DNA from: Escherichia phage VerenaMeyer_Bas76
Strand: one strand, 5' to 3'
Length of the DNA stretch: 43,821 nt
Sequence record: PQ850632.1
Part shown: piece after piece, positions 1-43,821 of the stretch
Position numbering within the stretch: the stretch's first letter is position 1
Layout: each line of letters starts with the position of its first letter
Translations under genes and position numbers: made by a program
Notes under the pieces: model-generated
What the model saw: the letters and a program-made list of their open reading frames with translations, nothing else
Database searches by the model: none
What the model was told of the DNA's origin: nothing

Positions 1-39
1 GTGCGCTCTGATGGTCAGACGCATATGCAAGGGGATTCT

Positions 40-549
40 ATGAAGCTGAAACTTAAGCAGCCATCACCAGAGGTGGTGCAAGCTGCACATGAAGAAGCTG
101 TTAGCGCAAACCGTCGCCGTAAACGACCGCGCGGTAAACAGAGCCTTTATCAATCATCCCGTAATTCTGCGGCATTGTGGGACCCGGACTACTGTGACGC
201 GTTAATCGAGTTCTTCGACCGCACGTCGTGGGAGCTTGTGCCAACGTCTAAGGGTGACGAACGCCCGCTGATTCAGGATAAACCACCGTCACTGGCCCGC
301 TTCGCCTTACACATCGGAGTCACTATCCCGATTATTAAGCTTTGGCTGCGTGAGATTCCCGCATTTGCAGAAGCCTGGGAGACAGCACAGGCGCTGGAAG
401 AGGCATACTTCACTGAAACGGGGGCCGCGGGCATCTCTGCTACGTTTGCTGCCGCGAAACTGGGCCTGAATAAAACAGTTGTCGCCGAAGAAGTACGCGA
501 CGAGCCAATCAGCGAAGTAACAATTAAGGTGGTGTCCGGTGAACGTTAA
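40..549 (+). CDS. terminase small subunit (putative)
   Basis: ORF 1..549 lies immediately upstream of and overlaps the large terminase gene. The protein is basic near the N-terminus (RRRKRPRGK) with an HTH-like segment. ATG at 40 follows AAGGGGA by 5 nt; ATG at 25 or the frame opening at 1 are alternatives. Function assigned by position and composition only. Confidence 0.5.
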   Translation: MKLKLKQPSPEVVQAAHEEAVSANRRRKRPRGKQSLYQSSRNSAALWDPDYCDALIEFFDRTSWELVPTSKGDERPLIQDKPPSLARFALHIGVTIPIIKLWLREIPAFAEAWETAQALEEAYFTETGAAGISATFAAAKLGLNKTVVAEEVRDEPISEVTIKVVSGER

Positions 550-1810
550 TATCACGGCAACGGAGCCGCAAGGCGCGTTTCTCGGTATGCATTGCAAGTT
601 TCCGGCATTCGTAGCTGGCTTCGGTACGGGTAAATCCGAAGTTATGTGCAACTCTGCACTACTCGACAGCATGGAAGGTGGGAGCGATTCTATCATCGCC
701 ATGTATGAGCCGACTTATGACCTGGTGCGCCTCATCCTTGCACCGCGTATGGAAGAAAAGCTCACCGACTGGGGTATCCGGTACAAATACAACAAGTCTG
801 ACAACATAATCTATACGTCTTCCGGACAATTTGGGGATTTTGTTCTGCGTACACTTGATAATCCAGCACGAATCGTTGGCTACGAATCGTTTCGTGCGAA
901 AATCGACGAGTTGGACACCCTTAACATGGAGCACGCCGAGCACGCGTGGAACAAAGTCATCGCCCGTAACCGCCAGTTGCCGCGGACATATAAACCTATT
1001 ACACCGAAACCTGCTAATACCGTTTCCGTGTTCACTACCCCGGAAGGATTCCGTTTCGTACATGACCGCTGGGTAGTCAAAAAGAATCCAGGCTACGAGA
1101 TGATTCAGGCGTCCACCCTGTCTAACCCGTTCCTGCCAGAAGATTATGTGCAGTCGTTACGCGACACATACCCAGGTCAGTTGATTGACGCCTACATCAA
1201 CGGCGAGTTCGTCAACCTGACGGCGGGGACTGTCTATTACGCCTATGACCGCAGGAAAAACAGCAGCCGCGAAACAATAAAACCAGGCGAGACTCTGTAT
1301 ATCGGGCAGGACTTTAACGTAGGCCACATGGCTAGTACAGTTTACGTGCAACGTGGCAAAGTCTGGCATGCAGTCGCCGAGTTGGTGGATATGTTCGATA
1401 CGCCCGATGTGGTGAGAGCCGTAACAGAGCGCTGGAAAAGTAAGGGCCACTATATCGTTATGTACCCCGACGCAAGCGGTAAAAACCGTAAAAGTAACAA
1501 CGCCAGCACATCTGATATTGCCCAGTTACAGCAGGCCGGCTTCGAAGTGCGCGCTAAATCGACAAACCCACCGGTTAAAGACCGCGTAGCGGCGATGAAT
1601 AAGGCGCTTGAATCTGGTATGGTCATGATTAATGAACAGGCTTGCCCTGTTACCGCACGATGCCTGGAGCAACAGGCTTACGACAAGAACGGCGAACCGG
1701 ATAAATCAGGCGGTGTGGACCACCAGAATGATGGAACCACATACCCTATCGCGTATGAAATGCCGATTCGCAAACCAGTTATTAACGTCCCGGTGACTTT
1801 CGCACTTTAA
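539..1810 (+). CDS. terminase large subunit
   Basis: 423 aa, GTG start after AAGGTGG. Walker A-like GFGTGKS near the N-terminus and a C-terminal nuclease-like region. Directly precedes the portal gene. Confidence 0.8.
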   Translation: MNVNITATEPQGAFLGMHCKFPAFVAGFGTGKSEVMCNSALLDSMEGGSDSIIAMYEPTYDLVRLILAPRMEEKLTDWGIRYKYNKSDNIIYTSSGQFGDFVLRTLDNPARIVGYESFRAKIDELDTLNMEHAEHAWNKVIARNRQLPRTYKPITPKPANTVSVFTTPEGFRFVHDRWVVKKNPGYEMIQASTLSNPFLPEDYVQSLRDTYPGQLIDAYINGEFVNLTAGTVYYAYDRRKNSSRETIKPGETLYIGQDFNVGHMASTVYVQRGKVWHAVAELVDMFDTPDVVRAVTERWKSKGHYIVMYPDASGKNRKSNNASTSDIAQLQQAGFEVRAKSTNPPVKDRVAAMNKALESGMVMINEQACPVTARCLEQQAYDKNGEPDKSGGVDHQNDGTTYPIAYEMPIRKPVINVPVTFAL

Positions 1811-1822
1811 GAGGATTATTCA

Positions 1823-3304
1823 ATGTTAACTATGAACGGTCAGAATCAGGGTGTTAAGACAAAACACCGGGAATGGCTGCATCACTTCGATAAATGGCAG
1901 AAGGTACGCCACGCTCTTGAAGGCGACCTTATCCGCTATCTGCGCAACGTCGGGAAGAACGAGCCTGACCAGACCTACGCAGCACAGCGACAGGAAGAAT
2001 ACGAGAACGGCGCTATCTGCTACAATTTCACCAAACGCACGCTGGCGGGGATGACGGGGTCAGTGATGCGCAAAGACCCTGAGCAGATTATCCCGCCTGA
2101 ACTTGAGTACCTGTTGCACAACGCTGACGGTTCAGGTGTCGGGCTGTGGCAGCACGCGCAGGATACGCTGATGGAGATTAACTCGATAGGCCGTGGCGGG
2201 TTGCTGGTGGACGCCCCGGAAACAGCCGCAGCAACGGCGGCAGAGCAGAACGCGGGATTATTAAACCCGGTAATCGCATTCTATACCGCGGAGAACATTA
2301 TCAACTGGAGACTCACCCGCATCGGTTCAGTGAACCGCGTGACGATGGTTGTATTGCGTGAGGCATGGGAATACTCGGAACCAGGCGCTGAGTTTGAAAC
2401 AAAATTCGGCGAGCAATACCGCGTCCTTGACCTGATTGACGGTCGCTACCGCCAGCGCATCTACCGCTTCGATGCCGAAGGTGGCGCACAGGATGAAGTA
2501 ATCGAAATCTTCCCGGAACTCGGCGAACAGTTGCGCGGTAAAATCCCGTTCACGTTCATTGGCGCAAGCAACAACGACGCCACTATAGACGATGCGCCTT
2601 TACTGCCGTTAGCTGAGCTAAATATCGGTCATTTCCGCAACAGCGCAGACAATGAGGAGTCCAGCTTCGTTGTAGGCCAGCCTACTCTGTTCATCGCCCC
2701 AGGTGAGAACATGAGCATGGAGCAATGGAAAGAAGCCAACCCTCACGGTGTGCGCATGGGGTCCCGTTCAGGTCATAACATTGGTTACGGCGGCAATGCG
2801 TTTCTGGTTCAGGCAGGAGAGAACAACCTCGCCAAACAGAACATGCTGGATAAAGAGAATCAGGCCATCCAGATTGGCGCGCAGCTTATCACCCCGACGC
2901 AGCAAATCACCGCGGAATCGGCCCGCCTGCAACGCGGCGCCGACACGTCAGTCATGGCAACAATAGCACGTAATGTAAGCATGGCGTATACCGATGCGTT
3001 GCGCTGGGTTGCGGGTATGCTTGGGCTTAGTGAAGATACTGAGATTGAGTTCAAGCTGAATATGGAATTCTTCCTGCAACCTATGACAGCTCAGGACCGC
3101 GCTCAGTGGATGGCGGATATTAACGCTGGCCTGCTACCCGCCACCGCTTACTATGCTGCGTTGCGCAAGGCAGGTGTGACTGACTGGACAGATGAGGACA
3201 TTCAGAACGCTATTGAAGACGCACCTCTGCCGTTGGGTTCTGTTGCTCAGGTAGCGGGAGAGATTCCGCAGTCGGCGCAGCAACAGGACACCACTCAGCA
3301 GTAA
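1823..3304 (+). CDS. portal protein
   Basis: 493 aa, ATG after AAGAGGA. Sits between terminase and head morphogenesis genes; size and acidic C-terminus are typical of portal proteins. Confidence 0.75.
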   Translation: MLTMNGQNQGVKTKHREWLHHFDKWQKVRHALEGDLIRYLRNVGKNEPDQTYAAQRQEEYENGAICYNFTKRTLAGMTGSVMRKDPEQIIPPELEYLLHNADGSGVGLWQHAQDTLMEINSIGRGGLLVDAPETAAATAAEQNAGLLNPVIAFYTAENIINWRLTRIGSVNRVTMVVLREAWEYSEPGAEFETKFGEQYRVLDLIDGRYRQRIYRFDAEGGAQDEVIEIFPELGEQLRGKIPFTFIGASNNDATIDDAPLLPLAELNIGHFRNSADNEESSFVVGQPTLFIAPGENMSMEQWKEANPHGVRMGSRSGHNIGYGGNAFLVQAGENNLAKQNMLDKENQAIQIGAQLITPTQQITAESARLQRGADTSVMATIARNVSMAYTDALRWVAGMLGLSEDTEIEFKLNMEFFLQPMTAQDRAQWMADINAGLLPATAYYAALRKAGVTDWTDEDIQNAIEDAPLPLGSVAQVAGEIPQSAQQQDTTQQ

Positions 3305-3314
3305 GTTCACCTAT

Positions 3315-3336
3315 AGCCCCGAAAGGGGCTTTCTTA
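3315..3336 (+). terminator. stem-loop AGCCCC-GAAA-GGGGCT followed by TTCTT (attenuator-like)
   Basis: Perfect 6-bp GC stem with GAAA tetraloop and a short T-run between the portal and head morphogenesis genes. Confidence 0.4.
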
Positions 3337-3340
3337 TAGT

Positions 3341-4417
3341 ATGCTATTAACTTTAGCGCCACAGGGTTTATCTATGAGCTTACTTACATCCCTAATCAGC
3401 CATCAGATATGGCTGCAACGCACCGCATCCGGTGAGGTGAAAGACCTCACGCCGTTCATTCAGGAGATAAGGGATGAAATCAAACGGCAGGTGCTGTTAT
3501 TCGGTGACGACGGTCGCAGCACTGCGCGACTGAATAAACTGTTACGCGACCTGGAAGAAGCACTAACCGGTATTACGGGTGACTGGCAAACAAAGCTAAC
3601 AGACGACCTTAAGGAACTGGCGGCGTACGAGGCTGAGTGGAACGTAAAGACACTGACCGCCAACGTAGACGCGGAATTTGTTACGCCTACCGCTGAGCAG
3701 GTATGGGCCGCTGCCGAGTTTCAACCATTATCATTGAGCGACAAGCCCGTTGATTTCACCAAGCTGATGTCTGGATGGGGCGAAACGGAAGTAGCACGTC
3801 TTGTAACTGGAGTTAAGATGGGCTTTGTGCAAGGTCAAACCACACGGCAGATTGTTAAGAATGTTGTTGGCGCTGGTGGACTAGCCGACATCTCAGAACG
3901 TAACGCGACTACGGTAATCCGCACCGCGCTGTCCCACGTATCCAACGAGGCCCGTAACGAGACGTACCGCCAGAACGACGACATCATCGAGAAGTACGAG
4001 TGGGTGTCAACGCTTGACAGCCGCACCAGTACGATTTGCAGGGTCAGAGACGGGATGACGTGGGAAATTGGTAAGGGGCCGATGCCCCCAGCCCATCCGA
4101 ACTGCCGGTCGTGCACGGCTCCGGTAATCAGTTCCGAGTTCGACTTCCTCGATAAAGGCGCAAAACGCGCGGCTAAAGGCGCGGAAGGTGGCACTCAGGT
4201 AAGCGCAGACACCACTTACTACGAGTTCCTTAAACAACAACCGGCGTGGTTTCAGGACCAGGCGCTCGGCCCGGTGCGAGGTAAGATTTTCCGTAACAGC
4301 GGTATATCGCCGGAAGAGTTTCGCGTAATATCTGTAGATGGTTTCGGGAATCCGCTCACGCTTAAGCAGATGGCGGAACTCGATAAACGTGTTGCTGATT
4401 ATCTGAAAGGGGAATAA
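3341..4417 (+). CDS. head morphogenesis protein (SPP1 gp7 / Mu F-like)
   Basis: 358 aa, directly after portal. Composition and position match the minor head protein family usually found after portal. ATG 3374 is an alternative start. Confidence 0.6.
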   Translation: MLLTLAPQGLSMSLLTSLISHQIWLQRTASGEVKDLTPFIQEIRDEIKRQVLLFGDDGRSTARLNKLLRDLEEALTGITGDWQTKLTDDLKELAAYEAEWNVKTLTANVDAEFVTPTAEQVWAAAEFQPLSLSDKPVDFTKLMSGWGETEVARLVTGVKMGFVQGQTTRQIVKNVVGAGGLADISERNATTVIRTALSHVSNEARNETYRQNDDIIEKYEWVSTLDSRTSTICRVRDGMTWEIGKGPMPPAHPNCRSCTAPVISSEFDFLDKGAKRAAKGAEGGTQVSADTTYYEFLKQQPAWFQDQALGPVRGKIFRNSGISPEEFRVISVDGFGNPLTLKQMAELDKRVADYLKGE

Positions 4418-4878
4418 TGATGGGCTTTTTCAAAGTAACTGACGTACCGTCTCGTCGCGTAGTCCAGTACGCCCGCGTGTCTGGCTCTGGCGAGAACGTG
4501 GTATTTATTGAGGACGAAAGTGTACTCGGTACACCGGTAGATGATATGCCGTTTGCAGATAAAACCGGTATTGCGTTGCCCGCCGCCGGTATGCTTTATG
4601 AAATTCCGTATCTGGCGGACGCTGGCGACGTGTATTTCTCTGTGCAACCAAAAGACGCTGAACTGGCCGACGGCAGCGCGACTATCACTGTCGAAGTTAA
4701 AGCAGGTGAAGCGCCGTATGCACTGACCTGGTACAAAGACGGTAAGGAAGTTGTCAACGCCCCGGAAGAGGCACTTTCCTTGACGGTTAACGCAGTGGGT
4801 GAATACTTCGTTAAAGTTACCGATGCTGATGGTGTAGAGGCTGTCAGTAAAGCTGCGAAGGTCACTAAGCCCGAATGA
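4417..4878 (+). CDS. Ig-like domain protein (possible capsid decoration protein)
   Basis: 153 aa, start overlaps the previous stop (TAATGATG). The C-terminal segment YALTWYKDGKEV...GEYFVKVTDADG is an Ig-like/BIG fold signature, paralogous to the C-terminus of ORF 7880..8221. Confidence 0.55.
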   Translation: MMGFFKVTDVPSRRVVQYARVSGSGENVVFIEDESVLGTPVDDMPFADKTGIALPAAGMLYEIPYLADAGDVYFSVQPKDAELADGSATITVEVKAGEAPYALTWYKDGKEVVNAPEEALSLTVNAVGEYFVKVTDADGVEAVSKAAKVTKPE

Positions 4879-4880
4879 TA

Positions 4881-4908
4881 AAAGGCCCCATTAAGGGGCC
4901 TTAGTTTT
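4881..4908. terminator. bidirectional intrinsic terminator (AAGGCCCC-ATTA-AGGGGCCTT)
   Basis: GC-rich hairpin with T-run on the plus side (AGTTTT) and A-run/T-run on the minus side. Sits between convergent genes 4417..4878(+) and 4908..5111(-). Member of a three-copy terminator family (see 12138 and 24196). Confidence 0.65.
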
Positions 4909-5111
4909 CAACGGAATCTTGTGTTTAAATCCTGCTCGTGGACGACCCTCAGAACAGTGTCATAATCCCCGTATCTTCCAGGTTCAAATATATCTAATGC
5001 CTTGTAAGCAGACATTGCGTCAGGGAAAACCTGCAGAACCTTTTTAACCCGGCACAAGTCACCGTCGAACTCTTCATCGAACTCTTGAACTACTTCGCAA
5101 ATTGCATACAT
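4908..5111 (-). CDS. hypothetical small acidic protein (67 aa), opposite-strand island gene
   Basis: ATG at 5111..5109 preceded by GGAGGTG on the minus strand. Driven by a TTGCAC-N17-TACTAT promoter copy and ends at the bidirectional terminator. No recognisable domain. Confidence 0.5.
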   Translation of the reverse strand: MYAICEVVQEFDEEFDGDLCRVKKVLQVFPDAMSAYKALDIFEPGRYGDYDTVLRVVHEQDLNTRFR

Positions 5112-5138
5112 TTTTCACCTCCTGTTTAAGTTAACTGA

Positions 5139-5167
5139 ATAGTACCCTATTATATTGGGGTGTGCAA
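5139..5167 (-). promoter_or_regulatory. sigma70-type promoter TTGCAC-N17-TACTAT (early promoter family copy 1)
   Basis: Minus-strand reading TTGCACACCCCAATATAATAGGGTACTATTCA. Near-identical copies at 13943..13971(-), 36609..36637(+) and 38025..38053(+). Confidence 0.55.
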
Positions 5168-5233
5168 ACTATTTATTTACGTATTCCAGTTATTCCACCG
5201 AATTGTAAATGTTGGAATAAACTATTCGAATAG

Positions 5234-5262
5234 TTGACTTTTCACTAAAAATATGATAAGCT
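5234..5262 (+). promoter_or_regulatory. candidate promoter TTGACT-N17-TGaTAAGCT overlapped by palindrome ACTATTCGAATAGT
   Basis: -35 TTGACT at 5234-5239; extended -10 (TG at 5254-5255, hexamer TAAGCT at 5257-5262). The 14-bp perfect palindrome at 5221-5234 abuts the -35. Confidence 0.3.
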
Positions 5263-5440
5263 CCACCTGAGCTTGTGAAGTATGAACAAGCGACCGCGGC
5301 GCGGGCAGGTAACGGAGCGGGACGTAAGTCCTGAGTGTAGTTACGCTGACGCGTTCGGAAGGGCCATACTCTATTGCTTGTGTAAAAAGTAACAGGTTTA
5401 CTGAGATTACGCCGTTTCTATGTTTAAATGATAAGGACTA

Positions 5441-5468
5441 GCGCCCCGCTTTATGGCGGGGCTTTACT
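5441..5468 (+). terminator. intrinsic terminator/attenuator upstream of the spanin genes
   Basis: Stem GCCCCGC/GCGGGGC (5443-5449 with 5456-5462) followed by TTTACTT, 19 nt upstream of the Rz-like start. Confidence 0.5.
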
Positions 5469-5486
5469 TATCGAGAAAGGGGAAAC

Positions 5487-5873
5487 ATGAATCTTAAAGC
5501 AACTGTCGTAGCAGGAGCATGTTTCATCATCCTGGTTTACGCACACGGCATCTACCAGTATCGCAGCGGATGGAACGAAGGCCGGGCTAATCTCGTTTCG
5601 CAGCAACAGCAGAAAGCACAGGCTGAGTTAGCGAAGAAAACACAACGGCAGCAGCAGGATGAATCGAAGGCCGCCGCCGCTGACAACGAAGGCAAGACGA
5701 AATCAGAGGTGATTACCCGTGAAGTCGTTAAGTACATTAAAACGCCTGGTCGCAGTGTGTGCGCTTTTGACCCTGAGCGCGTGCAGCTCAAGTCCCGCGC
5801 CGTCGCAAACGCCAACTCCATCCCCGGATACGACGATGATGCAGCCGCCGTGCAAACTGGCACCGCCAAGTAG
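5487..5873 (+). CDS. i-spanin (Rz-like inner-membrane spanin)
   Basis: 128 aa. N-terminal transmembrane anchor (ATVVAGACFIILVYA) followed by a charged, Q/A/K-rich periplasmic region. Contains an out-of-frame lipoprotein gene, the Rz/Rz1 hallmark. Confidence 0.7.
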   Translation: MNLKATVVAGACFIILVYAHGIYQYRSGWNEGRANLVSQQQQKAQAELAKKTQRQQQDESKAAAADNEGKTKSEVITREVVKYIKTPGRSVCAFDPERVQLKSRAVANANSIPGYDDDAAAVQTGTAK

Positions 5874-5982
5874 CGACGCCGACGAGGATTTGGCTATCGA
5901 CGTTCAGAACGCTGAATGTGTACGGCAACTGCGTCTGAAAGTGTTCATGTTGCAGGATTACGTGAGGAATATTCTGGAATAG
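5719..5982 (+). CDS. o-spanin (Rz1-like outer-membrane lipoprotein)
   Basis: 87 aa, GTG start after AGAGGTGA, in the +1 frame overlapping the 3' part of the i-spanin gene and extending past it. Signal peptide with lipobox LTLSAC, followed by a Pro-rich mature region. Confidence 0.7.
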   Translation: MKSLSTLKRLVAVCALLTLSACSSSPAPSQTPTPSPDTTMMQPPCKLAPPSSDADEDLAIDVQNAECVRQLRLKVFMLQDYVRNILE

Positions 5983-6064
5983 TTGCCTTGCATGTTGGAA
6001 TAATTTATTCTTGACATGTAAATCCGGGTGGCCCGGATTCCAACGTCCAGGGGACATACTGACT

Positions 6065-6766
6065 ATGAATCGTTTTTTACGTTATCCGTTCCAGGAAGAA
6101 GCTGGAGCAGAAGATAAAGCTGGTGGCGGTGACGCTCCTAAAATGTTCACCGCTGAAGAAGTTCAGGCGCTGATTGAGAAAGAAGTTGCCGGGCTTAAGG
6201 CTAATCAGGAAGCATTGTTGGCGGAGAAGAAAGAAGCCGCTCGCAAAGCAAAAGAGGCCGAAGAAGAACGGCAGCGCGCGCACCAGGAGGCGTTAAAGGC
6301 CGCCGGTAAGATGGACGAGTTTGAAAAGACGATTCGTAGCCAGTATGACCCGGTGTTAGCCGAGAAAGATGGCCGCATCTCCAGAATGGCAGAGCGTATC
6401 CTCGGCAGCGAACGTAAAGCGGTGCTAGGCTCTTTCGCGGGTGACTTTATTACCCCAGAAGCAGTGGACATTCTTGCGCCGTTCGTTAAGACTGAGTTCG
6501 AAGGCGATGATGTGGTTACTAAGTTTGTTGGTGCAGACGGTAACGTAATCACGACTGACCCGGAACAGTTCCGCAAATACCTGCGCGAACACAAGGCGTT
6601 TTCGCATTTGATCAAAGCAAATGCAGCTTCCGGCGGCGGGGCTTCCGGTAGCAAAGGCGGCGGGGCCGCACCAGCGTTTAAAGACATGAGTGAAGCAGAG
6701 CGTTTAGCCCTGTATAAATCGAACCCTGCCGAATTTGAACGGCAACTTAAAGCCCTGAGGAAATAA
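6065..6766 (+). CDS. scaffolding protein (putative)
   Basis: Highly charged, Ala/Glu/Lys-rich coiled-coil-like protein immediately upstream of the major capsid gene. ATG 6065 preferred over the TTG at 6011, which lies inside a hairpin. Confidence 0.55.
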   Translation: MNRFLRYPFQEEAGAEDKAGGGDAPKMFTAEEVQALIEKEVAGLKANQEALLAEKKEAARKAKEAEEERQRAHQEALKAAGKMDEFEKTIRSQYDPVLAEKDGRISRMAERILGSERKAVLGSFAGDFITPEAVDILAPFVKTEFEGDDVVTKFVGADGNVITTDPEQFRKYLREHKAFSHLIKANAASGGGASGSKGGGAAPAFKDMSEAERLALYKSNPAEFERQLKALRK

Positions 6767-6768
6767 TA

Positions 6769-7818
6769 ATGGCAATTACCACTATCGGCGATATCGTAAC
6801 TGGCAACATCCCGGTCCTGGCGTCTTATATGACCGAGGACCCGGTAGAAAAAACCGCGTTCTTCCAGTCTGGTATTCTGACCCCGACCCCGTACGCTGCC
6901 GAGATTGCCCGCGGCCCGTCCAACGTCGCTAATATTCCTTTCTGGAAAGCGATTGATACCTCTATCGAGCCGAACTACTCGAACGACGTATACCAGGACA
7001 TCGCCACCCCGCGTAACGTGCAGACCGGCGAGATGATGGCGCGCGTTGCGTACCTGAACGAAGGTTTCGGTCAGGCGGATTTGACCGTTGAACTGACCAG
7101 CCAGAACCCGCTGCAATCCGTAGCGTCACGTCTGGATAACTTCTGGCAGCGTCAGGCACAACGCCGTCTGATTGCTACCGCGCTCGGGCTGTACAATGAC
7201 AACGTAGCCGCTACCGACGCATACCACGAGCAGAATGACATGGTAATCGACGTGTCTGCTACTCTGGGCTTCGATGCGGGCGCGTTCATCGACGCTACCC
7301 AGACTATGGGCGATGCTCTGATGGGCAACGGCGGTGAAGTGCTGGGGGCTATCGCGATGCATAGCTTCGTTTATGCGCAGGCACGTAAGCAGCAGCTTAT
7401 CGACTTCATCCGTGACGCGGACAACAACACCATGTTCGCCACCTACCAGGGCTACCGCGTGATTGTTGACGACAGCATGACCGTAGTCGGCACTGGCCCG
7501 ACCCGTAAGTTCATCTCCATCATCTTCGGCAACGGCGCTATCGGTTACGGTGAAGGTTCTCCGTCCAACCCGCTGGAATACGAGCGCGAAGCGTCTCGCG
7601 GTAATGGTGGTGGCGTTGAAACCCTGTGGACCCGTAAGACCTGGTTGCTGCACCCACTGGGCTACAGCTTCACCAGCGCAGTAATCACCGGCAACGGCAC
7701 CGAGACTACCTCGCGCTCCGCTTCCTGGCAGGACCTGGCGAACGCCTCCAACTGGAACCGTGTGGTTGACCGCAAGCACGTACCGATTGCCTTCCTGGTA
7801 ACTGGTGTCGGTGCTTAA
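6769..7818 (+). CDS. major capsid protein
   Basis: 349 aa. Follows the scaffold gene and is followed by a strong terminator; size and position are typical of a major capsid protein. Confidence 0.75.
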   Translation: MAITTIGDIVTGNIPVLASYMTEDPVEKTAFFQSGILTPTPYAAEIARGPSNVANIPFWKAIDTSIEPNYSNDVYQDIATPRNVQTGEMMARVAYLNEGFGQADLTVELTSQNPLQSVASRLDNFWQRQAQRRLIATALGLYNDNVAATDAYHEQNDMVIDVSATLGFDAGAFIDATQTMGDALMGNGGEVLGAIAMHSFVYAQARKQQLIDFIRDADNNTMFATYQGYRVIVDDSMTVVGTGPTRKFISIIFGNGAIGYGEGSPSNPLEYEREASRGNGGGVETLWTRKTWLLHPLGYSFTSAVITGNGTETTSRSASWQDLANASNWNRVVDRKHVPIAFLVTGVGA

Positions 7819-7834
7819 GGTTAAGCTATAATCG

Positions 7835-7858
7835 AGAGGGACTTCGGTCCCTCTTTTC
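7835..7858 (+). terminator. intrinsic terminator after the major capsid gene
   Basis: 8-bp stem AGAGGGAC/GTCCCTCT with loop TTCG and a TTTT run. Confidence 0.6.
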
Positions 7859-7879
7859 ATTTACTAAGAGGATTCCTAA

Positions 7880-8221
7880 ATGGCAGACGTATTGAAGCGG
7901 CGCATCACCGGCGTCTCCGCTGACGCCCCGGGGGCCAAGATTGACATGGCGACTATTTCTCCTGCGTCTTTTTCTACCGCACTGGACGCTACCACAGCAG
8001 TTACAGCCGGGCAGACTATGACACTGCCCGTAGTTGTTACCGGTGGTCTGGCTCCGTACACCTACCAGTGGTACAAGGATAACAACGCTATCGCCGGGGC
8101 AAACGCTGCTTCCTATGCGAAGGCGTCCACTACTACCGCAGATTCTGGTACGTATAAAGTGGTTGTTCACGATGTGTATGGTAATATTATCTCCAGCAGC
8201 ACTGTAGCAACTGTGTCTTAA
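7880..8221 (+). CDS. Ig-like domain protein (second copy; possible decoration protein)
   Basis: 113 aa, ATG after AAGAGGA. Motifs YTYQWYKDNNAIAG...GTYKVVVHDVYG are Ig-like/BIG signatures, paralogous to 4417..4878. Confidence 0.6.
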   Translation: MADVLKRRITGVSADAPGAKIDMATISPASFSTALDATTAVTAGQTMTLPVVVTGGLAPYTYQWYKDNNAIAGANAASYAKASTTTADSGTYKVVVHDVYGNIISSSTVATVS

Positions 8222-8257
8222 TACAACGGCCCTTCGGGGCCGTAATAAGGAAAGGTC

Positions 8258-8437
8258 ATGGCAGATAATTATGTAATCCGCGAAAAGTACACCCACGTTG
8301 ATGTTGTTGACGGTCAGGTGATGCCTGTTCGCGGTGTTGTAGAGGCGGATGAACTGGTTGCAACCCAACCGGACAACGAAGAAGCGCACAACAACGGCGG
8401 TGGTACTAAGCGTCGTCGCCGTAAGTCAGAGGAATAA
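8258..8437 (+). CDS. hypothetical 59-aa protein with basic C-terminus (below ORF-track cutoff)
   Basis: ATG 8258 after AAGGAAAGG; open frame to TAA 8435-8437; ends GGGTKRRRRKSEE. Found by manual translation. Confidence 0.35.
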   Translation: MADNYVIREKYTHVDVVDGQVMPVRGVVEADELVATQPDNEEAHNNGGGTKRRRRKSEE

Positions 8438-8440
8438 TTT

Positions 8441-8953
8441 ATGCCGCTAATCGTGGAAACTGGGGTGATCGTCCCAAATGCCGACAGTTACATTAGTCTG
8501 GCTGACGCCCGCGCGTTAGCGGCTAATTATGGCCTTGAACTACCGGCAGACGATACCGCTGCAGAGGTGGCCTTGCGCAACGGTGCTACTTATGTCGGGC
8601 TTGCAGAACCGCAGATGTGCGGTCGTCGTGTATCCGCTGAACAGTCTCTGGCGTATCCTCGCACTGGCGTTACGTTAAACGGGTTCCCTGTCGCGAACAA
8701 TGTAATCCCGAAACAGGTTATTCTTGCGCAGGTAATCGCTGCCGCTACATATGGCGAGGGCACCGAAGTCCGGGCTAACTCAGACGGTCGCGCCGTGCAG
8801 ACTGAGCGTGTCGAGGGTGCGGTAACAGTGACCTACTTCAACAATGGCAACAGTGGCGCTACGACAGCGATTACCGCTGCTGACGACGCTTTACGCCCGT
8901 TATTGTGTGGCGGTCTTAACAATGGTTTCTCGTTTAACGTGTACCGGGGTTAA
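8441..8953 (+). CDS. head-tail connector / adaptor protein (putative)
   Basis: 170 aa. Position after the capsid genes and a composition resembling gp6-like connector proteins. Confidence 0.45.
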   Translation: MPLIVETGVIVPNADSYISLADARALAANYGLELPADDTAAEVALRNGATYVGLAEPQMCGRRVSAEQSLAYPRTGVTLNGFPVANNVIPKQVILAQVIAAATYGEGTEVRANSDGRAVQTERVEGAVTVTYFNNGNSGATTAITAADDALRPLLCGGLNNGFSFNVYRG

Positions 8954-8955
8954 AA

Positions 8956-9570
8956 ATGGCGAAGACTAAATCAGAGATATTCACGCTAATCGGTTCCGAG
9001 CTACCGGACAACACGACCGGACTTATTACGCCTGCGAAGTTGCGCGGGGTATTAACCCAGATGGCTGACTCACCTATTTACGCCACTCCGGGTGTTAAAG
9101 AGGTTGAAGTTCTCCGCGCTGCGTCGACAGTAGCGCAAGCGCCTACCGCAGTAGATACGGCGTTGCAGGTATCGTTCGGCTCTGCTCAGGGTAGTGCATC
9201 TGACCCGGTAATGATTAATGCTGCGGGGCTGGTTACATTCAACACCGCGGGTAACTACGCCGTTCGCATCAAGTTACAGGCGGGGCGCACAGGGGTCAGC
9301 GGCACGTCCATCCTGTTACCGCGCATTCTTCTTAACGGAGCTCAATACGGCTCACCAGCTGCCACGAAACTGGTAAGCGCCGATGTAACAATCCCGATTG
9401 AATCCCGCGTCGTTATTAACCCGACCGCAGGCCAGACGTTTGCCGTTCAGATTATGCGGGATAGCGCCGGGAGTAACTTCGGCGGCGTATACCCGCAAGC
9501 GGCTACGGTAACTGCATGGGGCACAGCACCATCTGCGCTACTGGTTATTTCGAGACTGGAGGCTGCGTAA
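8956..9570 (+). CDS. virion structural protein (unassigned)
   Basis: 204 aa, tightly packed in the head-tail joining region. No diagnostic motif recognised. Confidence 0.4.
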   Translation: MAKTKSEIFTLIGSELPDNTTGLITPAKLRGVLTQMADSPIYATPGVKEVEVLRAASTVAQAPTAVDTALQVSFGSAQGSASDPVMINAAGLVTFNTAGNYAVRIKLQAGRTGVSGTSILLPRILLNGAQYGSPAATKLVSADVTIPIESRVVINPTAGQTFAVQIMRDSAGSNFGGVYPQAATVTAWGTAPSALLVISRLEAA

Positions 9571-9701
9571 TGCGTAAAATAATTAATATGTGGATTAACT
9601 CTGATTTTTTGTGGAAGTACGAATTTTTGGTATCAGTGTTTGCGCTGGTATCAACAACAGCTCTAATTATATTTTTAGCGGTTTGCGGGGAGTCAACATG
9701 A
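9570..9701 (+). CDS. small hydrophobic membrane peptide (43 aa) in AT-rich insert
   Basis: ATG 9570 overlaps the upstream stop (TAATG) and is preceded by GGAGG. Encodes MRKIINMWINSDFLWKYEFLVSVFALVSTTALIIFLAVCGEST with one transmembrane segment. Local AT-richness contrasts with neighbouring genes. Stop overlaps the next start (ATGA). Confidence 0.4.
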   Translation: MRKIINMWINSDFLWKYEFLVSVFALVSTTALIIFLAVCGEST

Positions 9702-10057
9702 GCACCGCTTTCAGCAAACGTATGCAGGGCGTGGGTACACGCCTGCTAACCAAATTCGGTAGCACGGTAGCTCTGGTTCGCGCTGGCTCGAAAGTGTGGG
9801 ATGAAGTTCTCGGTGAATACGTCTGGTCTGCGGATGAAGCGCTGCCGTTGAAGGCCGTTCCGGTTCCGGTAAACGCTGGGCTGGTAAACGGTACGACGAT
9901 TCAGGCTGGCGACATGATTGTTAAAGCGGATTGTAGTGTCGTTCCGAAGATGGAAGACAAGGTACAATTCGGCGGCGAGCAATGGTCGGTCGTAGCCATT
10001 GAGAAGAAGATGGTTAACGATGATGTCGTGGCATATTTTATTCAGGTGAGAAAATGA
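9698..10057 (+). CDS. head-tail joining protein (putative)
   Basis: ATG 9698 after GGGGAG; about 119 aa. Position between connector and neck genes. The ORF-track start at 9611 is probably too far upstream. Confidence 0.4.
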   Translation: MSTAFSKRMQGVGTRLLTKFGSTVALVRAGSKVWDEVLGEYVWSADEALPLKAVPVPVNAGLVNGTTIQAGDMIVKADCSVVPKMEDKVQFGGEQWSVVAIEKKMVNDDVVAYFIQVRK

Positions 10058-10554
10058 GTTTCGCGCTTGATGTCTCTAAGTTCGTGGAAAAGGCGAAGAA
10101 GAACCCCGAGAAGGTGATGCGTCAGGTGTCTATCAAGCTGTTTTCCGCTATTATAAAGGCGAGTCCGGTAGATACAGGCCGGTTCCGAATGAACTGGATG
10201 GCCTCTGGCAGTACCCCCGCTTCCGGTACAAGCCGCGGTACTGACCCTAGCGGGGCGAACGCGATAAGCGCTATGGTTTCTGCGGTGTCAGGTTTACCCG
10301 ACTGGAGCGAGTTTACCCTGACAAATAACCTGCCGTATGCGGAAGTTATAGAGTTCGGGGGTTACGCTACTGGCTTCCACGGCCCTAAGCGCCCTTCTAA
10401 CTTAGGCTCTAAATTTGTTGGCCCATTGAGGCCGAAAGCGCCCAGCAGAACAACCACAGACGGATATTCCCTTCAGGCTCCGCAAGGTGTTGTCCGGGTT
10501 AACGTTCAGCGATTCAATAAACTGCTCGAAGAAGAAGCGAGGAAGTATAAATAA
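10054..10554 (+). CDS. neck/tail component, HK97 gp10-like
   Basis: 166 aa. Motif PVDTGRFRMNW is typical of the HK97 gp10 tail-component family. Confidence 0.55.
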   Translation: MSFALDVSKFVEKAKKNPEKVMRQVSIKLFSAIIKASPVDTGRFRMNWMASGSTPASGTSRGTDPSGANAISAMVSAVSGLPDWSEFTLTNNLPYAEVIEFGGYATGFHGPKRPSNLGSKFVGPLRPKAPSRTTTDGYSLQAPQGVVRVNVQRFNKLLEEEARKYK

Positions 10555-10967
10555 TGGGCTACTTTGAGGACTTAACAAAAGCGTTCGATGTTCCGCTGGT
10601 AGCCTTCGGAACCGCCAACGGCATCAAGGTTGCGCTTGAAAACATCGACGCGCCGACGTCAACCGATACGCCGTATCTGGCGAGTTACATGCTACTGGCA
10701 GATACCGAGCAGGCGGATTTGTTCTTCACTGAGCAACGCTCTGGTATTTATCAGGTAGACATTAACTACGCATCGGTGAAAGGTAGCGCGCCAATCAATA
10801 AAATGGCAGACTTACTTAACACGGCGTTTAAAGCAGGTAAGTCATTTTCGCGTAACGACATCTGCGCCGAGGTTCAATCGGTTAGCCTGGGGCCGCTGAT
10901 TGTAGAAAACGGATGGGCCAAACGACCATTGTCAATTAACTTTATTGCATTCACCAAGAGGCTGTGA
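10554..10967 (+). CDS. tail terminator / tail completion protein (putative)
   Basis: 137 aa, ATGA-coupled to the gp10-like gene and precedes the major tail gene. Confidence 0.4.
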   Translation: MGYFEDLTKAFDVPLVAFGTANGIKVALENIDAPTSTDTPYLASYMLLADTEQADLFFTEQRSGIYQVDINYASVKGSAPINKMADLLNTAFKAGKSFSRNDICAEVQSVSLGPLIVENGWAKRPLSINFIAFTKRL

Positions 10968-12136
10968 ATATGGCTACAACTCCTTTTAAGGGCGCGAATA
11001 CCGCGCAATTCTATGTGGCGGAAACTACCCCTGGCGTAACACCGACTAACCCGGTATGGTCGCCGTTGCGTAACACGGGCGGCGTTCCCGCTGTAACCCG
11101 CGATGCACTGACTTCCAACGAACTGGACGGCAGCCGTGAAACTACATCCATCCGAACCGGTAACAAGCAGGTTAGCGGGGAGTATGCCATCGAACTTAGC
11201 TCTCGTAGCCAGGATGATTTCCTTGCGGGAGCGATGACTTCTACGTGGCAAGCTGGGGTAGAGATTACTGGCGCCGAAATTACGGTCGCCCCAGCAGGTA
11301 AAACATTCACCCGCGCTGCCGGTAGCTTCATTACTGACGGTGTAGAAGTTGGCGACCTTATTGCGTTCACCGACTTAACCGGCGACAACGCAAAACCGTT
11401 TATCGTGACCGCGGTTTCCGCTCTGGTAGTTACGGGCGCAGGTATTCAGCACACGCTGACAGCAGAGACAGTAACCACTGACGCAAAAACTGGCGACAAG
11501 CTGGAAACCGGTAACGCGTGTAAGACGTTCTCCATCCTGACGTGGTTCAAGGGCCAGTGTGGTAACCCGGACGCGTACATGCTGACCAAAGGTGTGGAAA
11601 TCTCTGGCTTTACCGTAGAGCAGGCGGTTAACGCCATGGTCACCGGCAGCTTCCCGTTCATCGGCCTGAGTCAGGAGATTCTTACCGCGCCGCCGTCTGG
11701 CTCTGATTTCTCTCAGGTTACGTTCACCGATGAGCCGTTCTCGTCGGTAGATGTGTCGGTGTTCGATGGCTCCACGCCGTTGCGTTGCGATACTCTCACC
11801 ATCACCAACGACAACGGAGCTTCCGCGCAGTTCGAACTCGGTAACAGTAGCGTGGCGTTCGTCGAACGTGGACGCGCAGCTAACACATTCTCTATCTCTG
11901 GCAAGCTGTACGACATGGCGATGATTCAGAAGTTTATCAACGAGCAGCAGGTAGAGATTAACTCTATTCTGGCAGGGGTAAACGGGGCTATGTCTTTCAG
12001 TTTGAAACGTGCAGAGCTTACGGCGGTTACACCTGAGATTGGTGGGCCTGAGTCAATCACTCAGTCCATTGAAGGCCAGGCTACCGGCAATCAGTACCAG
12101 TCGTCTATCGTAATTCAACGTATCACCTACGCATAA
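10964..12136 (+). CDS. major tail (tube) protein (putative)
   Basis: 390 aa, last gene before the tail chaperone and tape measure set. Ser/Thr/Gly-rich. Confidence 0.5.
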   Translation: MNMATTPFKGANTAQFYVAETTPGVTPTNPVWSPLRNTGGVPAVTRDALTSNELDGSRETTSIRTGNKQVSGEYAIELSSRSQDDFLAGAMTSTWQAGVEITGAEITVAPAGKTFTRAAGSFITDGVEVGDLIAFTDLTGDNAKPFIVTAVSALVVTGAGIQHTLTAETVTTDAKTGDKLETGNACKTFSILTWFKGQCGNPDAYMLTKGVEISGFTVEQAVNAMVTGSFPFIGLSQEILTAPPSGSDFSQVTFTDEPFSSVDVSVFDGSTPLRCDTLTITNDNGASAQFELGNSSVAFVERGRAANTFSISGKLYDMAMIQKFINEQQVEINSILAGVNGAMSFSLKRAELTAVTPEIGGPESITQSIEGQATGNQYQSSIVIQRITYA

Positions 12137-12137
12137 A

Positions 12138-12166
12138 ACTAAGGCCCCTTTCGGGGCCTTTTTCTC
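12138..12166. terminator. bidirectional intrinsic terminator (AAGGCCCC-TTTC-GGGGCCTT)
   Basis: Hairpin with TTTTTC on the plus side, sitting between convergent genes 10964..12136(+) and 12165..12395(-). Same family as 4881 and 24196. Confidence 0.65.
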
Positions 12167-12395
12167 ACTCATCAATATTACTTCGATACTCCCGTAACTT
12201 CTCCAGACTTTCAATTGCTTCTGCTAAGTCGGTTCCGGTGTCCTTATGCCCGCGAAGACCCATGCACAATAACTTCTTCAATGCGTGCTGTAGTGCGGGG
12301 TCACGGATGTCGAAGGCACGGAGAACATCGTAAACGTCTACGGTCATAGTGCTGCCGTGAGTGTTTGTCATTGTTCGGTTGTATTTTGAAGTCAT
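12165..12395 (-). CDS. hypothetical protein (76 aa), last gene of the opposite-strand cassette
   Basis: Start overlaps the upstream stop (ATGA coupling with 12392..13522). No recognisable domain. Confidence 0.45.
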   Translation of the reverse strand: MTSKYNRTMTNTHGSTMTVDVYDVLRAFDIRDPALQHALKKLLCMGLRGHKDTGTDLAEAIESLEKLREYRSNIDE

Positions 12396-13522
12396 CCCAG
12401 CATCTCCGGTGAAATAGTTAAACGTGCGACCTCGCCATATTCGGCGCTATAAGTAATTACATTTGCACTACGGCCTGACATCCACCCGCCGCGGGAGGCA
12501 TAGGCGTCTTTAGCCGCTAAGGTGCGGTGTTGCTCAACAATCATGTTACGGCTTTCTACAATCTTCTGGTGGTGCAGGTGGCCTACGTGGGCGTAGCTAT
12601 AGACACTCTCACCGAACGCTTTGCGGAATTTGGCAATCATAACCGGTTCGATAGCATCGAATCGCGCCTTATGCCCGTGGTGAAAGAACAACGTCGTTTT
12701 TCCGTGTTGCACCATCTTGTAAACATCCGGCGACGTATCGACAATCACTCGGCTGTCGTTCGAATATAAAACTGTGAACATTTCAGCCAGCCATACAGAG
12801 CCTACAGGGTCATGGTTCCCCTGTACGATAAGCAAGCGAACATTTTTATGTTTAACCAGTGCCATATCTACAACACGGCGTACCATACGAATCATGTAGC
12901 GGACGAGTTTCTGGTAGCGAGTGTCTGCGTCCAACACGTGACGCGACTCGGGTGTAACGGCATCCAGACTATCGAAGTGCGCGAAATCACCCAGCAGGTT
13001 AATAACTCCTGTTCCTGCATCCGGTGCTTTCTGAAACGCCGCGTCGAACCAACGAGAGAACAGGTCTTCCGCAATCTTTATATCCCAGTCGTCGCCGCTC
13101 TCGTCGGCCCAGGCAAGCATACCGAGATGGAAATCAGATACCGTGTAAAGATTGAGTAGCTTGTCGTCGCGTTTGGCTCGAGTCGCTTTAGCCGGCGCAA
13201 CTGGCGTAATCTCTGACTTCATGCCTTCAATCACGGCTTTCATCAACTCGACCTGACGTTCAGCGTCGGTGTCTGTCTTAACCCATTGCAACTTAGTATT
13301 GCCGAACTCGTCTACCAGAGACGACGTCCCTTTAATCTTGTAGCCGTCTGGGACAAGGTGGCTAACGTCACGCCCGTGGCCTACACCTTTCTTAGCCAGC
13401 TTCGCTTTACGGATACGAATAACTCGGTCTGAGATGCCGTATTTACGGGCGATGTCTACATTCTTCATCCCGGCGTTCAATTCTTCCTGTAACTGTTCGT
13501 CGGTTATTTTCTTCTGGGCCAT
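12392..13522 (-). CDS. HTH-domain protein fused to calcineurin-like metallophosphoesterase
   Basis: 376 aa. N-terminal HTH (VDIARKYGISDRVIRIRKAKL). Ordered metallophosphatase motifs: SDFHLG, GDFAHFD, GNHD, HHGH, GHLHH. Confidence 0.7.
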   Translation of the reverse strand: MAQKKITDEQLQEELNAGMKNVDIARKYGISDRVIRIRKAKLAKKGVGHGRDVSHLVPDGYKIKGTSSLVDEFGNTKLQWVKTDTDAERQVELMKAVIEGMKSEITPVAPAKATRAKRDDKLLNLYTVSDFHLGMLAWADESGDDWDIKIAEDLFSRWFDAAFQKAPDAGTGVINLLGDFAHFDSLDAVTPESRHVLDADTRYQKLVRYMIRMVRRVVDMALVKHKNVRLLIVQGNHDPVGSVWLAEMFTVLYSNDSRVIVDTSPDVYKMVQHGKTTLFFHHGHKARFDAIEPVMIAKFRKAFGESVYSYAHVGHLHHQKIVESRNMIVEQHRTLAAKDAYASRGGWMSGRSANVITYSAEYGEVARLTISPEMLG

Positions 13523-13587
13523 GCTTACTTCCTCGTGTTTAGGATTTGTCCTATTTAACCACAGTGGATTCCTTTAAATAAAGGCAA

Positions 13588-13914
13588 CTATTTACTTTCT
13601 GCGCCTATCGCCCACCCTGTCATTACCATTTGCAGACGGGTGGCTGTCAGTAGGCTATAGAAAGCATCTCCGTTTTTCTCTACCGAACGTATCACTGTGT
13701 AGGTTACGGCCTGCGGGGGTAGGCCCGATTTACCGACATCTACGGCGGCCTCGCATTCACGGACTGTGGAGTCCTTAAATGCCTTTACAATAGTAGGGTC
13801 GGCTTTATCAAGCACACCAGAAGTCATAAGAACAGATTCACTAAATACCTGTTCGCACGGGGCTCCAAAAGTAGCAAAAGACATAAAACCCAGAGCTAGT
13901 ACTAATTTACGCAT
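13588..13914 (-). CDS. secreted/periplasmic small protein with signal peptide (108 aa)
   Basis: N-terminus MRKLVLALGFMSFATFGA is a classic signal peptide. ATG preceded by GAGGAA. First gene downstream of promoter copy 2. Confidence 0.55.
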   Translation of the reverse strand: MRKLVLALGFMSFATFGAPCEQVFSESVLMTSGVLDKADPTIVKAFKDSTVRECEAAVDVGKSGLPPQAVTYTVIRSVEKNGDAFYSLLTATRLQMVMTGWAIGAESK

Positions 13915-13942
13915 AATTATTTCCTCAGTAAGTTACATGTGA

Positions 13943-13971
13943 ATAGTACCCTATTATATTGGGGTGTGCAA
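13943..13971 (-). promoter_or_regulatory. sigma70-type promoter TTGCAC-N17-TACTAT (early promoter family copy 2)
   Basis: Minus-strand reading TTGCACACCCCAATATAATAGGGTACTATTCA, identical over about 30 nt to the copy at 5139..5167. Confidence 0.55.
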
Positions 13972-14078
13972 GTAGTGTGCTAGAATAAGTTTGCGCCTAG
14001 TGTCGCACACGAAAAGCGGGTGGTTCCCGCCTGGCGCATTAACCATAACCAGTAACCTCTTAACCAAAGGACTAAAGA

Positions 14079-14495
14079 ATGAAACTTTCTGATTTCTATT
14101 TTGCCGACCGCCACGCCGCCGGTACTAAAATGCCTATCCTTCTGCCCAGTGGTAAAGATTCCGGTGAATGGTTGCAGGTCATCGGCCCCGATTGTGACGC
14201 TGGTGTTCGTGCGGGCCGTGCCTACACAACGGCAATTCGACGCCTTACGGAAGAACTTGCGCCATTAGATAAAGAGTGCGAGGCGCTGAATAACTGGGCG
14301 CGCTATAATGATGAGAAGGGCTGGCGGGTGATGGACCTGAACAAGCAGCTTGCCGTGGAAATCGTCACCGGTTGGTCATTCGACGAACCATTCAGCAAAG
14401 AGGCGCTTGCTAACCTGTTCGACCAGTACAGTGGGTTGGCAGAGGCCGTAGTTAAGCATCACACCGATAGCCGCGAGAAACTCTCGGAAAAGTAA
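14079..14495 (+). CDS. tail assembly chaperone (G-like)
   Basis: 138 aa, immediately upstream of the tape measure gene. The -1 frame stays open from about 14480 to 14857, allowing a G-T style fusion. Confidence 0.6.
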   Translation: MKLSDFYFADRHAAGTKMPILLPSGKDSGEWLQVIGPDCDAGVRAGRAYTTAIRRLTEELAPLDKECEALNNWARYNDEKGWRVMDLNKQLAVEIVTGWSFDEPFSKEALANLFDQYSGLAEAVVKHHTDSREKLSEK

Positions 14496-14857
14496 AAGCG
14501 CTGTATGAATTTGCGCAATGGTGCTTTGTCGACCGCCACAAACGTAAGCAATTCGACGACATCGCGGCGGGCCACCAGGCGGCTTTGATTGCAATGGGCG
14601 TGATTAAAGAACCGCAGATGAAAGAAGCGACGGGGCCGGAATGCCCCGTTTCTCTTATCGACGTGTTCGAGAAATACCGTGCCATTAAATTCCTACAGCG
14701 CGAAACAGATGATACTATCGTTATAATCCCGCGCGATGCGCTCAAATGGCAAGATTTGGTAGCGTTTCGTGATGTCGCCGGTTACGGCATAAGTTTGTTC
14801 GAAGCCGAGGTTATCATGGGCTTAGACGGAATATTTGAGGGCAGAGAAGATGGCTGA
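14486..14857 (+). other. putative -1 programmed frameshift extension (T part of a G-T fusion)
   Basis: Sequence GGAAAAGTAA at the end of the G-like ORF. The -1 frame has no stop from about 14480 to 14857 and ends overlapping the tape measure start. The heptamer is not the canonical X_XXY_YYZ, so the shift site is uncertain. Confidence 0.4.
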
Positions 14858-17162
14858 TACGGCTTCCCTAATTGCCAGAGTAAAAACAGAAGGCGCTGAT
14901 GTAGCCGCTAAACAGCTTGACGCTATGGCGGCATCCGCAGACCGTGCGGACACATCCGTAAACAAACTAACGCCGGATGTTAATAAAGTAAACTCCGCTA
15001 CGTCTAAAGCGGCTTCTGACGGTTTCGCTAAATTCCGTAACGCCGCCGGGCAGGTAGGCTTCCAGGTGCAGGACATGGTCGTCCAGTTGCAGTCCGGCAC
15101 GTCTGCATTCGTAGCAATCGGGCAACAAGGCTCTCAGCTTGCGGGTGCTTTCGGCCCTGGTGGTGCGGTGCTTGGGGCTGTAATTGCTCTTGCGTCAGCT
15201 ATCGGTGGCGTCTTGTACAAATCGCTAACAGAGGCGGAGGGGAGTTCAAAAGACCTCGAAGCCGCGCAGAAACAGTTAAAAGACACCTTCCAGCAAACAG
15301 CATCCGGCTCTCTCGAACTGACAGACGGCCTTATCCAGCTTACCCAAATCAGCCGAGAAGCGGCGGAGACTCAGCTCGCTCTGGCTAAGGCTAACGCAGA
15401 CCTTATCGCGCAGCAAACAGCTAAAGCCGTTCGAGAGGACGCAGAATCATGGGAGACATGGAAAGCCTCCACAGCATCGGCTATTAGCCAGTATGATGCG
15501 CTGGTTTCTAAGGGTGCTGATGTAGGCGACACGTTAGAAAAACTCGGTGGCACTTACGAGGGTAATATCGTAGGCGTCAACATGCTGGCACAGAATATAG
15601 CAGAGCTTAGTAGTAAGTTCGGGGTTAACCGTGACCAGGCGCTGGAGATGATAGCGGCACAGAGCGCGTTTAATAAAGAGCCGACCGCTGAGAATGCCCG
15701 CCGCATCGCCGATGTGTTTACCGACTGGCTTGGTAACACTAAGCAGTTGAACCCGGAACTTATCCGCCTGACAGACAACGCCAACAAAAACGCCACGGCG
15801 CTGGAAAACGCAGAGAAGTCGGCAAACGCGGCGGCGGAGGCTCAAAAGAACCTCGGTCGTAACGTTAACTCAACCACGCAGAGATTCCAGGAACAGAACG
15901 AAGCTATCGTCAAGAATCAGCAAATCGCCATCTTAAGCGACCGTGAGCGTATCAGGGCACAAGCTGAACTGGATAAGCAGGCGTTCGCTAAACGTGAAGC
16001 TGTCACCAAAGAACAGATAGCCGCGTATAACGCTGCCCGTGACGCGGAAGCGCAGCAAGACATAGCTCGCATTGACAAGACCGAGAAAGAGAAGGCAGAC
16101 CGCGAGGCTAAATCGAACGAGAAACGTCTGGCGGCGCAGGCCAAACGCGAAGAAACGGCGGCGCAACGTCAGAAAAAAGCGGCGGAAGATTTCCTCGCTA
16201 CTGTCGACCGAACAACCGGAGACGAAATTTCTCGCATCACGGCGGCAGAAGAGCAGAAACTGGCGAAACTTGAAGAGTTTAACCGCGCCGGAACAATAAG
16301 CCAGCAGCAGTACGAAAACGCCAAAACGCAGATTATGCTCACCGCCGAGCAGGCCCGACAGGAAGAACTGGATAAGAAAAGAAAAGAAGCCCAGGAAAAG
16401 CAGCAGAAAGGCGACGACTTCATGGCACAGATTATGGGCCAGAACGCTACTGAGCTTGAGCTTCTCGACATCCAGGAACAGCAGAAGCTGGCGGTCGCGG
16501 ATAAGTATCGAGAGCAGGGGCTTATTAACGAGGAACAGTATCAGGCGGCACTTAACGCTATAAATGAGCAGTATGCTACGAAGCGCGCCGACGCTTTAGG
16601 TAATTCTTTCGGTGACATGGCGGCTAATGCTAAAACAGCATTTGGCGAGGCGTCCACCGCGTATAAAGCGTTTGCTATCGCACAGGCAACTATCGCCACG
16701 TACACATCGGCTATCGAGGCATATAAGTCAACGGCTGCCATCCCTGTTGTCGGCCCATTCCTGGCGCCGGTTGCTGCGGCTACTGCCGTTGCCGCGGGGC
16801 TGGCTAATATCGCCAAAATCCGCTCGGCGCGTGAGCAGGGCGGGCAGTTATCCGCCGGGCAGGCTTCTACTATCGCAGAACGCGGTAAACCAGAAGTTAT
16901 TATGCCTGCTGGTGCATCGCGAGTACGCACTGCACAGCAGATGAAAGAAATTATGGGGCAAAACGGGTCTTCTTCCGGCCCATCTAATGTTACCATCGTA
17001 AACAACACGAGTTCTCAAATCGGCAACGTATCCACTGAGCAAGATGATGAAGGCCGTTTGCGTATCATCATAGAAGAGCAAGTTGCTGCATCTTTGCAGA
17101 ACAGCAACAGCAAGATTAGCAAGGCCCGCAAAGCCACAAGAAATGCGCCGGGGTTTAAATAA
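14850..17162 (+). CDS. tail tape measure protein
   Basis: About 770 aa. Long Ala/Gln/Glu/Lys-rich coiled-coil, hydrophobic Gly/Ala-rich segments near the C-terminal third, located after the chaperones. ATG 14850 preferred over TTG 14835. Confidence 0.85.
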   Translation: MADTASLIARVKTEGADVAAKQLDAMAASADRADTSVNKLTPDVNKVNSATSKAASDGFAKFRNAAGQVGFQVQDMVVQLQSGTSAFVAIGQQGSQLAGAFGPGGAVLGAVIALASAIGGVLYKSLTEAEGSSKDLEAAQKQLKDTFQQTASGSLELTDGLIQLTQISREAAETQLALAKANADLIAQQTAKAVREDAESWETWKASTASAISQYDALVSKGADVGDTLEKLGGTYEGNIVGVNMLAQNIAELSSKFGVNRDQALEMIAAQSAFNKEPTAENARRIADVFTDWLGNTKQLNPELIRLTDNANKNATALENAEKSANAAAEAQKNLGRNVNSTTQRFQEQNEAIVKNQQIAILSDRERIRAQAELDKQAFAKREAVTKEQIAAYNAARDAEAQQDIARIDKTEKEKADREAKSNEKRLAAQAKREETAAQRQKKAAEDFLATVDRTTGDEISRITAAEEQKLAKLEEFNRAGTISQQQYENAKTQIMLTAEQARQEELDKKRKEAQEKQQKGDDFMAQIMGQNATELELLDIQEQQKLAVADKYREQGLINEEQYQAALNAINEQYATKRADALGNSFGDMAANAKTAFGEASTAYKAFAIAQATIATYTSAIEAYKSTAAIPVVGPFLAPVAAATAVAAGLANIAKIRSAREQGGQLSAGQASTIAERGKPEVIMPAGASRVRTAQQMKEIMGQNGSSSGPSNVTIVNNTSSQIGNVSTEQDDEGRLRIIIEEQVAASLQNSNSKISKARKATRNAPGFK

Positions 17163-18562
17163 TGAGCGACTTATATTTCCCACGTAGCCTTAAGCCAATT
17201 GTATCGAAAGGCTACTCAATGACCAGACGTAACAACGTCTGGAGTGTAGATTTAGCCGGTGGCGGAGTGCGTCAAGGCCGTGACACGTATTATGATGTGT
17301 TCCCAATAAGCGTAACCCTGATTACATCGGCACTGGGACGGCAGGCGTTTCTGTCGTTCCTCGAAAAAGTAGACGGCGGTGCGTCAAGTTTCTGGATGGC
17401 GCACGACTTCGGCATGGGTATTCAGGATTACCAGGTAACAATCACGTCAACCATCGCAGAGTCCACCGAAGATGGTATTAACTGGACAATTACTTTCACG
17501 GCAACCGCCGAGAAATCGCCGTTCCAGGACCTTGAGAACCAGTGCCTGATTAACAATCTGCCAGATTTGTACGGCTGTTACGGGGATTGTCTGGGTAGTT
17601 TCCTGAAAATATACGCGAACTATGAGACGACGTTCCCTCGCATCTGGAGCAATGAAGGGCCTGCAGGATACCCGCCGATTAACATGCTGGCATCTACGCT
17701 TGATAGCCGCATTGTTTACGATGGGCCACAGGTTTACTACATCAACCGCAACGGCAATCTTGTGCAGTCCGCCGCTAATGAATGGCCTCTTACGTTTATT
17801 GATGGGGTTGCTGTTGGGCGTGTACCACCGGAAAAGGCGGCTACCAATGTGGTAGAACATTCTAACAACTTACTATCTACATCATTTTCACGTGCCAGAA
17901 CAACAACCACGGCGAGTTCTTTGACGTTATTCCAAGAAACTTACGCCGCTAAATTAACCGCAACGTCGGTATCAGGGAACCACTATATAAACCAGGCAGA
18001 GTCCCCAGAACAAGAAACAAGATACTCTATTAGTGCTATTATAAAAGCAGATGAGTACCAGTCATCCGCGGTAGTCATCGGCAACCGAAACGCTTTAGAT
18101 AATTTCCAGTATGCCTATGTTGACTTAGCCTCTGGCTATTTGATATCAGGCGACACCTCAAGGTCGTTCGTAAGCAATCTTGGTGGTGGGTGGTATCACG
18201 TTTCAATGTCCGCGGACACTAACGACTCCGGCGGATTGATTTATTCGCAGATAAACATGTTGTCGCCGTCTAACTCCCTCACCTTCACAGGGGATGATGT
18301 CAGCGGGTTCATTACAGCCCTAATCCAGATGGAGCCTTCAGAGTTTGCCTCATCCCCGATAGTAACCGAGGAGTCACCGGTAACTCGTCCAACGGCATCA
18401 GCAAAAGTGGCAATGAACGGCGCGACAAGCATCGACATTACCTATTCCGACGGCTCTGTGGTAAACGTTCTGGCGGCAGATGATTACGCAACCATCCCGC
18501 AGGCTGATTCCGCGTGGGGTAGCAAGTACATCACTCGTATTGATTTTAATGTGGACGGTTAA
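17162..18562 (+). CDS. minor tail protein, lambda gpM-like N-terminus with C-terminal extension
   Basis: 466 aa. The N-terminal roughly 110 aa follow the gpM pattern (Y-x-V...SVTL...FLSFLEKVDGG-SSFWM); the remaining roughly 350 aa form an additional Ser/Thr-rich domain. Confidence 0.55.
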   Translation: MSDLYFPRSLKPIVSKGYSMTRRNNVWSVDLAGGGVRQGRDTYYDVFPISVTLITSALGRQAFLSFLEKVDGGASSFWMAHDFGMGIQDYQVTITSTIAESTEDGINWTITFTATAEKSPFQDLENQCLINNLPDLYGCYGDCLGSFLKIYANYETTFPRIWSNEGPAGYPPINMLASTLDSRIVYDGPQVYYINRNGNLVQSAANEWPLTFIDGVAVGRVPPEKAATNVVEHSNNLLSTSFSRARTTTTASSLTLFQETYAAKLTATSVSGNHYINQAESPEQETRYSISAIIKADEYQSSAVVIGNRNALDNFQYAYVDLASGYLISGDTSRSFVSNLGGGWYHVSMSADTNDSGGLIYSQINMLSPSNSLTFTGDDVSGFITALIQMEPSEFASSPIVTEESPVTRPTASAKVAMNGATSIDITYSDGSVVNVLAADDYATIPQADSAWGSKYITRIDFNVDG

Positions 18563-18565
18563 TTT

Positions 18566-19081
18566 ATGAGCCAGGAATCTGTAGAAGCCGCCTATCGCCG
18601 TAAGCTGGCCTCAAATCCCGACGGCGAGATGGACTACATCACGTTGCAAATCAGCCACCCGTTGTTGTCAAAGACGTACTATCTTGTTCGTGGGCTACAG
18701 GAACTCACGGTAACACTGGAGACAGGCGAAATTATCACGTTCGAGCCAACCCCGATGGAGGCGTCGGGGGCGGCTAACAACAGTGATATGGACCAGACGA
18801 CTACGTTTACTTTACCGGATATTCTCAATCAACTTGACGATGAGATGGATAAAATCCCTATGAGTAACACCGAGTTGCCGAAGTTCGTATTCCGACGTTA
18901 CGTCAGCACCGACCTGTCTTACCCGGCGGATGGCCCTGTCGTGTACGAGTTACAGGCCATCAACCAGGAGAAGGGCGAGTTCTCTGCGGATGTCGGTACA
19001 CCTATGCTGAACCAACGAAGCACTGGTATACTGATGACACCTAAAGAGATACCGTTATTACGCGGCCTGTTGACCACATGA
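18566..19081 (+). CDS. minor tail protein (gpL-like by position)
   Basis: 171 aa, sits between the M-like and K-like genes. Assigned by gene order only. Confidence 0.4.
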   Translation: MSQESVEAAYRRKLASNPDGEMDYITLQISHPLLSKTYYLVRGLQELTVTLETGEIITFEPTPMEASGAANNSDMDQTTTFTLPDILNQLDDEMDKIPMSNTELPKFVFRRYVSTDLSYPADGPVVYELQAINQEKGEFSADVGTPMLNQRSTGILMTPKEIPLLRGLLTT

Positions 19082-19443
19082 ATATTAACGACTACACGGG
19101 CATACCTTACGACTTTCGCAAGCGCAATTGCTGGCATCACGTGCGCATTGTCCGCGCGGATGCCGGGTTAGAAACCCCAGCGTTCGACGTTGCAAGCCCA
19201 ACGGCGATTAACGAAGCGTTCGACGAAGGCCATCGTGACACGAAGGGGCTTACAAAAATTGATAAGCCTGAAAACTTCTGTGCGGTTCTTATGGGGTATC
19301 GCCGTGGCGGTCGTATCGTGTGGCACGCGGGAGTTTACTTCGACGGGATGGTGAGTCATTGCGAGCTTGCGTCCCGTCAGGTACGGCTTGACAGGCTGGC
19401 GGATCTCAGAGACACGTACACGGAGATTGAATTTTGGCGATAA
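19078..19443 (+). CDS. tail assembly protein with NlpC/P60-like peptidase motifs (gpK-like)
   Basis: 121 aa. Cys/His catalytic signature RNCWHHV plus downstream HAG...SHC. ATGA-coupled to the upstream gene. Confidence 0.55.
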   Translation: MNINDYTGIPYDFRKRNCWHHVRIVRADAGLETPAFDVASPTAINEAFDEGHRDTKGLTKIDKPENFCAVLMGYRRGGRIVWHAGVYFDGMVSHCELASRQVRLDRLADLRDTYTEIEFWR

Positions 19444-22001
19444 TCCTGCACTACACGCGAAACGCTGATGGCGCTTTCAACCGTACAAAACACGTCGGGA
19501 TGCCGATGGAGTTTGTCGTTAACCGTATCCCGGACGGCGTTCCGGTACGCGTCTATCTTGGCGAGATTGGTGATGATACTGATGTTACAGACGACTTCGA
19601 CGCGCTCAAAGACGAGGACGCCGTGTACCACATTATTGAGGGCGCTGGCGGCGGCATTGGCGACGCCATCGGGAGTGTATTCAGTTTCATCCTTAAGCCA
19701 ATCGCCAAATTGTTCGGGCTAAACACAGCGGCTAACGCTAATTATTCCGCTACCAACAATCAGGCTACGTCGCCTAACAACAGTCTCACCGACCGCTCAA
19801 ACAAGCCACGACCTTATGAGCGTTCCTATGATATCTGCGGGACAGTGCAGACCATCCCCAATGACCTGATGCAGACATATAAGGTGTTTAATGCCGCGGG
19901 TGCGCTTATTGAATATGCGTACTATGACGCCGGTCGAGGGTATCTGCATATTGAGGAAGACGGTGTAACTGAGGCAGATACCCGAATCAGCGAGATAACT
20001 GGCTCGTCGGTGACGGTGTATTCTCCTTACACTTCGCCGAATAACACCAGCACACCACAATTGCATATCGGCGACCCTATAGACCAGAAATTGTACGTTA
20101 CATTTAAAAACGCCGATGTCGATGGCGCTGTTCTTCCCGCCCCTAATGATATCGCTATAGACGTGCAGGACTACACTGTCCAGCGGCAGGGAACAACCGG
20201 CGTTGTAGTAGGCGATGACGCTGGTTTCGATGAGTTTTTGGCGGTCGGGGACCTGGCATACTTCGATAACGTATATGCAGATACAACCCCAGGGTCTTTG
20301 GGTAATGAGGTTAACCTGGACGGGAGGTACACGGTTCTTTCGGTTAGTGAAACCACCCTTATTGTGGACGTCAGTACAAATCAATCAGTATGGAACCAGC
20401 TAGGGGCGTCTGTGTGGTTTATAGGTGAAGAGGGTAACCATCTTATAGGCCCGGCGGACACTTACGCGGCTTCTCTCTCTGAATGGGCGTACATCACCCG
20501 CGGTACTGTCGACCGTGTTGTAGCCAATGTCGCCGCCAGCAACGGCATGTATAAATACAACGGCGACTATAACCGCGCTTCAGTGACAGTGGAACTGCAA
20601 TACCAGATGGTTGATGAGCTGAAACAGCCTGTAGGTGATATATTTACTGTACAAGGAACCGTAACAGGCCGGAACACGGATTACACAGGTATTACTCTTT
20701 ACGGAAGTTTACCAACTGCTTCCAGATTCCGCGCCCGTATGCGTCGTGTTTCCGACACCGATAAAGATTTTGAAGGTACTGTTAGTGATGAGGTTACTTT
20801 CACTAATCTGTACGGGCAGTCTCTGGACACAACCCCACACTACGGCAACAGAACCACCGTACACTGCGCTCGTAAACAAACGCCACGTGCCGCGGAGGTG
20901 TCAGAACCGGAACTGCGCATGATTGCTACCGAGATGTGCTACAAATACTTAGGTAACGGCGTATTCGATACGGTAATGACACCGAACACTCAGGCCGTGC
21001 AGTCGCTAATCAGGCTGGCGCGTGACCCTGTGGTGGGTAATCTGGAACTGACAACGGCAAATATGGACAAGTTACTTGCCGTGCAGGAAGAAATTGAGTC
21101 GTATTTTGACAGTGAATTAGCCGGGCAGTTCTGCTACACATTCGACGACTACGACACAACCATGCAAGACATCGTTCAGACCATCGCGGAAGCCGTGTTT
21201 TGTACGGCATACCGTAAAGGTGCTGATATTATGCTGCGATTCGACCGTCCTGTTGCGGGGCCTGAGATGGTTTTCACCCACCGCAGCAAAACGACCGGTA
21301 CGGAGAAATGGACGCGCACGTTCAACGATTCGACAACCTACGATAGCCTGTCGTTCTCGTACATTGACCCGGATACAAACGTACAGGAGACGATTTATAT
21401 CCCGGAAGAACTCGGCGCGAACACCGAGGAATATGAATCGAAGGGCGTACGTAACTATCAGCAGGCATATTGGCTGGCGTGGCGTCGCTACCAGCGCAAC
21501 GCGTTAAGTAAAGTTGTCGTAGAGTTCGAAGCTACAGAAGAAGGTGCGCTCGCTACCCCCGGCGGGGTAATCAGCGTGGTTAAAGGCTCTCGCATTGCGC
21601 CGCAAGATGGTTATGTTGTTGCCGTTAATGGGCTTACGCTGACGCTGTCGCAGCCGGTTATGTTCACCCCCGGCGACGACCACTCCATCATCCTCAAGAA
21701 GCGCGATGGCTCGGTGCAGAGTATCTCCGTTATCAAAGGAAGCCACGACCGCGAAGTGATTATGCTCTCCGCACCTGAGGAGGCAATTTACACAGGGAAT
21801 AGCGCGCTAAAAACTGAGTTTTCATTCGGCAACGAAGCAAGGCATAATGCTCAGAAGATAGTTGTTTCTTCAATCGACCCCGGCGACGACCGCACGGTCA
21901 AGATTACGGGCTACAACTATGACGACGGATTCTATAAATACGACGGCGTCGCGCCATACGGTAGCGGTTTCTCCGACGGATTCAGCAATGGTTTTAATTA
22001 A
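19434..22001 (+). CDS. tail tip / central fibre protein (gpJ-like host specificity protein)
   Basis: 855 aa, large protein after the M/L/K-like genes. An internal ATG at 19503 is an alternative start; the N-terminal region may correspond to a gpI-like segment. Confidence 0.6.
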   Translation: MAIILHYTRNADGAFNRTKHVGMPMEFVVNRIPDGVPVRVYLGEIGDDTDVTDDFDALKDEDAVYHIIEGAGGGIGDAIGSVFSFILKPIAKLFGLNTAANANYSATNNQATSPNNSLTDRSNKPRPYERSYDICGTVQTIPNDLMQTYKVFNAAGALIEYAYYDAGRGYLHIEEDGVTEADTRISEITGSSVTVYSPYTSPNNTSTPQLHIGDPIDQKLYVTFKNADVDGAVLPAPNDIAIDVQDYTVQRQGTTGVVVGDDAGFDEFLAVGDLAYFDNVYADTTPGSLGNEVNLDGRYTVLSVSETTLIVDVSTNQSVWNQLGASVWFIGEEGNHLIGPADTYAASLSEWAYITRGTVDRVVANVAASNGMYKYNGDYNRASVTVELQYQMVDELKQPVGDIFTVQGTVTGRNTDYTGITLYGSLPTASRFRARMRRVSDTDKDFEGTVSDEVTFTNLYGQSLDTTPHYGNRTTVHCARKQTPRAAEVSEPELRMIATEMCYKYLGNGVFDTVMTPNTQAVQSLIRLARDPVVGNLELTTANMDKLLAVQEEIESYFDSELAGQFCYTFDDYDTTMQDIVQTIAEAVFCTAYRKGADIMLRFDRPVAGPEMVFTHRSKTTGTEKWTRTFNDSTTYDSLSFSYIDPDTNVQETIYIPEELGANTEEYESKGVRNYQQAYWLAWRRYQRNALSKVVVEFEATEEGALATPGGVISVVKGSRIAPQDGYVVAVNGLTLTLSQPVMFTPGDDHSIILKKRDGSVQSISVIKGSHDREVIMLSAPEEAIYTGNSALKTEFSFGNEARHNAQKIVVSSIDPGDDRTVKITGYNYDDGFYKYDGVAPYGSGFSDGFSNGFN

Positions 22002-22013
22002 AGAGGACTCTAT

Positions 22014-24194
22014 ATGTCAAGCGGATGCGGTGACGTTTTAAGCCTGGTGGATTTACAAACCGCCAAGAAACACCAGATTTTCGAGGCCGAGGTTATCACC
22101 GGTAAAGCTGGCGGTGTAGCTACGGGTGCTGATATTGATTACGCAACTAATCAGGTTACGGGACAGACACAGAAGACGTTGCCAGCCGTGTTGCGTGACG
22201 CCGGGTTCAGACCTGCGCCATTCACATTCGAAACAGGTGGGACTTTGGGCGTTAACGACGCTGACCTGGCGGTGTTGTGGCCAGGGCCATCAGGCGACGG
22301 CAACTATTATGCATGGAAAGGTGCCCTGCCAAAAACCATCCCGGCATCTTCAACCCCGGCGTCTACGGGCGGAGTAGGCCAGACCGCATGGGTTGCCGTT
22401 AGTGAAGCTGCATTGCGCCGTGATTTGGCCCTAAGCACTGGCGCAGGGTTAGTTGGGACAACATCCGGCAGGACCGTACAGGCAGAGTTTGACTACCGCA
22501 AGACTCAAGCAGCAAAAACAGAGATAAACATACTTGACTACCTTCCAGCTAACGTGATCGCAGCTCTAAACGATGTTAACGCGTCAAAAGCACTAGGAAG
22601 CGTAAGGACATACATTGAGCAGGCTTTAGCGGCAGCAACTAGCGAGAATATCGGTACTGGGGTTACTTTACGTTTCCCGGCTGGGTTCTTTTGGCTTGAT
22701 TCTACTCTTAACCTTCCAAAAAGGACGCGTATTGTTGGGGTCTACCCAGAAACATACTTTATGGCTCTCCCTGACTTTACTGGCACTAACGTAATTGCCG
22801 GTTCCACAGGACCCGCTATAGTCGCTATTGATAACACAGGACAAGACCCGTTTTATATTGAAGGTTTCCAGATAAACGCAGATGGTTCCCAGCCGAATGT
22901 GGTTGGGCTGCACATTGGCGGCTGCCGTAATTCCGTCGTCCGTCGGATATCTGTATCTGGAACCTTCGATGCTGCTGTTGTTATCCACCCTAAAAACGCA
23001 ACATCTGGAGACGTGGAGAACCTGGAATTAAGCCACGTATGGACATTAGGCGGTGGGCTTGTGCTCAGGACTAATACAGATATCGACCGTGGAAATTTAA
23101 CAGGCCTGTCATTCCGGGATTGTATGTTTTTCAGCACAATCGACAACAACCCTTCATGGGCGACATCTGGCAACCCTAGTATCAGGTTCTCCTGCCATGT
23201 AGACCGACAGATTTTTGCATGTACATTCGACCGTGTAGGATGGGCGAGTCGCGCAACATACGCCATCTATTCAGAAAGCCTAGCCGGAAATAGTGCATCT
23301 GATGTCAAGGGCTTCCGCGATATTCATTTTACAGATTTCCACGGAGAAGCCCACAATGCCGATGGGTCATTAACAGCGGACTGTACTTTTGCCCTTCTTG
23401 CGAATATGCGTAACAGTACATTTACTAATATCCAACGCTCCGGCGCTGTGACTCGCGGCGGCATTATCATGGATGGGTGCGAATACGTAACATTCAACTC
23501 AGTATCATTTGCGGACCCTAATATCACAACAGGAACAACGACACCTTGTTGCGTATACCAGAACTCCACCAACAGATTTAATAGATTTATTAACTGTGAC
23601 TTAACAGATGCAACCGGGAGCATGTTTGATTTAGCCGGTTGGACCGTGTCATCCAGTGTAATGTATTATTTTAAGGGTCTTTTTTGGGACGATAGTGGGA
23701 CAAGTACCTGGGAGAGTGAACAAATGTCTTCAAAACCATTTGTTCTTTTTAAAAGGTCTGCGCTTAACGCCAATAACGGTTCTGCTTACCCGCAGGAATC
23801 AGGCGTAACTATGGCTACTTCTGGTGATAATCTACAGGTTACCTTTGCACGAGACGCTACCACAAAAACATTCACAATACCAATCACAACTACAAACGCT
23901 GTTTTCAACAACCACGACCGTGTTTATGTCCTATTCCGTCATCAGTTCACTAGCTATGGCACTGGCACAGTTGTAAAAATAGGGCTTGGAACATCCTATG
24001 TGACTATCTCACCTCAGACAGGGAACGATTATTTTGCGGCTATTAGCTTAGCACGTAGCCAGGCTACTAGTTTTAATATACAAGTAACCTATAGCGGGGC
24101 CTCAGCTGACTGCGGAATATTAATTAGGGATTTAATTATTTCTGACAGGATGCCGTGGGTGCCGAACTTCACCAAAGCATTACTTTGCGATTAA
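22014..24194 (+). CDS. tailspike / receptor-binding protein with beta-helix (putative polysaccharide depolymerase)
   Basis: 726 aa, last structural gene. N-terminal roughly 140-aa anchor-like domain, then long Asn/Gly/Thr/Ser-rich repeats typical of right-handed beta-helix tailspikes. Confidence 0.6.
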   Translation: MSSGCGDVLSLVDLQTAKKHQIFEAEVITGKAGGVATGADIDYATNQVTGQTQKTLPAVLRDAGFRPAPFTFETGGTLGVNDADLAVLWPGPSGDGNYYAWKGALPKTIPASSTPASTGGVGQTAWVAVSEAALRRDLALSTGAGLVGTTSGRTVQAEFDYRKTQAAKTEINILDYLPANVIAALNDVNASKALGSVRTYIEQALAAATSENIGTGVTLRFPAGFFWLDSTLNLPKRTRIVGVYPETYFMALPDFTGTNVIAGSTGPAIVAIDNTGQDPFYIEGFQINADGSQPNVVGLHIGGCRNSVVRRISVSGTFDAAVVIHPKNATSGDVENLELSHVWTLGGGLVLRTNTDIDRGNLTGLSFRDCMFFSTIDNNPSWATSGNPSIRFSCHVDRQIFACTFDRVGWASRATYAIYSESLAGNSASDVKGFRDIHFTDFHGEAHNADGSLTADCTFALLANMRNSTFTNIQRSGAVTRGGIIMDGCEYVTFNSVSFADPNITTGTTTPCCVYQNSTNRFNRFINCDLTDATGSMFDLAGWTVSSSVMYYFKGLFWDDSGTSTWESEQMSSKPFVLFKRSALNANNGSAYPQESGVTMATSGDNLQVTFARDATTKTFTIPITTTNAVFNNHDRVYVLFRHQFTSYGTGTVVKIGLGTSYVTISPQTGNDYFAAISLARSQATSFNIQVTYSGASADCGILIRDLIISDRMPWVPNFTKALLCD

Positions 24195-24195
24195 A

Positions 24196-24224
24196 ACTAA
24201 GGCCCCAAACGGGGCCTTTTCTCT
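24196..24224. terminator. bidirectional intrinsic terminator (AAGGCCCC-AAAC-GGGGCCTT)
   Basis: Hairpin with TTTTCTC at the junction of the convergent late (plus) and replication (minus) operons. Third copy of the terminator family. Confidence 0.65.
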
Positions 24225-24360
24225 ACTCTTCTGATAACTTCTCCAGTACAAACGCCAGTTGTGCATTAGCGGCATCCCTCTGTTGCCGTAGTCGTAGAAC
24301 CTCTTCTTCGAGTTCCTTGATACGTTTTTGCAATGCTGGAATCGGGGCTATGATGTTCAT
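24223..24360 (-). CDS. hypothetical 45-aa coiled-coil peptide (below ORF-track cutoff)
   Basis: ATG 24360..24358 overlaps the upstream stop (ATGA). Translation MNIIAPIPALQKRIKELEEEVLRLRQQRDAANAQLAFVLEKLSEE. Ends at the terminator. Confidence 0.3.
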   Translation of the reverse strand: MNIIAPIPALQKRIKELEEEVLRLRQQRDAANAQLAFVLEKLSEE

Positions 24361-24542
24361 TTCTCACCTTCGCTTTTCTTGAAGCTGCGCTTTATGTCCG
24401 GCAGCGTGTAACATCGTGACTTTTCATATTTACCGTTCGAGCTTACTAAAACAAAGCTGTTGCCGTCTTTTGATATGTACTCGATGGTGAAAGTATTGAA
24501 TGAGCGTATGCTGTATATTTCATCACCAACATTAAGTTTCAT
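24357..24542 (-). CDS. hypothetical protein (61 aa)
   Basis: ATGA-coupled to the helicase gene. No motif recognised. Confidence 0.4.
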   Translation of the reverse strand: MKLNVGDEIYSIRSFNTFTIEYISKDGNSFVLVSSNGKYEKSRCYTLPDIKRSFKKSEGEK

Positions 24543-25963
24543 TTCTTACCTCGTCTCTTCATGTAATTAAGCAACTCTTCCTGTACCGATTTTTTCTCGT
24601 CCGTACGCGCGGCAACAACCTCGTCCAGCGTGTCTTTAGCGACGATATGATAGAGGAACACCGGGCGCTCGTGTCCCGCCTGTTTCTGGCGGACCGGGCC
24701 GATGCGCTCAACGACCTGCAAATAGTGCTCAAGGTTCCAGCCTTGTGAAATAAACGCTAGATGGTGTCCGCCGTCCTGTAAATTCAAACCATGCCCGGCT
24801 GACGCAGGATGCACGCATAAGATTTCGATTTCGCCGCGGTTCCACGCTTCCATCTGCTTATTCCCCTTAGCGCCTTTGGCAAACGCCTGCGCCTGCGGGA
24901 AACGTTTCAGGATGCGCTCCAGTTCGTGCTTGAACTGATAGGCCACCAGTAACGGTGCCCCCTGTAACTCCTCAACAATGGACTCGAGCGCATCAAGTTT
25001 CGTGTCGTGCACTTTCTCCCATTCTTTGGTTGCTTCGCCGTCTTCGCCCGTCACATACACGGCACCGGAAGCAATCTGCAAGCACTTAGCCGTTTTAGCG
25101 GCAGCGTTGGCAGCCTGCACCTCCCCACTCTCCAGTTCCGCGATTAACTTTTTCTCCATGTCGTCGTACGCCTGACGCGCTTTCTTCGGCAGGTCTATTT
25201 CGACCGGTACGATAATCGGCGCTTCACAACCAAACCACTCGGCAGGGTCTATGGTCAGGCTGATGTCTTTCATCTTCTGATGAATCTCATTATCCGCACC
25301 CGGTCGTGCATGATACTCGCGGGCCATAGCCGATTTACCTTTCTGTACCGAGTTAAACCAGCGGTCGGTGAATGCTGTGTACGAAGAGCCGAGGCGCTCG
25401 CCAGCGTCGATAAACCAGTTCTGACCCCACAAGTCTTTGAGGCCGTTTGGTGACGGTGTGCCTGTCAGGTTGATGAAACGCTTAACCTTTCCGAACGCAA
25501 CCTTGCTGAGCGCCTTTGCCCGCTTGCTACCACCCGAACGGCTGCGGAACGATTTAAGCTTCGTGCTTTCATCGGCAACGATAACCGTAAAAGGCCAGTC
25601 GTCTTTGCCGTAGTAGTCAATTAGCCACTCGATAACTTCGTAGTTAGTGCACACCACGTTAGCATCTGACTCCAGCGCTGCGATGCGGCGCTTCTCCGAA
25701 CCAGTTGCATCTACGACACGCAGACAAGGGAATTGCCATTTCTCTTGTTCAGCGGGCCACGTACCGGACGCAACACGTAACGGGGCAAGGATTAACACGC
25801 GGTCCTCTTCCGTAAGCTGCCCGTTGCGGAACAGGCGGTTGAGCACCCACATAGTGGAGGAGGTTTTACCTCCCCCCATTCCGCACCAGATATTACAGCG
25901 CGGGTGTTGCAGCATGAACGAAGTCATGAGCTTCTGGTACTCACGCCTTTGAAACTTACTCAT
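24539..25963 (-). CDS. SNF2-family (superfamily II) helicase
   Basis: 474 aa. Walker A GMGGGKTSS, motif II DESTKLK, motif III LTGTPSPN, C-terminal helicase motif QVVERIGPVRQ. Confidence 0.85.
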   Translation of the reverse strand: MSKFQRREYQKLMTSFMLQHPRCNIWCGMGGGKTSSTMWVLNRLFRNGQLTEEDRVLILAPLRVASGTWPAEQEKWQFPCLRVVDATGSEKRRIAALESDANVVCTNYEVIEWLIDYYGKDDWPFTVIVADESTKLKSFRSRSGGSKRAKALSKVAFGKVKRFINLTGTPSPNGLKDLWGQNWFIDAGERLGSSYTAFTDRWFNSVQKGKSAMAREYHARPGADNEIHQKMKDISLTIDPAEWFGCEAPIIVPVEIDLPKKARQAYDDMEKKLIAELESGEVQAANAAAKTAKCLQIASGAVYVTGEDGEATKEWEKVHDTKLDALESIVEELQGAPLLVAYQFKHELERILKRFPQAQAFAKGAKGNKQMEAWNRGEIEILCVHPASAGHGLNLQDGGHHLAFISQGWNLEHYLQVVERIGPVRQKQAGHERPVFLYHIVAKDTLDEVVAARTDEKKSVQEELLNYMKRRGKK

Positions 25964-26753
25964 TTACTGCCCCCATGAACGCCTTTATAAATTCAGCGGC
26001 TACTTGCGGGACGATGGCATTGCCATAACCGCGCAATCGTCCCACTCTTGCGGATACCCCATGAGTTGCCTCGCAAAATCCGCCTGGTATGACTCTAGTT
26101 TCCTTATCTGCTCCATGGTTGGGTTTCCATGAATCCCATAAACATGAAGCCACATCTGGCGATAAAGAGTATCGTTCCTGAATTTTCCGTCCTTTCTGTA
26201 AAATGTCTTGCTGAGATCCCCGTAATCCTTCCATCCTCGCGCCGTTGGTGTCGCCCATCCTCGCGCCAAAGATGATTCTTTTCCTTTCCTGTGGAGAGCC
26301 GACGCTGCAAGCTGGCAATACTGACGCCCCGCAGGCGTAGCCTTTGTCTTCCAGGTTAAGGAATACAAAATCGAGCCAGTGCTTCCCAATTGCTGCTGCA
26401 ACCTGCTCTCCAAACAGCAATTCAGGCTTGCACTCTCTGATGAGCCTGAGAAATGCTGGGGCAAGGTGTCGATCGTCGTCAAATCCGAGAGACTTACCGG
26501 CAACGCTAAACGGCTGGCAAGGTGGTGATCCTGTCCAGAGTCGAGTGCTTTCTGGTATTCCTGCCAGCTGGAGTGCAAGGGGCCACCCTCCGATTCCGGC
26601 AAAGAAGTGACACTGTGTAAATCCTTCCAGGTCTGAAGGGGTGACTTCGGTGATTGATCGTTCATCGACATATCCGTAAGGAATTAGTTTATTGTTAATT
26701 AATTCACGCAGCCACGCGGCTGCGCCTTTATCCCATTCGTTGTAATAGTTCAT
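25956..26753 (-). CDS. DNA (cytosine-5)-methyltransferase, compact form
   Basis: 265 aa. Motif I FFAGIGGW, motif IV GSPPCQPF, ENV-like FGEQV, motif VIII QERKR, motif X GNAIVP. The target-recognition region between VIII and IX is short. Confidence 0.75.
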   Translation of the reverse strand: MNYYNEWDKGAAAWLRELINNKLIPYGYVDERSITEVTPSDLEGFTQCHFFAGIGGWPLALQLAGIPESTRLWTGSPPCQPFSVAGKSLGFDDDRHLAPAFLRLIRECKPELLFGEQVAAAIGKHWLDFVFLNLEDKGYACGASVLPACSVGSPQERKRIIFGARMGDTNGARMEGLRGSQQDILQKGRKIQERYSLSPDVASCLWDSWKPNHGADKETRVIPGGFCEATHGVSARVGRLRGYGNAIVPQVAAEFIKAFMGAVNE

Positions 26754-26941
26754 TTCGCCACCAGAACTAACTCTTTACGCCCGAACGCCGTAACGTTACC
26801 GGTTACGTCTTCAATAACCAGTTTACCGTTCGACTCGACGAACACCGTGTCAACGGCAACAGGACGACGGGTCTTAACGTTGAAAATCATGTCGCCTGGT
26901 ACGATGTCACGTGCTGGTTTGCGGTCATATTCGTGTTTCAT
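26750..26941 (-). CDS. hypothetical protein (63 aa)
   Basis: ATGA-coupled to the methyltransferase gene. Start preceded by the promoter at 26975..27003 and AAGGAA. Confidence 0.45.
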   Translation of the reverse strand: MKHEYDRKPARDIVPGDMIFNVKTRRPVAVDTVFVESNGKLVIEDVTGNVTAFGRKELVLVAK

Positions 26942-27257
26942 TTCTAAATTCCTTATATTGTTGGGGTATGTGCTTACTATAATAGTCTGCTATTAGGGTG
27001 TCAATCTGTTTTATCGAACCAACGACAAAAACATTTGCGCCACGTTTACGTATACGCTCGTGTTCCCGTAGCTGGTGCGGGTCTGGCTTAGTGTTTTCGT
27101 CTTTCTTCACCTCGACGAACCAGACGATGCCGCCGGGTAGAATTGCCAGCAGGTCAGGAGCGCCTGAACGTCCTTCGTAGGAAAGTTTACGAACGAGGCC
27201 ACCAATGGCCTCGAATCGCTCTTTTGCGTATTTCTGGATGCGGCCCTCTTTAGTCAT
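26925..27257 (-). CDS. VRR-NUC domain nuclease
   Basis: 110 aa. PD-(D/E)XK-type motifs GAPDLLAI...VWFVEVKK...QLREHE, characteristic of VRR-NUC. Confidence 0.7.
   Translation of the reverse strand: MTKEGRIQKYAKERFEAIGGLVRKLSYEGRSGAPDLLAILPGGIVWFVEVKKDENTKPDPHQLREHERIRKRGANVFVVGSIKQIDTLIADYYSKHIPQQYKEFRNETRI
26975..27003 (-). promoter_or_regulatory. sigma70-type promoter TTGACA-N17-TATAGT (internal, inside the 3' end of the VRR-NUC gene)
   Basis: Minus-strand reading TTGACACCCTAATAGCAGACTATTATAGT. Same family as 30678 and 32978. Confidence 0.45.
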
Positions 27258-27406
27258 GACCGCAGCATCCAGGTAAGGAAAACCCAGCCTAGAATGGCAA
27301 CACCGGCAAACTGAAAGAACAGGCCGTAACAGAACATAGCAGCTATTCCCGCACCGAGTAACAGTGCGAGCATGGTTACTATGGTCCTAAATACAAACTT
27401 TGTCAT
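27254..27406 (-). CDS. small membrane protein (50 aa, two predicted TM segments; below cutoff)
   Basis: Manual translation MTKFVFRTIVTMLALLLGAGIAAMFCYGLFFQFAGVAILGWVFLTWMLRS. ATG preceded by GAGGGG; ATGA overlaps at both ends. Confidence 0.35.
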   Translation of the reverse strand: MTKFVFRTIVTMLALLLGAGIAAMFCYGLFFQFAGVAILGWVFLTWMLRS

Positions 27407-27492
27407 AATACACACCCCTCACGTTTCGTATGCTCAATCCCGCAGCGCGGACAGATTCGGCAGTCTTCTTCGTATAACCAGTAAATTTTCAT
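27403..27492 (-). CDS. zinc-ribbon-like micro-protein (29 aa; below cutoff)
   Basis: Manual translation MKIYWLYEEDCRICPRCGIEHTKREGCVL with CxxCxxC and a further Cys. ATGA overlaps with both neighbours. Confidence 0.25.
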   Translation of the reverse strand: MKIYWLYEEDCRICPRCGIEHTKREGCVL

Positions 27493-27620
27493 TCCAGCAC
27501 CCACAAATAAATTGCTACTAGCATACCCAATACGGCGACCATCATGCCGTATTGACCCTCGTGACAGTAGACACCAGCGGCGAATCCCGCCAGCACCGCG
27601 ATAATCAGTTTACTTAGCAT
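27489..27620 (-). CDS. small membrane peptide (43 aa; below cutoff)
   Basis: Manual translation MLSKLIIAVLAGFAAGVYCHEGQYGMMVAVLGMLVAIYLWVLE. Start overlaps the DNA polymerase 3' end; stop overlaps the next ATG. Confidence 0.3.
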   Translation of the reverse strand: MLSKLIIAVLAGFAAGVYCHEGQYGMMVAVLGMLVAIYLWVLE

Positions 27621-29781
27621 AGCGTTTTAACTCCTGACCTTCCGCTACAAGAGGGAACCCCTCCGCCCATTCTGGTAATTCGCACATCAATCGCTCAAGC
27701 TCTGCGACATTGTATTCCGGCGTATCTGGAGTTTCGCAGATAATCTCATCGTGGACATGAAGTACAATTGGATAACCGTTTGCTTCTACGTTCAGCAGCG
27801 CGTTGGCCAGCAAATCACGGCACAACGCCTGAGTGCAGTTTTCCACGAGTTTACCGGAATATGTGTACTGGAACCCCCACTGTCGGGTTAGCTGATTTTC
27901 GCCCTGGTACTTGATGCGCACGTTAGTAGACACCTTCCCGTCTTCGTCTGTCTCTTTTGATACGCTTAACCCGACGCCTGGATAAGACATAACACGACCC
28001 GACGGCAGCGTCATACGCAACCACCAACCAGCGACTTTGTTGCCGTTGTTGTCTGTTTCTACGTTACGCGAAAACTTAACCCCGCGCGGCCCTGCGGTGA
28101 ACTCTTTACCCGGATTGCGGATAGCCGCCATAGCTGCATCTTCAATATCGCGCCAGAATTGGACTATTGCTGGGTTAGCTTCCCGGTACATGCGCTTTAA
28201 AGCGTCACAGGTGCGCCAAACTTTCTTATCAAGAATATATGATGGTCGGTCATCTTTTTCACCAGGACGTGGCGGTCGCTTGGCTTCCTGAATACGCGCC
28301 CATTCATATCCTCGTGCGGTAGCGGCCCAGATATGGTCAGGGAAAGTCCCGTCTAAAGTACGGGCCATATCGTTCAAATCAAGCCCTAAGTTTTTAGCAA
28401 ACGTGACGAAAGCCCCTACACCCCCCGCGTAACCCAGTCCGAGAACCATTGCTTTGGCTATTTGTCTTTGGTCCTTTGTTACGTCGTCATAACTAACGTT
28501 GAACACGGTTGATGCGAGTTTCTTATACACATCAACCCCGTTTACAAATACTTCTATTAAATCGTCTTCGCCAGCCAGCCACGCCAAACCACGGCCTTCA
28601 ACGTTAGAGTAATCGGCTACGACAAACTTATGCCCTGCTTCCGGGATAATGCAGCTACGAACCGTCGACGCCGTTAGCTTGGCTACGTCGAAACGGCGAT
28701 GCGCACGACCCTTAAGTAGCGCTGAAATGCCCTTATCCAGTTCATCATCGTGATAGTACCCGCGCGCCAGGTTCTGTGGTTGGAAGCCTTTACCTGCGAA
28801 CCGTAACGTACGCTTGGCCCCACCGTACTGGATGCAACCACGGCGGCGGTCGTCCGACGAGCGACCCAACAGCAGCGGGTTATATTTCGTTGACGCAGTG
28901 GACGCGGCCCCGAGGCGCATTTCTATAATTGTGCGGGCGTCGTCGGGTAAATCCTCATCCACCAGCAGGTCGTTAAGCGTTGACTTCTGTGCATTGTGTA
29001 TGCGGTGCGCGGGCGCAAGTTCACGCAGAATCGGAAGGAAGTCTTTACCGGTAAGCGAGCCGCCGTATTTACGTTGAGCTTCTTCCTGTAACTGTGCCTT
29101 GTGCTTCTCTACGGCTTCAATCGCGGCTTCCGCCAGTGCGACGTCAACCTTAAATCCGCGGTCGTTGATTAACTGGTCAAGCTCCAGTACACGGTCTTCG
29201 AACTCGGAGTTACCCCAACGCGGCAGCTTATGGAAGACTTCACGCATCGCAGTGATGTCGCTCACGGCGTACCTGATGAACATCGCCCACTCGTCAGGGT
29301 GAGTTTCTGCGGTGTAGCGGCGGATTTTGTAGTTCTTCGGCGTCGGTTTAGAGAAACGCTTAATCAGAGCCTTGCCGCGTTTATCTTTCGCGTTGTCTGC
29401 AGACACGCCCAGCACTTCGCACAGCGCATCAAGAGAACCCGGCAGCGCGTGACGAAATGCCCAAATCATCGTATCAATGGTGTTGCTTACCGGAATATCA
29501 AAGCCCCAGCAGTGTTTCATGATGAGCCTGTCGAACATTGAGCCGTTGTGCCACACCATCTTGATGCGGCTGTTTGGCTTCACCAGGCGGCGTAATGCGC
29601 GATGCAAATCACCCGGCATGTCGCTGCCGTCTGTGCAATCCCATACCTGCACAGGCTGGTCGTCAAAAGCATATGTACAAATAAGCACTTCGGTGGTTGG
29701 ATGTTCGGCGTAAGCGTAGGAACCGACTTTCTTTAAATCGGCTTCGGAGAATGTTTCAAAGTCCAGGTATAAGTAGCTCAT
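27610..29781 (-). CDS. DNA polymerase I (family A) with 3'-5' exonuclease domain
   Basis: Exo I motif LDFETFS; polymerase motif A DYSNVEGR, motif B RQIAKAMVLGLGYAGG, motif C VLHVHDE. ATG at 29781 (preceded by AAGGAAA) preferred; the ORF track extends to a GTG at 29850. Confidence 0.9.
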   Translation of the reverse strand: MSYLYLDFETFSEADLKKVGSYAYAEHPTTEVLICTYAFDDQPVQVWDCTDGSDMPGDLHRALRRLVKPNSRIKMVWHNGSMFDRLIMKHCWGFDIPVSNTIDTMIWAFRHALPGSLDALCEVLGVSADNAKDKRGKALIKRFSKPTPKNYKIRRYTAETHPDEWAMFIRYAVSDITAMREVFHKLPRWGNSEFEDRVLELDQLINDRGFKVDVALAEAAIEAVEKHKAQLQEEAQRKYGGSLTGKDFLPILRELAPAHRIHNAQKSTLNDLLVDEDLPDDARTIIEMRLGAASTASTKYNPLLLGRSSDDRRRGCIQYGGAKRTLRFAGKGFQPQNLARGYYHDDELDKGISALLKGRAHRRFDVAKLTASTVRSCIIPEAGHKFVVADYSNVEGRGLAWLAGEDDLIEVFVNGVDVYKKLASTVFNVSYDDVTKDQRQIAKAMVLGLGYAGGVGAFVTFAKNLGLDLNDMARTLDGTFPDHIWAATARGYEWARIQEAKRPPRPGEKDDRPSYILDKKVWRTCDALKRMYREANPAIVQFWRDIEDAAMAAIRNPGKEFTAGPRGVKFSRNVETDNNGNKVAGWWLRMTLPSGRVMSYPGVGLSVSKETDEDGKVSTNVRIKYQGENQLTRQWGFQYTYSGKLVENCTQALCRDLLANALLNVEANGYPIVLHVHDEIICETPDTPEYNVAELERLMCELPEWAEGFPLVAEGQELKRYAK

Positions 29782-29945
29782 TTCTTTTTCCTTAAATCCA
29801 GTGCCTTCGTTTCGCTTAATCTTATTTTCATACAATTGCGGCAAATCCACACATGCCTGTACCCGGCCCGGTACTCATCCGCGTACCACGGAAGCGGTTT
29901 CATATAGCGGTAAACGTGCTTACAGAAAAACATTATTTTCGACCC

Positions 29946-29973
29946 TTAGTAAAAAGGCCCAATGAAGGGCCTT
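29946..29973 (-). terminator. intrinsic terminator/attenuator between the SSB-like and polymerase genes
   Basis: Minus-strand hairpin AAGGCCC-TTCATT-GGGCCTT followed by TTTTTA. Confidence 0.45.
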
Positions 29974-29992
29974 AGTTAAATTGATTCAGATA

Positions 29993-30619
29993 TTAGCGGC
30001 GGCGACGTTCGCGGCGCGGTGCTTCATCTTCTTCGTCGTCTTCCAGGTCATTGACGCTCGCAGCGACTTTAGAACCGCCGAACGCTTTGCCTTCGCCAAC
30101 GTATTTAATCGCCAGCAGGTTAACGCCGAGGACTTTGTATTTCTGGCTGAACCAGATTTCAACGCTTACGTTAGCTAAGCATCCGCTGTAAACCTGTTCA
30201 CCTTCAATCTGTTCACCGTCTACATTGAAGTCCTGTTCTACCTGAGTCTCACCTTTTTTAGAGGTTACAATCAGCGGCTGCTTCTGTGCCTTCGCTTTGA
30301 AGTAGAAGCCTTCCGGGAAGTCTTCAAACGGATTGTCACGCTCGGCAATGTCTTTAATCGCACATTTATCCATGTGCTTACCTTCGCCGTAGTTGGACTT
30401 CATCCACTTCTCGGCGGCGGCTGCACCTAACGCTTCTTCAACTACAGCGTAAACGGTGTCGTAGAGCGCGTCGATTTGCGCGTGGTCGGACGGCAGGATA
30501 ATAGTCGCGCTGTACTGACCTTTAGTGATTGAACCATCATCATTTTCACGGTCTTTTTCGCGTTCGAATACGTTAACCCAGGCAGTGTTTACTTTACGCA
30601 GATTTAATTTCAGTCCCAT
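29993..30619 (-). CDS. single-stranded DNA-binding protein-like (putative)
   Basis: 208 aa. Sits alone under a strong promoter between the nuclease and polymerase genes. Acidic tail DLEDDEEDEA followed by an Arg-rich end. Assignment is tentative. Confidence 0.4.
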   Translation of the reverse strand: MGLKLNLRKVNTAWVNVFEREKDRENDDGSITKGQYSATIILPSDHAQIDALYDTVYAVVEEALGAAAAEKWMKSNYGEGKHMDKCAIKDIAERDNPFEDFPEGFYFKAKAQKQPLIVTSKKGETQVEQDFNVDGEQIEGEQVYSGCLANVSVEIWFSQKYKVLGVNLLAIKYVGEGKAFGGSKVAASVNDLEDDEEDEAPRRERRRR

Positions 30620-30677
30620 TTGATTTCTCGCTTTTCAGTTTCAGTTTACTCCGGGATCTGCCCGGCCAGTGATTAGA

Positions 30678-30706
30678 ACTATAATAGCTAACTATTCATG
30701 TGTCAA
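30678..30706 (-). promoter_or_regulatory. sigma70-type promoter TTGACA-N17-TATAGT
   Basis: Minus-strand reading TTGACACATGAATAGTTAGCTATTATAGT, nearly identical to the promoter at 32978..33006. Confidence 0.55.
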
Positions 30707-30895
30707 ATAAAATTTTGCAATAGGGATTATGTTCTCGAAATTAAGCATATTGGCCGGTTCGAACTCATCCTCTACAGGGTCGTATCGCATCATGGTACCG
30801 TTCAAGAACGTGAACGATTCCGAGTGTAGATACCCATCCCAGCGCCATACCATCAAAAAATCTTTATCAGTCGGCATTTCATTTACTTGAATCAT
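30692..30895 (-). CDS. hypothetical protein (67 aa)
   Basis: ATG 30895..30893 overlaps the nuclease stop (ATGA). The Shine-Dalgarno GAGGAGGA lies inside the last codons of the nuclease gene. The ORF track extends to 30925. Confidence 0.4.
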   Translation of the reverse strand: MIQVNEMPTDKDFLMVWRWDGYLHSESFTFLNGTMMRYDPVEDEFEPANMLNFENIIPIAKFYLTHE

Positions 30896-32148
30896 TCTAA
30901 ATCCTCCTCTGTAACTTGATTCCACTCAGGACGTTTGTCATCCGCCGTTGCGACGCATGGCGCACCGGGCTTACGGGTAATGAAGTCTTTCAGTTCTTCT
31001 TCCGGTACAATTTTAACCGCTTCGGTCGGTGTCATAAGAACTACCTTTTGCAGCATAGTACCGTACTTCTCGAATACTGCGTCGGTATCTTTCCACGCAC
31101 GATTACCGGGGCGACCTTCAACCAGTTTGTATCCTGGCACTTTCTTACCTGAATGCAAAGCAGCAGCCATCGCTTTCTCAACCTTGTCAATGTGCTGGCG
31201 CAACAAAGGCAACTTCTCATATTCAGCTACGAGTTGCTCCGGCGTAAGTTCCAGCGCAAAGTCGTCCTCCAGTTCTTCGGCAAGTACAGAATTAACAGTC
31301 TTTGTACGCGCTGCGCACTGTTCAGAGAACCGACACCACTGACAACCGTCGACAGACGGCTTAAAGTCCGACGCTTTCAGGTTCTTCTTGCCTCGGAAAT
31401 ACGCATCAAGGGCTAACAGTGCGCGTTTCTGTGCGAACTTAGCGAACAGTTCCAGACCTTCAACCGAGATGTCCCACTCCGACGCGCCCCCGGCGTACGG
31501 CTGGAAGATTACCAGGCGCACTACTGAGATGTTATAACGTCTCTTGAGTCGGCGGTAAACACCGAGAGCGTAGAGCATAAGCTGCTTGTTTTCTTTCGCT
31601 TCGACATGATGCCGTCCTGTTTTCAGGTCGCCGATAATGAGCATATGCTCGTCAGTGTTCGCCAGTTCCTGAACGGCAACGAGGTCGGCGGTTCCGAATG
31701 TCTCTACGCCTTCATATCCCGGATGCAGAACCTCAGTAAGATTTACGCGCATCTCCAGCTTCGCGTAAGTCGCCACGTCGATAATCGCTTTGCAGTAATC
31801 GGTGTACTTTGTACACTGGTCAATCATGTCCGCCGTAATCAGTACCGCACCTTTCATCGGACTGATTAGCGCCTTAATCTGACCTTTACCCTCATCCAGC
31901 ACGTAAGCGCCGACTTCTCGTTCTAACGGCAAAGCAGTTCCTTTGATGTACTGATTCAGGTGAATCTCAGATATCGTGTGCATAGCCGTGCCTGATATGG
32001 CGGCTTTACCTGACGTGTTAGGAATGTCTTTTTCACATGCCAGCGATGCACTGCACGCCAACCATTTCTTAGCACCAGACGGCGACAGTAAGGCGTGTAC
32101 ATCGTTATTTCCGCCGCGTTCCTTTAAAACCATGCTCTGCTCTCCCAC
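30892..32148 (-). CDS. PD-(D/E)XK exonuclease (Cas4/RecB-like) with Cys cluster
   Basis: 418 aa. N-terminal SPSGAKKWLACSASLAC, catalytic core IGDLKTG, QLMLYAL motif, C-terminal CQWCRFSEQC cluster. Ends VTEEDLE. Confidence 0.7.
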   Translation of the reverse strand: MGEQSMVLKERGGNNDVHALLSPSGAKKWLACSASLACEKDIPNTSGKAAISGTAMHTISEIHLNQYIKGTALPLEREVGAYVLDEGKGQIKALISPMKGAVLITADMIDQCTKYTDYCKAIIDVATYAKLEMRVNLTEVLHPGYEGVETFGTADLVAVQELANTDEHMLIIGDLKTGRHHVEAKENKQLMLYALGVYRRLKRRYNISVVRLVIFQPYAGGASEWDISVEGLELFAKFAQKRALLALDAYFRGKKNLKASDFKPSVDGCQWCRFSEQCAARTKTVNSVLAEELEDDFALELTPEQLVAEYEKLPLLRQHIDKVEKAMAAALHSGKKVPGYKLVEGRPGNRAWKDTDAVFEKYGTMLQKVVLMTPTEAVKIVPEEELKDFITRKPGAPCVATADDKRPEWNQVTEEDLE

Positions 32149-32306
32149 TGGTCAATTAAATGCCGTGTCTTGTGGTCGCAATGTAAGGCCCATCCATACA
32201 TCGACTCGAAGACATAAAAGTCACTTTTAACGAAAGTCGTACGCTTAATCTGCGACAGGTGACGGCCTATATCTTTAGGCCGTGGTACTTTTCCTAAGTA
32301 CGCCAT
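32124..32306 (-). CDS. hypothetical protein (60 aa)
   Basis: On the ORF track; overlaps the start region of the nuclease gene. No motif recognised. Confidence 0.3.
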   Translation of the reverse strand: MAYLGKVPRPKDIGRHLSQIKRTTFVKSDFYVFESMYGWALHCDHKTRHLIDQWESRAWF

Positions 32307-32445
32307 CTATTCCATCTGGTGTGCACCGGACGGCGCACGCAACAGCCACAACGCCTCTGTGTTATCCCGCCTGTCTACGGCGCGGTAGAGTTGGTAAATC
32401 ATATTTCCGCCCCTCCGTTAAAGCGGCCCGAAGGCCGCCTGATAG

Positions 32446-32946
32446 TTATTCTTCTTCGAAATACTTGTTCTTAATCGCCGTCAGGCGTTTCAGGTATTCA
32501 GCCAGGTCTTCGTCTTTAATCGCGGCAATCTTCATTTTCTTACCGGTGAACTCCTCCAGCAGTTCATCGGAATCGTCGCACGCAGCATCGCTAGGACCTT
32601 CGTTAATTGCATCGTCGATAGCCTGAATCTGGTCACGAAGAGACTGGTAATCGACCTCTTCTTTCTCTTCTTCTGGTTCTGGAGTCGGCTCCTCTACTTT
32701 AGCTTTACGCGGCTTGCGTTTCGGCTTCTCTTCTTCTGCTGGTTTAGCGTCAACGATGTCTTCACCTTCAACAGGGATTTCTTTTGTTGCTTCTTTTTCG
32801 CACTCAGCTACCGCTTCTTTGGTATACACTACCGTCTCTACTTCTAACGGCGCTGCAACTTGTGCTGACTGTTTCGCACTGTTCGCAGCAATCAGTTCAT
32901 GTGCAACTACGAAACGTTCCAGTAATTTTAAGAATTGTTCTAACAT
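32446..32946 (-). CDS. highly acidic protein, first gene after a strong early promoter
   Basis: 166 aa. Long Glu/Asp/Pro/Lys-rich region (EEPTPEPEEEKEEVD...), ends YFEEE. ATG preceded by the conserved leader AAACGAGAGGAGAGA. Confidence 0.6.
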   Translation of the reverse strand: MLEQFLKLLERFVVAHELIAANSAKQSAQVAAPLEVETVVYTKEAVAECEKEATKEIPVEGEDIVDAKPAEEEKPKRKPRKAKVEEPTPEPEEEKEEVDYQSLRDQIQAIDDAINEGPSDAACDDSDELLEEFTGKKMKIAAIKDEDLAEYLKRLTAIKNKYFEEE

Positions 32947-32977
32947 TTGTTTCTCTCCTCTCGTTTGGTATGGGCTA

Positions 32978-33006
32978 ACTATAATAGCGAACTATTCACA
33001 TGTCAA
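32978..33006 (-). promoter_or_regulatory. sigma70-type promoter TTGACA-N17-TATAGT
   Basis: Minus-strand reading TTGACATGTGAATAGTTCGCTATTATAGT. Divergent from the plus-strand promoter of the XRE gene. Confidence 0.6.
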
Positions 33007-33030
33007 TGGGCTTTTCTAAAATAATTAATA

Positions 33031-33039
33031 TGGTACTAT
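33031..33039 (+). promoter_or_regulatory. candidate extended -10 promoter (TGgTACTAT) for the XRE-type HTH gene
   Basis: TG at 33031-33032 and hexamer TACTAT at 33034-33039 followed by the ACTATTCA box; no good -35. Confidence 0.35.
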
Positions 33040-33070
33040 TCACATATCAACTGACTAAGGAGTAATTGAC

Positions 33071-33286
33071 ATGCAACCATCTGAACTAGGCATCCGTGTA
33101 GAACAACGCCGCAAAGAACTCGGCATCTCCCAGCGCCGTCTGGCGGTCCTGGCTGGCGTTTCCCAGGGCGCGATTAACCAGCTTGCGCTCGGGGTAACTC
33201 AGGACGTCCGGCCGGCAACGCTGTTCAAACTGGCGGAAGTTCTGGAAGTAGACGCCAAGTGGCTGGCGTTAGGTGAAGGGGCTTAA
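33071..33286 (+). CDS. XRE/Cro-type helix-turn-helix transcriptional regulator
   Basis: 71 aa. HTH signature ELGISQRRLAVLAGVSQGAINQL. Lone plus-strand gene between two minus-strand operons. Confidence 0.7.
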   Translation: MQPSELGIRVEQRRKELGISQRRLAVLAGVSQGAINQLALGVTQDVRPATLFKLAEVLEVDAKWLALGEGA

Positions 33287-33301
33287 AGCCCCTTTCTTTT
33301 T
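33276..33301 (+). terminator. intrinsic terminator (AAGGGGCTT-AA-AGCCCCTT plus TTCTTTTT)
   Basis: The hairpin contains the stop codon of the HTH gene and is followed by a T-run. Confidence 0.5.
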
Positions 33302-33303
33302 AC

Positions 33304-35526
33304 CTATTCCAAATCCTCCTCTGTCACCACCAGCATCTCATTTGGTTCGTATAGTGTCTTCGGCCTTAATCTATCCCCTATTCTTTCGGGTATACGATAT
33401 GTTCTCGGTACTACTTCGCCGTTAGCATCGCAACCAAGCATTAGTTCTCCATCTTTCAACATTTTATCAAGATGGGTGTTAGTCACAGAGAAGTCACCGG
33501 AACGAGCCACTATCTGCTGCTGAGTAAAACCGCGACCTGTGTCATCTGACTGTTGCAGGTCTTCCAGTGCCGAAAGTATTGACTCCTTCCTTACTTCATC
33601 CCTGCCGCGTTTAACTTCTTCCTTTACTTTTTGCTTACCTTCTTTCGTCAACCCTTCTTCCCGCTCTTTCTCCTCGTCAGTTTTGAACGGCTCGAAACCC
33701 CACGGCATCAACACAAGCGCCTTGTGTGGTTCAGGAAGGTCCAGGTTTACGATTGTGCCGTATTCTTCTGTGCCCCCCAGGAACTCAACCGCACGGTACT
33801 CTTTCGGCGGCGGAGCTTCGCGGAACTGCACAGACTCCAGCACCATGCCAACCGTTTTCTGTTGAGGACCGTGCTTAAATTTCGAGTGGTATACGTTTAT
33901 TTGACGGTCGGTTGCACGTTCGATTGTCAGTTCCACGTCAACACCCGCATACAGCGCCCCACTGCCGCGTGCTTTCTTTCCACCCTTCGGCGTATGGTGG
34001 ACAACGCCTACTGCGGCTTTAGTTGCATCGCGTACTTCTTTCAGAATGGCGATAACTTTACCCATGCCGATTGCTGTTGATGAACTGTTCTCGTCGAACT
34101 TATCAATCGTCAGTGCCAGGGTCTGGTTAAGGGTGTCGAACGCAACCATGCCAATTGGCTCGTCGCCAGCAGTTTCGCGCATTAACTTAATCAGGCTTTT
34201 AAGTTTGCCGACTTCGCCCATATCGATGACGTGTACATAATCTTTACCTTCCCCGCCATATTTAGCCGCTAGTGCATCAATACGGGTGCGTGTAGCTGCG
34301 CCACCCTCACCATCAATATAGAAATGGTGGCAACGCTGGGTATCCGCCCCCGCAAACCTGTACCCGGCGGCGCTGAGGTACATCATCCCCAGCGTATAGA
34401 ACGATTTGTACGTGCCAGATTCCCCGACGATATCCCAGATACAATCCGACGGCATGTACCCCTCAACGACGAAATCAGCCTTTACCGGCTCCGGTAACTC
34501 GTCCTCCTCTGAGTCCTCGTCGTCTTCCAGGTCGTCGAGGCTGCAAGTTACTGGGTCCTCGTTCTCTGTGCGGTGTAGTTCTTCAATCTCTTCTTCCGGT
34601 AAATCAGGCAGAGCCGCACGAATGCTGTTAATGCTGATAGGTTGCTTATCTATGTTAAGCTCGTCGGGTAGGCCACACATACGCAGGGCCAAATGCTGCC
34701 TACGGTTAAGCTCGGTGCAAGCGCCGTTGTTTGTATGCTGGCAGACAAAGCGCACTTCTTTACCGTCGAGCATTATGCTGGTGGAGCCCTTGCCTGTATG
34801 CAGATGTTCGTTAGGGCATGGCACTTCGTACCCGCGCCCGGAAGATAAAGCGTCAAGGCCAAGCTCGGCTTCGCAGAAGTGTGCTATATCCGCGTTAAGC
34901 CCATGCTCATCAGCGGCAAGTGTTTTAGCCTCACGCTTACGCAACCCCATCTCTTCGGCTTTCTTGATGTACCGCTCAGCACGGATAACACGCCCTTCTG
35001 TAACCGTTATCTTCGACTCTTTATGCGGCAGGTAGATAAGGCGGTTGCCGTCTTCTGTGCAGTGGTCGCGCAACGCTTCGTCTATTTCTAACTCTGCACA
35101 AATAGCACGTTGCACCATCCACGCGTCGTTAGAGTTAAACGGCGTGCGAGCTGGAACCAGAACGCGGAAAGCGTAATCTCCATTTTTACATGCGTGCTGA
35201 TGCGATGCCGTTGTGTGCAGAATATTGAAGAACGGCGCGTTCTTGAATTTGCGTGTCAGGTCGCGGTACTGAGTACGGTTGAGATGGTCGAAATCGAACT
35301 TAACCACACTGTCTTCCAGGATAGCGTTTTTACGGCGACCACCAACAGGCGCAATAGCTTTCTGTTTAATCTTGGCAGCGTCGTACTCTTCCTTAGTCCA
35401 TGACGGGTCCACGGATAAACGCTTCGATGTATCGCAGACATACTCGACAAACTGCTCCAGCGGCATTTCACGCGCTACAGGGTTTTTATCGAATGTGTTA
35501 CGCAGCGTTGCAAAAACAATATTCAT
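33304..35526 (-). CDS. DNA primase / replicative helicase (primase-polymerase-like N-terminus, zinc-binding region, RecA-like ATPase)
   Basis: 740 aa. Cys/His cluster CPNEHLH...C, Walker A-like GESGTYKS, RecA-like helicase core. Ends VTEEDLE. Confidence 0.65.
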   Translation of the reverse strand: MNIVFATLRNTFDKNPVAREMPLEQFVEYVCDTSKRLSVDPSWTKEEYDAAKIKQKAIAPVGGRRKNAILEDSVVKFDFDHLNRTQYRDLTRKFKNAPFFNILHTTASHQHACKNGDYAFRVLVPARTPFNSNDAWMVQRAICAELEIDEALRDHCTEDGNRLIYLPHKESKITVTEGRVIRAERYIKKAEEMGLRKREAKTLAADEHGLNADIAHFCEAELGLDALSSGRGYEVPCPNEHLHTGKGSTSIMLDGKEVRFVCQHTNNGACTELNRRQHLALRMCGLPDELNIDKQPISINSIRAALPDLPEEEIEELHRTENEDPVTCSLDDLEDDEDSEEDELPEPVKADFVVEGYMPSDCIWDIVGESGTYKSFYTLGMMYLSAAGYRFAGADTQRCHHFYIDGEGGAATRTRIDALAAKYGGEGKDYVHVIDMGEVGKLKSLIKLMRETAGDEPIGMVAFDTLNQTLALTIDKFDENSSSTAIGMGKVIAILKEVRDATKAAVGVVHHTPKGGKKARGSGALYAGVDVELTIERATDRQINVYHSKFKHGPQQKTVGMVLESVQFREAPPPKEYRAVEFLGGTEEYGTIVNLDLPEPHKALVLMPWGFEPFKTDEEKEREEGLTKEGKQKVKEEVKRGRDEVRKESILSALEDLQQSDDTGRGFTQQQIVARSGDFSVTNTHLDKMLKDGELMLGCDANGEVVPRTYRIPERIGDRLRPKTLYEPNEMLVVTEEDLE

Positions 35527-35651
35527 TTCTTTTTCTCCGCACGTTCTAAGGCTTCCTGCATACGGCGCATTGCGCGGTTCATCTTTACCGGCGCGAAGAA
35601 ATCGGCGCCGTGTTTCTGTCGGCGCAGCTGTGGAACTATTAACTTCGTCAT
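35523..35651 (-). CDS. hypothetical 42-aa basic peptide (below cutoff)
   Basis: Manual translation MTKLIVPQLRRQKHGADFFAPVKMNRAMRRMQEALERAEKKK. Stop overlaps the primase ATG (ATGA). Confidence 0.3.
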   Translation of the reverse strand: MTKLIVPQLRRQKHGADFFAPVKMNRAMRRMQEALERAEKKK

Positions 35652-35720
35652 TGTATAATCCTTGTGCTTACTTTGATGATTTGTGCTTTGGCCCCGACGT
35701 TCTTGCGTTGGGGTTTCTTT

Positions 35721-36011
35721 TTACCGTTTAGCCAACTCTTCCAGCAAATTTTTATACTCTTCAAAATATTCCTCGACCAAATCATCGCCGAAATAGAAGT
35801 CGATATACTCGAGATTATCTCTTACGTTAAGCGATGCCGACATGGTGCTTAGTTGGCGTAAGCTAATTAGCTTCATTTCTGTTTCTACACAGAAAGGCCG
35901 GTAGGTATCAAGATGGCAAGAGATATTGAAACATAAGGCGAACTCTCCCGCCACGGTGTGGACCATATACACTTCGTTTTCTGCTTTATTGTGGAAAATT
36001 ACGCCTTTCAT
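35721..36011 (-). CDS. hypothetical protein (96 aa)
   Basis: ATGA-coupled to the upstream HTH gene. No motif recognised. Confidence 0.45.
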   Translation of the reverse strand: MKGVIFHNKAENEVYMVHTVAGEFALCFNISCHLDTYRPFCVETEMKLISLRQLSTMSASLNVRDNLEYIDFYFGDDLVEEYFEEYKNLLEELAKR

Positions 36012-36190
36012 TTCACGTTCTCCTTAATCCATGCTTCGACTTTATTACGGTCAAATGTTCCCGGTAAACGGCGGCCCATAACCTTAATACAGCAGTCAGG
36101 GAATTTGCCGCTGCGCAACCAGTTATTAATGGTCTGACGTGTCACCCCGATACGTTCAGCTACTTCATTCTGCGTCATATAATGCGACAT
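36008..36190 (-). CDS. AlpA/excisionase-like HTH DNA-binding protein
   Basis: Motif MTQNEVAERIGVTRQTINNWLRSGKFP. ATG at 36190 preceded by AGGAGAT; the ORF track extends to 36304. Confidence 0.55.
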   Translation of the reverse strand: MSHYMTQNEVAERIGVTRQTINNWLRSGKFPDCCIKVMGRRLPGTFDRNKVEAWIKENVK

Positions 36191-36287
36191 TTTTATATCT
36201 CCTGTTTGTTTGGTGAAACTGAGTATAGGATAGCGGGAATGTAAAAGCAACCAATCTCTGTAATATTTAATCTTTACAAAAATGTTA

Positions 36288-36317
36288 TTGAAAGTTCTTG
36301 ACACATGTTTGTATAAT
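36288..36317 (+). promoter_or_regulatory. candidate promoter TTGAAA-N18-TATAAT
   Basis: -35 at 36288-36293, -10 at 36312-36317. Directs transcription into the non-coding region 36325-36540. Confidence 0.3.
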
Positions 36318-36344
36318 GGTTTTGGGACTTGTATATATTACGGA

Positions 36345-36376
36345 GTTGACGAACCCTCCCCGAGGGATTCGTCAAC
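36345..36376 (+). other. long imperfect hairpin (GTTGACGAACCCTC / GAGGGATTCGTCAAC) in the control region
   Basis: 14-bp stem with one bulge and a 3-nt loop, seen directly. Flanked by two copies of the 12-mer AACCCTCCCCGA (36352-36363 and 36568-36579). Confidence 0.5.
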
Positions 36377-36516
36377 CCCTCCCAGACAGCTGAGATGCTT
36401 GCCTTGGGGTTTAAGGATAAGTGTATCTAAATCTCATTTAAAGAAGTAACCCGCTGAAATATCTACTGTTTCTTAATGTGCCGTAGATTCGCAACCGTAA
36501 AAATGTAACGATTATT

Positions 36517-36540
36517 GGGCAGGCTTAAGCCTGCCCTTTA
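36517..36540 (+). terminator. terminator-like hairpin GGGCAGGC-TTAA-GCCTGCCC plus TTTA
   Basis: Perfect 8-bp GC-rich stem with a short T-run. Confidence 0.4.
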
Positions 36541-36608
36541 GTTACCAAGTAATAAGAATAAAGGCACAACCCTCCCCGAAGAATCACAACGGCAACGTAA
36601 CTATTCTC

Positions 36609-36637
36609 TTGCACACCCCAATATAATAGGATACTAT
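36609..36637 (+). promoter_or_regulatory. sigma70-type promoter TTGCAC-N17-TACTAT (early promoter family copy 3)
   Basis: TTGCACACCCCAATATAATAGGATACTATTCA followed by the leader CGAAACGAGACAGAGGAG. Confidence 0.55.
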
Positions 36638-36662
36638 TCACTTATCGAAACGAGACAGAGGA

Positions 36663-36863
36663 GTGGTGGTTATGTTTAAGAAGGGTCAGTTGATTAAAAC
36701 GATGTACGGTAGCTTAGGTATTATTGAAAAGAAATCGGCAGTGTACCGAAGTTCTTATGTCGTTAGCTTACTCAGGGAGCACGGGTTAAGTTCCGCGGCG
36801 TATTACCAAGAGTATGAAATGAAACTAATTGGCAACAATTTTAAATTCAAAGGGGTGAAGTGA
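36663..36863 (+). CDS. hypothetical early protein (66 aa)
   Basis: First ORF after promoter copy 3. GTG 36663 or ATG 36672. Confidence 0.45.
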   Translation: MVVMFKKGQLIKTMYGSLGIIEKKSAVYRSSYVVSLLREHGLSSAAYYQEYEMKLIGNNFKFKGVK

Positions 36864-37078
36864 TGGAAGAATTAATTTGTATTGAATCCCGCCAGGATGT
36901 GCAGGATTGGTTTGTGAAAGGTAACAAATATTCGTCAGGAGTATATTACGACGGCCGTCGATACGTTTTAGATGAAGACGGTGATGAATGGGATTTAGAG
37001 GACACTGTGGGCGAGACTTTAACCGTTAGTTTTCTTCAATGTTGTTTCCGCATCATTCACAACGGCGCCGAATCATGA
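36860..37078 (+). CDS. hypothetical early protein (72 aa)
   Basis: Start overlaps the upstream stop. Acidic protein. Confidence 0.45.
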   Translation: MMEELICIESRQDVQDWFVKGNKYSSGVYYDGRRYVLDEDGDEWDLEDTVGETLTVSFLQCCFRIIHNGAES

Positions 37079-37110
37079 TGCTCGTGCCGACGACTCTGAG
37101 GGAGGTTGCC

Positions 37111-37335
37111 GTGAATAATATTTTAATTGTGGGGGTTGATATGAGTCCGTATAACCAATTCCGCCTTGAGCGTCTACGTCGCGGATTAAGTAACGCTAAA
37201 TTAGCTCTCGATATATGGGAGAGTACGCCATATTTTTCCTCGAAGGCCTGGTATGTAGCTCGCGCTAAAGCGTCCGTACAGTACCGCGAGTATAAGTTAA
37301 ACAGTTTCCTTAAACACCACGGGGTAGCGTTATGA
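37111..37335 (+). CDS. hypothetical early protein (74 aa)
   Basis: GTG 37111 after GAGGGAGG. The ORF track extends upstream to 37039. Confidence 0.4.
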   Translation: MNNILIVGVDMSPYNQFRLERLRRGLSNAKLALDIWESTPYFSSKAWYVARAKASVQYREYKLNSFLKHHGVAL

Positions 37336-37475
37336 GAGAAGCATTCGAACGATGGGCCGTCGTAGAGGGTCTGCCGGTTAACAAGGGTTTAAAGAAAGAG
37401 TACCTGAACGTTAAGACGCGTCTTGCGTGGCGGGCGTGGAAAGCTGGTGCGCAAGCTGTGATGAATAAGGGGTGA
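37332..37475 (+). CDS. hypothetical 47-aa protein (below cutoff)
   Basis: ATGA-coupled. Manual translation MREAFERWAVVEGLPVNKGLKKEYLNVKTRLAWRAWKAGAQAVMNKG. Confidence 0.3.
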   Translation: MREAFERWAVVEGLPVNKGLKKEYLNVKTRLAWRAWKAGAQAVMNKG

Positions 37476-37478
37476 TTT

Positions 37479-37673
37479 ATGGGTAAGTGGATTAAGTGTA
37501 GTGAGCGAATGCCGGGTGACTTTGAAGATGTCCTGGTTTCGGATGGGGGTAACGTTGAGGTGATGTGGTGGGACTGCGACGGTTTCTGGGATTGTTGGGC
37601 GCCGCGCAACTCAAACATCGATATAGACGATGTGACTCACTGGATGCCGTTACCTGAGCCGCCAGAAGTGTGA
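37479..37673 (+). CDS. DUF551-like small protein
   Basis: 64 aa. C-terminal WMPLPEPP motif and Cys/Trp-rich core typical of the phage DUF551 family. Confidence 0.5.
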   Translation: MGKWIKCSERMPGDFEDVLVSDGGNVEVMWWDCDGFWDCWAPRNSNIDIDDVTHWMPLPEPPEV

Positions 37674-37714
37674 TGTTATATTGTAACAATAGTTTGGGAT
37701 TTTACTGAGTGACT

Positions 37715-37736
37715 TACGCTGCTACACAGCAGCGTA
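37715..37736 (+). other. 9-bp stem-loop TACGCTGCT-ACAC-AGCAGCGTA in an intergenic region
   Basis: Perfect inverted repeat, followed by a second hairpin GTGTCG...CGACAC at about 37751-37770. Confidence 0.4.
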
Positions 37737-37816
37737 CAACTTTAGATTAGTGTCGTCAAAAAGCGACACTTTCACCAAACGCAACAATCGAAGTGACTAT
37801 TGCAGGAGACGCAACA

Positions 37817-37984
37817 ATGATTACTAAAGAACAAGCGCAATCATTATATGATGCGATTATCGCAGTTGCAGAGGCACACGCGGACTACGCAACAGCGGAT
37901 TACTATAGTGTTGACGACGCTGGGGGTAGGAAACGCGAGGCCGAGACAAATTTATGGGATGTGTTGCAGAGGATGACCTCGTAA
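37817..37984 (+). CDS. hypothetical early protein (55 aa)
   Basis: ATG 37817 after AGGAGA. The ORF track starts at GTG 37793. Confidence 0.35.
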   Translation: MITKEQAQSLYDAIIAVAEAHADYATADYYSVDDAGGRKREAETNLWDVLQRMTS

Positions 37985-38024
37985 CCTGTCCCGTGGTGAC
38001 AATACAAACACCAATAAAATTTAC

Positions 38025-38053
38025 TTGCACACTAAGATAGAATAGGCTACTAT
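38025..38053 (+). promoter_or_regulatory. sigma70-type promoter TTGCAC-N17-TACTAT (early promoter family copy 4)
   Basis: TTGCACACTAAGATAGAATAGGCTACTATTCA followed by the leader ACACAAACGAGAGGAGAGACGGAAG. Confidence 0.55.
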
Positions 38054-38084
38054 TCATTTACACAAACGAGAGGAGAGACGGAAG

Positions 38085-38234
38085 ATGGTTACTTTGATGG
38101 ATATGGAATTCGAAAACAGCGTAGCAACTTACCGCGAGATGACTATGGCGCAGGCGTATCACCTGGCCTCAAACGGCAACTTCTACAAGGCGCAAATCAT
38201 CAATGAGTTCGGGGTAATTGACTATGAATTTTAA
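38085..38234 (+). CDS. hypothetical 49-aa protein (below cutoff)
   Basis: ATG 38085 after GAGGAGAGA. Manual translation MVTLMDMEFENSVATYREMTMAQAYHLASNGNFYKAQIINEFGVIDYEF. Confidence 0.4.
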   Translation: MVTLMDMEFENSVATYREMTMAQAYHLASNGNFYKAQIINEFGVIDYEF

Positions 38235-38496
38235 CAGTTACACCGTGACCGTTGATTTTGAGGGGCTGGAGTTGCCCCTCCCCAACAACTACAGATATAT
38301 AACACGTGACCGTTTCGGTTTTATCCAGGGGTGGCGGAACAAACCAACAGACACTGAGTTCGGGATGTCAGGAGGAGAAGAGTTGCCGATCACTTTCGGG
38401 CATCAGAGTAGTAATGAAAAACTTAAAACTGTGATTCGTAAGTATCGACGCCGTGGTAATACCGGGCTTATAGCGATAACCGGCGCTGTTGAGTAA
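38224..38496 (+). CDS. hypothetical early protein (about 90 aa)
   Basis: ORF track 38218..38496. ATG 38224 or TTG 38218. Confidence 0.4.
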   Translation: MNFNSYTVTVDFEGLELPLPNNYRYITRDRFGFIQGWRNKPTDTEFGMSGGEELPITFGHQSSNEKLKTVIRKYRRRGNTGLIAITGAVE

Positions 38497-38515
38497 ACGG
38501 GAGGAGAGACAGAAG

Positions 38516-39202
38516 ATGAGTAACAAAAACGAAGTATTCGAGTACCTGATTGACCAACTACGTCAGCAGGTAAATAACAACCAGTGCGAAGACCTGGCGC
38601 ATGAGGTGCAGTCACTTAAGAATCAGTTACGTGATGCGTCGGCGCTGGTGGCGGAGTTGCAGGAAGACAACATTAAGAAATCTGAGCACATATCGCACCT
38701 GTCGGAACTGGTGGACGAGTTGATGGGGACTATAACGTTAATGAACGGGGACGTTGAGGCTTACAAAGTTCTACGCAAATGTGCGTGCGCCTATGGGCAA
38801 TCCGGTTGTCGCGACGACGCCGCTCATATCGAGAAATCGTGGATTGAGCACGCTGGCGCCGCATGCCCTGTACCGGACGATACTGTTGTTGATATTAAAT
38901 TCCGAAACGGCAAAATGGAAAGTAATACCAAAGCGCTATGGTGGAGTTGGGGCCTAAATGGCGGACCATACGAAATTGTTGCGTACCGTGTTGCCGCGCA
39001 ACAATGCAATAAGGACGATACTCGTGAGTGCGCGCATGATTGGGTGCTGGACGAAAAAGGGGACTACTTCATTTGCGCTAAATGCGGTAAGCAAGAAGCT
39101 GACTTAATTGATTGCCGACACACTAATACCGTCGGTTTGCGTAAGGGCTTTGCGCCGGGGTTTACTAAAAAGTGTCTGGATTGCGGGGCTAAACTGAAAT
39201 GA
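38516..39202 (+). CDS. coiled-coil / Cys-rich zinc-ribbon protein (228 aa)
   Basis: ATG 38516 after GGGAGGAGAGA. N-terminal heptad-like region; C-terminal CxxC pairs (CAKCG...CLDCG). Confidence 0.5.
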   Translation: MSNKNEVFEYLIDQLRQQVNNNQCEDLAHEVQSLKNQLRDASALVAELQEDNIKKSEHISHLSELVDELMGTITLMNGDVEAYKVLRKCACAYGQSGCRDDAAHIEKSWIEHAGAACPVPDDTVVDIKFRNGKMESNTKALWWSWGLNGGPYEIVAYRVAAQQCNKDDTRECAHDWVLDEKGDYFICAKCGKQEADLIDCRHTNTVGLRKGFAPGFTKKCLDCGAKLK

Positions 39203-39402
39203 CCAGCATCCTCTTTATCTGGGTACTGTCCGCAGGCCAGATGCAACTGGCGGCAGCAGAAACGTTTTATTCGATGGAGGCGTGCCAGTCAGCGGCACGC
39301 GCCGCAGAGAACGCGCACTTCCTGTTTCAGGGCGACAAGCCAAACGATTCAGAGGTACGCGCTATCTGCTCACCTAAGCGACTTGGTAAACAGGAGAAAT
39401 AA
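39199..39402 (+). CDS. small protein with N-terminal hydrophobic (signal-like) segment (67 aa)
   Basis: ATGA-coupled. N-terminus MTSILFIWVLSAGQMQLAAA. Confidence 0.4.
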   Translation: MTSILFIWVLSAGQMQLAAAETFYSMEACQSAARAAENAHFLFQGDKPNDSEVRAICSPKRLGKQEK

Positions 39403-39403
39403 C

Positions 39404-39589
39404 ATGGTACAGAGATACGATGTATGGTGCATAGAAGATATTTTTAAGAATAGCCACGACGGTAGCTATGTTAAATACGAAGACTACGCGAAACTCGAAG
39501 CCGAGTTGCAGAAATACAAGGACCAGTTTCCTGATTACGTCGAGTGCGCGAACTGCGGGTCGGTTATACATGTGGAGGGGGTGGAGTGA
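39404..39589 (+). CDS. hypothetical protein with C-terminal CxxC (61 aa)
   Basis: ATG 39404 after CAGGAGAAA. Ends ECANCGSVIHVEGVE. Confidence 0.4.
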   Translation: MVQRYDVWCIEDIFKNSHDGSYVKYEDYAKLEAELQKYKDQFPDYVECANCGSVIHVEGVE

Positions 39590-39591
39590 AG

Positions 39592-39816
39592 ATGACGAGT
39601 AGAGAGCAGTTTTATGAATGGTTTTATGAATATACCGCATGCGACCCAAATGACATTAGGTATGTGGATATGGTCGAGATGTATTGGATGGCATGGAAGG
39701 CATCGCGAGAGGCGATTGAGGTTCAAGCGTGCCCATGCCCAAACGACCATGGCCCGTATGTTGATGACCATTATCGCGAGCAAATTAATAACGCAGGCCT
39801 AAAGTTGAAAAAATGA
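39592..39816 (+). CDS. hypothetical protein (74 aa)
   Basis: ATG 39592 (GTG 39586 alternative) after GGAGGGGG. Contains a CPCPNDHG motif. Confidence 0.4.
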   Translation: MTSREQFYEWFYEYTACDPNDIRYVDMVEMYWMAWKASREAIEVQACPCPNDHGPYVDDHYREQINNAGLKLKK

Positions 39817-39898
39817 TTATCCAACTGAACGACAGCATGAAAGCCGATACCATTCAGCTTGAAGATTACGGCATACAACTCGCGGAGATTCTCGCCCT

Positions 39899-40192
39899 AT
39901 GAGCCTTGCAACTGACATCCTGAAACGGAGCGGCCTTGCGCCGCTGTCGCCGAGAGCGAACACACGAATATACAAGCGCCGCCGTAATGCGCTGTACCCT
40001 GAGATTCAGGCCAGACGCAAAGCAGTCCGCGCCTGCGGATTCCAGAACGGGAAGGCTGTGAATCTCGGTGAGTTTAAAACAAAGGAACGTGCGGCTATCG
40101 CTAATCGGTTATTTAATTACTGGAAATCGCTGGGTTATGAAGATATTCCGACGAAACCACAGAGACGACAATACATCTGGCGTCATAAATAA
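39899..40192 (+). CDS. basic protein (97 aa), possible nucleic-acid binding
   Basis: Lys/Arg-rich (RRRNALYPEIQARRKAVR...). Preceded by an ATGA-coupled 29-codon micro-ORF at 39813..39902. Confidence 0.45.
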   Translation: MSLATDILKRSGLAPLSPRANTRIYKRRRNALYPEIQARRKAVRACGFQNGKAVNLGEFKTKERAAIANRLFNYWKSLGYEDIPTKPQRRQYIWRHK

Positions 40193-40222
40193 ACCGTTAT
40201 TAAGATAATTCCTAACCGTGCT

Positions 40223-40262
40223 ATCCTCCAGTTACTGCATACTTAATACGCACCTGGAGGAT
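40223..40262 (+). promoter_or_regulatory. inverted repeat ATCCTCCAG...CTGGAGGAT occluding the holin Shine-Dalgarno
   Basis: Perfect 9-bp inverted repeat (40223-40231 and 40254-40262). The right arm contains the GGAGGA Shine-Dalgarno of the holin gene, which starts at 40268. Confidence 0.45.
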
Positions 40263-40267
40263 TCATC

Positions 40268-40576
40268 TTGGATAAATTTACTGAAACAGTGACAGGCTGG
40301 CTTCTCGCTGCCGCACTAGCCGGAGGGGTAATCGGACTAAGGCAACATAAGTCCGCTATTTCCGGCCCTATCGACGGCTTCTGCTTTATTGCAACTGGCT
40401 TCACTTGCGCCGTATTTGGCGCACCTCTCGCAGCTCAATGGTTTGGCATTACCGGGGAACGCGAGATAGCGGGCCTCGGATTCATCATTGCCATTCTCTG
40501 GATGCCTATCTATTCCCGCCTTTCTGGCATCGTATCGGGCGGCGATATTGCCCGCCCAGGAGGACCACATGACTGA
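40268..40576 (+). CDS. holin (putative, three transmembrane segments)
   Basis: 102 aa, TTG start 6 nt after GGAGGA. Three hydrophobic segments. Immediately upstream of a second membrane protein and the endolysin. Confidence 0.55.
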   Translation: MDKFTETVTGWLLAAALAGGVIGLRQHKSAISGPIDGFCFIATGFTCAVFGAPLAAQWFGITGEREIAGLGFIIAILWMPIYSRLSGIVSGGDIARPGGPHD

Positions 40577-40841
40577 GCTATTCTGGTTTGCCGTAATGCT
40601 GGCAATCGGTGGCGCATCGCTGTTTAATGTATACCACCCCAGTGTTGACGATGGGTTATTTGGTCGGGTGCTCTACATCCTGACTGCTATCGTTTGCGCT
40701 GCCGGATGTATTCACCTGTTACAGGGCAGCATGTCTCCGACGCTGCCTGAGACATTAATCACATTAGTTGCGCTGCGCCAGATTCGTCAGGCGTGGCTGT
40801 CATACGGAGGACATAAGCGTGTCTCGAAACATTTCAGATAA
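40569..40841 (+). CDS. second lysis-cassette membrane protein (holin/antiholin partner candidate)
   Basis: 90 aa, ATG after GGAGGA. Two hydrophobic segments. Overlaps the holin 3' end and the endolysin 5' end. Confidence 0.45.
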   Translation: MTELFWFAVMLAIGGASLFNVYHPSVDDGLFGRVLYILTAIVCAAGCIHLLQGSMSPTLPETLITLVALRQIRQAWLSYGGHKRVSKHFR

Positions 40842-41304
40842 TGGGTTGCATTTCACCGCTGCGTTCGAGGGATTCCGAGGTACTGCGTATCGTGCTACGC
40901 CGAACGAGAAGTACCCTACTATTGGCTACGGAAGCTATGGCCCTCATGTGTATGAAGGGCAGAAGATTACGAAGGGGCAGGGCCTCCTGTTACTGAATCG
41001 TGATATGGCTAAGGCCGTAGCTGCGGTTGACGCAGCAGCACACCATTCATTGACACAGGCACAGTTCGATGCAGTGTGCGACCTGGTATACAACGCAGGT
41101 GCTGGTGTGATTGCCGCTACCACCGGCACGGGTAAGGCACTGCGTTCTGGTGATATTGCAACGCTGCGGGCTAAGCTGGCGCTGTTCATCAACCAGAACG
41201 GCAAACCGTTACTTGGCCTGCGTCGCCGTACTGCCGGTCGTCTGGCGCTGTTCGACGGTAAGCCGTGGCAAGAGGCGGAGGCTATCGGGAGGGCTGTTAA
41301 ATGA
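40819..41304 (+). CDS. endolysin (lysozyme-like, glycoside hydrolase family 24-type motifs)
   Basis: AFEGFRGTAYRATPNEKYPTIGYGS matches the catalytic Glu region and conserved TIGYG of T4-type lysozymes. GTG 40819 after GGAGGA. The ORF track start at 40768 is probably too far upstream. Confidence 0.7.
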   Translation: MSRNISDNGLHFTAAFEGFRGTAYRATPNEKYPTIGYGSYGPHVYEGQKITKGQGLLLLNRDMAKAVAAVDAAAHHSLTQAQFDAVCDLVYNAGAGVIAATTGTGKALRSGDIATLRAKLALFINQNGKPLLGLRRRTAGRLALFDGKPWQEAEAIGRAVK

Positions 41305-41431
41305 TGGACGAATACGAAGGCGTTTAGTAAACTTATCCCTACGCTGTTTGTGCTTGCATACTAAGCCCCGGTAAACCCGAAGCAGCAGCCCAAGCGGTGG
41401 AGACTGCGTAGGGTTCAAGGGCTTATGGCCA

Positions 41432-41462
41432 AAACCCGGACCGCAAATCCGGGTTTTATTTT
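41432..41462 (+). terminator. intrinsic terminator after the endolysin gene
   Basis: AACCCGGA-CCGCAAA-TCCGGGTT followed by TTATTTT. Confidence 0.6.
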
Positions 41463-41467
41463 ACCAA

Positions 41468-41496
41468 TTGACACCTAAGACTAATCCGACGATACT
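41468..41496 (+). promoter_or_regulatory. candidate promoter TTGACA-N17-GATACT
   Basis: Perfect -35 TTGACA at 41468-41473; weak -10 GATACT at 41491-41496. About 40 nt upstream of a strong terminator. Confidence 0.3.
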
Positions 41497-41535
41497 TAAA
41501 TCACCTCCTGCTCCATCCCTCTGCTCTCCAGTTTT

Positions 41536-41569
41536 ATCCCGGCCCTGACCCAGCCGGGATTTTTTTTTA
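41536..41569 (+). terminator. strong intrinsic terminator (ATCCCGGC-CCTGACCCA-GCCGGGAT plus T9)
   Basis: 8-bp GC-rich stem followed by nine T. Confidence 0.7.
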
Positions 41570-41590
41570 TCTATTTTCTGCAATGACTAG

Positions 41591-41619
41591 TTGACTATTA
41601 CCATCGACCCTATTATATT
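41591..41619 (+). promoter_or_regulatory. sigma70-type promoter TTGACT-N17-TATATT
   Basis: -35 at 41591-41596, -10 at 41614-41619, followed by the leader CGACAACGAGAACGGGGTAGAGAGAA and ATG 41654. Confidence 0.5.
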
Positions 41620-41653
41620 TACTCCATCGACAACGAGAACGGGGTAGAGAGAA

Positions 41654-41842
41654 ATGATGACTAAGATTAAGCATACCGATAACTGGGGTGATTTCATGGA
41701 GATAGAGAAATGCCGTGACGGGACATTACTTATAACTTGTACAGACGGAGATACCGACGAATCAGTTAGTGTTAACGTGAGTATGGATGATTTTATGATT
41801 ATTGTTGAGCAAGCGGCGGCTTTTTACGGAGATGATAAATGA
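41654..41842 (+). CDS. hypothetical acidic protein (62 aa)
   Basis: First gene after the promoter at 41591. Two Cys pairs. Confidence 0.45.
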   Translation: MMTKIKHTDNWGDFMEIEKCRDGTLLITCTDGDTDESVSVNVSMDDFMIIVEQAAAFYGDDK

Positions 41843-41988
41843 AAATCACAGATATCGAAGCATTCAAAGACGCACAACTGATGGTGCGCATCGCCGTTAG
41901 TAACCTGAGCAACAGCATTCCCGCGGACGCGTTCTGGTTCGCTGCAATGCAGACACTGAAAGCAGCTTATGCAGGAGAGAAGAAATGA
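41839..41988 (+). CDS. hypothetical 49-aa protein (below cutoff)
   Basis: ATGA-coupled at both ends. Manual translation MKITDIEAFKDAQLMVRIAVSNLSNSIPADAFWFAAMQTLKAAYAGEKK. Confidence 0.35.
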   Translation: MKITDIEAFKDAQLMVRIAVSNLSNSIPADAFWFAAMQTLKAAYAGEKK

Positions 41989-42182
41989 AAGTTAAAGCCG
42001 CTAAAATTCTCTGGTTAGCCGCCCTTGACTATGTCACAGAGGGTAAAGTGTATGATGTATACAACCCGACAGCTACTGGTTTCGGTTATATAGACTCCGA
42101 CGACGACTGCCATATTTTCATAGACTTTGGTAACGATGACGGTGATGGTTTCCACGGCGTTAAATGGGAGGTTGTAGAATGA
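41985..42182 (+). CDS. hypothetical acidic protein (65 aa)
   Basis: ATGA-coupled. Asp/Gly-rich C-terminus. Confidence 0.4.
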   Translation: MKVKAAKILWLAALDYVTEGKVYDVYNPTATGFGYIDSDDDCHIFIDFGNDDGDGFHGVKWEVVE

Positions 42183-42340
42183 GCGAACAAGGTCAAGTAA
42201 GCCAACCATTACGAGTAGGCCGTAAGGTGAGTCACACCCCGTTCCCGACACGCGAGGAACTGATGAAACGTAACAGTTTCCCTGGGCCGGACAAGAACAA
42301 GTATCTCAACCGCATGTGGGGAGAGCGTAAAAATGACTGA
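42179..42340 (+). CDS. hypothetical 53-aa protein (below cutoff)
   Basis: ATGA-coupled start. Manual translation begins MSEQGQVSQPLRVGRK. Confidence 0.3.
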   Translation: MSEQGQVSQPLRVGRKVSHTPFPTREELMKRNSFPGPDKNKYLNRMWGERKND

Positions 42341-42518
42341 CCGTGAATATGAAAAGATGATGGTAGAGGCCGTTAACGGCGGCGTAGACATTAGCCACGT
42401 GATGTGCGTCCTGAATAATAAAATCGCGGTAGCCGAGCAAATGGTGGAGTCGCTTTATGAGACGCGCCGCGAACTGATTAACTGCTTCAACCCGAACAAA
42501 GGTGACACCAATGCCTAA
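42333..42518 (+). CDS. hypothetical protein (61 aa)
   Basis: On the ORF track; tightly packed in the operon. Confidence 0.4.
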   Translation: MTDREYEKMMVEAVNGGVDISHVMCVLNNKIAVAEQMVESLYETRRELINCFNPNKGDTNA

Positions 42519-42810
42519 AATCACAATTGCATCGCTCGAGCGCCGTATTATGGTGCTTGAGTCGGAGAAACAGACGTTAGGCGGGCAACTGTCAATTAAC
42601 GGTGAGTTTCAACTGGAGGCGTATAAAGAACTTCTAGAGGCGTTTAAAGAGCTACAAGCCATCGCGTCTGACATAGAAAATATGATTGGATTGTTGCAAT
42701 CCGGGGAGTGGGCCGAACACTGCACTAAATCGGCGTTAGGAAAACGGCTTGAGACGGAGATTACTGACATGCTGAGTTGTCTTGTTGAGGCGCCAGATGA
42801 GCACGCCTGA
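42511..42810 (+). CDS. hypothetical coiled-coil protein (99 aa)
   Basis: ATG 42511 overlaps the upstream gene. Heptad-like N-terminus. Confidence 0.4.
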   Translation: MPKITIASLERRIMVLESEKQTLGGQLSINGEFQLEAYKELLEAFKELQAIASDIENMIGLLQSGEWAEHCTKSALGKRLETEITDMLSCLVEAPDEHA

Positions 42811-42979
42811 GCCGGTAGTTATCGATGGCGTCCTGTGGAAACCTTACTCGGTTAACCACATCGACGCCGATGGGAAGAAGTTCAGTTTCTACATTTTTGC
42901 GATTAGCCGTGAGCACGCTGCGTGTGTAGTAGACGATATACGAGAAACGGCGTGGCTTGGCGATGAGATAGTGGGGTGA
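42797..42979 (+). CDS. hypothetical protein (60 aa)
   Basis: ATG 42797, in frame with ORF-track entry 42782..42979. Confidence 0.35.
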   Translation: MSTPEPVVIDGVLWKPYSVNHIDADGKKFSFYIFAISREHAACVVDDIRETAWLGDEIVG

Positions 42980-42983
42980 GAGC

Positions 42984-43067
42984 ATGAGTCTTGAGGCGGT
43001 TATTGGTCTTGTAGTGGCAAGCTATTTTATCGGCGTATTGGTTGGTTTTGTGTGGGGTCGAAAATAA
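42984..43067 (+). CDS. transmembrane micro-peptide (27 aa; below cutoff)
   Basis: Manual translation MSLEAVIGLVVASYFIGVLVGFVWGRK. TAATG overlap with the next gene. Confidence 0.3.
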   Translation: MSLEAVIGLVVASYFIGVLVGFVWGRK

Positions 43068-43348
43068 TGGCGCGTACTGTTGCATCGAGATTCACTGATA
43101 TTGAATCTGCGATAGAAGAGGCCGTCTATCGTAAATATGCAAACGCCAGTGAAACACAGAATTACGGTGTTATCTCGGTCAATGGCATGTTCGAAACACG
43201 CAGGGTGCGCGCTTGTCGACCGCAAGAGTTTATATGGTCTACAGAGGGGTTGGTTCCTCGGTGCCTCGTTCTTACTAACGGCAGCCATACGGTGTTCGTA
43301 GACCTGGATAAGAAAGACATAACGGTTACTAAGGGAGAGATTAATTGA
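43067..43348 (+). CDS. hypothetical protein (93 aa)
   Basis: ATG 43067, in frame with ORF-track entry 43052..43348. Confidence 0.4.
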   Translation: MARTVASRFTDIESAIEEAVYRKYANASETQNYGVISVNGMFETRRVRACRPQEFIWSTEGLVPRCLVLTNGSHTVFVDLDKKDITVTKGEIN

Positions 43349-43581
43349 TTACCAGCATTCCTAACCTTATTAAAGAATTTGGCACGATGGCGGAGACGTG
43401 CCGACAAACAGGCCTCAACGAAATGACGATTGCGAAGTACAGCAAAGACGTGAAATGCGAGCGCCACGTAATTTTTAACAACCGTCTGATGACGCACGTT
43501 AAGACAAGCCCGGTGTTATTCACGCGCCGGGGTATCACTAAAACAGAGCAACGTATTGCTAAAGAGGAGAGTGGAGAATGA
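43345..43581 (+). CDS. hypothetical protein with HTH-like segment (78 aa)
   Basis: TTG start after AGGGAGAG (ATG 43387 alternative). Segment GLNEMTIAKYSKD resembles an HTH. Confidence 0.35.
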   Translation: MITSIPNLIKEFGTMAETCRQTGLNEMTIAKYSKDVKCERHVIFNNRLMTHVKTSPVLFTRRGITKTEQRIAKEESGE

Positions 43582-43733
43582 AAAAGTTAACTATCTACTG
43601 GAAAACAGGGGCTACGTCAGAACTCGATGTTTTCAGCGTAACGCAGTGTGAAAAGTTCTGGTATGCCGAAACATTCAACGGTGAAGTGAGAATACCAATC
43701 GCACTGGTAGACGGCGGCGATATAACAGAATAA
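43578..43733 (+). CDS. hypothetical 51-aa protein (below cutoff)
   Basis: ATGA-coupled, ATG after GGAGAGTGGAGA. Last gene before the terminator. Confidence 0.35.
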   Translation: MKKLTIYWKTGATSELDVFSVTQCEKFWYAETFNGEVRIPIALVDGGDITE

Positions 43734-43742
43734 CCAACCCAC

Positions 43743-43766
43743 AAGCCCTCTACGGAGGGCTTTTCT
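43743..43766 (+). terminator. intrinsic terminator (AAGCCCTC-TACG-GAGGGCTT plus TTCTG)
   Basis: Hairpin directly after the last early gene. Confidence 0.55.
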
Positions 43767-43821
43767 GTACATCCCGCCCAATCCCCTTATATAATCCATT
43801 TAGACGCGTAGGGCGCGTCTG

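Follow-up and report, generated by a model that had tools for sequence, protein, structure and literature searches.

The morons of lambdoid phages, as described by Hendrix, are single genes with their own promoter and terminator that lie between two genes adjacent to each other in related phages. In the T4-type phages RB49 and phi1, a second type of accessory element known as the PeSL cassette has been identified, in which a repeated early promoter and a GGGG/CCCC stem-loop flank orphan ORFs that undergo gain, loss and replacement (Arbiol et al. 2010, PMC2839356). Repeated motifs have also been reported from close relatives of the phage considered here. PHIRE analysis of the Kagunavirus fBC-Eco01 yielded the motif 'tgAATAGTa-ccTATTat-T', which was attributed to a phage-encoded RNA polymerase (PMC9825357), and PHIRE analysis of phage SGP-C yielded the motif 'TAATAGTACCCTATTATGTT' (PMC8790156). 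An experimental test of this motif was not found in the literature.

The window, i.e., the whole stretch of 43,821 nucleotides of Escherichia phage VerenaMeyer_Bas76 (PQ850632.1) that was analysed, belongs to a Kagunavirus and is 99.5% identical to AnnaReinhart_Bas75 over the 1.6 kb compared around the locus. These 1.6 kb match 300 phage records; the best match is Escherichia phage vB_Ec_DUEC01 (99.7%), and the others are mostly Escherichia and Salmonella phages of the Guernseyvirinae genera Kagunavirus and Jerseyvirus. The genome of Bas75 is composed of three blocks, namely plus-strand late structural genes, a leftward replication block, and rightward small ORFs followed by lysis genes. Its homologue of the ORF studied here, Bas75_0006, carries the annotation 'hypothetical protein' and has a 'Hoc-like head decoration protein' and an 'Rz-like spanin' as its neighbours. 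No tRNAs were found in the window, and Rfam gave no matches in it at the gathering threshold and chance-level matches only in 4850-5520. It is fairly probable that the region (Table 1) is a self-contained accessory cassette of the moron or PeSL kind, placed antisense at the operon boundary of the late head genes of this virulent phage.

Table 1. Coordinates of the cassette, its flanks and related elements in the window
Feature	Position	Strand	Remarks
Hoc-like Ig-type head decoration gene	4417-4878		Flanks the cassette
Whole cassette (terminator, ORF, ribosome-binding site, promoter and ~13 nt beyond)	4879-5180	-	Missing in alignment with four empty-slot loci
G+C-rich hairpin AAGGCCCC-ATTAA-GGGGCCTT	4882-4902		Likely intrinsic terminator of the minus-strand gene
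67-aa acidic protein gene (Bas75_0006 homologue)	4908-5111	-	ATG start
Shine-Dalgarno AGGAGGTG	5116-5123	-	4 nt upstream of the ATG; read from the sequence
Promoter-like repeat	5136-5167	-	TTGCAC (5162-5167), 17-nt spacer, TACTAT (5139-5144); predicted transcript start near 5132
Palindrome AATAG-N4-CTATT, candidate operator	5138-5151		Overlaps the -10 element
Divergent promoter-like site	5222-5262	+	Palindrome CTATTCGAATAG (5222-5233), TTGACT (5234-5239), 17-nt spacer, TGnTAAGCT (5254-5262)
Rz-like spanin gene	5487-5873		Flanks the cassette on the other side
Second antisense island	12165-13914	-	Genes for 108-aa, 376-aa and 76-aa proteins; closed by hairpin 12141-12161
Second promoter copy	13940-13971	-	Exact 32-nt repeat of 5136-5167; heads the second island
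Third promoter copy	36609-36640	+	Heads rightward operon of small ORFs; first ATG 36672
Fourth, more diverged promoter copy	38025-38056	+	Inside the rightward operon; ATG 38085

Variation of the slot between the Hoc-like and spanin genes

Comparative genomics of the intergenic slot, which had been proposed in a sequence-only reading of the window, was carried out with 39 IMG/VR loci fetched via the Hoc-like protein and three GenBank phages. The interval from the Hoc-like stop codon to the spanin start codon was extracted in 41 loci and proved hypervariable. The slot is empty in nine loci and occupied in the other 32. In the nine empty loci the Hoc-like and spanin genes are adjacent, as is typical of the flanks of a moron, and lie 340-344 nt apart; the interval contains only a unidirectional terminator, GCCCCGAAAGGGGCTTTTT, and both the promoter motif and the AAGGCCCC..GGGGCCTT hairpin are absent. 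Each occupied slot carries one minus-strand ORF, with two ORFs in a single locus. The G+C content is 0.414 for the cassette and 0.441 for the ORF, versus 0.517 and 0.548 for the Hoc-like and spanin genes, respectively. The cassette is an insertion, because nine relatives have an empty slot and its G+C content is lower than that of its flanks.

The cargo proteins of the 32 filled slots form 12 families with no detectable mutual similarity. These families include a 173-aa protein present in 10 loci (phrog_3007, with weak similarity to the sliding-clamp central domain), the 67-aa family of the window protein (four loci), an orphan N6/N4 DNA methylase of 242-246 aa (PF01555, E 6e-30), a protein of 70-75 aa with a hydrophobic N-terminus that is likely a membrane protein, and a lipoprotein-like protein of 114 aa (phrog_13472). 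The families of 94-128, 141-179, 74, 57 and 200 aa correspond to phrog_1273, phrog_1035, phrog_8705, phrog_20712 and phrog_5434, respectively, and those of 63-111 and 83-101 aa gave no identification.

Most of the 12 cargo families sit in the same frame of promoter, ribosome-binding site and terminator. The strict promoter pattern is present in 27 of the 32 occupied slots, and the Shine-Dalgarno sequence AGGAGGTG is kept in front of unrelated cargo ORFs. The junctions were read in XY2, ZCEC5 and L017, where the sequence is kept up to the stop codon and up to the ATG and the ORF alone differs, so that the exchange points are the ends of the ORF and the kept frame includes the ribosome-binding site, the promoter and the terminator. 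A conserved frame with interchangeable cargo is shown by these comparisons. The cassette is dispensable for growth, and its frame is reused for many cargos.

The same frame has also been found at a different position. In the Salmonella Jerseyvirus VSt10, a homologue of the 67-aa gene lies antisense in another slot, between the portal and head-morphogenesis genes; it is located behind TTGCTT-17-TACTAT with a AATAGGGTACTATT box and in front of AAGGCCCCGTTATGGGGCCTT, which contains the AAGGCCCC..GGGGCCTT hairpin, as in the window. Recombination at the flanks is inferred from this case and the positions of the junctions. The promoter/ribosome-binding-site block and the terminator sequence would act as patches of homology through which recombination swaps cargo between phages and slots, and the conserved end blocks of ~45 nt and ~25 nt would provide enough homology for phage recombination. 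The cassette site would also be a suitable one. The transcript running from the terminase genes to the Hoc-like gene presumably ends at this place anyway, and a separate plus-strand promoter-like site may restart transcription beyond it. With that end and a bidirectional hairpin, an antisense unit could therefore be inserted without disturbing late transcription.

A second antisense island occupies the interval from the tail gene ending at 12136 to the tail assembly chaperone at 14079, with the same hairpin and promoter at its ends. This interval was compared in the window and 50 fetched loci. The 376-aa protein is usually present (PHROG 'DNA repair exonuclease', sub-threshold Pfam metallophosphoesterase), and the promoter-proximal gene encodes either the 108-aa protein with a signal-peptide-like N-terminus or a hydrophobic protein of 59-68 aa. 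The distal genes vary, and in some Jerseyvirus-like loci the interval contains at most one small gene. Only one cargo family is common to both islands (94-128 aa, phrog_1273; 32-34% identity). The proposal that the phage carries at least two independently regulated antisense islands thus agrees with the sequence as regards the shared promoter type and the hairpin at the ends, and both islands are variable.

A broader version of the cassette hypothesis can be formulated, which we regard as possible and on the doubtful side. It states that the Guernseyvirinae keep a few standard 'docking slots' at terminator/promoter boundaries of their late operons as a recombinase-independent, PeSL-like arrangement, in which the promoter-operator/ribosome-binding-site block and the bidirectional hairpin would serve as recombination linkers as well as signals for expression. 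Orphan early cassettes would then move between slots, genomes and genera, and the 67-aa cargo would be a new inhibitor of a host defence or regulatory protein.

Putative promoter, operator and terminator sequences

The promoter-like element upstream of the 67-aa gene, which had been described as identical over about 30 nt to 13943-13971, was found to be an exact 32-nt repeat, with 5136-5167 equal to 13940-13971. The degenerate promoter pattern has four matches in the window versus 0.00 expected. TTGCAC-17-TACTAT agrees with the sigma-70 consensus at 7 of 12 positions only, and for this reason the element was not called in a generic promoter scan of the window. It is called promoter-like on account of its repetition, position and conservation and not of its consensus score. 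The motif itself is not new, since it has already been described as a 'phage regulatory element' in the PHIRE analyses (PMC9825357, PMC8790156). No phage RNA polymerase gene is annotated in Bas75, contrary to the attribution in PMC9825357.

Two observations support the direction TTGCAC to TACTAT, into the gene. All four copies aim at a Shine-Dalgarno sequence and a gene start, which follow 20-30 nt past the predicted transcript start. Among relatives, TACTAT is invariant in every copy recovered by motif search and TTGC and ATAATAGGGTACTATTC are nearly invariant, whereas the -10 candidate of the opposite strand drifts (TATATT, TATGTT, TATGCT). The repeat also holds a perfect TATAAT, and TATATT on the other strand, and it could fire both ways or be mainly a protein-binding site. 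In its strongest form this alternative states that the 32-nt repeat is mainly a site for a regulator, or a bidirectional or opposite-facing promoter, and that the gene is not early with the operon at 36609 but middle, late or constitutive. The repeat contains the palindrome AATAG-N4-CTATT; its other strand reads as the core TGAATAG-N4-CTATTATA, as in the TTGACA-17-TATAGT promoters of the replication operon; the copies at 13940 and 36609 match the -35 hexamer on the opposite strand at four of six positions with correct spacing; and 'phage-specific regulatory element' is the only label that the motif carries in the published PHIRE analyses. At 5136-5167, however, the -35 position of the plus strand is AAGTTA or TTTAAG, which matches at only two or three of six positions, and the next plus-strand gene has its own, highly conserved promoter-like site (5234-5262). 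With the invariant TACTAT, the variable opposite candidate and the gene starts that follow all four copies at 20-30 nt when these are read from TTGCAC to TACTAT, we judge this alternative unlikely.

If the region is an accessory cassette, host sigma-70 RNA polymerase would start at TTGCAC-17-TACTAT (5167-5139, minus strand) and produce a short monocistronic mRNA with a strong ribosome-binding site. Transcription would halt at the hairpin (4902-4882), which would also insulate the cassette from the converging terminase-to-Hoc transcript. The 67-aa protein is probably expressed before the late genes. Because the same element heads the rightward operon at 36609, the gene would most likely be expressed early with that set of small ORFs; co-regulation with this operon, which had been stated as a fact in the sequence-only reading, is thus put forward here as an inference, together with the early timing. 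In the sole temporal RNA-seq study of a Kagunavirus (K1B4), no gene was called in this slot.

The palindrome AATAG-N4-CTATT has 12 matches with at most one mismatch in the window versus 1.18 expected, and seven exact copies and the copy at 33027 (one mismatch) lie in promoter-like contexts. It is shared by a second promoter class, near-consensus TTGACA-17-TATAGT, whose three main copies in the replication block, at 26975, 30677 and 32977, precede minus-strand gene starts by 30-60 nt; a further copy, at 33026, is in tandem and has diverged more. In this second class the palindrome falls within the spacer, whereas in the TTGCAC-17-TACTAT class it overlaps the -10 element. It may reasonably be taken as an operator common to both promoter classes, for a phage regulator; by binding over the -10 element, such a regulator could shut these promoters together.

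The hairpin at 4882-4902 has relatives at 12141-12161, 24199-24219 and 29953-29973, and its pattern has six matches in the window versus 0.16 expected. The folding energies are -16.3 and -16.7 kcal/mol for the plus and minus strands, respectively. A terminator scan called the hairpin for the minus strand only, and the tail on the plus strand is AGUUUUC. The hairpin had been proposed to be a bidirectional terminator of the same family as those at 12138 and 24196. The family relationship holds (12141 and 24199); bidirectional termination is plausible and would be weaker on the plus strand, because of the AGUUUUC tail and the minus-only call. The hairpin probably also ends the plus-strand operon that runs from the terminase to the Hoc-like gene.

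The divergent promoter-like site at 5222-5262 is present in both occupied and empty slots and is therefore outside the cassette. A leader of ~200 nt follows it, and the spanin ATG comes ~25 nt after an intrinsic terminator (5443-5462). The site and the leader stretch show 93% mean column identity over 38 distinct loci and hardly change in loci whose spanin protein retains 67-77% identity. One-base indels in several loci would break the annotated 36-aa ORF Bas75_0007. The leader stretch has six predicted base pairs with pair-keeping changes on both sides and a single-sequence fold z of -2.8, and it matched no Rfam family. The arrangement of a promoter-like site and a terminated leader in front of the spanin gene is reminiscent of lambda, whose late promoter is followed by the terminated 6S leader. 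This conserved plus-strand leader may deserve a separate study.

The 67-aa gene and the possible role of its product

The acidic gene of 67 aa that had been read between the Ig-like head gene and the spanin gene is present on the minus strand at 4908-5111. The protein contains 14 D/E versus 8 K/R residues, with a pI of 4.5 and a net charge of -6.4. The dN/dS of the ORF is 0.23 versus the SHAK7858 copy (dS 0.40) and 0.11 versus VSt10, a comparison in which dS is saturated. A word search of a 5.8-billion-protein set gave 18 clusters of close relatives, and tblastn gave matches in 32 phage records (20 Escherichia, 6 Salmonella and 6 Klebsiella). A profile (HMM) search of 1.84 billion representative proteins with the 67-aa family gave 22 matches, among which no informative domain was found; three long proteins among them are similar through short repeated stretches only. 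Homologues that are 46-96% identical to the window protein keep its length and have 12 invariant columns, and the FDG motif, the VLQVF core and the C-terminal FR are invariant or nearly so in several phage genera. The AlphaFold2 model consists of a beta-hairpin, two helices and a third strand (pLDDT 91.2, pTM 0.73). The ORF is a real gene under purifying selection, because of its dN/dS of 0.11-0.23, its homologues in 32 phage records and its pLDDT of 91. Coding conservation in related genomes, the point on which the sequence-only reading had made the gene depend, was thus found in several phage genera.

Homologues of the gene occur in several different contexts besides that of VSt10. In the Klebsiella Jedunavirus Geezett, the homologue lies antisense between the Mu-F-like head and portal genes, with a different promoter-like sequence. 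In other Guernseyvirinae-like contigs it directly follows DNA polymerase A and precedes an SNF2-type helicase; it is located two genes upstream of DNA primase in Klebsiella phage Kpn2-P2, and in a string of small genes after the endolysin in Shemara. The gene is mobile among phage lineages, because its homologues occupy different positions in different phages, and outside cassettes it travels with early or replication genes. A conserved partner gene was considered and rejected, as the genes that follow the homologues in Geezett, Kpn2-P2 and VSt10 resemble neither one another nor the 173-aa cargo. The identification of the upstream neighbour in Kpn2-P2 as Acb1 was sub-threshold (19.3 bits versus a cutoff of 27) and is too weak.

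Searches with the 67-aa protein gave no matches in Pfam and PADLOC and one weak match in PHROGs (phrog_27256, E 4e-4), a family of unknown function. The protein matched no solved structure. In a viral structure library, its model matched the VSt10 homologue and three uncharacterised small phage proteins, with TM-scores of 0.71-0.85. Neither sequence nor fold similarity to Ocr, ArdA, Acr, Acb1, Tad or other anti-defence families was found in Pfam and the PDB. The phages Bas70-75 all carry the gene. In the BASEL study, which contains nothing on the gene, these Kagunavirus isolates were highly sensitive to restriction-modification systems. A broad anti-restriction role of the protein is therefore unlikely.

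A small, acidic, compact, dispensable and mobile protein fits a binder or modulator of a host or phage protein. As the cargo of an accessory cassette, this beta-beta-alpha-alpha-beta protein would be dispensable for virion formation; most likely it would bind a protein partner and thereby act as an early factor in host takeover or counter-defence or as an accessory to replication. A narrower explanation holds that it is a replication accessory, e.g., an acidic partner or mimic acting on a polymerase, helicase or primase, rather than a factor of counter-defence or host takeover. The homologues next to DNA polymerase A and the SNF2-type helicase and upstream of the Kpn2-P2 primase point in this direction, as does the weak similarity of the alternative 173-aa cargo to the sliding-clamp central domain. 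We consider this explanation quite unlikely, however, since the slot is empty in 9 of 41 relatives with the same kinds of replication genes, the homologues of Geezett and Shemara lie between the portal and Mu-F-like head genes and after the lysis genes, respectively, and no similarity of the protein to any known replication protein was found.

A function in head assembly or the virion is suggested by position only, with the Hoc-like decoration gene on one side and the spanin, scaffold and capsid genes on the other. It is very improbable, because the gene lies on the opposite strand with its own promoter, is missing from nine relatives, gives way to 11 unrelated families in 28 others, and has homologues elsewhere in replication or early clusters. 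Finally, the idea that the ORF is a chance open frame in a purely regulatory spacer, to which its shortness and the lack of a Pfam family might lead, is refuted by the conservation pattern and hardly conceivable, given the low dN/dS, the length, FDG and C-terminal FR kept across several phage genera, the strong Shine-Dalgarno sequence, the confident structure model and the 22 HMM matches.

Significance and comparison with known systems

The slot offers a natural catalogue of dispensable, probably early genes, which comprises at least 12 families in addition to the genes of the second island, and this group of 44-kb phages has tractable laboratory members (Bas70-75 on E. coli K-12). Genes for counter-defence, superinfection exclusion and host takeover tend to gather in such slots, and the cargo list is therefore a concrete set of screening candidates. 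The standard frame of promoter, ribosome-binding site and terminator also marks a safe site and a ready expression context for the engineering of payloads.

The cassette resembles the PeSL elements in several respects. Both have a sigma-70-like promoter and a G/C stem-loop that are dispersed in the genome, with four copies of each here, far above chance. In both, these motifs mark the limits within which close relatives gain, lose and replace non-essential orphan ORFs, and the insulation of the cassette from transcription of the neighbouring late genes, a feature of PeSL, is predicted here. The two differ in architecture. The promoter (5136-5167) and hairpin (4882-4902) of the window cassette lie at opposite ends of the gene and would adjoin only in a circularised cassette, whereas the PeSL is a contiguous element of ~100 bp between tandem ORFs. 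The window cassette is also antisense in a late-operon slot of a 44-kb siphovirus and has a palindromic box in its promoter, whereas PeSL cassettes are found in a 165-kb myovirus, in its hyperplastic early regions. For PeSL, mini-circles as well as the activity of promoter and terminator have been shown experimentally, whereas the promoter and terminator of the window cassette are predicted. The cassette may thus be filed as one that works like a PeSL or a moron; lacking the contiguous composite element, it is not a PeSL member in the narrow sense. If the flanks were shown to drive cassette exchange, the PeSL mechanism would reach beyond the T4-type phages.

Like lambdoid morons, the cassette has, as judged from its sequence, a promoter and a terminator to itself, lies between genes that are neighbours in related phages, deviates in G+C content and is dispensable for the lytic cycle. 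Those morons are known from temperate phages, and their expression by the prophage is common, whereas here the phage is virulent and the promoter is shared with a presumed early operon. The acquisition of morons has been proposed to be illegitimate and site-independent, as Juhala et al. (2000) are cited in PMC2839356, whereas one frame is reused here for at least 12 cargos. The variable hotspots of P2-like phages and P4-like satellites (Rousset et al. 2022, PMC9122126) likewise have a fixed position between conserved genes and interchangeable, mostly uncharacterised genes. They hold multi-gene anti-phage systems in prophages and satellites, whereas the slot here holds a single small gene with a standard promoter in a virulent phage. 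The resemblance to integron cassettes, in which promoterless or standardised cargo ORFs are plugged into a fixed expression context, is functional only: the annotation of the near-identical Bas75 contains no integrase, the cassette is flanked by a promoter and a terminator and not by attC-like sites, and, unlike an integron cassette, each cassette of the window type has its own promoter. Among these systems, the slot is an ordinary but tidy accessory-gene slot and not a new kind of system.

Cargos of the two variable antisense slots

The slot between the Hoc-like head gene and the spanin gene contains several alternative cargos in related phages. The most frequent of these is a 173-aa protein, which is found in 10 of the 32 occupied slots. 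One record labels this protein "DNA polymerase III sliding clamp", and a different one calls it "RusA-like Holliday junction resolvase". Both names look unreliable, since the only evidence is phrog_3007 and a hit to the central domain of the clamp that scores 16.8 bits, below the cutoff of 27. An N6/N4 DNA methyltransferase (PF01555) occupies the slot of two IMG/VR relatives (L016 and L019) and is the sole cargo whose function is clear, plausibly anti-restriction. In Klebsiella phage vB_Kpn2-P2, gene 30 matches the anti-CBASS Acb1 family (PF23474) below threshold, with 19.3 bits (E 1e-3) where the cutoff is 27. This is a weak hint of a counter-defence neighbourhood around the 67-aa homologue in this phage.

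One compared record, Escherichia phage vB_EcoM_SHAK7858 (OR594183.1, locus L049), is assigned to Autographiviridae/Kayfunavirus in the GenBank taxonomy, and the phage name suggests a myovirus. Misclassification of this record is probable, because the stretch with the Hoc-like gene, the spanin gene and the cassette is collinear with the Kagunavirus window at 92.5% identity.

The second antisense island is likewise variable among relatives (window and L051-L095). A 376-aa protein (PHROG "DNA repair exonuclease") is a common member, and the promoter-proximal gene encodes either a hydrophobic protein of 59-68 aa or a protein of 108 aa whose N-terminus resembles a signal peptide. The distal genes differ between loci, and the slot is almost empty in some Jerseyvirus-like genomes.

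Features of the two slots, the spanin leader and the shared palindrome (L handles, fetched loci of related phages; other coordinates, window)
Feature	Coordinates	Strand	Details
173-aa cargo gene	L002:1507-2028 (XY2); L003:1507-2028 (VIPECOTPH05A)
Orphan N6/N4 DNA methyltransferase, same slot	L016:3483-4211; L019:1837-2577 (approximate, from slot offsets)		PF01555, E 6e-30
vB_Kpn2-P2 gene 30	L006:2024-2485		Annotated "RNA ligase"; immediately upstream of 67-aa homologue
Second antisense island	12165-13914	-	Compared with L051-L095
Palindrome AATAG-N4-CTATT	5138, 13942, 26981, 30683, 32983, 33027, 36625, 38041
Promoter-like site and leader region	5222-5486	+	Palindrome CTATTCGAATAG, TTGACT, 17-nt spacer, TGnTAAGCT
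Leader, ~200 nt	within 5222-5486	+	Downstream of promoter-like site
Intrinsic terminator	5443-5462	+	After leader; spanin ATG ~25 nt further on
36-aa ORF	5282-5392	+	"hypothetical protein Bas75_0007" in Bas75

A palindrome common to two promoter classes

The palindrome AATAG-N4-CTATT has 12 matches against 1.2 expected and is present in both the TTGCAC-17-TACTAT and TTGACA-17-TATAGT promoter classes, where it overlaps the -10 element and lies inside the spacer, respectively. It is a candidate common operator of both classes. An everted form, CTATTC-GAATAG, adjoins the -35 element of the plus-strand promoter-like site at 5234. In the fBC-Eco01 paper, the motif tgAATAGTa-ccTATTat-T was assigned to promoters of a "phage-encoded RNA polymerase" (PMC9825357). 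This attribution is probably wrong, since the annotation of the near-identical Bas75 genome lists no RNA polymerase gene and the motif is placed within sigma-70-like -35/-10 contexts.

The conserved leader preceding the spanin gene

Column identity across the region 5222-5486 is 93% (38 loci), which exceeds the conservation of the adjoining spanin protein, and compensatory changes occur at 6 base pairs. No family in Rfam matches this region. The frame of Bas75_0007, which lies within it, is shifted by one-base indels in six relatives (L014, L035, L038, L039, L044 and L047), whereas the nucleotide sequence is highly conserved despite these indels; the ORF is probably non-coding. The succession of promoter, ~200-nt leader and terminator resembles the late promoter, 6S leader and tR' of lambda, and this likeness would imply that the head and tail genes are under antitermination control.

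Follow-up and report, generated by a model that had tools for sequence, protein, structure and literature searches.

The stretch at positions 5,139 to 5,167 of Escherichia phage VerenaMeyer_Bas76 (PQ850632.1) holds a promoter-like element with near-identical copies elsewhere in the window, i.e. the whole stretch of 43,821 nucleotides that was analysed. The spacer sequence of sigma70 promoters is normally unconstrained, and the locus thus raises the question of what these repeats are and what the likeness of their spacers reflects.

When the 10-kb segment from 30000 to 40000 was used as a query, Escherichia phage AnnaReinhart_Bas75 matched with 96.8% identity across 96% of the query, and the further matches were Kagunavirus and Jerseyvirus phages. 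The Bas75 record is circular (43,870 bp) and has the same gene order as VerenaMeyer_Bas76: the terminase comes first, plus-strand structural genes extend to about 24 kb, minus-strand replication genes occupy 24-36 kb, and small rightward genes and lysis genes lie beyond them at the right end. Because of this match and the gene order, the window is taken to be a complete Kagunavirus genome, that of a virulent siphovirus of the Guernseyvirinae. The Bas75 genome is near-identical, and its annotation includes neither an RNA polymerase gene nor an integrase, CI-type repressor or S24 peptidase; the five open reading frames of at least 700 aa in the window correspond to genes annotated there for tape measure, tail protein, tailspike, DNA polymerase and helicase-primase. 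Terminator-like hairpins are numerous in the genome, and an Rfam search of the whole genome gave no match anywhere.

Repeated elements with sigma70-type hexamers

The first-pass annotation had described two sets of host-type promoters, four copies of one element at 5139, 13943, 36609 and 38025 and three copies of TTGACA-N17-TATAGT. A search with TTGCACAC returned exactly these four places, and the hexamer pattern TTGCAC-N17-TACTAT (class A) found the identical sites (4 matches versus 0.18 expected). The same kind of hexamer check recovered the three TTGACA-N17-TATAGT copies (class B; 3 versus 0.18 expected), all of them on the minus strand, which had been left unstated; the positions 30678 and 32978 were right, and 26975 has to be moved by one base to 26976. 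When repeats were searched for without bias, the class A and B elements ranked first among the direct-repeat families (D1, D2 and D4), A1 and A2 being identical across 32 nt (family D4). Together with one further promoter (class C), and with the palindromes treated below as putative operators, the elements are:

5167->5139, minus strand: A1, class A promoter, TTGCAC-N17-TACTAT; putative operator AATAGGGTACTATT at 5138-5151
13971->13943, minus strand: A2, class A promoter; putative operator at 13942-13955
36609-36637, plus strand: A3, class A promoter; putative operator AATAGGATACTATT at 36625-36638
38025-38053, plus strand: A4, class A promoter; putative operator AATAGGCTACTATT at 38041-38054
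27004->26976, minus strand: B5, class B promoter, 11/12; putative operator AATAGCAGACTATT at 26981-26994, in the spacer
30706->30678, minus strand: B6, class B promoter, 11/12; putative operator at 30683-30696, in the spacer
33006->32978, minus strand: B7, class B promoter, 11/12; putative operator at 32983-32996
41591-41619, plus strand: class C promoter, TTGACT-N17-TATATT, 10/12

The class B elements head operons of leftward replication and recombination genes, which they would drive. B5 is embedded in the 3' end of the upstream open reading frame, B6 lies upstream of a gene for an ssDNA-binding/annealing protein (30619..29993), and B7 precedes the gene at 32946..32446 and is divergent from a gene for a 71-aa helix-turn-helix (HTH) protein. 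Class A would serve rightward small genes, among them those that start at 36663/36672 downstream of A3, and two minus-strand cassettes in the structural module. As A4 sits between two plus-strand genes, it fixes the orientation of class A.

Class B is near the sigma70 consensus (11/12). Class A agrees at 7/12 positions, or at 8/12 when read as TGCACA-N16; it retains TTG in the -35 and TA...T in the -10 hexamer, and its upstream flanks are AT-rich. At all nine sites the palindrome or element lies 26-63 nt from the start codon. The relatives point in the same direction. The GenBank record of Jersey carries annotated sigma70-like promoters at four orthologous sites (29238-29266, 32925-32953, 39893-39920 and 42343-42371), and an annotated Jersey promoter stands at the orthologous site of class C. 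The Jerseyvirus orthologue of the A4 site reads TTGACA/TTGACG-N18-TACTAT, and TTGCA(C/T) serves as the -35 hexamer of the TATAGT promoters in the Jersey and Cornellvirus orthologues of B7. A perfect TATAAT within A1-A3 was considered as the true -10 and discarded, as no conserved -35 hexamer stands 16-18 bp upstream of it; TACTAT is preferred because TTGCAC is conserved and lies 17 bp away. The class A hexamers are weak, and at some class A sites the opposite strand holds an equally good promoter; both points count against the reading given here.

At the level of sequence, the claim of host-type promoters is thus upheld: the hexamers are of the sigma70 type, correctly oriented, kept in relatives and annotated at the Jersey sites. 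Since Bas75 has no annotated RNA polymerase, the host sigma70 holoenzyme is the expected enzyme. Class B very likely represents real promoters, and class A likely does so. A search of the open-access literature for transcription start-site or binding data on Guernseyvirinae phages found none; the only Kagunavirus RNA-seq that we found, for phage K1B4, consists of coarse population time points from 5 to 120 min, with no start-site mapping.

A palindrome shared in two registers

Each of the seven class A and B elements contains one exact copy of AATAG-N4-CTATT, and these seven are the only exact copies in the genome, versus 0.07 expected. With up to one mismatch there are 12 copies (1.18 expected). 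It is the commonest 5+5 palindrome in this genome and in that of Bas75, the runner-up palindromes here being terminator hairpins. The position of the palindrome relative to the hexamers is not the same in the two classes. In class A the palindrome extends from about -19 to -6 and lies over the -10 hexamer, its right half supplying TACTAT, whereas its class B position is about -25 to -12, in the spacer, where it is inverted relative to class A, as judged by the asymmetric flanks TATAATAG...CTATTCA, which are conserved. Because the two registers are 6 bp apart and opposite in orientation, the palindrome is a separate element rather than a by-product of the hexamers. Most copies have a centre of their own (GGTA, GATA, GCTA, CAGA, TTAG and TTCG), while all ten half-site bases are invariant.

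The nearly identical spacers, which had been taken as a promoter feature, therefore need another reading: they reflect a common palindrome that is set in differing registers. Its occurrence in different registers of classes A and B points to an operator. Such a pattern is what the operator of a dimeric DNA-binding protein looks like, and an operator is the most likely role suggested by the sequence. The conserved asymmetric flanks are a point against this reading, since a symmetric dimer needs none.

There are three degenerate copies, of which the one at 33027 (A5) is described below with the HTH gene; the others are:

41586-41599, plus strand: degenerate palindrome ACTAGTTGACTATT, centred on the -35 hexamer of the class C promoter
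5229-5242, plus strand: degenerate palindrome AATAGTTGACTTTT, adjoining the outward-facing palindrome ACTATTCGAATAGT (5217-5230)

The copy at 5229 is kept in the Kagunavirus phage LM02P1. It was also considered as a promoter, but its best -10 candidate matches at only 3/6 positions, and we retain it solely as an operator-like sequence. A role of the palindrome in RNA was set aside: with the hexamers used, it lies upstream of the expected start in both classes and would be untranscribed.

Conservation in related phages

Close relatives conserve the entire promoter region, so that a phylogenetic footprint is not sharp. Indels and the mixture of genera blurred a simple MAFFT footprint of orthologous upstream regions, and profiles anchored on the palindrome were used in its place; as these are biased toward the half-sites, they were compared with the genomic background. 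When orthologues of B5 and B6 were located via the downstream coding sequence, the exact palindrome was present in 24 of 25 distinct Kagunavirus B6 regions and in 20 of 28 B5 regions; for comparison, it occurs in 47 of 3000 random 113-nt windows. Among sites that were chosen by their exact half-sites, variation is seen in the central four bases and in the stretch from the -35 hexamer to the palindrome, including a spacer of 17 versus 18 bp.

For a wider comparison, IMG/VR loci around the HTH gene were used. AATAG-N4-CTATT ranks first, alone or jointly, among the palindromes of every one of the 34 Kagunavirus-like loci; in Jerseyvirus-like loci it ranks first in nine of 11 and is tied in the remaining two. 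The Jerseyvirus form is longer, TAATAG-N4-CTATTA. The palindrome thus persists across two genera, at orthologous as well as non-orthologous sites. In Cornellvirus, AATAG-N4-CTATT is absent; a related, non-palindromic motif, (A/T)TAC-N4-CTAAT, is found there at about eight promoter-like intergenic places, two of which flank the promoter region of the HTH gene.

Two candidate binding proteins

If the palindrome is an operator, the question arises which protein binds it. One candidate gene lies next to B7, and its upstream region holds a further copy of the palindrome:

33071-33286, plus strand: gene of the 71-aa HTH_3 protein (Pfam HTH_3, E=2.3e-12)
33027-33040, plus strand: A5, imperfect operator-like site AATATGGTACTATT with one mismatch, 30 nt before the 71-aa HTH gene

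Among solved structures, the 71-aa protein matches 434 Cro best (E=2e-6, residues 6-68 of 71), and other matches are the 434 repressor (E=1.4e-5) and P22 C2 (E=6e-3). These proteins bind palindromic operators of 14-18 bp with a 5-4-5 form; the 434 operators have 14 bp and are ACAAG-N4-CTTGT-like, and P22 operators contain TTAAG-N4-CTTAA. AATAG-N4-CTATT shares with both the 5-4-5 form and the inner AG/CT. Palindromes beside distant HTH_3 relatives have the same xxxAG-N4-CTxxx geometry with other half-sites: in unrelated contigs (L054, L055 and L057) such a relative is found beside TAAAG-N4-CTTTA, at a CI-like repressor locus, and in L068 three copies of TGTAG-N4-CTACA flank the gene. In an alignment with the 434 repressor, the 71-aa protein keeps the glutamines that correspond to Gln28 and Gln33, and Gln29 and Ser30 are replaced by Gly and Ala. 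By analogy with the 434 complex, this pattern would fit a half-site that shares positions 1, 4 and 5 with ACAAG but not positions 2 and 3.

The location of the gene agrees with this. A5 and the B7 operator-like site are 44 bp apart, centre to centre. A5 overlaps a TACTAT -10 candidate and lies just downstream of a candidate promoter, TTCACA-N16-TAAAAT (32995-33022). Its half-sites are identical in 36 of 36 Kagunavirus-like loci, one of which has a single central-base difference. In all three genera, Kagunavirus, Jerseyvirus and Cornellvirus, the promoter region of the HTH_3 gene is flanked by copies of the motif, and the two-site arrangement at the regulator's promoter is analogous in Jersey and Shemara.

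The promoters and the operator could also remain as described with another binder, a 60-aa HTH_17 (Xis/MerR-like) protein encoded at 36190..36011 on the minus strand. Its Kagunavirus and Jerseyvirus versions share 80% identity and have almost the same recognition helix; the protein is missing from Cornellvirus and, among phage records, is found only in those of Kagunavirus/Jerseyvirus type (442 records), a distribution that fits that of AATAG-N4-CTATT better than the HTH_3 distribution does. In the K1B4 RNA-seq an HTH gene was scored early; by gene order, this is probably the HTH_17 gene, and the HTH_3 gene falls into the middle group. Against this binder, LM02P1 has a diverged HTH_17 protein (68% identity) in which the helix TRQTINNWLR is changed to SPMTLNRWLR, and yet its palindrome (8 copies) and its HTH_3 protein are unchanged. 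Moreover, the candidate promoter of the HTH_17 gene, TTGCTT-N17-TATACT (about 36251->36223), has no palindrome, no significant solved relative of the protein was found, and Cornellvirus, which lacks it, still carries its related motif at corresponding places. As a rule, small HTH proteins of the excisionase type recognise asymmetric sites or direct repeats rather than 14-bp palindromes.

Covariation of protein and operator across genera gives conflicting signals for both candidates. The HTH_3 recognition helix reads QGAINQ in Kagunavirus versus QSLITH in Jerseyvirus, although the core palindrome is the same, and the Jersey helix is nearer to QSAISH of Cornellvirus, whose motif differs. Taking these points together, we consider the 71-aa HTH_3 protein the rather more probable binder of the operator. 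That the whole scheme holds with HTH_17 in its place appears unlikely to us.

Leaders and cassettes

A conserved leader next to the promoters, close before the start codon, had also been reported. Its occurrences are:

38064-38078, plus strand: leader AAACGAGAGGAGAGA, exact
32966->32952, minus strand: leader AAACGAGAGGAGAGA, exact
38495-38509, plus strand: leader AAACGAGAGGAGAGA, one mismatch

Each copy ends 5-6 nt before an ATG, and the two exact 15-mers are beyond chance. This part of the claim stood; the variants near 36649 and 41631 proved loose. The looser leader pattern is not enriched (3 versus 0.89 expected, a count of 3 being reached in 6 of 100 shuffles), and neither is the 10-mer core (4 versus 3.18 expected). 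A constant unit of promoter and leader was an overstatement: the exact leader is present only at A4 and B7, a variant at A3, and A1, A2, A5, B5 and B6 have other, unrelated leaders. The copy at 38495 overlaps the stop codon of the upstream gene and precedes an internal gene that starts at 38517; no promoter element was identified upstream of it. AAACGAGAGGAGAGA is a purine-rich Shine-Dalgarno region. It is a translation-initiation region that several genes share, probably owing to the common ancestry of some cassettes, and is not the constant part of a promoter-leader module.

The further idea that the promoters delimit inserted islands applies to two minus-strand cassettes within the plus-strand structural module, because each of them opens with a class A element and closes with a terminator-like hairpin:

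5111..4908, minus strand: one-gene cassette headed by A1; terminator-like hairpin at 4902-4882
13914..12165, minus strand: cassette headed by A2; terminator-like hairpin at 12160-12141

Proposed regulation

From these observations it is reasonable to propose, as the reading that we favour on balance, that the sigma70 promoters form the regulon of the Cro-like 71-aa protein, a repressor that would also control its own gene. The architecture of the sites, their enrichment and conservation and the homology of the protein are observed; the activity of the promoters, the binding, the protein that binds and the direction of control are predictions from sequence. A dimer of the 71-aa protein would occupy the 14-bp two-fold symmetric operator at the class A and B promoters. 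As a general rule for bacterial promoters, occupancy of the spacer, the -10 or the -35 hexamer should exclude RNA polymerase. Since the palindromes overlap the spacer (class B), the -10 (class A) or the -35 (class C), a bound protein should therefore repress. MerR-type activation was rejected, as it needs spacers of 19-20 bp, which are absent here.

Upon infection, host polymerase would fire all palindrome promoters, and the Cro-like protein would be made from its own promoter. As it accumulates, it would turn down the promoter set together and, lastly, its own gene via the weaker A5 site. The HTH gene is placed between a perfect operator (B7) and the conserved but imperfect A5, and autoregulation would therefore result.

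A variant of this scheme, which we regard as a long shot, is that the HTH protein acts as a direction switch. At A2, A3 and A5, which are found in divergent intergenic regions, a single operator (at 13942, 36625 and 33027, respectively) would lie in the overlap of two opposed promoters, GTTACA/TCGATA/TTGATA-N17/18-TATATT-like versus TTGCAC-N17-TACTAT. At A2 the opposite strand reads GTTACA-N17-TATATT (13932-13960) and faces the tail-chaperone gene, and at A3 it reads TCGATA-N17-TATATT (36648-36620). Binding would shut the early-direction promoter and leave or favour the opposite one, e.g. toward the tail genes at 14079. If this is true, one portable promoter-operator cassette would suffice for a minimal early-to-late programme, which would serve a virulent phage that encodes neither an RNA polymerase nor a sigma factor.

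Alternative explanations

One alternative to a repressor regulon holds that the elements are plain sigma70 promoters without an operator, and that the likeness of their spacers stems from shared ancestry or gene conversion of duplicated promoter cassettes. The identity of A1 and A2 across 32 nt fits this, as does the conservation of whole promoter regions in close relatives. In addition, the forward strand of class A can be aligned with the reverse strand of class B for 25-30 nt, a sign that both may come from one ancestral cassette. Duplication, however, does not account for the variation of the centre in most copies between two 5-bp half-sites that never change, for a symmetry that is kept across two registers and orientations, or for a palindrome that persists in two genera at orthologous and non-orthologous sites, and it leaves the degenerate copies that flank the HTH gene unexplained. 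We consider this explanation quite improbable. That a transcription factor of the host, and not one of the phage's proteins, binds the palindrome is very improbable. Nothing direct speaks for it beyond the AT-rich nature of the motif and the 41586 variant ACTAGTTGACTATT, which resembles the trp operator core. No factor of E. coli or Salmonella is known to us that has AATAG-N4-CTATT as its consensus; in the ARG box the arms are TGAAT/ATTCA and the spacing is different, and the motif changes in Cornellvirus, though its host genus is the same as that of Jerseyvirus.

Two further readings call on phage-encoded transcription machinery. For phage fBC-Eco01, seven copies found with PHIRE were named phage RNAP promoters (PMC9825357). 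It is hardly credible that the repeats are promoters of a phage-encoded polymerase here: the elements bear sigma70-type hexamers at 17-bp spacing, and the Bas75 annotation offers no such gene, all open reading frames of at least 700 aa having other annotated functions. Alternatively, the palindrome might be the loading site of a processive antiterminator of the Q/AlpA type, which would allow intrinsic terminators to be read through. The many terminator-like hairpins of the genome would give such a factor a target, and the known AlpA elements lie between the -35 and -10 hexamers, like the class B palindrome (PMC9371919). On the other hand, a single AlpA molecule binds a 6-bp element rather than a palindrome, contacts DNA through residues numbered up to 142 and rings the RNA exit channel with its N-terminal segment (PMC9371919). 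The sole candidates in this genome, of 60 and 71 aa, are plain HTH proteins, unlike AlpA, and the class A site overlaps the -10 hexamer. An antiterminator site is thus extremely unlikely.

Discussion

The proposed mechanism is an ordinary one, a standard and familiar kind of phage gene control. The closest comparison is phage 434. The 71-aa HTH_3 protein is small and similar to 434 Cro over its whole length; the putative operator is, as in 434, 14 bp long and two-fold symmetric, with a 5-4-5 form and inner A-G/C-T, and overlaps the core promoter; and the regulator gene is placed in a divergent promoter region with two sites, as in 434. The half-site is AATAG here versus ACAAG in 434, and binding to it is predicted from sequence. 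Unlike 434 and P22, this phage has no CI partner or integrase, as judged by the Bas75 annotation, and hence no lysogeny switch, and in place of their tripartite OR/OL there are single sites scattered across 8-10 promoters genome-wide. Lambda Cro is an early, autoregulated small repressor that lowers transcription from PL and PR in lytic growth. The likeness to lambda concerns the proposed logic only, in that an accumulating autoregulated repressor would lower early transcription; the differences are that the phage studied here is strictly virulent and that its many promoters are dispersed and include cassettes within the structural module. The C proteins of restriction-modification systems are likewise small HTH_3 dimers that bind palindromic boxes in their own promoter and autoregulate. 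They control one operon, however, and not a genome-wide promoter set, and no C protein is among the 12 solved structures matched to the 71-aa protein at E<=0.01.

The repeats as such are already known in close relatives. In the Kagunavirus phage fBC-Eco01, seven copies of a TGAATAGTACCCTATTATAT-like 20-mer with the consensus tgAATAGTa-ccTATTat-T have been listed (PMC9825357), and for the Kagunavirus phage Golestan seven PHIRE promoters (PMC7203180). The elements in these listings and in that of Jersey are the same as those described here, at orthologous places, and are given as repeats or hexamers only. A search limited to open-access literature did not turn up any paper that notes the palindrome, treats it as an operator or mentions its two registers or a link to the HTH gene; nor did it yield a described regulator or operator in Guernseyvirinae or a published account of transcription control in Kagunavirus or Jerseyvirus.

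Phages of these two genera are common candidates for therapy and biocontrol, and are small chassis for phage engineering. An operator common to 8-10 promoters, with a Cro-like candidate repressor encoded adjacent to two of them, would provide a cheaply testable model of how expression is timed in a phage without its own polymerase. The published label of the repeats as phage RNA polymerase promoters, as in fBC-Eco01, would thereby be corrected, and engineers may see from it which short sequences to keep or remove when genes are inserted.

Promoters without the palindrome

The gene for the 60-aa HTH_17 protein, the alternative candidate binder of the AATAG-N4-CTATT palindrome, has a candidate promoter that lies back-to-back with a second, strong one, which is followed by a terminator-like hairpin:

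36223-36251, minus strand: candidate HTH_17 promoter, TTGCTT-N17-TATACT
36288-36317, plus strand: strong candidate promoter without palindrome, TTGAAA-N18-TATAAT (11/12 consensus matches)
36517-36536, plus strand: terminator-like hairpin, about 220 nt after the 36288 promoter

Since the palindrome is absent from both promoters, their sequences suggest that they may be an unregulated immediate-early pair. The 222-nt stretch downstream of the 36288 promoter is strongly folded (-72.4 kcal/mol, z = -4.5) and includes a long hairpin at about 36344-36376. A listed 55-aa ORF (36282-36449) was rejected as its product because the ORF start precedes the -10 element, and, judging by the listed ORFs, none fits the plus-strand span 36288-36545 of the window. 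This span could encode a small non-coding early transcript. The same sequence as in its 5' 175 nt occurs only in the close relative Bas75 and one IMG/VR contig; conservation of the 3' ~100 nt reaches Jersey-like loci.

Variants of the palindrome

Two further variants occur in the window:

5217-5230 (within 5217-5242), plus strand: outward-facing perfect 14-bp palindrome ACTATTCGAATAGT, half-sites CTATT-CG-AATAG
3335-3348, plus strand: one-mismatch palindrome TATAGTATGCTATT, overlapping the ATG (3341) of a head-morphogenesis gene

The half-sites of ACTATTCGAATAGT are identical to those of the operator and face the opposite way. A degenerate inward site, AATAGTTGACTTTT, overlaps it by two bases, so that three half-sites stand in a row on the plus strand, about 80 bp from the operator of the class A promoter A1 (5139-5167, minus strand). 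The TATAGTATGCTATT site, directly 3' of a terminator hairpin (3315-3330), may reflect chance or may be a translational or transcriptional control point. Both the array and the TATAGTATGCTATT site are kept in Kagunavirus LM02P1.

In several Kagunavirus relatives an additional exact copy of the palindrome lies in other sequence surroundings, GTAACAGGTCAATAGGTTACTATTTGGCT.... This copy is without sigma70-like hexamers in these loci and has no counterpart in the window. Examples are:

L013, 13351; L017, 14662; L021, 14750; L079, 36765

Repeats at convergent gene blocks

Two 80% identical copies of a 40-nt repeat, TAAAACTAAGGCCCC...GGGGCCTTTT (12134-12173 and 24192-24231), sit precisely at the junctions where a plus-strand gene block runs into a minus-strand one, and by sequence they look like shared bidirectional terminators. 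A comparable repeat pair is found at 4879-4906 and 29950-29977.

Related motifs in other phages

The Cornellvirus phages FSL SP-031 and Shemara lack both AATAG-N4-CTATT and a homologue of the HTH_17 protein. A related non-palindromic motif, (A/T)TAC-N4-CTAAT, occupies promoter-like intergenic sites in both orientations, with one copy on either side of the HTH_3 promoter region (two in total). Example sites are:

Shemara: 6886, 8277, 27891, 31402, 35221, 35298, 38500, 39103

In unrelated viral contigs, distant relatives of the 71-aa HTH_3 protein, the favoured candidate binder, adjoin repeated palindromes of the same geometry with different half-sites:

L054/L055/L057, about 1878-4010: TAAAG-N4-CTTTA, adjoining a CI-like HTH + S24 peptidase repressor
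L068, 9878, 10280 and 10309: TGTAG-N4-CTACA, flanking a 133-aa HTH gene

These palindromes have the appearance of a single operator design that varies naturally in specificity.

Follow-up and report, generated by a model that had tools for sequence, protein, structure and literature searches.

The window analysed here is the 43,821-nt sequence of Escherichia phage VerenaMeyer_Bas76, a Kagunavirus of the Guernseyvirinae that is about 99% identical to phages Bas75 and DUEC01. Ahead of its overlapping spanin genes lie a promoter and a leader of about 200 nt, counted from the predicted transcription start, which folds into two 5' hairpins, a conserved linker and a long 3' hairpin (Table 1). The leader occurs once in the window and once in the full Bas75 genome. 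The cassette upstream of it differs among relatives, where a hypothetical gene, a beta-clamp, RusA and a methyltransferase are found. The Guernseyvirinae (Kagunavirus, Jerseyvirus and Cornellvirus) are very frequently isolated phages of E. coli and Salmonella and are used in phage therapy and in biocontrol cocktails; how their genes are regulated has hardly been studied. A single RNA-seq study of a Kagunavirus has been published, and it reports expression classes by gene only, without intergenic coverage.

Table 1. Positions of the promoter, leader and downstream features in the window.
Feature	Position	Strand	Remarks
Repeat-rich, AT-rich region before promoter	5183-5235	.	ATTCC 5183-5187 and 5192-5196; GGAAT 5214-5218; palindrome 5220-5235
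-35 hexamer TTGACT	5234-5239	+	Kept in nearly all Kagunavirus-type relatives
Extended -10, TGaTAAGCT	5254-5262	+	TG 5254-5255, one base, TAAGCT 5257-5262; 17-nt spacer from -35
Predicted transcription start	5269-5270	+	7 nt past -10; from standard sigma-70 geometry
P1, 5'-end hairpin GCUUGU/ACAAGC	5271-5291	+	5 of 6 pairs compensatory between types
36-codon ORF, annotated as hypothetical protein in some GenBank relatives	5282-5392	+	Only ORF of the leader; judged not to be a gene
P2, long three-part hairpin	5294-5358	+	P2a, P2b, P2c and asymmetric internal loop
P2a	5294-5296 and 5298-5303 with 5350-5358	+	99% of cells paired
P2b	5306-5313 with 5340-5348	+	6 of 8 pairs compensatory
P2 asymmetric internal loop	GGAG 5314-5317 opposite AGUGUA 5334-5339	+	Conserved, AG[U/C]GUA
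P2c, GUAA loop	5318-5323 with 5328-5333	+	3 of 6 pairs compensatory
Conserved linker	5359-5429	+	Diversity 0.034 within type; no helix supported in all types
Long 3' hairpin, 17 bp	5430-5472	+	Outer, middle and inner helices
Outer helix GAUAAG/CUUAUC	5430-5435 with 5467-5472	+	Compensatory changes
Middle helix of 3' hairpin	5439-5441 with 5464-5466	+
Inner GC stem of 3' hairpin	5443-5450 with 5455-5462	+	8 bp, 7 G-C pairs; compensatory changes
Genes under the leader	5476-5982	+	Ribosome-binding site GAAAGGGG; i-spanin 5487-5873; overlapping o-spanin ending at 5982

Promoter and upstream DNA

An earlier note on this DNA had proposed a candidate promoter at 5234-5262 from the hexamer TTGACT and an extended -10 element, and both the motif and its conservation bear this out. 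Among the 47 relatives that were compared, the pattern TGnTA[AC]GCT is invariant (47/47), with any of the four bases at n; a varying n within an otherwise fixed pattern is what is expected of an extended -10. Judged from the sequence, the hallmarks of a sigma-70 extended -10 promoter are present, with TG one base upstream of the hexamer, T at -12, A at -11, T at -7, and a -35 element 16-18 nt upstream. A generic promoter scan misses the site because the -10 hexamer matches at only 3 of 6 positions. In the Jersey-type relatives the -35 reads TAGACT or TAGATT. P1 begins 2 nt after the predicted start.

The region just upstream includes a perfect 16-bp palindrome, AACTATTCGAATAGTT, which is unique in the window, overlaps the -35 hexamer and is centred at about -41.5 relative to the predicted start. 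The ATTCC, GGAAT and TATTC blocks are retained in the Jersey-type leaders and in that of relative L028. Diversity in this repeat region is 0.117, as compared with 0.03 in the RNA. From their sequence, the repeats and the palindrome are probable candidates for the binding sites of a regulator.

A structured leader without a conserved reading frame

The earlier note also described about 180 nt without a convincing ORF after the promoter, and the description holds. The lone 36-codon ORF is disrupted in 10 of the 36 close relatives (truncated to 9-17 aa in five, frame-shifted in one, without its ATG in two, extended in two), and it is missing from all Jersey-type leaders and from the Cornellvirus-type leaders. 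With neither its start nor its frame conserved among relatives, it was rejected as a small protein gene. Mini-ORFs from the conserved AUGUUUA were rejected as well; they lack a Shine-Dalgarno sequence, and both AUG codons are missing in relative L041.

The fold is another matter. The + strand of the leader region folds at -72.5 kcal/mol (z -2.8), and the - strand at -52.7. In an alignment of the leaders of 36 relatives, fitted to a covariance model, pairing is found in 97.5% of cells, compared with only 35-40% for control structures slid by 1-3 columns. Compensatory double changes occur in 22 of the 51 pairs versus 10.7 +/- 1.9 in shuffles, the lineages behind this covariation being few (two main types and about five variants), and compensatory pairs are also present in a plain MAFFT alignment that was fitted to no model. 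The conserved G-U pairs exist in the + strand reading only. Within a type, the leader RNA has a diversity of 0.026-0.034, whereas third codon positions in the spanin and scaffold genes are at 0.18-0.27; the RNA element is more strongly constrained than the protein-coding genes next to it. Compensatory substitutions, a strand-specific fold and the lack of a conserved reading frame are all marks of a structured non-coding RNA.

The leader is a conserved structured non-coding RNA that matches no described RNA family. Rfam 15 gave zero matches in the whole window at gathering thresholds; at E values up to 10 on 5100-5520 its sole match was a generic terminator hairpin, and no tRNA or tmRNA was found. 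As one alternative, the earlier note had offered a small regulatory RNA, which was a good suggestion as regards a conserved, structured non-coding transcript, given the fold and the covariation. The same evidence bears on the notion that the locus works as DNA (operators, an origin or a packaging site) or, failing that, as the gene of a 36-aa protein. One could point to the operator-like repeats and the palindrome upstream and, for the protein, to the annotation of ORF 5282-5392 in several records. Compensatory changes, however, preserve pairs of the RNA including G-U, which are A-C mismatches on the other strand, and the + strand folds much better than its complement; the ORF, for its part, is broken or absent in the relatives listed above. 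We consider this notion highly improbable.

Some parts of the fold are worth describing further. The loop of P1 contains the ATG of the annotated 36-aa ORF; at the place of P1, the Cornellvirus-type leaders carry a longer hairpin (H1) of wholly different sequence. In P2 the apical loop is variable (GUAA, CACA or CGCA) while the internal loop is conserved, and the Cornellvirus-type hairpin H2 has the layout of P2 and gives a weak model match at the corresponding place. The linker includes the invariant blocks UAUUGCUU (5372-5379), AGAUUACGCCGU (5404-5415) and AUGUUUA; a further block, UUCGGAAGGGCC (5354-5365), starts within P2a. Only the Kagunavirus type has a further hairpin, at 5388-5402, which is not preserved in the Jersey type. 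A pseudoknot of 5335-5339 with 5408-5412 is possible, as are an alternative helix of 5296-5301 with 5410-5415 and a loop-E or bulged-G form of the P2 internal loop (GUA opposite GA). Three other candidates were rejected: a K-turn in the P2 internal loop, where the required GA/GA arrangement is missing; an SRP RNA-like hairpin with a GGAA tetraloop at 5353-5364, which is broken without compensation in relatives L028, L036 and L049; and a second, internal promoter within the linker, whose spacing is inconsistent across types.

Helices that vary with compensation, invariant nucleotides in the internal loop and the linker, and a hairpin just before the ribosome-binding site make up a pattern typical of riboswitches. 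One could therefore picture a riboswitch-like or protein-responsive sensor, in which the P2 internal loop and the linker form a pocket, possibly with a pseudoknot, and a filled pocket would change how the 3' hairpin forms or how open the ribosome-binding site is, and with it the timing of spanin synthesis. Block AUUACGCC of the linker complements the loop strand GUGUA as well as the 5' strand of P2a, and both natural variants of the block retain wobble pairing with the loop strand. Rfam, however, offers no family even when E values up to 10 are allowed. When both alignments were scanned systematically, no mutually exclusive antiterminator helix with the 5' arm of the terminator came up, and no conserved alternative that would compete with the 3' hairpin or cover the Shine-Dalgarno sequence was found. 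Variants that alter P2c or GGGCC are uncompensated in the hairpin; the idea that P2c pairs with the terminator's 5' arm and so acts as an antiterminator was rejected on like grounds, as P2c is changed in relatives L017 and L028 and the terminator is not. The leader types are, moreover, too unlike in layout for one shared ligand pocket, and we take such a sensor to be quite improbable.

The 3' hairpin and the spanin genes

A terminator had been placed at 5441-5468, 19 nt before the spanin start, in the earlier note; the hairpin and the U-tract stand, and it is the extent that needs correcting, since the hairpin runs from 5430 to 5472 and ends 14 nt ahead of the spanin ATG at 5487. In the window, the features of an intrinsic terminator are there: a GC hairpin (5443-5462) of -16.5 kcal/mol, followed by the tail UUUACUUAU (also written TTTACTTATC) with 5 U in its first 8 bases and a tail score of -3.99. 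The U-rich tail UUUACUUAUC also forms the 3' arm of the outer helices. The 5443-5462 hairpin is the top-ranked terminator-like site of the region; because such sites are not enriched there as a class (8 found versus 6.5 expected), the case for it rests on its own quality and conservation. Its hairpin and tail scores are similar to those of leaky terminators inside the operons of this genome, such as the ones behind the portal and capsid genes. Polymerase has to pass these two, since the essential genes beyond them have no intervening promoter. Scores of this kind make it plausible that termination at the 3' hairpin of the window would be leaky and moderate.

The comparison with relatives gives the hairpin a different character. 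In the Jersey type the outer helix has changed to UAUACG/CGUAUA as the U-tract decays, the outer GC pair becoming UA and an AU pair becoming CG in 7 of 7 sequences, and the tail, UUAGCGUAU, has 3 U in 8 and is not called by the terminator scan. A CG pair of the inner stem has become UA in relative L009. In the Cornellvirus type, compensatory changes preserve the terminal hairpin although a U-run is missing, and the scan calls no terminator on the + strand of these leaders. The U-tract is limited to the Kagunavirus-type hairpin, and terminator features are not conserved across the homologous leaders. Since the outer helix is compensated while the U-tract decays, and since the Cornellvirus type has no U-run, the pattern of substitution indicates that the 3' hairpin is selected as a helix and not as a terminator. 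A hairpin plus a few U, in other words, should not be read as a regulatory terminator without checking relatives.

The place of the leader is fixed. All Guernseyvirinae relatives with readable upstream sequence have a promoter and a folded leader of 180-300 nt, and in every type examined the long terminal hairpin sits 12-20 nt before the i-spanin ATG. The leader is never parted from the spanin start, though gene cassettes insert on both sides of the unit. In Cornellvirus the unit runs promoter, leader, Rz/Rz1 and terminator, with opposite-strand genes and then a separate scaffold gene beyond it; Kagunavirus and Jerseyvirus have no terminator after the spanin genes. Because the Cornellvirus leader drives Rz/Rz1 only, with the scaffold gene cut off, gene order indicates that the element belongs to the spanin genes and not to the scaffold and capsid genes. 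Homology between the Kagunavirus or Jersey leaders and those of Cornellvirus is suggested by shared motifs and by a weak model match (E 0.008 in a 5.6-kb search). In the literature searched, no dedicated leader for spanin genes is described. A search of viral contigs with a loose three-block DNA pattern gave chance matches only and was dropped, and the covariance model found nothing in 873 kb of those contigs, which served as a negative control; a tighter motif in 185,579 bacterial and archaeal genomes gave 2 chance matches, in Leptolinea, neither of them matched by the model.

This attachment has to be weighed when the leader is viewed as an independent, trans-acting sRNA, with the terminated RNA of about 200 nt as the product, pairing with or sequestering host or phage targets, and the spanin genes adjacent by shared gene order only. 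Once released, such an RNA would be shielded from 3' exonucleases by its paired 3' end, and selection acts on this pairing; the invariant single-stranded blocks of the linker could serve as seed regions. Yet when the linker and P1 were compared with the phage genome, no outstanding complementary target appeared, the best duplexes being interrupted, with z about -5 among 17,000 windows, whereas a neighbouring candidate sRNA gets a two-block exact match under the identical test. The Cornellvirus-type leaders, and probably the Jersey-type ones, have no terminator to release a short RNA, and the leader stays joined to the spanin start in spite of cassettes inserted on either side. An sRNA of this kind is in our view decidedly unlikely.

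Possible modes of action and comparison with known systems

In the window, a strong promoter, an RNA of about 200 nt, a hairpin with a U-tract and then genes follow one another as in the pR'-6S-tR' region of lambda, and the earlier note took this for a late-gene control point worked by antitermination. At such a checkpoint most transcripts would stop at 5462-5472, until a Q- or N-like protein, or the leader RNA itself in the fashion of HK022 put or Tn916 canT, later permits read-through here and downstream. The downstream operon does contain terminators without a later promoter, one of them behind the capsid gene (7834-7855). Processive antiterminators that consist of RNA alone are folded and sit just past a promoter, ahead of terminators (PMC9378689, PMC11658703), and P1 and P2 occupy such a position.

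The lambda-like proposal is nonetheless not borne out. Searching with the Q proteins of lambda and HK022 by tblastn returned no homologue (best E 2.9), the PHROG-based annotation of the 99%-identical Bas75 names no antiterminator, and Pfam, run on ten candidate proteins, recognised nothing beyond two HTH proteins (33071-33286, + strand; 36008-36304, - strand), in agreement with the remark of the earlier note that no antiterminator gene was obvious; a Q of novel structure could have escaped these searches. As for a -10-like pause element soon after the start, what was seen is a weak AAGTAT at +10 to +15 in the Kagunavirus type, in a segment that is deleted in the Jersey type; as for a Q-binding element at the promoter, the palindrome overlaps the -35. 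The leader covariance model does not match the lambda pR'-6S region, and the leader model R1 has no match at E up to 10 in the whole HK022 genome, which carries putL and putR. The Jersey and Cornellvirus types retain the hairpin and not the U-tract, and in Cornellvirus Rz/Rz1 are the only genes downstream, the terminator behind them being presumably a functional one. Similar terminators also lie further upstream, for instance behind the portal gene, where the transcripts that pass them lack the leader altogether; leaky termination at such sites explains the operon without an antiterminator. Antitermination at this locus is thus an unlikely explanation.

A likeness to boxA (rrn, lambda) and to the RfaH ops element, assessed by eye against the consensus sequences, was rejected for having too many mismatches and no conservation between types. 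A search for an N-like arginine-rich protein was likewise set aside, the sole real gene flagged being that of a 97-aa protein (39899-40192). By eye this protein has the look of an AP2-type DNA-binding domain; Pfam assigns it no family, and a PDB sequence search was uninformative. A 237-aa Cys-rich protein (38489-39202) has no Pfam match and no informative PDB sequence match.

The reading that we favour, which we hold tentatively and at a little less than an even chance, is that the element comprises the promoter and the structured 5' leader of the Guernseyvirinae spanin (Rz/Rz1-like) unit, acting in cis after initiation. The host sigma-70 RNA polymerase would start near 5269 at the extended -10 promoter, and the first 200 nt or so would fold into P1, P2 with its conserved asymmetric internal loop, the linker, and the 17-bp hairpin near the spanin start. 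The leader would then act on spanin expression in cis, after transcription has started, likely through stability, processing or translation, with partial termination in the lineage of the window. We propose that P1 and the hairpin beside the ribosome-binding site govern how stable the mRNA is, how it is processed and how its translation begins, and that the conserved P2 loop and linker may form a docking surface for a factor. In the Kagunavirus type, a fraction of transcripts probably stops at the U-rich 3' arm to give an RNA of about 200 nt with a base-paired 3' end, and the rest would read through. Kagunavirus and Jerseyvirus lack a terminator behind the spanin genes, so that in these two the leader may affect the scaffold and capsid genes downstream as well.

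It counts against the favoured reading that a conserved leader of 200-300 nt is more elaborate than mere stabilisation would call for. A bolder proposal, for which we see only a modest chance, is that the leader serves as an RNA checkpoint at the final step of lysis, either as a riboswitch-like or protein-responsive sensor or as a put-like RNA that modifies RNA polymerase. If so, the P2 internal loop and the linker would read a signal of the infected cell and set the timing or amount of spanin, the synthesis of scaffold and capsid could respond also in Kagunavirus and Jerseyvirus, and spanin genes would have their first described control at the RNA level, shared by more than 400 sequenced phages. 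Whichever way the leader works, a conserved RNA element is now defined that annotation pipelines miss or mislabel as a 36-aa protein, and it is tied to spanin genes, for which no dedicated regulation is described. It is a candidate for a new Rfam family, with a seed alignment that spans several structural types. It is also a compact system, of about 240 bp, in which to ask how a virulent phage without an RNA polymerase or antiterminator of its own tunes its lysis and head genes.

Among known systems, riboswitches and attenuators share with the leader a conserved core and covarying helices followed by a U-tract hairpin in a 5' UTR. The leader differs from them in that it has no Rfam match, no conserved antiterminator alternative was found, and the terminator is confined to one lineage. 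HK022 putL and putR, Tn916 canT and the Bacillus EAR are, like it, structured cis RNAs just past a promoter and before terminators (PMC9378689, PMC11658703). P1 and P2 recall the two-stem layout of put in their position; the leader is two to four times as long as put and has an invariant linker and a hairpin adjacent to the ribosome-binding site, neither of which put needs.

With the pR'-6S-tR' region of lambda the leader shares a sigma-70 promoter whose -35 is TTGACT, a transcript of about 200 nt that is not translated (194 nt for lambda 6S) and a hairpin terminator directly before lysis and late genes; both RNAs are even overlaid by a spurious small ORF annotation (orf-64 in lambda). The lambda terminator, however, has a run of six U, whereas the U-tract of the leader tail is lost in relatives. 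For the 6S region no requirement for a conserved fold is known, and in the leader the fold is the conserved feature. In lambda the whole late operon is acted on by Q; in Cornellvirus the leader serves the spanins only. The window has no Q homologue, and its leader shows no similarity of sequence or structure to the lambda region. There is, finally, a likeness to structured leaders and RNase III sites such as the T7 R-sites after late promoters, the lambda N leader and the ompA 5' stem-loop. We know of no sequence relation between the leader and any of these; the likeness consists of a 5'-terminal hairpin, of long and irregular hairpins interrupted by an asymmetric internal loop, and of their place behind the promoter and ahead of the ribosome-binding site.

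The spanin leader and its promoter

Over 4880-5500 the window shares 97-99.7% identity with Escherichia phages of the genus Kagunavirus (Guernseyvirinae), among them vB_Ec_DUEC01 and the BASEL phages Bas70-75. The Bas75 genes run from terminase, portal, head morphogenesis protein and Hoc-like protein through a small opposite-strand gene to the Rz-like spanins, scaffold and major head protein. The earlier note had described a promoter, an untranslated stretch and a hairpin ahead of the spanin gene, and this observation is correct. On comparative sequence evidence, the object is a previously undescribed, mosaic and strongly constrained leader RNA of Guernseyvirinae spanin genes.

The candidate promoter of the earlier note, at 5234-5262, is indeed present. 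When the sequence 5' of the spanin gene was extracted from 47 relatives, the extended -10 TGnTA[A/C]GCT (n being any of the four bases) was found at the same place in all 47. The generic promoter scan leaves it out because its -10 agrees with the consensus at only three positions; these three, T-12, A-11 and T-7, are the ones that matter most, and with the TG the -10 is of the extended kind. A palindrome, AACTATTCGAATAGTT, is centred near -41.5, and together with ATTCC/GGAAT repeats 5' of the promoter it suggests that initiation is also under the control of a DNA-binding protein.

The + strand of 5268-5472 folds with an energy of -72.5 kcal/mol (z -2.8; none of 200 shuffles as good), and the - strand with -52.7. 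The leaders of the relatives fall into a Kagunavirus type (~96% identical), found in some Salmonella phages too, a Jersey type (~70% identical) and variants at loci L011/L027, L017 and L028. R1, a covariance model built from 28 Kagunavirus-type sequences with the minimum-energy fold as its structure, matches one copy in the window and one in the full Bas75 genome, and it recovers Jersey-type leaders at full length (E about 1e-13). In a 36-sequence alignment produced with R1, which is hence fitted to the model and holds few independent lineages, standard pairs fill 97.5% of the cells, and both sides have changed in 22 of 51 pairs versus 10.7 +/- 1.9 in shuffles (0/500 reach 22). Structures shifted by 1-3 columns are only 35-40% paired, and a plain MAFFT alignment likewise has compensatory pairs. 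The leader is a structured RNA.

Positions of the leader promoter, the helices supported in the covariation alignment and two candidate regulator proteins
Feature	Position	Strand	Remarks
-35 TTGACT	5234-5239	+	17 nt to -10
Extended -10	TG 5254-5255; TAAGCT 5257-5262	+	one base between TG and TAAGCT
P1	5271-5276 with 5286-5291	+	supported helix
P2a	5294-5296 and 5298-5303 with 5350-5358	+	supported helix
P2b	5306-5313 with 5340-5348	+	supported helix
P2c	5318-5323 with 5328-5333	+	supported helix
3' hairpin, outer helix	5430-5435 with 5467-5472	+	supported helix
3' hairpin, middle helix	5439-5441 with 5464-5466	+	supported helix
3' hairpin, inner helix	5443-5450 with 5455-5462	+	supported helix
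237-aa Cys-rich protein	38489-39202	+	N-terminal coiled coil, several CxxC motifs
97-aa arginine-rich protein	39899-40192	+	AP2-type DNA-binding domain likeness by eye

Another hairpin, 5388-5402, is lost in the Jersey type. The apical loop of P2 is variable (GUAA, CACA, CGCA). Conservation is seen in its asymmetric internal loop (GGAG or GAAG facing AG[U/C]GUA) and in the unpaired blocks UUCGGAAGGGCC, UAUUGCUU, AGAUU(A)CGCCGU and AUGUUUA. The leader region also holds direct repeats (5271-5282 / 5376-5391; 5252-5259 / 5427-5434) that change together between lineages. The P1 5' arm is repeated after P2 (Kagunavirus type GCUUGUG..AAGUA, Jersey type GCUUUCAG). The -10 and the outer arm of the 3' hairpin both contain ATGATAAG, and the Jersey type has TACG at both places. 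One possibility is that the P1 3' arm pairs alternatively with the second copy.

The earlier note saw no convincing ORF in this stretch, and the relatives bear this out. The sole ORF (5282-5392, 36 aa), which several GenBank records list as a hypothetical protein, is shortened to 9-17 aa in five of 36 close relatives, frame-shifted in one, without its ATG in two and extended in two; it is not present in Jersey-type leaders. Within the Kagunavirus type the leader RNA is less variable than the genes it precedes: P1-P2, the linker and the 3' hairpin have nucleotide diversities of 0.031, 0.034 and 0.026, against 0.085, 0.068 and 0.182 at codon positions 1, 2 and 3 of the spanin gene and 0.106, 0.084 and 0.273 in the scaffold gene. 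The two leader types have diverged as far (~0.40) as third codon positions, and the pairs are nonetheless kept.

Leader types and the 3' hairpin

Distant relatives were gathered by a scaffold protein search of metagenomes and a new-leader search of the phage collection, which yielded the Cornellvirus phages Shemara, W5, SE1 and FSL SP-031, Pantoea phage AH01 and several metagenome phages. In all relatives with enough upstream sequence, the i-spanin gene is preceded by a promoter and roughly 215-300 non-coding nt. For the Cornellvirus type, RNAalifold gives five hairpins with 62 pairs in all, and 13 of these show compensatory changes. H1 occupies the place of P1, with a wholly different sequence in two subtypes; H2 is laid out as P2, a GUAA-capped stem with a 3'-side internal loop (UGUAGCGUUAA or GAAGCGA), and R1 matches phage W5 weakly at this same place (E 0.008). 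The block AUAGUCUAUU is common to the Cornellvirus type and variants of the Kagunavirus type, and the FSL SP-031 leader is a hybrid, Jersey/Kagunavirus-like in its 5' half and Cornellvirus-like in its 3' half. A fourth type occurs in metagenome phages (L209/L212), ~220 nt 5' of the i-spanin gene, with five TTGCGAG copies around a TAGGCT -10 and, by eye, a 12-bp long-range helix (GGUUGCUGCCGUU with AACGGCAGCAAU) closing the leader just 5' of the ribosome-binding site; it has AUUGCUUGU in common with the Kagunavirus type.

The folded types (Kagunavirus, Jersey, Cornellvirus) all end in a hairpin of 14-17 bp, 12-20 nt before the spanin ATG. The terminator-like hairpin seen by the earlier note is there: 5443-5462 (8 bp, 7 G-C, tail TTTACTTATC) is the best such site in 3000-9000. 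At -16.5 kcal/mol and with a tail score of -3.99, it scores much like the sites that follow the portal gene (3315-3330) and the capsid gene (7834-7855); both of these must be leaky, since essential genes come after them with no promoter between. The U-rich 3' arm is found only in the Kagunavirus type. The Jersey type has UUAGCGUAU instead, the upstream strand being altered in step (GAUAAG/CUUAUC to UAUACG/CGUAUA); its hairpin goes uncalled in a terminator scan that calls the same phage's terminator after the capsid gene. Cornellvirus-type leaders have no U-run, and the scan gives no + strand terminator for them. Since, across the folded types, the hairpin is retained and the U-tract is not, what selection keeps at the leader 3' end is the helix and not the terminator, the terminator-like ending being confined to one lineage. 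In the window the hairpin is probably a terminator in part; for Schulenburg, another Kagunavirus phage, the CPT curators annotated other terminators and left it out.

The cassette 5' of the leader differs among Kagunavirus relatives (hypothetical gene, beta-clamp, RusA, methyltransferase). Shemara and the metagenome phage L211 have a unit of promoter, leader, Rz and Rz1, with a terminator after Rz1 in Shemara, and in both phages opposite-strand genes come next, ahead of the scaffold gene. Gene cassettes are thus inserted on both sides of the unit and never between leader and spanin gene; the element belongs to the spanin genes. In the window, the small opposite-strand gene (4908-5111, -) between the bidirectional terminator 4882-4902 and the leader is such a swappable cassette. 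In relatives its place is taken by a beta-clamp-like gene, a RusA resolvase, an adenine methyltransferase or an HNH gene, and the flanking promoter and leader are still ~96% identical. A second swappable cassette lies at ~12.1-13.9 kb.

Other candidate regulatory sites

Between o-spanin and scaffold, a motif cluster (5967-6040: GGAATATTC, GAATAGTTGCCT, GTTGGAATAA, TTTATTC, TTGACA, TGTAAAT) echoes the region 5' of the leader promoter. Within it, TTGCCT, 17 nt and TATTCT make a possible promoter, and ATCCGGG/CCCGGAT a hairpin without a U-tract. On this basis the scaffold and capsid genes may have their own promoter, controlled by the same protein. The 9-mer TAGTTGACT is common to the leader promoter (5230-5239) and the promoter at 41586-41619 (TTGACT, 17 nt, TATATT), before the small genes preceding the terminase gene, and may mark a common promoter class.

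A second promoter-plus-terminator unit lies at 41468-41570 (+), where TTGACA, 16 nt and GATACT precede a ~70-nt RNA whose 5' part, AUCACCUCCUGCUCCAUCCCUCUGCUCUCCAGUUUUA, is CU-rich and unstructured and whose terminator is strong (8-bp stem, nine U). Apart from itself, the RNA has its best target in the genome at 25102-25151 (- strand transcript), inside an opposite-strand helicase-region gene, where the complementarity of the blocks CACCUCC and CUCUCCAGUU is exact (-40.5 kcal/mol vs mean -11.3, sd 5.2). We regard it as a candidate trans-acting antisense sRNA.

The 32-bp repeat TGAATAGTACCCTATTATATTGGGGTGTGCAA is found at 5136-5167, 13940-13971 and 36609-36640, with weaker copies near 26981, 30683, 32983, 33027 and 38041. 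Genome papers call this motif a 'phage RNA polymerase promoter' (PHIRE). No RNA polymerase gene was recognised in the window genome or the Bas75 annotation. The other strand of the repeat is a good sigma-70 promoter (TTGCAC, 17 nt, TACTAT) toward adjacent opposite-strand or early genes, and the inverted repeat that it contains, AATAG-N4-CTATT (12 matches vs 1.2 expected), looks like an operator over the -10. At 13959-14078, a promoter (TTGGGG, 16 nt, TGcTAGAAT) overlaps the divergent promoter of the repeat; between it and the tail assembly chaperone gene lies an 85-nt leader that has a GCGGG/CCCGC hairpin. R1 does not match this leader.

Proposed working and comparison with known systems

Host polymerase is predicted to start near 5269, so that P1 would form at the very 5' end of the transcript. 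Stem-loops at the 5' end protect mRNA elsewhere, and by this analogy P1 would do the same. P2, whose internal loop is conserved, and the invariant linker have the appearance of a surface recognised by a protein or by other parts of the RNA through tertiary contacts. Complementarity to the block AUUACGCC (5406-5413) is found in two places, the internal-loop strand 5335-5339 and the P2a 5' strand 5296-5301. Only two natural variants of the block occur, and both retain wobble pairs with the loop strand; we consider these alternative pairings a lead, not a result. The terminal hairpin lies directly 5' of the ribosome-binding site in all leader types folded, and this position suggests that it acts on the processing or stability of the mRNA or on translation initiation. 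In the leader alignments we found no conserved pairing by which the Shine-Dalgarno sequence would be masked, nor one in competition with the terminal hairpin, and we therefore propose no switch.

The earlier note had recognised no antiterminator gene, and our searches agree: tblastn found no homologue of lambda or HK022 Q (best E 2.9), and the PHROG-based Bas75 annotation lists only two regulators, both HTH proteins by Pfam and PHROG scans (33071-33286, +; 36008-36304, -). Two further candidate regulators are the Cys-rich and arginine-rich proteins in the table, encoded just 5' of the holin and endolysin genes and without an informative match in the Pfam or PDB sequence search. It is conceivable that the genome encodes a novel antiterminator.

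Rfam 15 at gathering thresholds gave no match in the whole window, and at E up to 10 the sole match in 5100-5520 was a generic terminator hairpin; no tRNA or tmRNA was found. R1 matched nothing in 873 kb of unrelated viral contigs, and a strict motif search of one genome each from 185,579 bacterial and archaeal species returned two chance matches without a model match. A literature search turned up no description of a non-coding RNA for these phages. The RNA antiterminators of HK022 differ from the leader, in that R1 had no match in the whole HK022 genome, including putL, putR and the Q region. R1 likewise had no match in the lambda pR'-6S-tR' region, and the leader thus lacks resemblance to 6S RNA. 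The lambda-like reading proposed in the earlier note is thus right only in part: the missing Q homologue, this dissimilarity and the absence of the U-tract outside the Kagunavirus type all speak against it, and what stands of the likeness to lambda is the layout.

Follow-up and report, generated by a model that had tools for sequence, protein, structure and literature searches.

Overlapped spanin genes of the kind considered here were grouped by Kongari et al. (2018) as the 'Jersey' family, whose 27 listed members include K1G, K1H and K1ind1-3, all of them Kagunavirus phages, as well as Jersey, SETP3 and SE2 (PMC6139136). The Jersey spanins share a 155-bp overlap and have o-spanin cysteines constant at positions 45 and 67, and the C-terminal domain of the family's o-spanins has predicted secondary-structure elements, whereas lambda Rz1 is described as unstructured (PMC6139136). 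Spanin genes lying apart from the remaining lysis genes have also been described: PseT.3/PseT.2 of T4 have no linkage to its holin gene (t) or its endolysin gene (e) (PMC6139136), the Schulenberg announcement states explicitly that the spanins are separated from holin/antiholin/endolysin (PMC6763661), and a Jerseyvirus paper assigns these PHROGs to genes 9-10 and 63-65 (PMC9409062). For the Guernseyvirinae, earlier descriptions cover the gene pair, its family, the overlapped architecture and the location away from the holin-endolysin cassette, and a structured leader upstream of the spanins may be the sole new element reported here. We searched the literature for experiments on any member of the Jersey-type spanin family and found none.

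The spanin pair of VerenaMeyer_Bas76 and its relatives

The window, that is, the whole stretch of 43,821 nt from Escherichia phage VerenaMeyer_Bas76 that was analysed, has a map that starts at the terminase gene, as does the circular record of Escherichia phage MarieHeimVoegtlin_Bas70 (Bas70), to which positions 5200-6100 are 99.4% identical; the window is therefore the complete genome of a Kagunavirus, in the subfamily Guernseyvirinae, and its start at the small terminase gene is a matter of convention. Positions 5200-6100 match 329 phage records, mostly of Salmonella and Escherichia phages, and among the matches listed the spanins and the scaffold protein are mostly annotated. We assign a probability of about 93% to the reading that 5487-5982 encodes the two-component spanin of a Kagunavirus, its function being proposed by analogy with lambda and T4. 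Our analysis establishes how the two genes are laid out, which sorting signals their products carry, which family they belong to, that they are under purifying selection and that their position is conserved. The coordinates of all features are collected in Table 1.

Table 1. Features of the spanin locus, the lysis cassette and the regions around them in the VerenaMeyer_Bas76 genome
Feature	Position	Strand	Basis and remarks
32-nt repeat	5136-5167; 13940-13971; inverted 36609-36640		TATAAT in each copy, pointing into adjacent small genes
Hairpin	3315-3330	+	Folding
Hairpin terminator after Hoc-like gene	4882-4902	.	Folding; annotated terminator in Shashou; closes terminase-to-decoration unit
Small antisense gene (67 aa)	4908-5111	antisense	ORF
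Palindrome TGGAATAATTTATTC (TGGAATAA-N2-TATTC)	5213-5227; 5996-6010, right after o-spanin stop		TTGAC hexamer beside each copy
Promoter-like site TTGACT-N14-TGaTAAGCT (extended -10)	5234-5262	+	Inferred from sequence; upstream of leader and spanins
Three-tier RNA hairpin in leader	5291-5366 (pairs 5294-5358)	+	Conserved; followed by invariant AAGGGCC
G+C-rich terminator-like hairpin, then UUUACUU	5443-5462	+	-17.9 kcal/mol, z -4.3; ends 25 nt before i-spanin ATG
i-Spanin gene	5487-5873	+	ATG start, 128 aa; ORF and translation, phrog_2536 (E 6.6e-57), hydropathy
Shine-Dalgarno GAGGTGAT of o-spanin, within i-spanin gene	5706-5713	+	Read from sequence; ribosome-binding site annotated at equivalent site in Shashou
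o-Spanin gene	5719-5982	+	GTG start, 87-aa precursor, 66-aa mature lipoprotein (predicted); phrog_1267 (E 3.6e-20), phrog_5672 (E 4.4e-30)
Lipobox L-S-A-C codons	5773-5784	+	Sequence and homologous loci
o-Spanin-to-scaffold region	5996-6039	+	Palindrome, TTGACA 6011-6016, conserved hairpin 6021-6039
Seventh hairpin/terminator, after capsid gene	7834-7855	+	Folding
Holin (102 aa)	40268-40576	+	phrog_2359, E 1.4e-31
Second holin/antiholin (90 aa from ATG 40569)	40569-40841	+	phrog_2508, E 4.6e-33; Shashou note
Soluble GH24 endolysin (161 aa from GTG 40819)	40819-41304	+	PF00959, E 3.7e-26
Two strong terminator hairpins closing lysis-cassette unit	41431-41457, 41536-41560	+	-14.0, -13.8 kcal/mol; U-runs after both
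Hairpin before terminase	43743-43762	+	Folding

In the i-spanin, Lys4 is followed by hydrophobic residues 5-23 (Kyte-Doolittle 19-residue mean 1.85), which form a single N-terminal transmembrane anchor; beyond residue 30 the hydropathy maximum is 0.23 and there is no second hydrophobic segment, and 29% of the remaining 105 residues, the periplasmic part, are charged. Cys92 of this periplasmic domain is invariant across 49 distinct homologues. A single-sequence AF2 model predicts one continuous helix at residues 3-64 (block-mean pLDDT 77-93) and is confident for residues 1-64 only, the remainder being too poor for a fold search. The o-spanin gene lies in the +1 frame of the i-spanin gene ((5719-5487) mod 3 = 1), and its overlap of 155 bp places the pair in the overlapped class; five bases separate the Shine-Dalgarno sequence GAGGTGAT from the GTG. 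The o-spanin N-terminus reads MKSLSTLKRLVAVCALLTLSAC, with basic residues K2, K8 and R9, a hydrophobic core and the lipobox L-S-A-C22, so that the signal sequence is MKSLSTLKRLVAVCALLTLSA, followed by Cys22 as the predicted lipidation site. Residue +2 is Ser23 and not Asp, as expected of an outer-membrane lipoprotein signal, and 9 of the first 30 mature residues (30%) are Pro. Cys45 and Cys67 are conserved in the homologous loci listed, and periplasmic cysteines for homotypic disulfides are therefore present in both proteins, Cys92 serving in the i-spanin. When the 961 start-specific ORFs that encode 40-250 aa, taken from all six frames, were screened for lipoprotein signals, the o-spanin was the only credible candidate in the genome. 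The original prediction of an i-spanin with an N-terminal transmembrane anchor and a charged periplasmic domain, overlapped in the +1 frame by a Pro-rich o-spanin lipoprotein with a lipobox, is borne out at each of these points, and the pair that it named agrees with the curated Shashou annotation and with the published 'Jersey' family (PMC6139136).

By sequence and architecture we place the pair in the 'Jersey' family, with which it has in common the 128-aa i-spanin, the 87-aa o-spanin, the 155-bp overlap, Cys45/Cys67 and the phage subfamily; we see no difference of substance, and VerenaMeyer_Bas76 is one more member. Both proteins match PHROG families annotated as 'Rz-like spanin' (Table 1). 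The expert-curated (CPT) record of Shashou (MK931440), which is 93% identical here (a nucleotide difference of about 7%), has at homologous coordinates an i-spanin gene whose product has a single transmembrane domain and an o-spanin gene whose product carries a lipobox, each with a ribosome-binding site, although its lipobox is LASC and the Cys lies one residue later than in VerenaMeyer_Bas76. Searches of Pfam (E up to 0.1) returned only DUF2514 for the i-spanin, at E 0.0074 and below the cut-off, and nothing for the o-spanin; the lambda Rz and Rz1 Pfam models matched neither spanin, and in NCBIfam the only match was P2 Rz1-like LysC (E 0.014, below the cut-off). The pair is thus an analogue of Rz/Rz1 and not a sequence relative, and the label 'Rz/Rz1-like' in the original prediction is apt for the presumed function and not for the sequence family. 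The inferred mechanism, the topology, the +1-frame lipoprotein gene, the periplasmic cysteines and the Pro-rich o-spanin are all as in lambda; in contrast to lambda, the genes are overlapped instead of embedded and do not adjoin the holin and endolysin genes, and, unlike in Rz1, the C-terminal domain of the o-spanin is conserved and strongly selected. With T4 PseT.3/PseT.2 the pair shares the lack of linkage to holin and endolysin and the two periplasmic cysteines of the o-spanin, whereas T4 has a separated architecture, an i-spanin without periplasmic Cys and an unrelated sequence family.

Lipidation, complex formation and membrane disruption are taken over from the work on lambda and T4. On that model, the i-spanin (128 aa) would be held in the inner membrane through its N-terminal helix, and the 87-aa o-spanin precursor would be exported, lipidated at Cys22, cleaved by signal peptidase II and, having Ser at +2, sorted to the outer membrane. 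The C-terminal domains of the two would bind to each other across the periplasm, and homodimers might be locked by disulfides at Cys92 of the i-spanin and at Cys45 and Cys67 of the o-spanin. Until the holin (40268-40576) allows the peptidoglycan to be destroyed by the soluble GH24 endolysin, such complexes would build up without harm; they would then disrupt the outer membrane, probably through its fusion with the inner membrane.

Position of the pair and transcription units

The original prediction placed a holin, a second membrane protein and the endolysin at 40268-41304, and PHROG or Pfam matches were obtained for all three. The Shashou homologue of the holin is noted as having three transmembrane domains. 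The phrog_2508 match begins at residue 28 of ORF 40488-40841, so that 40569 is the likely start of the second holin/antiholin; the endolysin ORF spans 40768-41304, its start at 40819 was placed by analogy with the Bas70 annotation, and its translation has no N-terminal hydrophobic (SAR) segment. Neither the ORFs beside the endolysin nor the genome-wide lipoprotein screen yielded a second spanin, a unimolecular spanin or a lipoprotein there.

The spanins had been predicted to lie between the head morphogenesis and scaffold genes. The scaffold gene (6065-6766) is indeed the downstream neighbour; upstream, the adjacent gene is not the head-morphogenesis gene but an Ig-domain Hoc-like decoration gene (4417-4878). 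The predicted distance of about 35 kb to the lysis cassette holds for the linear map only (34-35 kb) and is an artefact of the opening point; on the circular map 8,003 bases separate the endolysin stop from the i-spanin start, on the same strand, so that the loci are separate as claimed, at 8.0 kb. Between them on the circle lie small genes and the terminase, portal, Mu-F-like and Hoc-like genes, and relatives have the same layout. Kagunavirus, Jerseyvirus and Serratia phage Smarc3 all have the pair at this position between decoration and scaffold genes; in Shashou and Schulenberg, too, the i- and o-spanin genes lie between an Ig-domain head gene and the scaffold gene, with holin/antiholin and endolysin elsewhere. 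A contiguous holin-endolysin-spanin cassette is found neither here nor in the relatives, and the predicted split of lysis functions is a conserved trait of the subfamily among relatives (PMC6763661). The unlinked spanins provide, with T4, another example of lysis genes that do not need to cluster.

Seven stable hairpins were obtained by folding the + strand, and on the circle six of these fall between the lysis cassette and the spanins; the Shashou record marks several as terminators, and promoter-like sites come after several. These terminator hairpins and promoter-like sites make it likely that the two loci belong to separate transcription units. The lysis cassette is the end of a small-gene block starting near 36.6 kb, and the spanins are the head of the scaffold-capsid block. 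Because the spanins come first in a putative unit with scaffold and major capsid that extends to the terminator at 7834-7855, they are most likely made with the late head proteins, the proposed co-transcription resting on sequence motifs.

The same six hairpins, the promoter-like sites after several of them and the placing of the two loci at the end of one block and the head of another could also be read as signs that, as the original prediction presumed, the spanins are expressed at clearly different times from the holin and endolysin, the split then having regulatory meaning. In lambda, spanin complexes are inactive until the peptidoglycan has been removed. Spanins that are inert until the wall is degraded need not match the holin and endolysin in timing, and no difference in timing is needed. 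Moreover, in the RNA-seq time-course of K1B4, the sole one that we found for the Guernseyvirinae, the lysozyme, Mu-F-like and capsid genes all fall in one 'middle' class (PMC12645636); the K1B4 paper and its supplements give no temporal class for the spanin genes (PMC12645636). We consider a clearly different schedule rather unlikely, and synthesis of the spanins together with the late head proteins remains our preferred reading.

Selection on the two genes and the start of the o-spanin

The comparative set comprised 55 related loci, and the spanin pair was found in 55/55. Compared with 48 viral-contig loci from the same phage group, the spanin proteins are 63-98% identical. Calculated on 42 distinct gapless homologous loci (Nei-Gojobori), pN/pS was 0.30 for the part read only as i-spanin and 0.11 for the part read only as o-spanin (the C-terminal 36 codons), each in its own frame, against 1.06-2.5 for off-frame controls. 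In the overlap the i frame is dominant (0.40 versus 1.03), and in the linker part both frames are constrained (0.53 and 0.68). The signal-peptide codons of the o-spanin behave like a passenger frame (pN/pS 1.65), yet the lipobox is always kept: it reads LSAC, LASC, LSGC/LNGC (Jerseyvirus) or, in the Serratia phage, LSAC. In the LASC sub-lineage the Cys lies one residue later with the length unchanged, and variants with separated spanin genes have replacement lipobox signals (ITGC, VIGC). The o-spanin start codon toggles between GTG and ATG at one fixed position among homologous loci. Taken together, the retention of the lipobox, the toggling of the start codon and the pN/pS values in own frames indicate that both spanin genes are real and that the long form of the o-spanin is the correct one.

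Many public Guernseyvirinae records, including that of Bas70, the closest relative, annotate a 47-aa 'Rz-like spanin' from an internal ATG, a fragment without a lipoprotein signal, and the phrog_5672 profile has 47 positions; it could accordingly be held that the downstream gene is only the 47-aa ORF 5839-5982, encoding a soluble peptide without an export signal, and that there is no true o-spanin. We regard this as highly improbable, since the 40 codons upstream are open in the loci examined, begin at one position with a start codon that is either GTG or ATG, are preceded by a strong Shine-Dalgarno sequence and always include a lipobox, and curated records (Shashou) carry the long form. Indeed, short forms of this kind are a known gene-calling error, 64 o-spanins having wrong starts and 196 having been missed in public genomes (Kongari et al., PMC6139136). 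In practice, the 87-aa o-spanin should replace the 47-aa form in those records. Finally, we give almost no credence to the idea that the pair is a membrane-protein/lipoprotein 'moron' (for example, for superinfection exclusion) in a variable head-module slot and has no part in lysis: its location outside the lysis cassette, its own promoter-like site and an adjoining slot with an antisense gene that varies between phages would suit such an element, but the pair is present in every related locus examined, resembles typical spanins in architecture and Cys pattern and is joined by no other outer-membrane-disruption candidate in the genome, and functional T4 spanins are likewise unlinked from holin and endolysin (PMC6139136).

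The leader region upstream of the spanins

Between the promoter-like site and the spanin pair lies a putative structured leader RNA (5263-5470). Three divergent genome types (Kaguna-, Jersey- and 'pink'-type) retain the promoter-like motif of 5234-5262; a simple promoter scanner did not call the site. The leaders of Kaguna- and Jersey-type genomes have the same fold with helices 2 and 3 entirely different in sequence, and G-U pairs in helix 1 restrict the fold to one strand, an indication that it is formed by RNA. A covariance model of the leader (R1) matched once in every related locus in which the upstream region is included, the Serratia locus excepted, and gave a single marginal match (E 0.055) on 41 unrelated loci. 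In the model-fitted alignment, which leans towards structure, 86% of cells are paired as compared with 25-45% when partners are slid, and the observed covariation was reached by 0/500 shuffles, again on an alignment that leans towards structure. In the MAFFT alignment as well as the model-based one, the inner helices of the Jersey-type leaders are wrongly placed, so that the pair counts for helices 2 and 3 are understated and the shared fold is shown better by separate folds. The hairpin at 5443-5462 has compensatory changes in relatives (C-G, A-U, U-A and G-C). Most of the 189 matching records have leaders that are 95-99% identical, and between VSt10 and VerenaMeyer_Bas76 the leader is 96.7% identical as against only 74.8% for the spanin genes. 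Against Rfam 15 the whole window had no match that reached the gathering score, and a search of 4850-6100 relaxed to E 1 was likewise negative.

Two further candidates from this region were set aside. A degenerate leader pattern, ACCGCGG-N44-62-TCGGAAGG, proved too unspecific when run against viral contigs, since among the matches listed most were unrelated contigs; these served as the negative controls for model R1. The 36-aa ORF 5282-5392, which the Bas70 and Shashou records annotate, is unlikely to be a gene: frameshifts or truncations disrupt it in four related loci, its start is lost in two, and it does not occur in Jersey- and pink-type genomes.

For comparison, the pR'-6S RNA-tR' region of lambda and the put RNA of HK022 are systems to which the leader may be likened. 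The arrangement of a promoter, a leader of about 200 nt and a terminator upstream of lysis or head genes recalls them, and the leader here likewise contains a conserved stem-loop RNA. It differs from them in having no sequence or Rfam similarity and in that no Q-like family was found: among 20 small rightward ORFs no Q-family antiterminator was detected (Pfam E up to 0.01), and the Bas70 and Shashou annotations list none. Most transcripts could be halted ahead of the spanins by the hairpin at 5443-5462, and it is tempting to speculate that the leader controls read-through, either by attenuation or by antitermination of a put-like or 6S-like kind. Alternatively, the leader could be a small RNA in its own right, about 200 nt long. 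Our tentative suggestion, to which we would attach less than even odds, is that a late unit of spanins, scaffold and major capsid, with the spanins as its first cistron, is gated by an undescribed cis-acting RNA. If the leader does control read-through, the timing and amount of spanins and head proteins would be set separately from those of holin and endolysin, and it would offer a handle on late-gene control in a model phage group (the BASEL collection) and synthetic-biology chassis.

The 608 bases from the Hoc-like gene to the i-spanin gene hold the antisense gene, repeats, the promoter-like site, the leader and the terminator-like hairpin, and the region upstream of the i-spanin also contains TATTCC/GGAATA repeats. 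In the slot occupied here by the antisense gene, 'pink' has a gene of 59 aa and VSt10 one of 179 aa, and none is annotated in Shashou or wksl3. On the far side of the spanin pair, the arms of the hairpin at 6021-6039 covary among relatives (ATCCGGG/CCCGGAT, CACCGGG/CCCGGTG and TACCGGG/CCCGGTA).

o-Spanin start site and variant spanin architectures

In many public records, including that of the closest relative, Bas70 (CDS Bas70_0009), the o-spanin is entered as a 47-aa ORF that begins at an internal ATG (5839-5982) and carries neither a signal peptide nor a lipobox, and it is on this short form that the phage protein family phrog_5672 is based. The supported form of the o-spanin is the 87-aa product that starts at the GTG at position 5719. 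Between sub-lineages the position of the lipobox cysteine differs by one residue with no change in length (comparison loci L002, L022-L033 and others versus 5773-5787 in the window), giving the two forms LTLSAC-SSS and STMLASC-SS, and the shift falls within the stretch that also codes for the i-spanin.

Two of the related loci have variant arrangements of the pair. Locus L177 (Escherichia phage vB_VIPECOMC04, PQ423993; 401-1465) is a natural conversion of an overlapped to a separated architecture: the i-spanin and o-spanin genes are split by an inserted HNH endonuclease gene, the i-spanin is of 119 aa with a new C-terminus, the o-spanin has acquired a new signal sequence (MRLPILLLVIGC), and the former i-spanin C-terminus persists as a remnant ORF. 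Conversion between these two architectures has been treated for T5 and Shivani (Kongari et al., PMC6139136), and L177 is a case of the same kind. In locus L043 (2501-3089), which encodes an i-spanin of 118 aa and an o-spanin whose N-terminus is unrelated (MNKLFLSAVIIGITGC), the two genes are separated or barely overlapping, an arrangement that resembles the one reported for FSL SP-031.

Structured leader upstream of the spanin genes

Behind the promoter-like site TTGACT-N14-TGaTAAGCT lies a leader of approximately 200 nt, present in one copy per genome, in which the motif AAGGGCC is invariant and in which compensatory changes are seen across Kaguna-, Jersey- and pink-type genomes. An Rfam search with the leader region gave no match. 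We suggest that it may act as a cis-regulatory leader or as a small RNA. The 36-aa 'hypothetical protein' ORF, which sits within the structured leader, is probably not a gene: frameshifts or truncations affect it in loci L012, L016, L025 and L032, its start is gone in L020 and L033, and Jersey-type and pink-type genomes lack it.

Coordinates of features around the spanin genes and elsewhere in the genome
Feature	Coordinates	Strand	Remarks
32-nt repeat	5136-5167, 13940-13971, 36609-36640 (inverted)		Copies 100% and 97% identical
32-nt repeat targets	4908-5111; 13588-13914; from ~36660	Minus; minus; rightward	Third target is a small-gene block
Small antisense gene, 67 aa	4908-5111	Minus	phrog_27256
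TATTCC/GGAATA repeats and palindrome TGGAATAA-N2-TATTC	5182-5235 and 5996-6016		
Promoter-like site and leader	5234-5470		Conserved
36-aa ORF	5282-5392		Annotated in Bas70 and Shashou
Three-tier hairpin	5294-5358		Within leader
Terminator-like hairpin	5443-5462		Within leader
Hairpin without U-run	6021-6039		~25 nt upstream of scaffold start codon
Region of promoter-like site between two strong terminators	41468-41572		Downstream of endolysin

Repeats and neighbouring elements

The TATTCC/GGAATA repeats and the palindrome lie upstream of the leader promoter and again directly behind the o-spanin stop codon, with a TTGAC hexamer adjoining each copy of the palindrome, and together they look like a putative operator for a DNA-binding protein. 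The 32-nt repeat includes a TATAAT that at all three copies is directed into the neighbouring small genes, and partial copies occur near 33026-33042, 38041-38056 and 41607-41619; the repeats probably constitute a promoter family of the strong, early type.

The small antisense gene occupies a variable slot, flanked on one side by the Hoc-like gene and on the other by the spanin leader. In VSt10 this slot is filled by a gene of 179 aa and in 'pink' by one of 59 aa; Shashou and wksl3 have no annotated gene there. The hairpin ahead of the scaffold gene mirrors in its placement the hairpin before the i-spanin gene, and is kept with covarying arms (variants ATCCGGG, CACCGGG and TACCGGG) in Kagunavirus, Jerseyvirus and Serratia phage Smarc3. 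Beyond the endolysin gene, the second terminator lies approximately 45 nt further on from the promoter-like site TTGACA-17-GATACT, and a short non-coding transcript of <100 nt could arise here.

Follow-up and report, generated by a model that had tools for sequence, protein, structure and literature searches.

Peptides of 20–50 amino acids that cross the bacterial inner membrane as a single helix include AcrZ, MgrB, SgrT and MgtS, as well as the type I toxins Hok, TisB and Ldr; such small membrane regulators and toxins bind a larger membrane protein or depolarise the membrane. Holins and antiholins are small membrane proteins made late in infection, and accessory modifiers of lysis timing often vary between related phages. 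Of all that phage genomes encode, micro-proteins of fewer than 50 aa are the least understood, and they are often dismissed as annotation noise. A described phage parallel is gene 15 of HK97, which encodes a small inner-membrane protein and constitutes extra DNA of deviating GC content in the tail operon, absent from close relatives (PMC3594210). The YebO-like gp15 is transcribed between a promoter and a terminator of its own, and its expression comes from the prophage.

The window analysed here, a stretch of 43,821 nt, is a Kagunavirus genome; in a comparison of a 1.2-kb segment it was 98.5% identical to E. coli phage Bas73. At 9570–9701 it contains an ORF of 43 codons plus TGA, annotated as a hypothetical protein (Bas73_0017 and equivalents); this ORF and all features described below are on the + strand. 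We consider it very probably a genuine accessory gene which, as read from the sequence, would encode a single-pass inner-membrane micro-protein, coupled to its neighbours within a swappable slot and acting late on a membrane partner. The first-pass annotation had placed it among head–tail joining genes, and the surrounding genes agree: the Ad1 adaptor, a C1q-like 204-aa protein, the Hc1 head closure protein, Neck1/tail completion and the tail terminator. The upstream flank of the slot is the 204-aa gene (8956–9570; phrog_3614), called a ‘C1q domain protein’ by one source and a ‘neck protein’ in GenBank records, with only a weak BclA_C match in Pfam. The downstream flank is the 119-aa Hc1 gene (9698–10057; phrog_161 / phrog_17193). 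In Bas73, the + strand block with the micro-gene also has holins, an endolysin, the Rz/Rz1 spanins and structural genes; the spanins sit inside the head module, and the holins and endolysin are about 12 kb from the micro-gene round the circular map (30 kb in linear coordinates).

The strong Shine–Dalgarno sequence, the TAATG/ATGA coupling on both sides and the single hydrophobic helix that the same annotation described are all present. A GGAGG at 9558–9562 lies 7 nt 5′ of the micro-gene ATG (9570–9572), whose A is common to the TAA stop (9568–9570) of the upstream gene. At the other end, the TGA (9699–9701) overlaps the ATG of Hc1 (9698–9700), forming ATGA at 9698–9701. The inserted cassette proper comprises 128 nt, from 9570 to 9697. 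Across the stop/start overlap at its left junction is a tandem 7-nt repeat of TGCGTAA (9564–9577), the second copy of which reads TGCGAAA in M01, CR01 and AMO_3701M. A GGGGAG at 9687–9692, still within the coding sequence at the 3′ end of the micro-gene and 5 nt 5′ of ATG 9698, is the Shine–Dalgarno sequence for Hc1. Two other starts were considered and rejected. The upstream ATG at 9516 (61-aa product) is without a Shine–Dalgarno sequence, and its frame, which differs from that of the upstream gene it overlaps, is open for no other reason than being +2 to a conserved gene. A start at the internal ATG 9588 (Met7), likewise without a Shine–Dalgarno sequence, would lose residues that align with P0036, the homologue described below.

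The product is a peptide of 43 aa, MRKIINMWINSDFLWKYEFLVSVFALVSTTALIIFLAVCGEST. Its top 19-residue Kyte–Doolittle window (residues 20–38) scores 2.58, and the apparent free energy of insertion sums to about −2.2 kcal/mol. Among mononucleotide shuffles, the frame stays open in 3.3%, and 1.7% of those have an equally hydrophobic window. The AF2 model (mean pLDDT 85.5) has a short helix at residues 2–9, a break at NSD and a long helix at residues 13–42. Hydrophobicity and this model place the predicted transmembrane helix at about residues 19–40 (9624–9689), next to a juxtamembrane motif, NSDFLWKYEF, at residues 10–19 (9597–9626). The predicted anatomy is an N-terminal helix, the aromatic juxtamembrane motif, a membrane helix of ~22 residues and 3–4 residues on the far side, and charge counting, the sole guide to topology, makes an N-in/C-out orientation probable. 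A bacterial lipoprotein or o-spanin was considered and rejected, as L36-A37-V38-C39 departs from the lipobox [LVI][ASTVI][GAS]C at −1, the mature part would be only 5 residues, and the candidate lipobox Cys is Ala in P0036. A paralogue of the phage’s own holins or other proteins was also rejected: blastp of the peptide against all Bas73 proteins gave chance matches only, with no similarity to the holins.

The word “inserted”, used when the ORF was first described, proves to be literally apt. Most relatives have an empty slot, in which the flanking genes are joined directly by TGATG or TAATG with nothing between them. Comparative genomics of the slot, proposed at that time as a check, gave a recount of the listed IMG/VR locus groups (73 loci) in which 59 are empty, 10 have a 32-aa cassette, 2 a 37-aa cassette, 2 a 113-aa cassette and none the 43-aa cassette. 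Among GenBank phages, 7 records have the 43-aa cassette, 29 have the 32-aa one (K1G and K1H among them) and 5 the 37-aa one, while RP180 has that of 113 aa. The four occupants are each a single ORF and are unrelated to one another: a 32-aa transmembrane peptide, a 37-aa basic peptide, the 43-aa transmembrane peptide and a 113-aa Cys-rich protein. All the cassettes begin at the upstream stop overlap and finish in ATGA on the Hc1 start, and a Shine–Dalgarno-like stretch before Hc1 is clear in the 32-, 37- and 43-aa cassettes and weak (ACGGGG) in that of RP180. Across these loci and phages, the junction between the C1q-like 204-aa gene and Hc1 is a polymorphic slot for at least four unrelated cassettes, the main point here and one that the first-pass annotation did not bring out.

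Among the BASEL phages, Bas73 and Bas75 carry the 43-aa cassette, Bas72 is empty, and Bas70, Bas71 and Bas74 carry another cassette. Because Bas72, a plaque-forming isolate whose flanking proteins are about 96% identical, forms plaques with an empty slot, the micro-gene is, judged from these genomes, dispensable for virion assembly. The other occupants show that the slot receives real genes, since the 32-aa peptide has a 55%-identical homologue at another genome site, after the lysis genes, in Cornellvirus VSiA, and the 113-aa cassette is a widely mobile gene belonging to a phage family present in many unrelated phages. In the protein collection, the 43-aa peptide clusters oddly with 204-aa proteins. 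With the 32-aa cassette, frameshift fusions called at 237 aa join the C1q-like gene to the peptide frame. These calls probably stem from assembly indels, and fusions of this kind, seen for the 32-aa cassette and not directly for the 43-aa one, probably account for the clustering.

An exhaustive phmmer search of 1.84 billion representatives returned a sole true homologue, P0036, an unannotated phage peptide of 46 aa with 56% identity (E 6e-6). P0036 occupies the same slot in a distant lineage, with flanking proteins about 71% identical. The second match, P0037, a 1074-aa low-complexity repeat protein, was rejected as spurious. Between the micro-gene and P0036, pS is 0.74 and pN is 0.36, giving an omega of about 0.14 in the coding frame, an estimate that depends on a single divergent pair whose synonymous sites are close to saturated. 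The two remaining frames are interrupted by stops, and their omega values are 1.0 and 2.0. The NSDFLWKYEF motif is identical in P0036, with 4 synonymous and 0 nonsynonymous changes. Since the low omega is limited to the coding frame, and the 4 changes in the motif are all synonymous, the micro-gene appears to be a genuine coding gene, and by this comparison its peptide is under purifying selection in the frame of ORF 9570–9701.

The same comparison bears on the idea that the ORF is a translational relay only. In that case anything entering this junction would have to be a single ORF with ATGA at its end, kept open so that ribosomes reach Hc1, and the peptide itself would be functionless. Every cassette type is an exact single ORF, most with a Shine–Dalgarno sequence for Hc1, and T-rich DNA gives hydrophobic peptides by default. 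The Kagunavirus copies of the unbiased set differ by just 3 substitutions (2 synonymous and 1 L26M), too few for dN/dS and too few to prove constraint alone. However, a relay would not account for a low omega confined to the coding frame, nor for a 10-residue motif fully kept, and the 32- and 113-aa occupants indicate that real genes enter here. We regard a mere relay as highly improbable.

Beyond P0036, the peptide stands apart from known families. It has no family in Pfam, PHROG, NCBIfam or PADLOC and no sequence match in the PDB, the Pfam, PHROG and NCBIfam scans giving nothing at E ≤ 0.1–10. A word-indexed search of 5.8 billion proteins returned nothing with the single peptide, and only P0036 with the alignment. 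There was no match by blastn of the cassette in 5,426 E. coli genomes or by tblastn of the peptide against plasmids; tblastn and blastn against phages gave no relatives beyond the 7 carriers, nor did scanning contigs from metagenomes, genomes and viruses with degenerate patterns reveal relatives of the cassette. Public assemblies list the exact peptide in 99 blocks, none of them with a contig > 50 kb, and at all 10 of the sites inspected it is in the same slot. Its absence from contigs > 50 kb and the lack of a match in the E. coli genomes both fit a virulent phage.

The segment is also locally AT-rich, as had been noted at first sight. The GC content of the micro-gene is 0.348, against 0.52–0.60 in flanking windows (about 0.55) and 0.506 in the whole window; its GC3 is 0.37, against 0.55–0.70 in the adjoining genes, and it is the lowest-GC CDS among the 81 annotated in the near-identical Bas73. 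Hydrophobicity alone is not enough to explain this, because two other transmembrane micro-genes of the same genome have GC contents of 0.48–0.49. The composition of the micro-gene is foreign, synonymous sites included. AT-rich islands often carry promoters, and the ORF has a predicted 12-bp hairpin, so that the segment might instead be a non-coding regulatory or RNA element, such as an internal tail-gene promoter, in which the ORF is incidental. However, a consensus scan of 8400–10600 gave neither a sigma-70-like promoter nor a terminator, where shuffles led one to expect 1.6 and 2.2. The folding energy is ordinary (z −0.68; 55 of 200 shuffles fold equally well or better), and the segment has no Rfam match at E ≤ 1. 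P0036 conserves the protein and not the nucleotides, which also counts against such an element, and we find it extremely improbable.

Copies of the 43-aa cassette differ by 0–2 positions per 132 nt in phages whose flanks are 5–13% divergent. The carrier L098 is a clear case, with 0 differences in the cassette, 4–11 per 50-nt flanking bin right beside it and up to 16 farther upstream. Over 17 haplotypes, the cassette has a pi of 0.007 and the flanks one of 0.055–0.144. Ten of the 18 carrier sequences were fetched by exact peptide identity, by which nonsynonymous variants are hidden, and the 8 unbiased carriers have the same low-diversity pattern as the full set. Because the cassette is nearly invariant in phages with flanks 6–14% apart, recombination seems to have spread it recently; the pattern indicates that it entered the E. 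coli Kagunavirus pool not long ago and moved through diverged genomes by homologous recombination. The diversity valley, as far as these sequences go, shows recency and not necessarily positive selection. The suggestion in the first-pass annotation of a small acquired gene is thus upheld by absence from most relatives, by foreign GC and GC3 and by this recent recombinational spread.

We propose that the cassette takes over the GGAGG that in empty-slot relatives serves Hc1 directly and gives Hc1 a new Shine–Dalgarno sequence in its own 3′ end. Because it uses the old site and supplies a replacement, the micro-gene would be translated by coupling in the late operon while Hc1 is undisturbed. The peptide would then act late in infection, inside the cytoplasmic membrane, where its transmembrane helix and juxtamembrane motif would bind a membrane-embedded partner. 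Of the named candidates we rank first, though still as unlikely, the machinery with which the phage lyses its host, or the energisation of the membrane by which lysis is timed. A role in lysis, which like exclusion was offered as an example in the first-pass annotation, is only a guess, since two holins, an endolysin and spanins are already present and the peptide has no charged tail and no holin similarity; the exclusion and anti-defence readings are guesses on the same footing. A partner of some other kind is quite possible, if somewhat short of an even chance.

A host membrane-bound defence effector is an unlikely partner. The corresponding proposal, itself of low probability, is that the peptide neutralises an abortive-infection or other membrane-bound defence effector triggered by late phage proteins. 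This would agree with the operon context, by which the micro-gene is co-expressed with late structural proteins, and a conserved cytoplasmic juxtamembrane motif suits a specific protein contact. The diversity valley at the cassette is sweep-like, and the slot also takes other accessory genes, such as the mobile 113-aa gene. On the other hand, the peptide has no homology to known anti-defence proteins and no PADLOC-related match, and according to the BASEL text the Kagunavirus isolates are very similar on the tested defence systems, Bas73 and Bas75 not being set apart. Nor does the text of that paper report any phenotype that separates cassette carriers from non-carriers.

The DNA-entry route of competing phages is a distinctly unlikely partner. 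Superinfection exclusion, in which the peptide, seated in the infected cell’s inner membrane, would block later phage genome entry in the manner of HK97 gp15 or T4 Imm, is suggested by the combination of a small inner-membrane protein and foreign GC inside a structural operon, as for HK97 gene 15 (PMC3594210), and recombinational spread through diverged backgrounds fits a trait of inter-phage competition. However, no promoter or terminator of its own is found (consensus scan), and because the phage is virulent there would be no prophage expression. Coupling to the late neck genes would bring the peptide too late for most of the infection cycle, the periplasm would see only 3–4 of its residues, and general scans, not aimed at exclusion families, gave no Pfam or PHROG family at E ≤ 0.1. 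Taken with these points, exclusion has little probability in our judgement.

It is tempting to go further and propose that the junction is a dedicated exchange site, where Guernseyvirinae trade unrelated micro-gene cassettes that are self-sufficient in translation, and that the 43-aa peptide was recently swept through diverged Kagunavirus genomes under strong positive selection as a conserved NSDFLWKYEF-plus-transmembrane module that disables a specific membrane-embedded target. We hold this bolder proposal to be rather unlikely. Candidates for that target are an abortive-infection effector of the host and the DNA-entry route of a competing phage. If true, membrane micro-proteins expressed late as weapons would form a new class, and virulent phages would have a new, promoter-less mode of accessory-gene carriage.

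Returning to the preferred reading of a coupled accessory gene, sequence data suffice to recognise in a 43-codon ORF a real gene under selection, with a conserved motif, in a clean polymorphic slot. The slot illustrates how virulent phages may add genes inside tightly coupled late operons with translational coupling intact. The function of the micro-gene is directly testable, because a public, phenotyped collection holds natural isogenic-like controls (Bas73/Bas75, Bas72 and Bas70/Bas71/Bas74). Should the micro-gene tune lysis, exclusion or defence evasion, this would matter for engineering small phages that target O-antigen and capsule. Kagunaviruses are considered an attractive chassis for synthetic biology (BASEL paper).

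How, then, does the micro-gene compare with known systems? It differs from the bacterial small membrane regulators and toxins in its phage origin, its late operon and the lack of a Pfam or NCBIfam family. Of the marks of a type I toxin like Hok, Ldr or TisB, it has the small hydrophobic peptide, while an Rfam antitoxin RNA, a promoter and a Pfam toxin family are absent. Holins have a charged cytoplasmic C-terminus, whereas this peptide has one transmembrane helix and a short G-E-S-T tail in place of a charged hydrophilic one; the micro-gene is not adjacent to the endolysin, being the ~12 kb away on the Bas73 circular map given above, and resembles neither of the phage’s two holins nor any PHROG or Pfam family. 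By the Pfam, PHROG and NCBIfam scans, the peptide is not a sequence member of the superinfection-exclusion families gp15/YebO, Imm, Sp, SieA, Cor or Llp.

The likeness to HK97 gene 15 is one of arrangement: a small, predicted inner-membrane gene of deviating GC, added inside a structural operon. Two features by which morons in the Juhala/Hendrix sense are recognised (PMC3594210) are found here, namely extra DNA relative to close relatives (59 of the 73 IMG/VR relatives, and also Bas72, have nothing in the slot, their flanking genes overlapping directly) and a distinct composition (GC 0.35 versus about 0.55, GC3 0.37 versus 0.55–0.70). A third, an own promoter and terminator, is absent from 8400–10600 as far as a consensus scan goes, and for this reason the micro-gene is not a classical moron. 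Unlike HK97 gene 15, the cassette lacks these signals by that scan, is coupled on both sides and resides in a virulent phage. Another counterpart is the other transmembrane occupant of the same slot, the 32-aa peptide of the prototype Kagunaviruses K1G and K1H, MNKF[AT]CG[LV]VFGFLTAV[VA]LHSYGVLLTLQEVLK. It differs in being unrelated in sequence, shorter, less hydrophobic (Kyte–Doolittle 1.89 versus 2.58) and represented elsewhere by the VSiA homologue. What the two have in common is the junction, the double coupling, the embedded Shine–Dalgarno sequence for Hc1, the single hydrophobic helix and annotation as hypothetical.

The main new result is that the micro-gene (43 codons, 9570-9701, + strand, read directly from the sequence) occupies a polymorphic slot with several states. 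The window is a complete-genome-sized Kagunavirus (Guernseyvirinae), and across 8900-10100 (1.2 kb) it shares 98.5% identity with Escherichia phage GertrudWoker_Bas73 (Bas73); that segment matches 150 phage records, nearly all of them E. coli and Salmonella Guernseyvirinae. From PHROG and Pfam scans, the gene order is head-tail adaptor Ad1 (8441-8953), a 204-aa phrog_3614 protein (8956-9570) that one source names "C1q domain protein" and for which no solved relative was found, the micro-gene, head closure Hc1 (9698-10057), Neck1/tail completion (10054-10554) and the tail terminator (10554-10967), followed by the tube protein gene. Just 5′ of Ad1, a gene at 8258-8437 encodes an acidic protein of 59 aa that ends in a GGGTKRRRRKSEE tail, is kept in all relatives inspected and is without family assignment. 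The annotation of Bas73 has the full lysis set elsewhere, on the same strand as the micro-gene; its two holin genes and its endolysin gene are at 40.6-41.8 kb. The Rz/Rz1-like spanin genes of Bas73 lie far from that cassette, in the head module between the head-decoration and scaffold genes (L088 5509-6004; about 5487-5982 in the window, placed by the -22 offset only).

The features reported by the first-pass annotation (ORF, ribosome-binding site, coupling on both sides, single hydrophobic helix, AT-richness) are all confirmed. The Shine-Dalgarno sequence GGAGG (9558-9562, +) stands 7 nt before the ATG, which has one A in common with the TAA of the upstream gene; the TGA (9699-9701) is overlapped by the Hc1 ATG (9698), and a second such sequence, GGGGAG (9687-9692, +), lies within the final codons, 5 nt before that ATG. 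No promoter-like or terminator-like sites were found in 8400-10600, RNA folding at the micro-gene is unremarkable (z -0.68), and no Rfam family matches there. If expressed at all, the micro-gene is expressed within the late structural operon via translational coupling.

The product, MRKIINMWINSDFLWKYEFLVSVFALVSTTALIIFLAVCGEST, is a very hydrophobic single-helix peptide, with one strongly hydrophobic stretch (19-residue Kyte-Doolittle maximum 2.58, residues 20-38) and a summed apparent insertion energy of about -2.2 kcal/mol. An AlphaFold2 model from a three-sequence alignment (mean pLDDT 85.5) has a helix at residues 2-9, a break at N10-S11-D12 and a single long helix at 13-42. Since the charges are N-terminal (R2, K3 and K16 versus D12 and E18, with an acidic three-residue tail), the positive-inside rule would favour an N-in/C-out orientation.

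The GC content of the micro-gene is 0.348, versus 0.52-0.60 in windows on either side, and is the lowest among the 81 CDS annotated in Bas73; its GC3 is 0.37, versus 0.55-0.70 in adjacent genes. Bas73 has two other hydrophobic TM micro-genes, of 50 and 43 aa, on the minus strand in the replication module, flanked by the genes for the Holliday-junction resolvase and endonuclease VII (L088 27162-27314 and 27397-27528), each apparently with two hydrophobic stretches. Their GC is 0.48-0.49, so hydrophobic codons alone do not account for the low value here. The frame stays open in 3.3% of shuffles of the micro-gene, and 1.7% of those are equally hydrophobic.

Could the ORF be incidental, or a mere relay of translation from one neighbour to the next? 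Most searches found no relatives of the peptide; phmmer, run exhaustively over 1.84 billion representatives, returned one true homologue, a 46-aa protein (P0036, MSIWSKVKDYWENSDFLWKYEFIGGWFILCLTAALIVFLAVAENSQ; E 6e-6, 56% identity). It is encoded on two short assembly contigs, in the same slot, with ATGA overlaps on both sides, between genes for a 207-aa C1q-like protein and a 119-aa Hc1. In this lineage, for which no close GenBank relative was found, the proteins on either side share about 71% identity with their counterparts in the window. Over 42 aligned codons, the Nei-Gojobori method gives pS 0.74, pN 0.36 and omega about 0.14, with synonymous sites approaching saturation. In the two alternative frames, which contain stops, omega is 1.0 and 2.0; for the flanking genes, pS is 0.70-0.71 and omega about 0.10-0.11. 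In NSDFLWKYEF, a motif of ten residues, four changes are synonymous and none is nonsynonymous, and TxALI[IV]FLAV in the helix is likewise conserved. This comparison excludes an incidental ORF and is strong evidence against a mere relay; it also marks the juxtamembrane motif and the helix as the functional core. The micro-gene is thus a real protein-coding gene whose history reaches further back, its peptide sequence constrained and the gene itself accessory.

Comparative genomics of the slot, proposed as a check in the first-pass annotation, covered Bas73, Bas70, Bas72, Hrm2 and RP180 and then 76 IMG/VR loci retrieved via Hc1; the counts given here (n = 73) are our recount of the listed groups. 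Five states and four cassette types were seen. The slot is empty in 59 of 73 loci, with the flanking genes overlapping directly (TGATG, TAATG or ATGA); these loci include nearly all of the more distant Jersey-like relatives. A 95-nt cassette encoding a 32-aa hydrophobic peptide is present in 10/73 loci and in 29 GenBank phage records, including the prototypes K1G and K1H; a 110-nt cassette for a 37-aa peptide of net charge +7 is in 2/73 and in five records; and a 338-nt cassette for a 113-aa Cys-rich protein (phrog_11861) is in 2/73 and in RP180. The 128-nt cassette of the window is found in seven GenBank phage records and in 0/73 loci. With this mostly empty slot, the deviant GC and GC3 and the TM stretch, the earlier view of an acquired membrane micro-gene proves right.

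Each cassette type is exactly one ORF, which starts on the upstream stop overlap, ends in ATGA on the Hc1 start and captures the GGAGG used by Hc1 when the slot is empty. A clear Shine-Dalgarno-like purine run just before the Hc1 start is present in the 32-, 37- and 43-aa cassettes, and a weak one only (ACGGGG) in that of RP180. Homologues of the 113-aa protein are encoded elsewhere in the genomes of many unrelated phages, among them Klebsiella, Salmonella and jumbo Pseudomonas phages, and Cornellvirus VSiA has a 55%-identical homologue of the 32-aa peptide (MNRFFYGAAFGFVLAVVIHSFNALKTLQQVFG) at a different site, after its lysis genes; by these homologies, two or more of the four types of cassette are demonstrably mobile, real genes. 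Because Bas72, a plaque-forming isolate whose flanking proteins are about 96% identical to those of the window, has an empty slot, the micro-gene is dispensable for virion assembly and plaque formation. The slot of the micro-gene is multi-allelic and cleanly delimited, and natural controls for it exist in a public phage collection.

Several further observations concern the slot and its surroundings. A perfect tandem 7-nt repeat, TGCGTAA|TGCGTAA (9564-9577), spans the left junction, and the RP180-type and P0036 cassettes begin with the same six nucleotides (ATGAGC or ATGAGT) as the following Hc1 start; these may be footprints of cassette joining. Upstream of the slot peptides, their reading frame stays open over some 30 codons (9477-9569), giving extended calls such as a 61-aa ORF at 9516-9701, and in some assemblies a 237-aa fusion of the C1q-like gene and the 32-aa peptide is called (P0018, P0024; P0017 is 50 aa), probably through an assembly indel causing a frameshift near residue 170. 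Such calls may explain why the 43-aa peptide clusters with 204-aa proteins in the protein collection; no fusion of it with the C1q-like gene was seen among the protein calls inspected. The P0036 lineage has an extra 53-aa gene (MKLTLKNRLMLCWEVLTTRSGHANTAQEKQ..., GC 0.48; L100:1294-1455, L101:1010-1171) between Hc1 and Neck1, which overlap directly in the window (10054-10057); it looks like a second accessory slot of the neck module. Neck1 itself has two alleles of very different length, 166 aa in the window and Bas73 and 131 aa in UTEC10 and four public-assembly contigs (L093, L096, L098, L099), with sharp divergence in ungapped comparison from about 650 nt 3′ of the cassette start. The head-decoration region is another polymorphic site: the single 113-aa Ig-like (Hoc-like) gene of the window (7880-8221) is replaced in Bas73 (L001:160-822) and several assemblies by a 99-aa gene and a 116-aa Ig-like gene, and in L096 an extra 129-aa PF13876 (Phage_gp49_66) gene immediately precedes the one for the 59-aa protein.

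The cassettes of the seven GenBank carriers have 0-2 differences in 132 nt, against a divergence of 1.6-13.4% in the upstream gene and 2-8% in the downstream genes; in UTEC10, with its shorter Neck1 allele, the downstream difference is about 29% in ungapped comparison. The near-identity block is short, starting at -150 nt in UTEC10, M01, CR01 and AMO_3701M and consisting of the cassette itself only in Bas75 and KMB35. Public assemblies contain the exact peptide in 99 recorded blocks (no contig above 50 kb), and all ten places inspected lie in the same slot; one carrier, L098, has no cassette differences, 4-11 in the adjoining 50-nt bins and up to 16 further upstream. The 17 distinct haplotypes have a nucleotide diversity of 0.007 within the cassette (five segregating sites in 128 nt), rising to 0.055-0.059 over the neighbouring 150 nt and to 0.13-0.14 at greater distance. 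Retrieval of ten carriers by exact peptide identity hides nonsynonymous variants; eight unbiased carriers give the same pattern, with two synonymous changes and one L26M. From this low diversity between divergent flanks, the cassette is a far more recent arrival in the E. coli Kagunavirus pool than the backgrounds carrying it and has moved between them by homologous recombination. Positive selection may have driven the spread.

What might the peptide do? It would insert N-in/C-out into the cytoplasmic membrane late in infection and act on a membrane-embedded partner by helix-helix and interface contacts; as no more than 3-4 residues extend past the helix, little periplasmic action seems possible. 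Lysis-timing modifiers are typically accessory, and holin triggering is sensitive to membrane state. On these grounds, and because the late operon already has lysis genes among its structural genes, we rank modulation of lysis timing or membrane energisation first, as a tentative choice. Slightly less probable is that it neutralises a membrane-bound effector of host defence which late proteins set off, and what remains beyond these and the exclusion role considered below goes to some other function. GenBank annotates the micro-gene as "hypothetical protein" only, and the BASEL paper describing Bas70-76 makes no mention of it. In none of the available tests was it a member of a holin, exclusion, type I toxin or lipoprotein family.

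Among known systems, the moron concept is closest, especially HK97 gene 15, which encodes a small inner-membrane protein, has deviant GC and is inserted in a tail operon (PMC3594210). By analogy, superinfection exclusion in the manner of HK97 gp15 might be considered, though we hold it more doubtful than either of the roles named before. Like a moron, the cassette is extra DNA of different GC; unlike one, it showed no promoter-like or terminator-like site of its own in the scan of 8400-10600, and its host phage is virulent. It acts like an added accessory gene and is not a moron in the strict sense, and the micro-gene belongs among the accessory small membrane proteins of phages.
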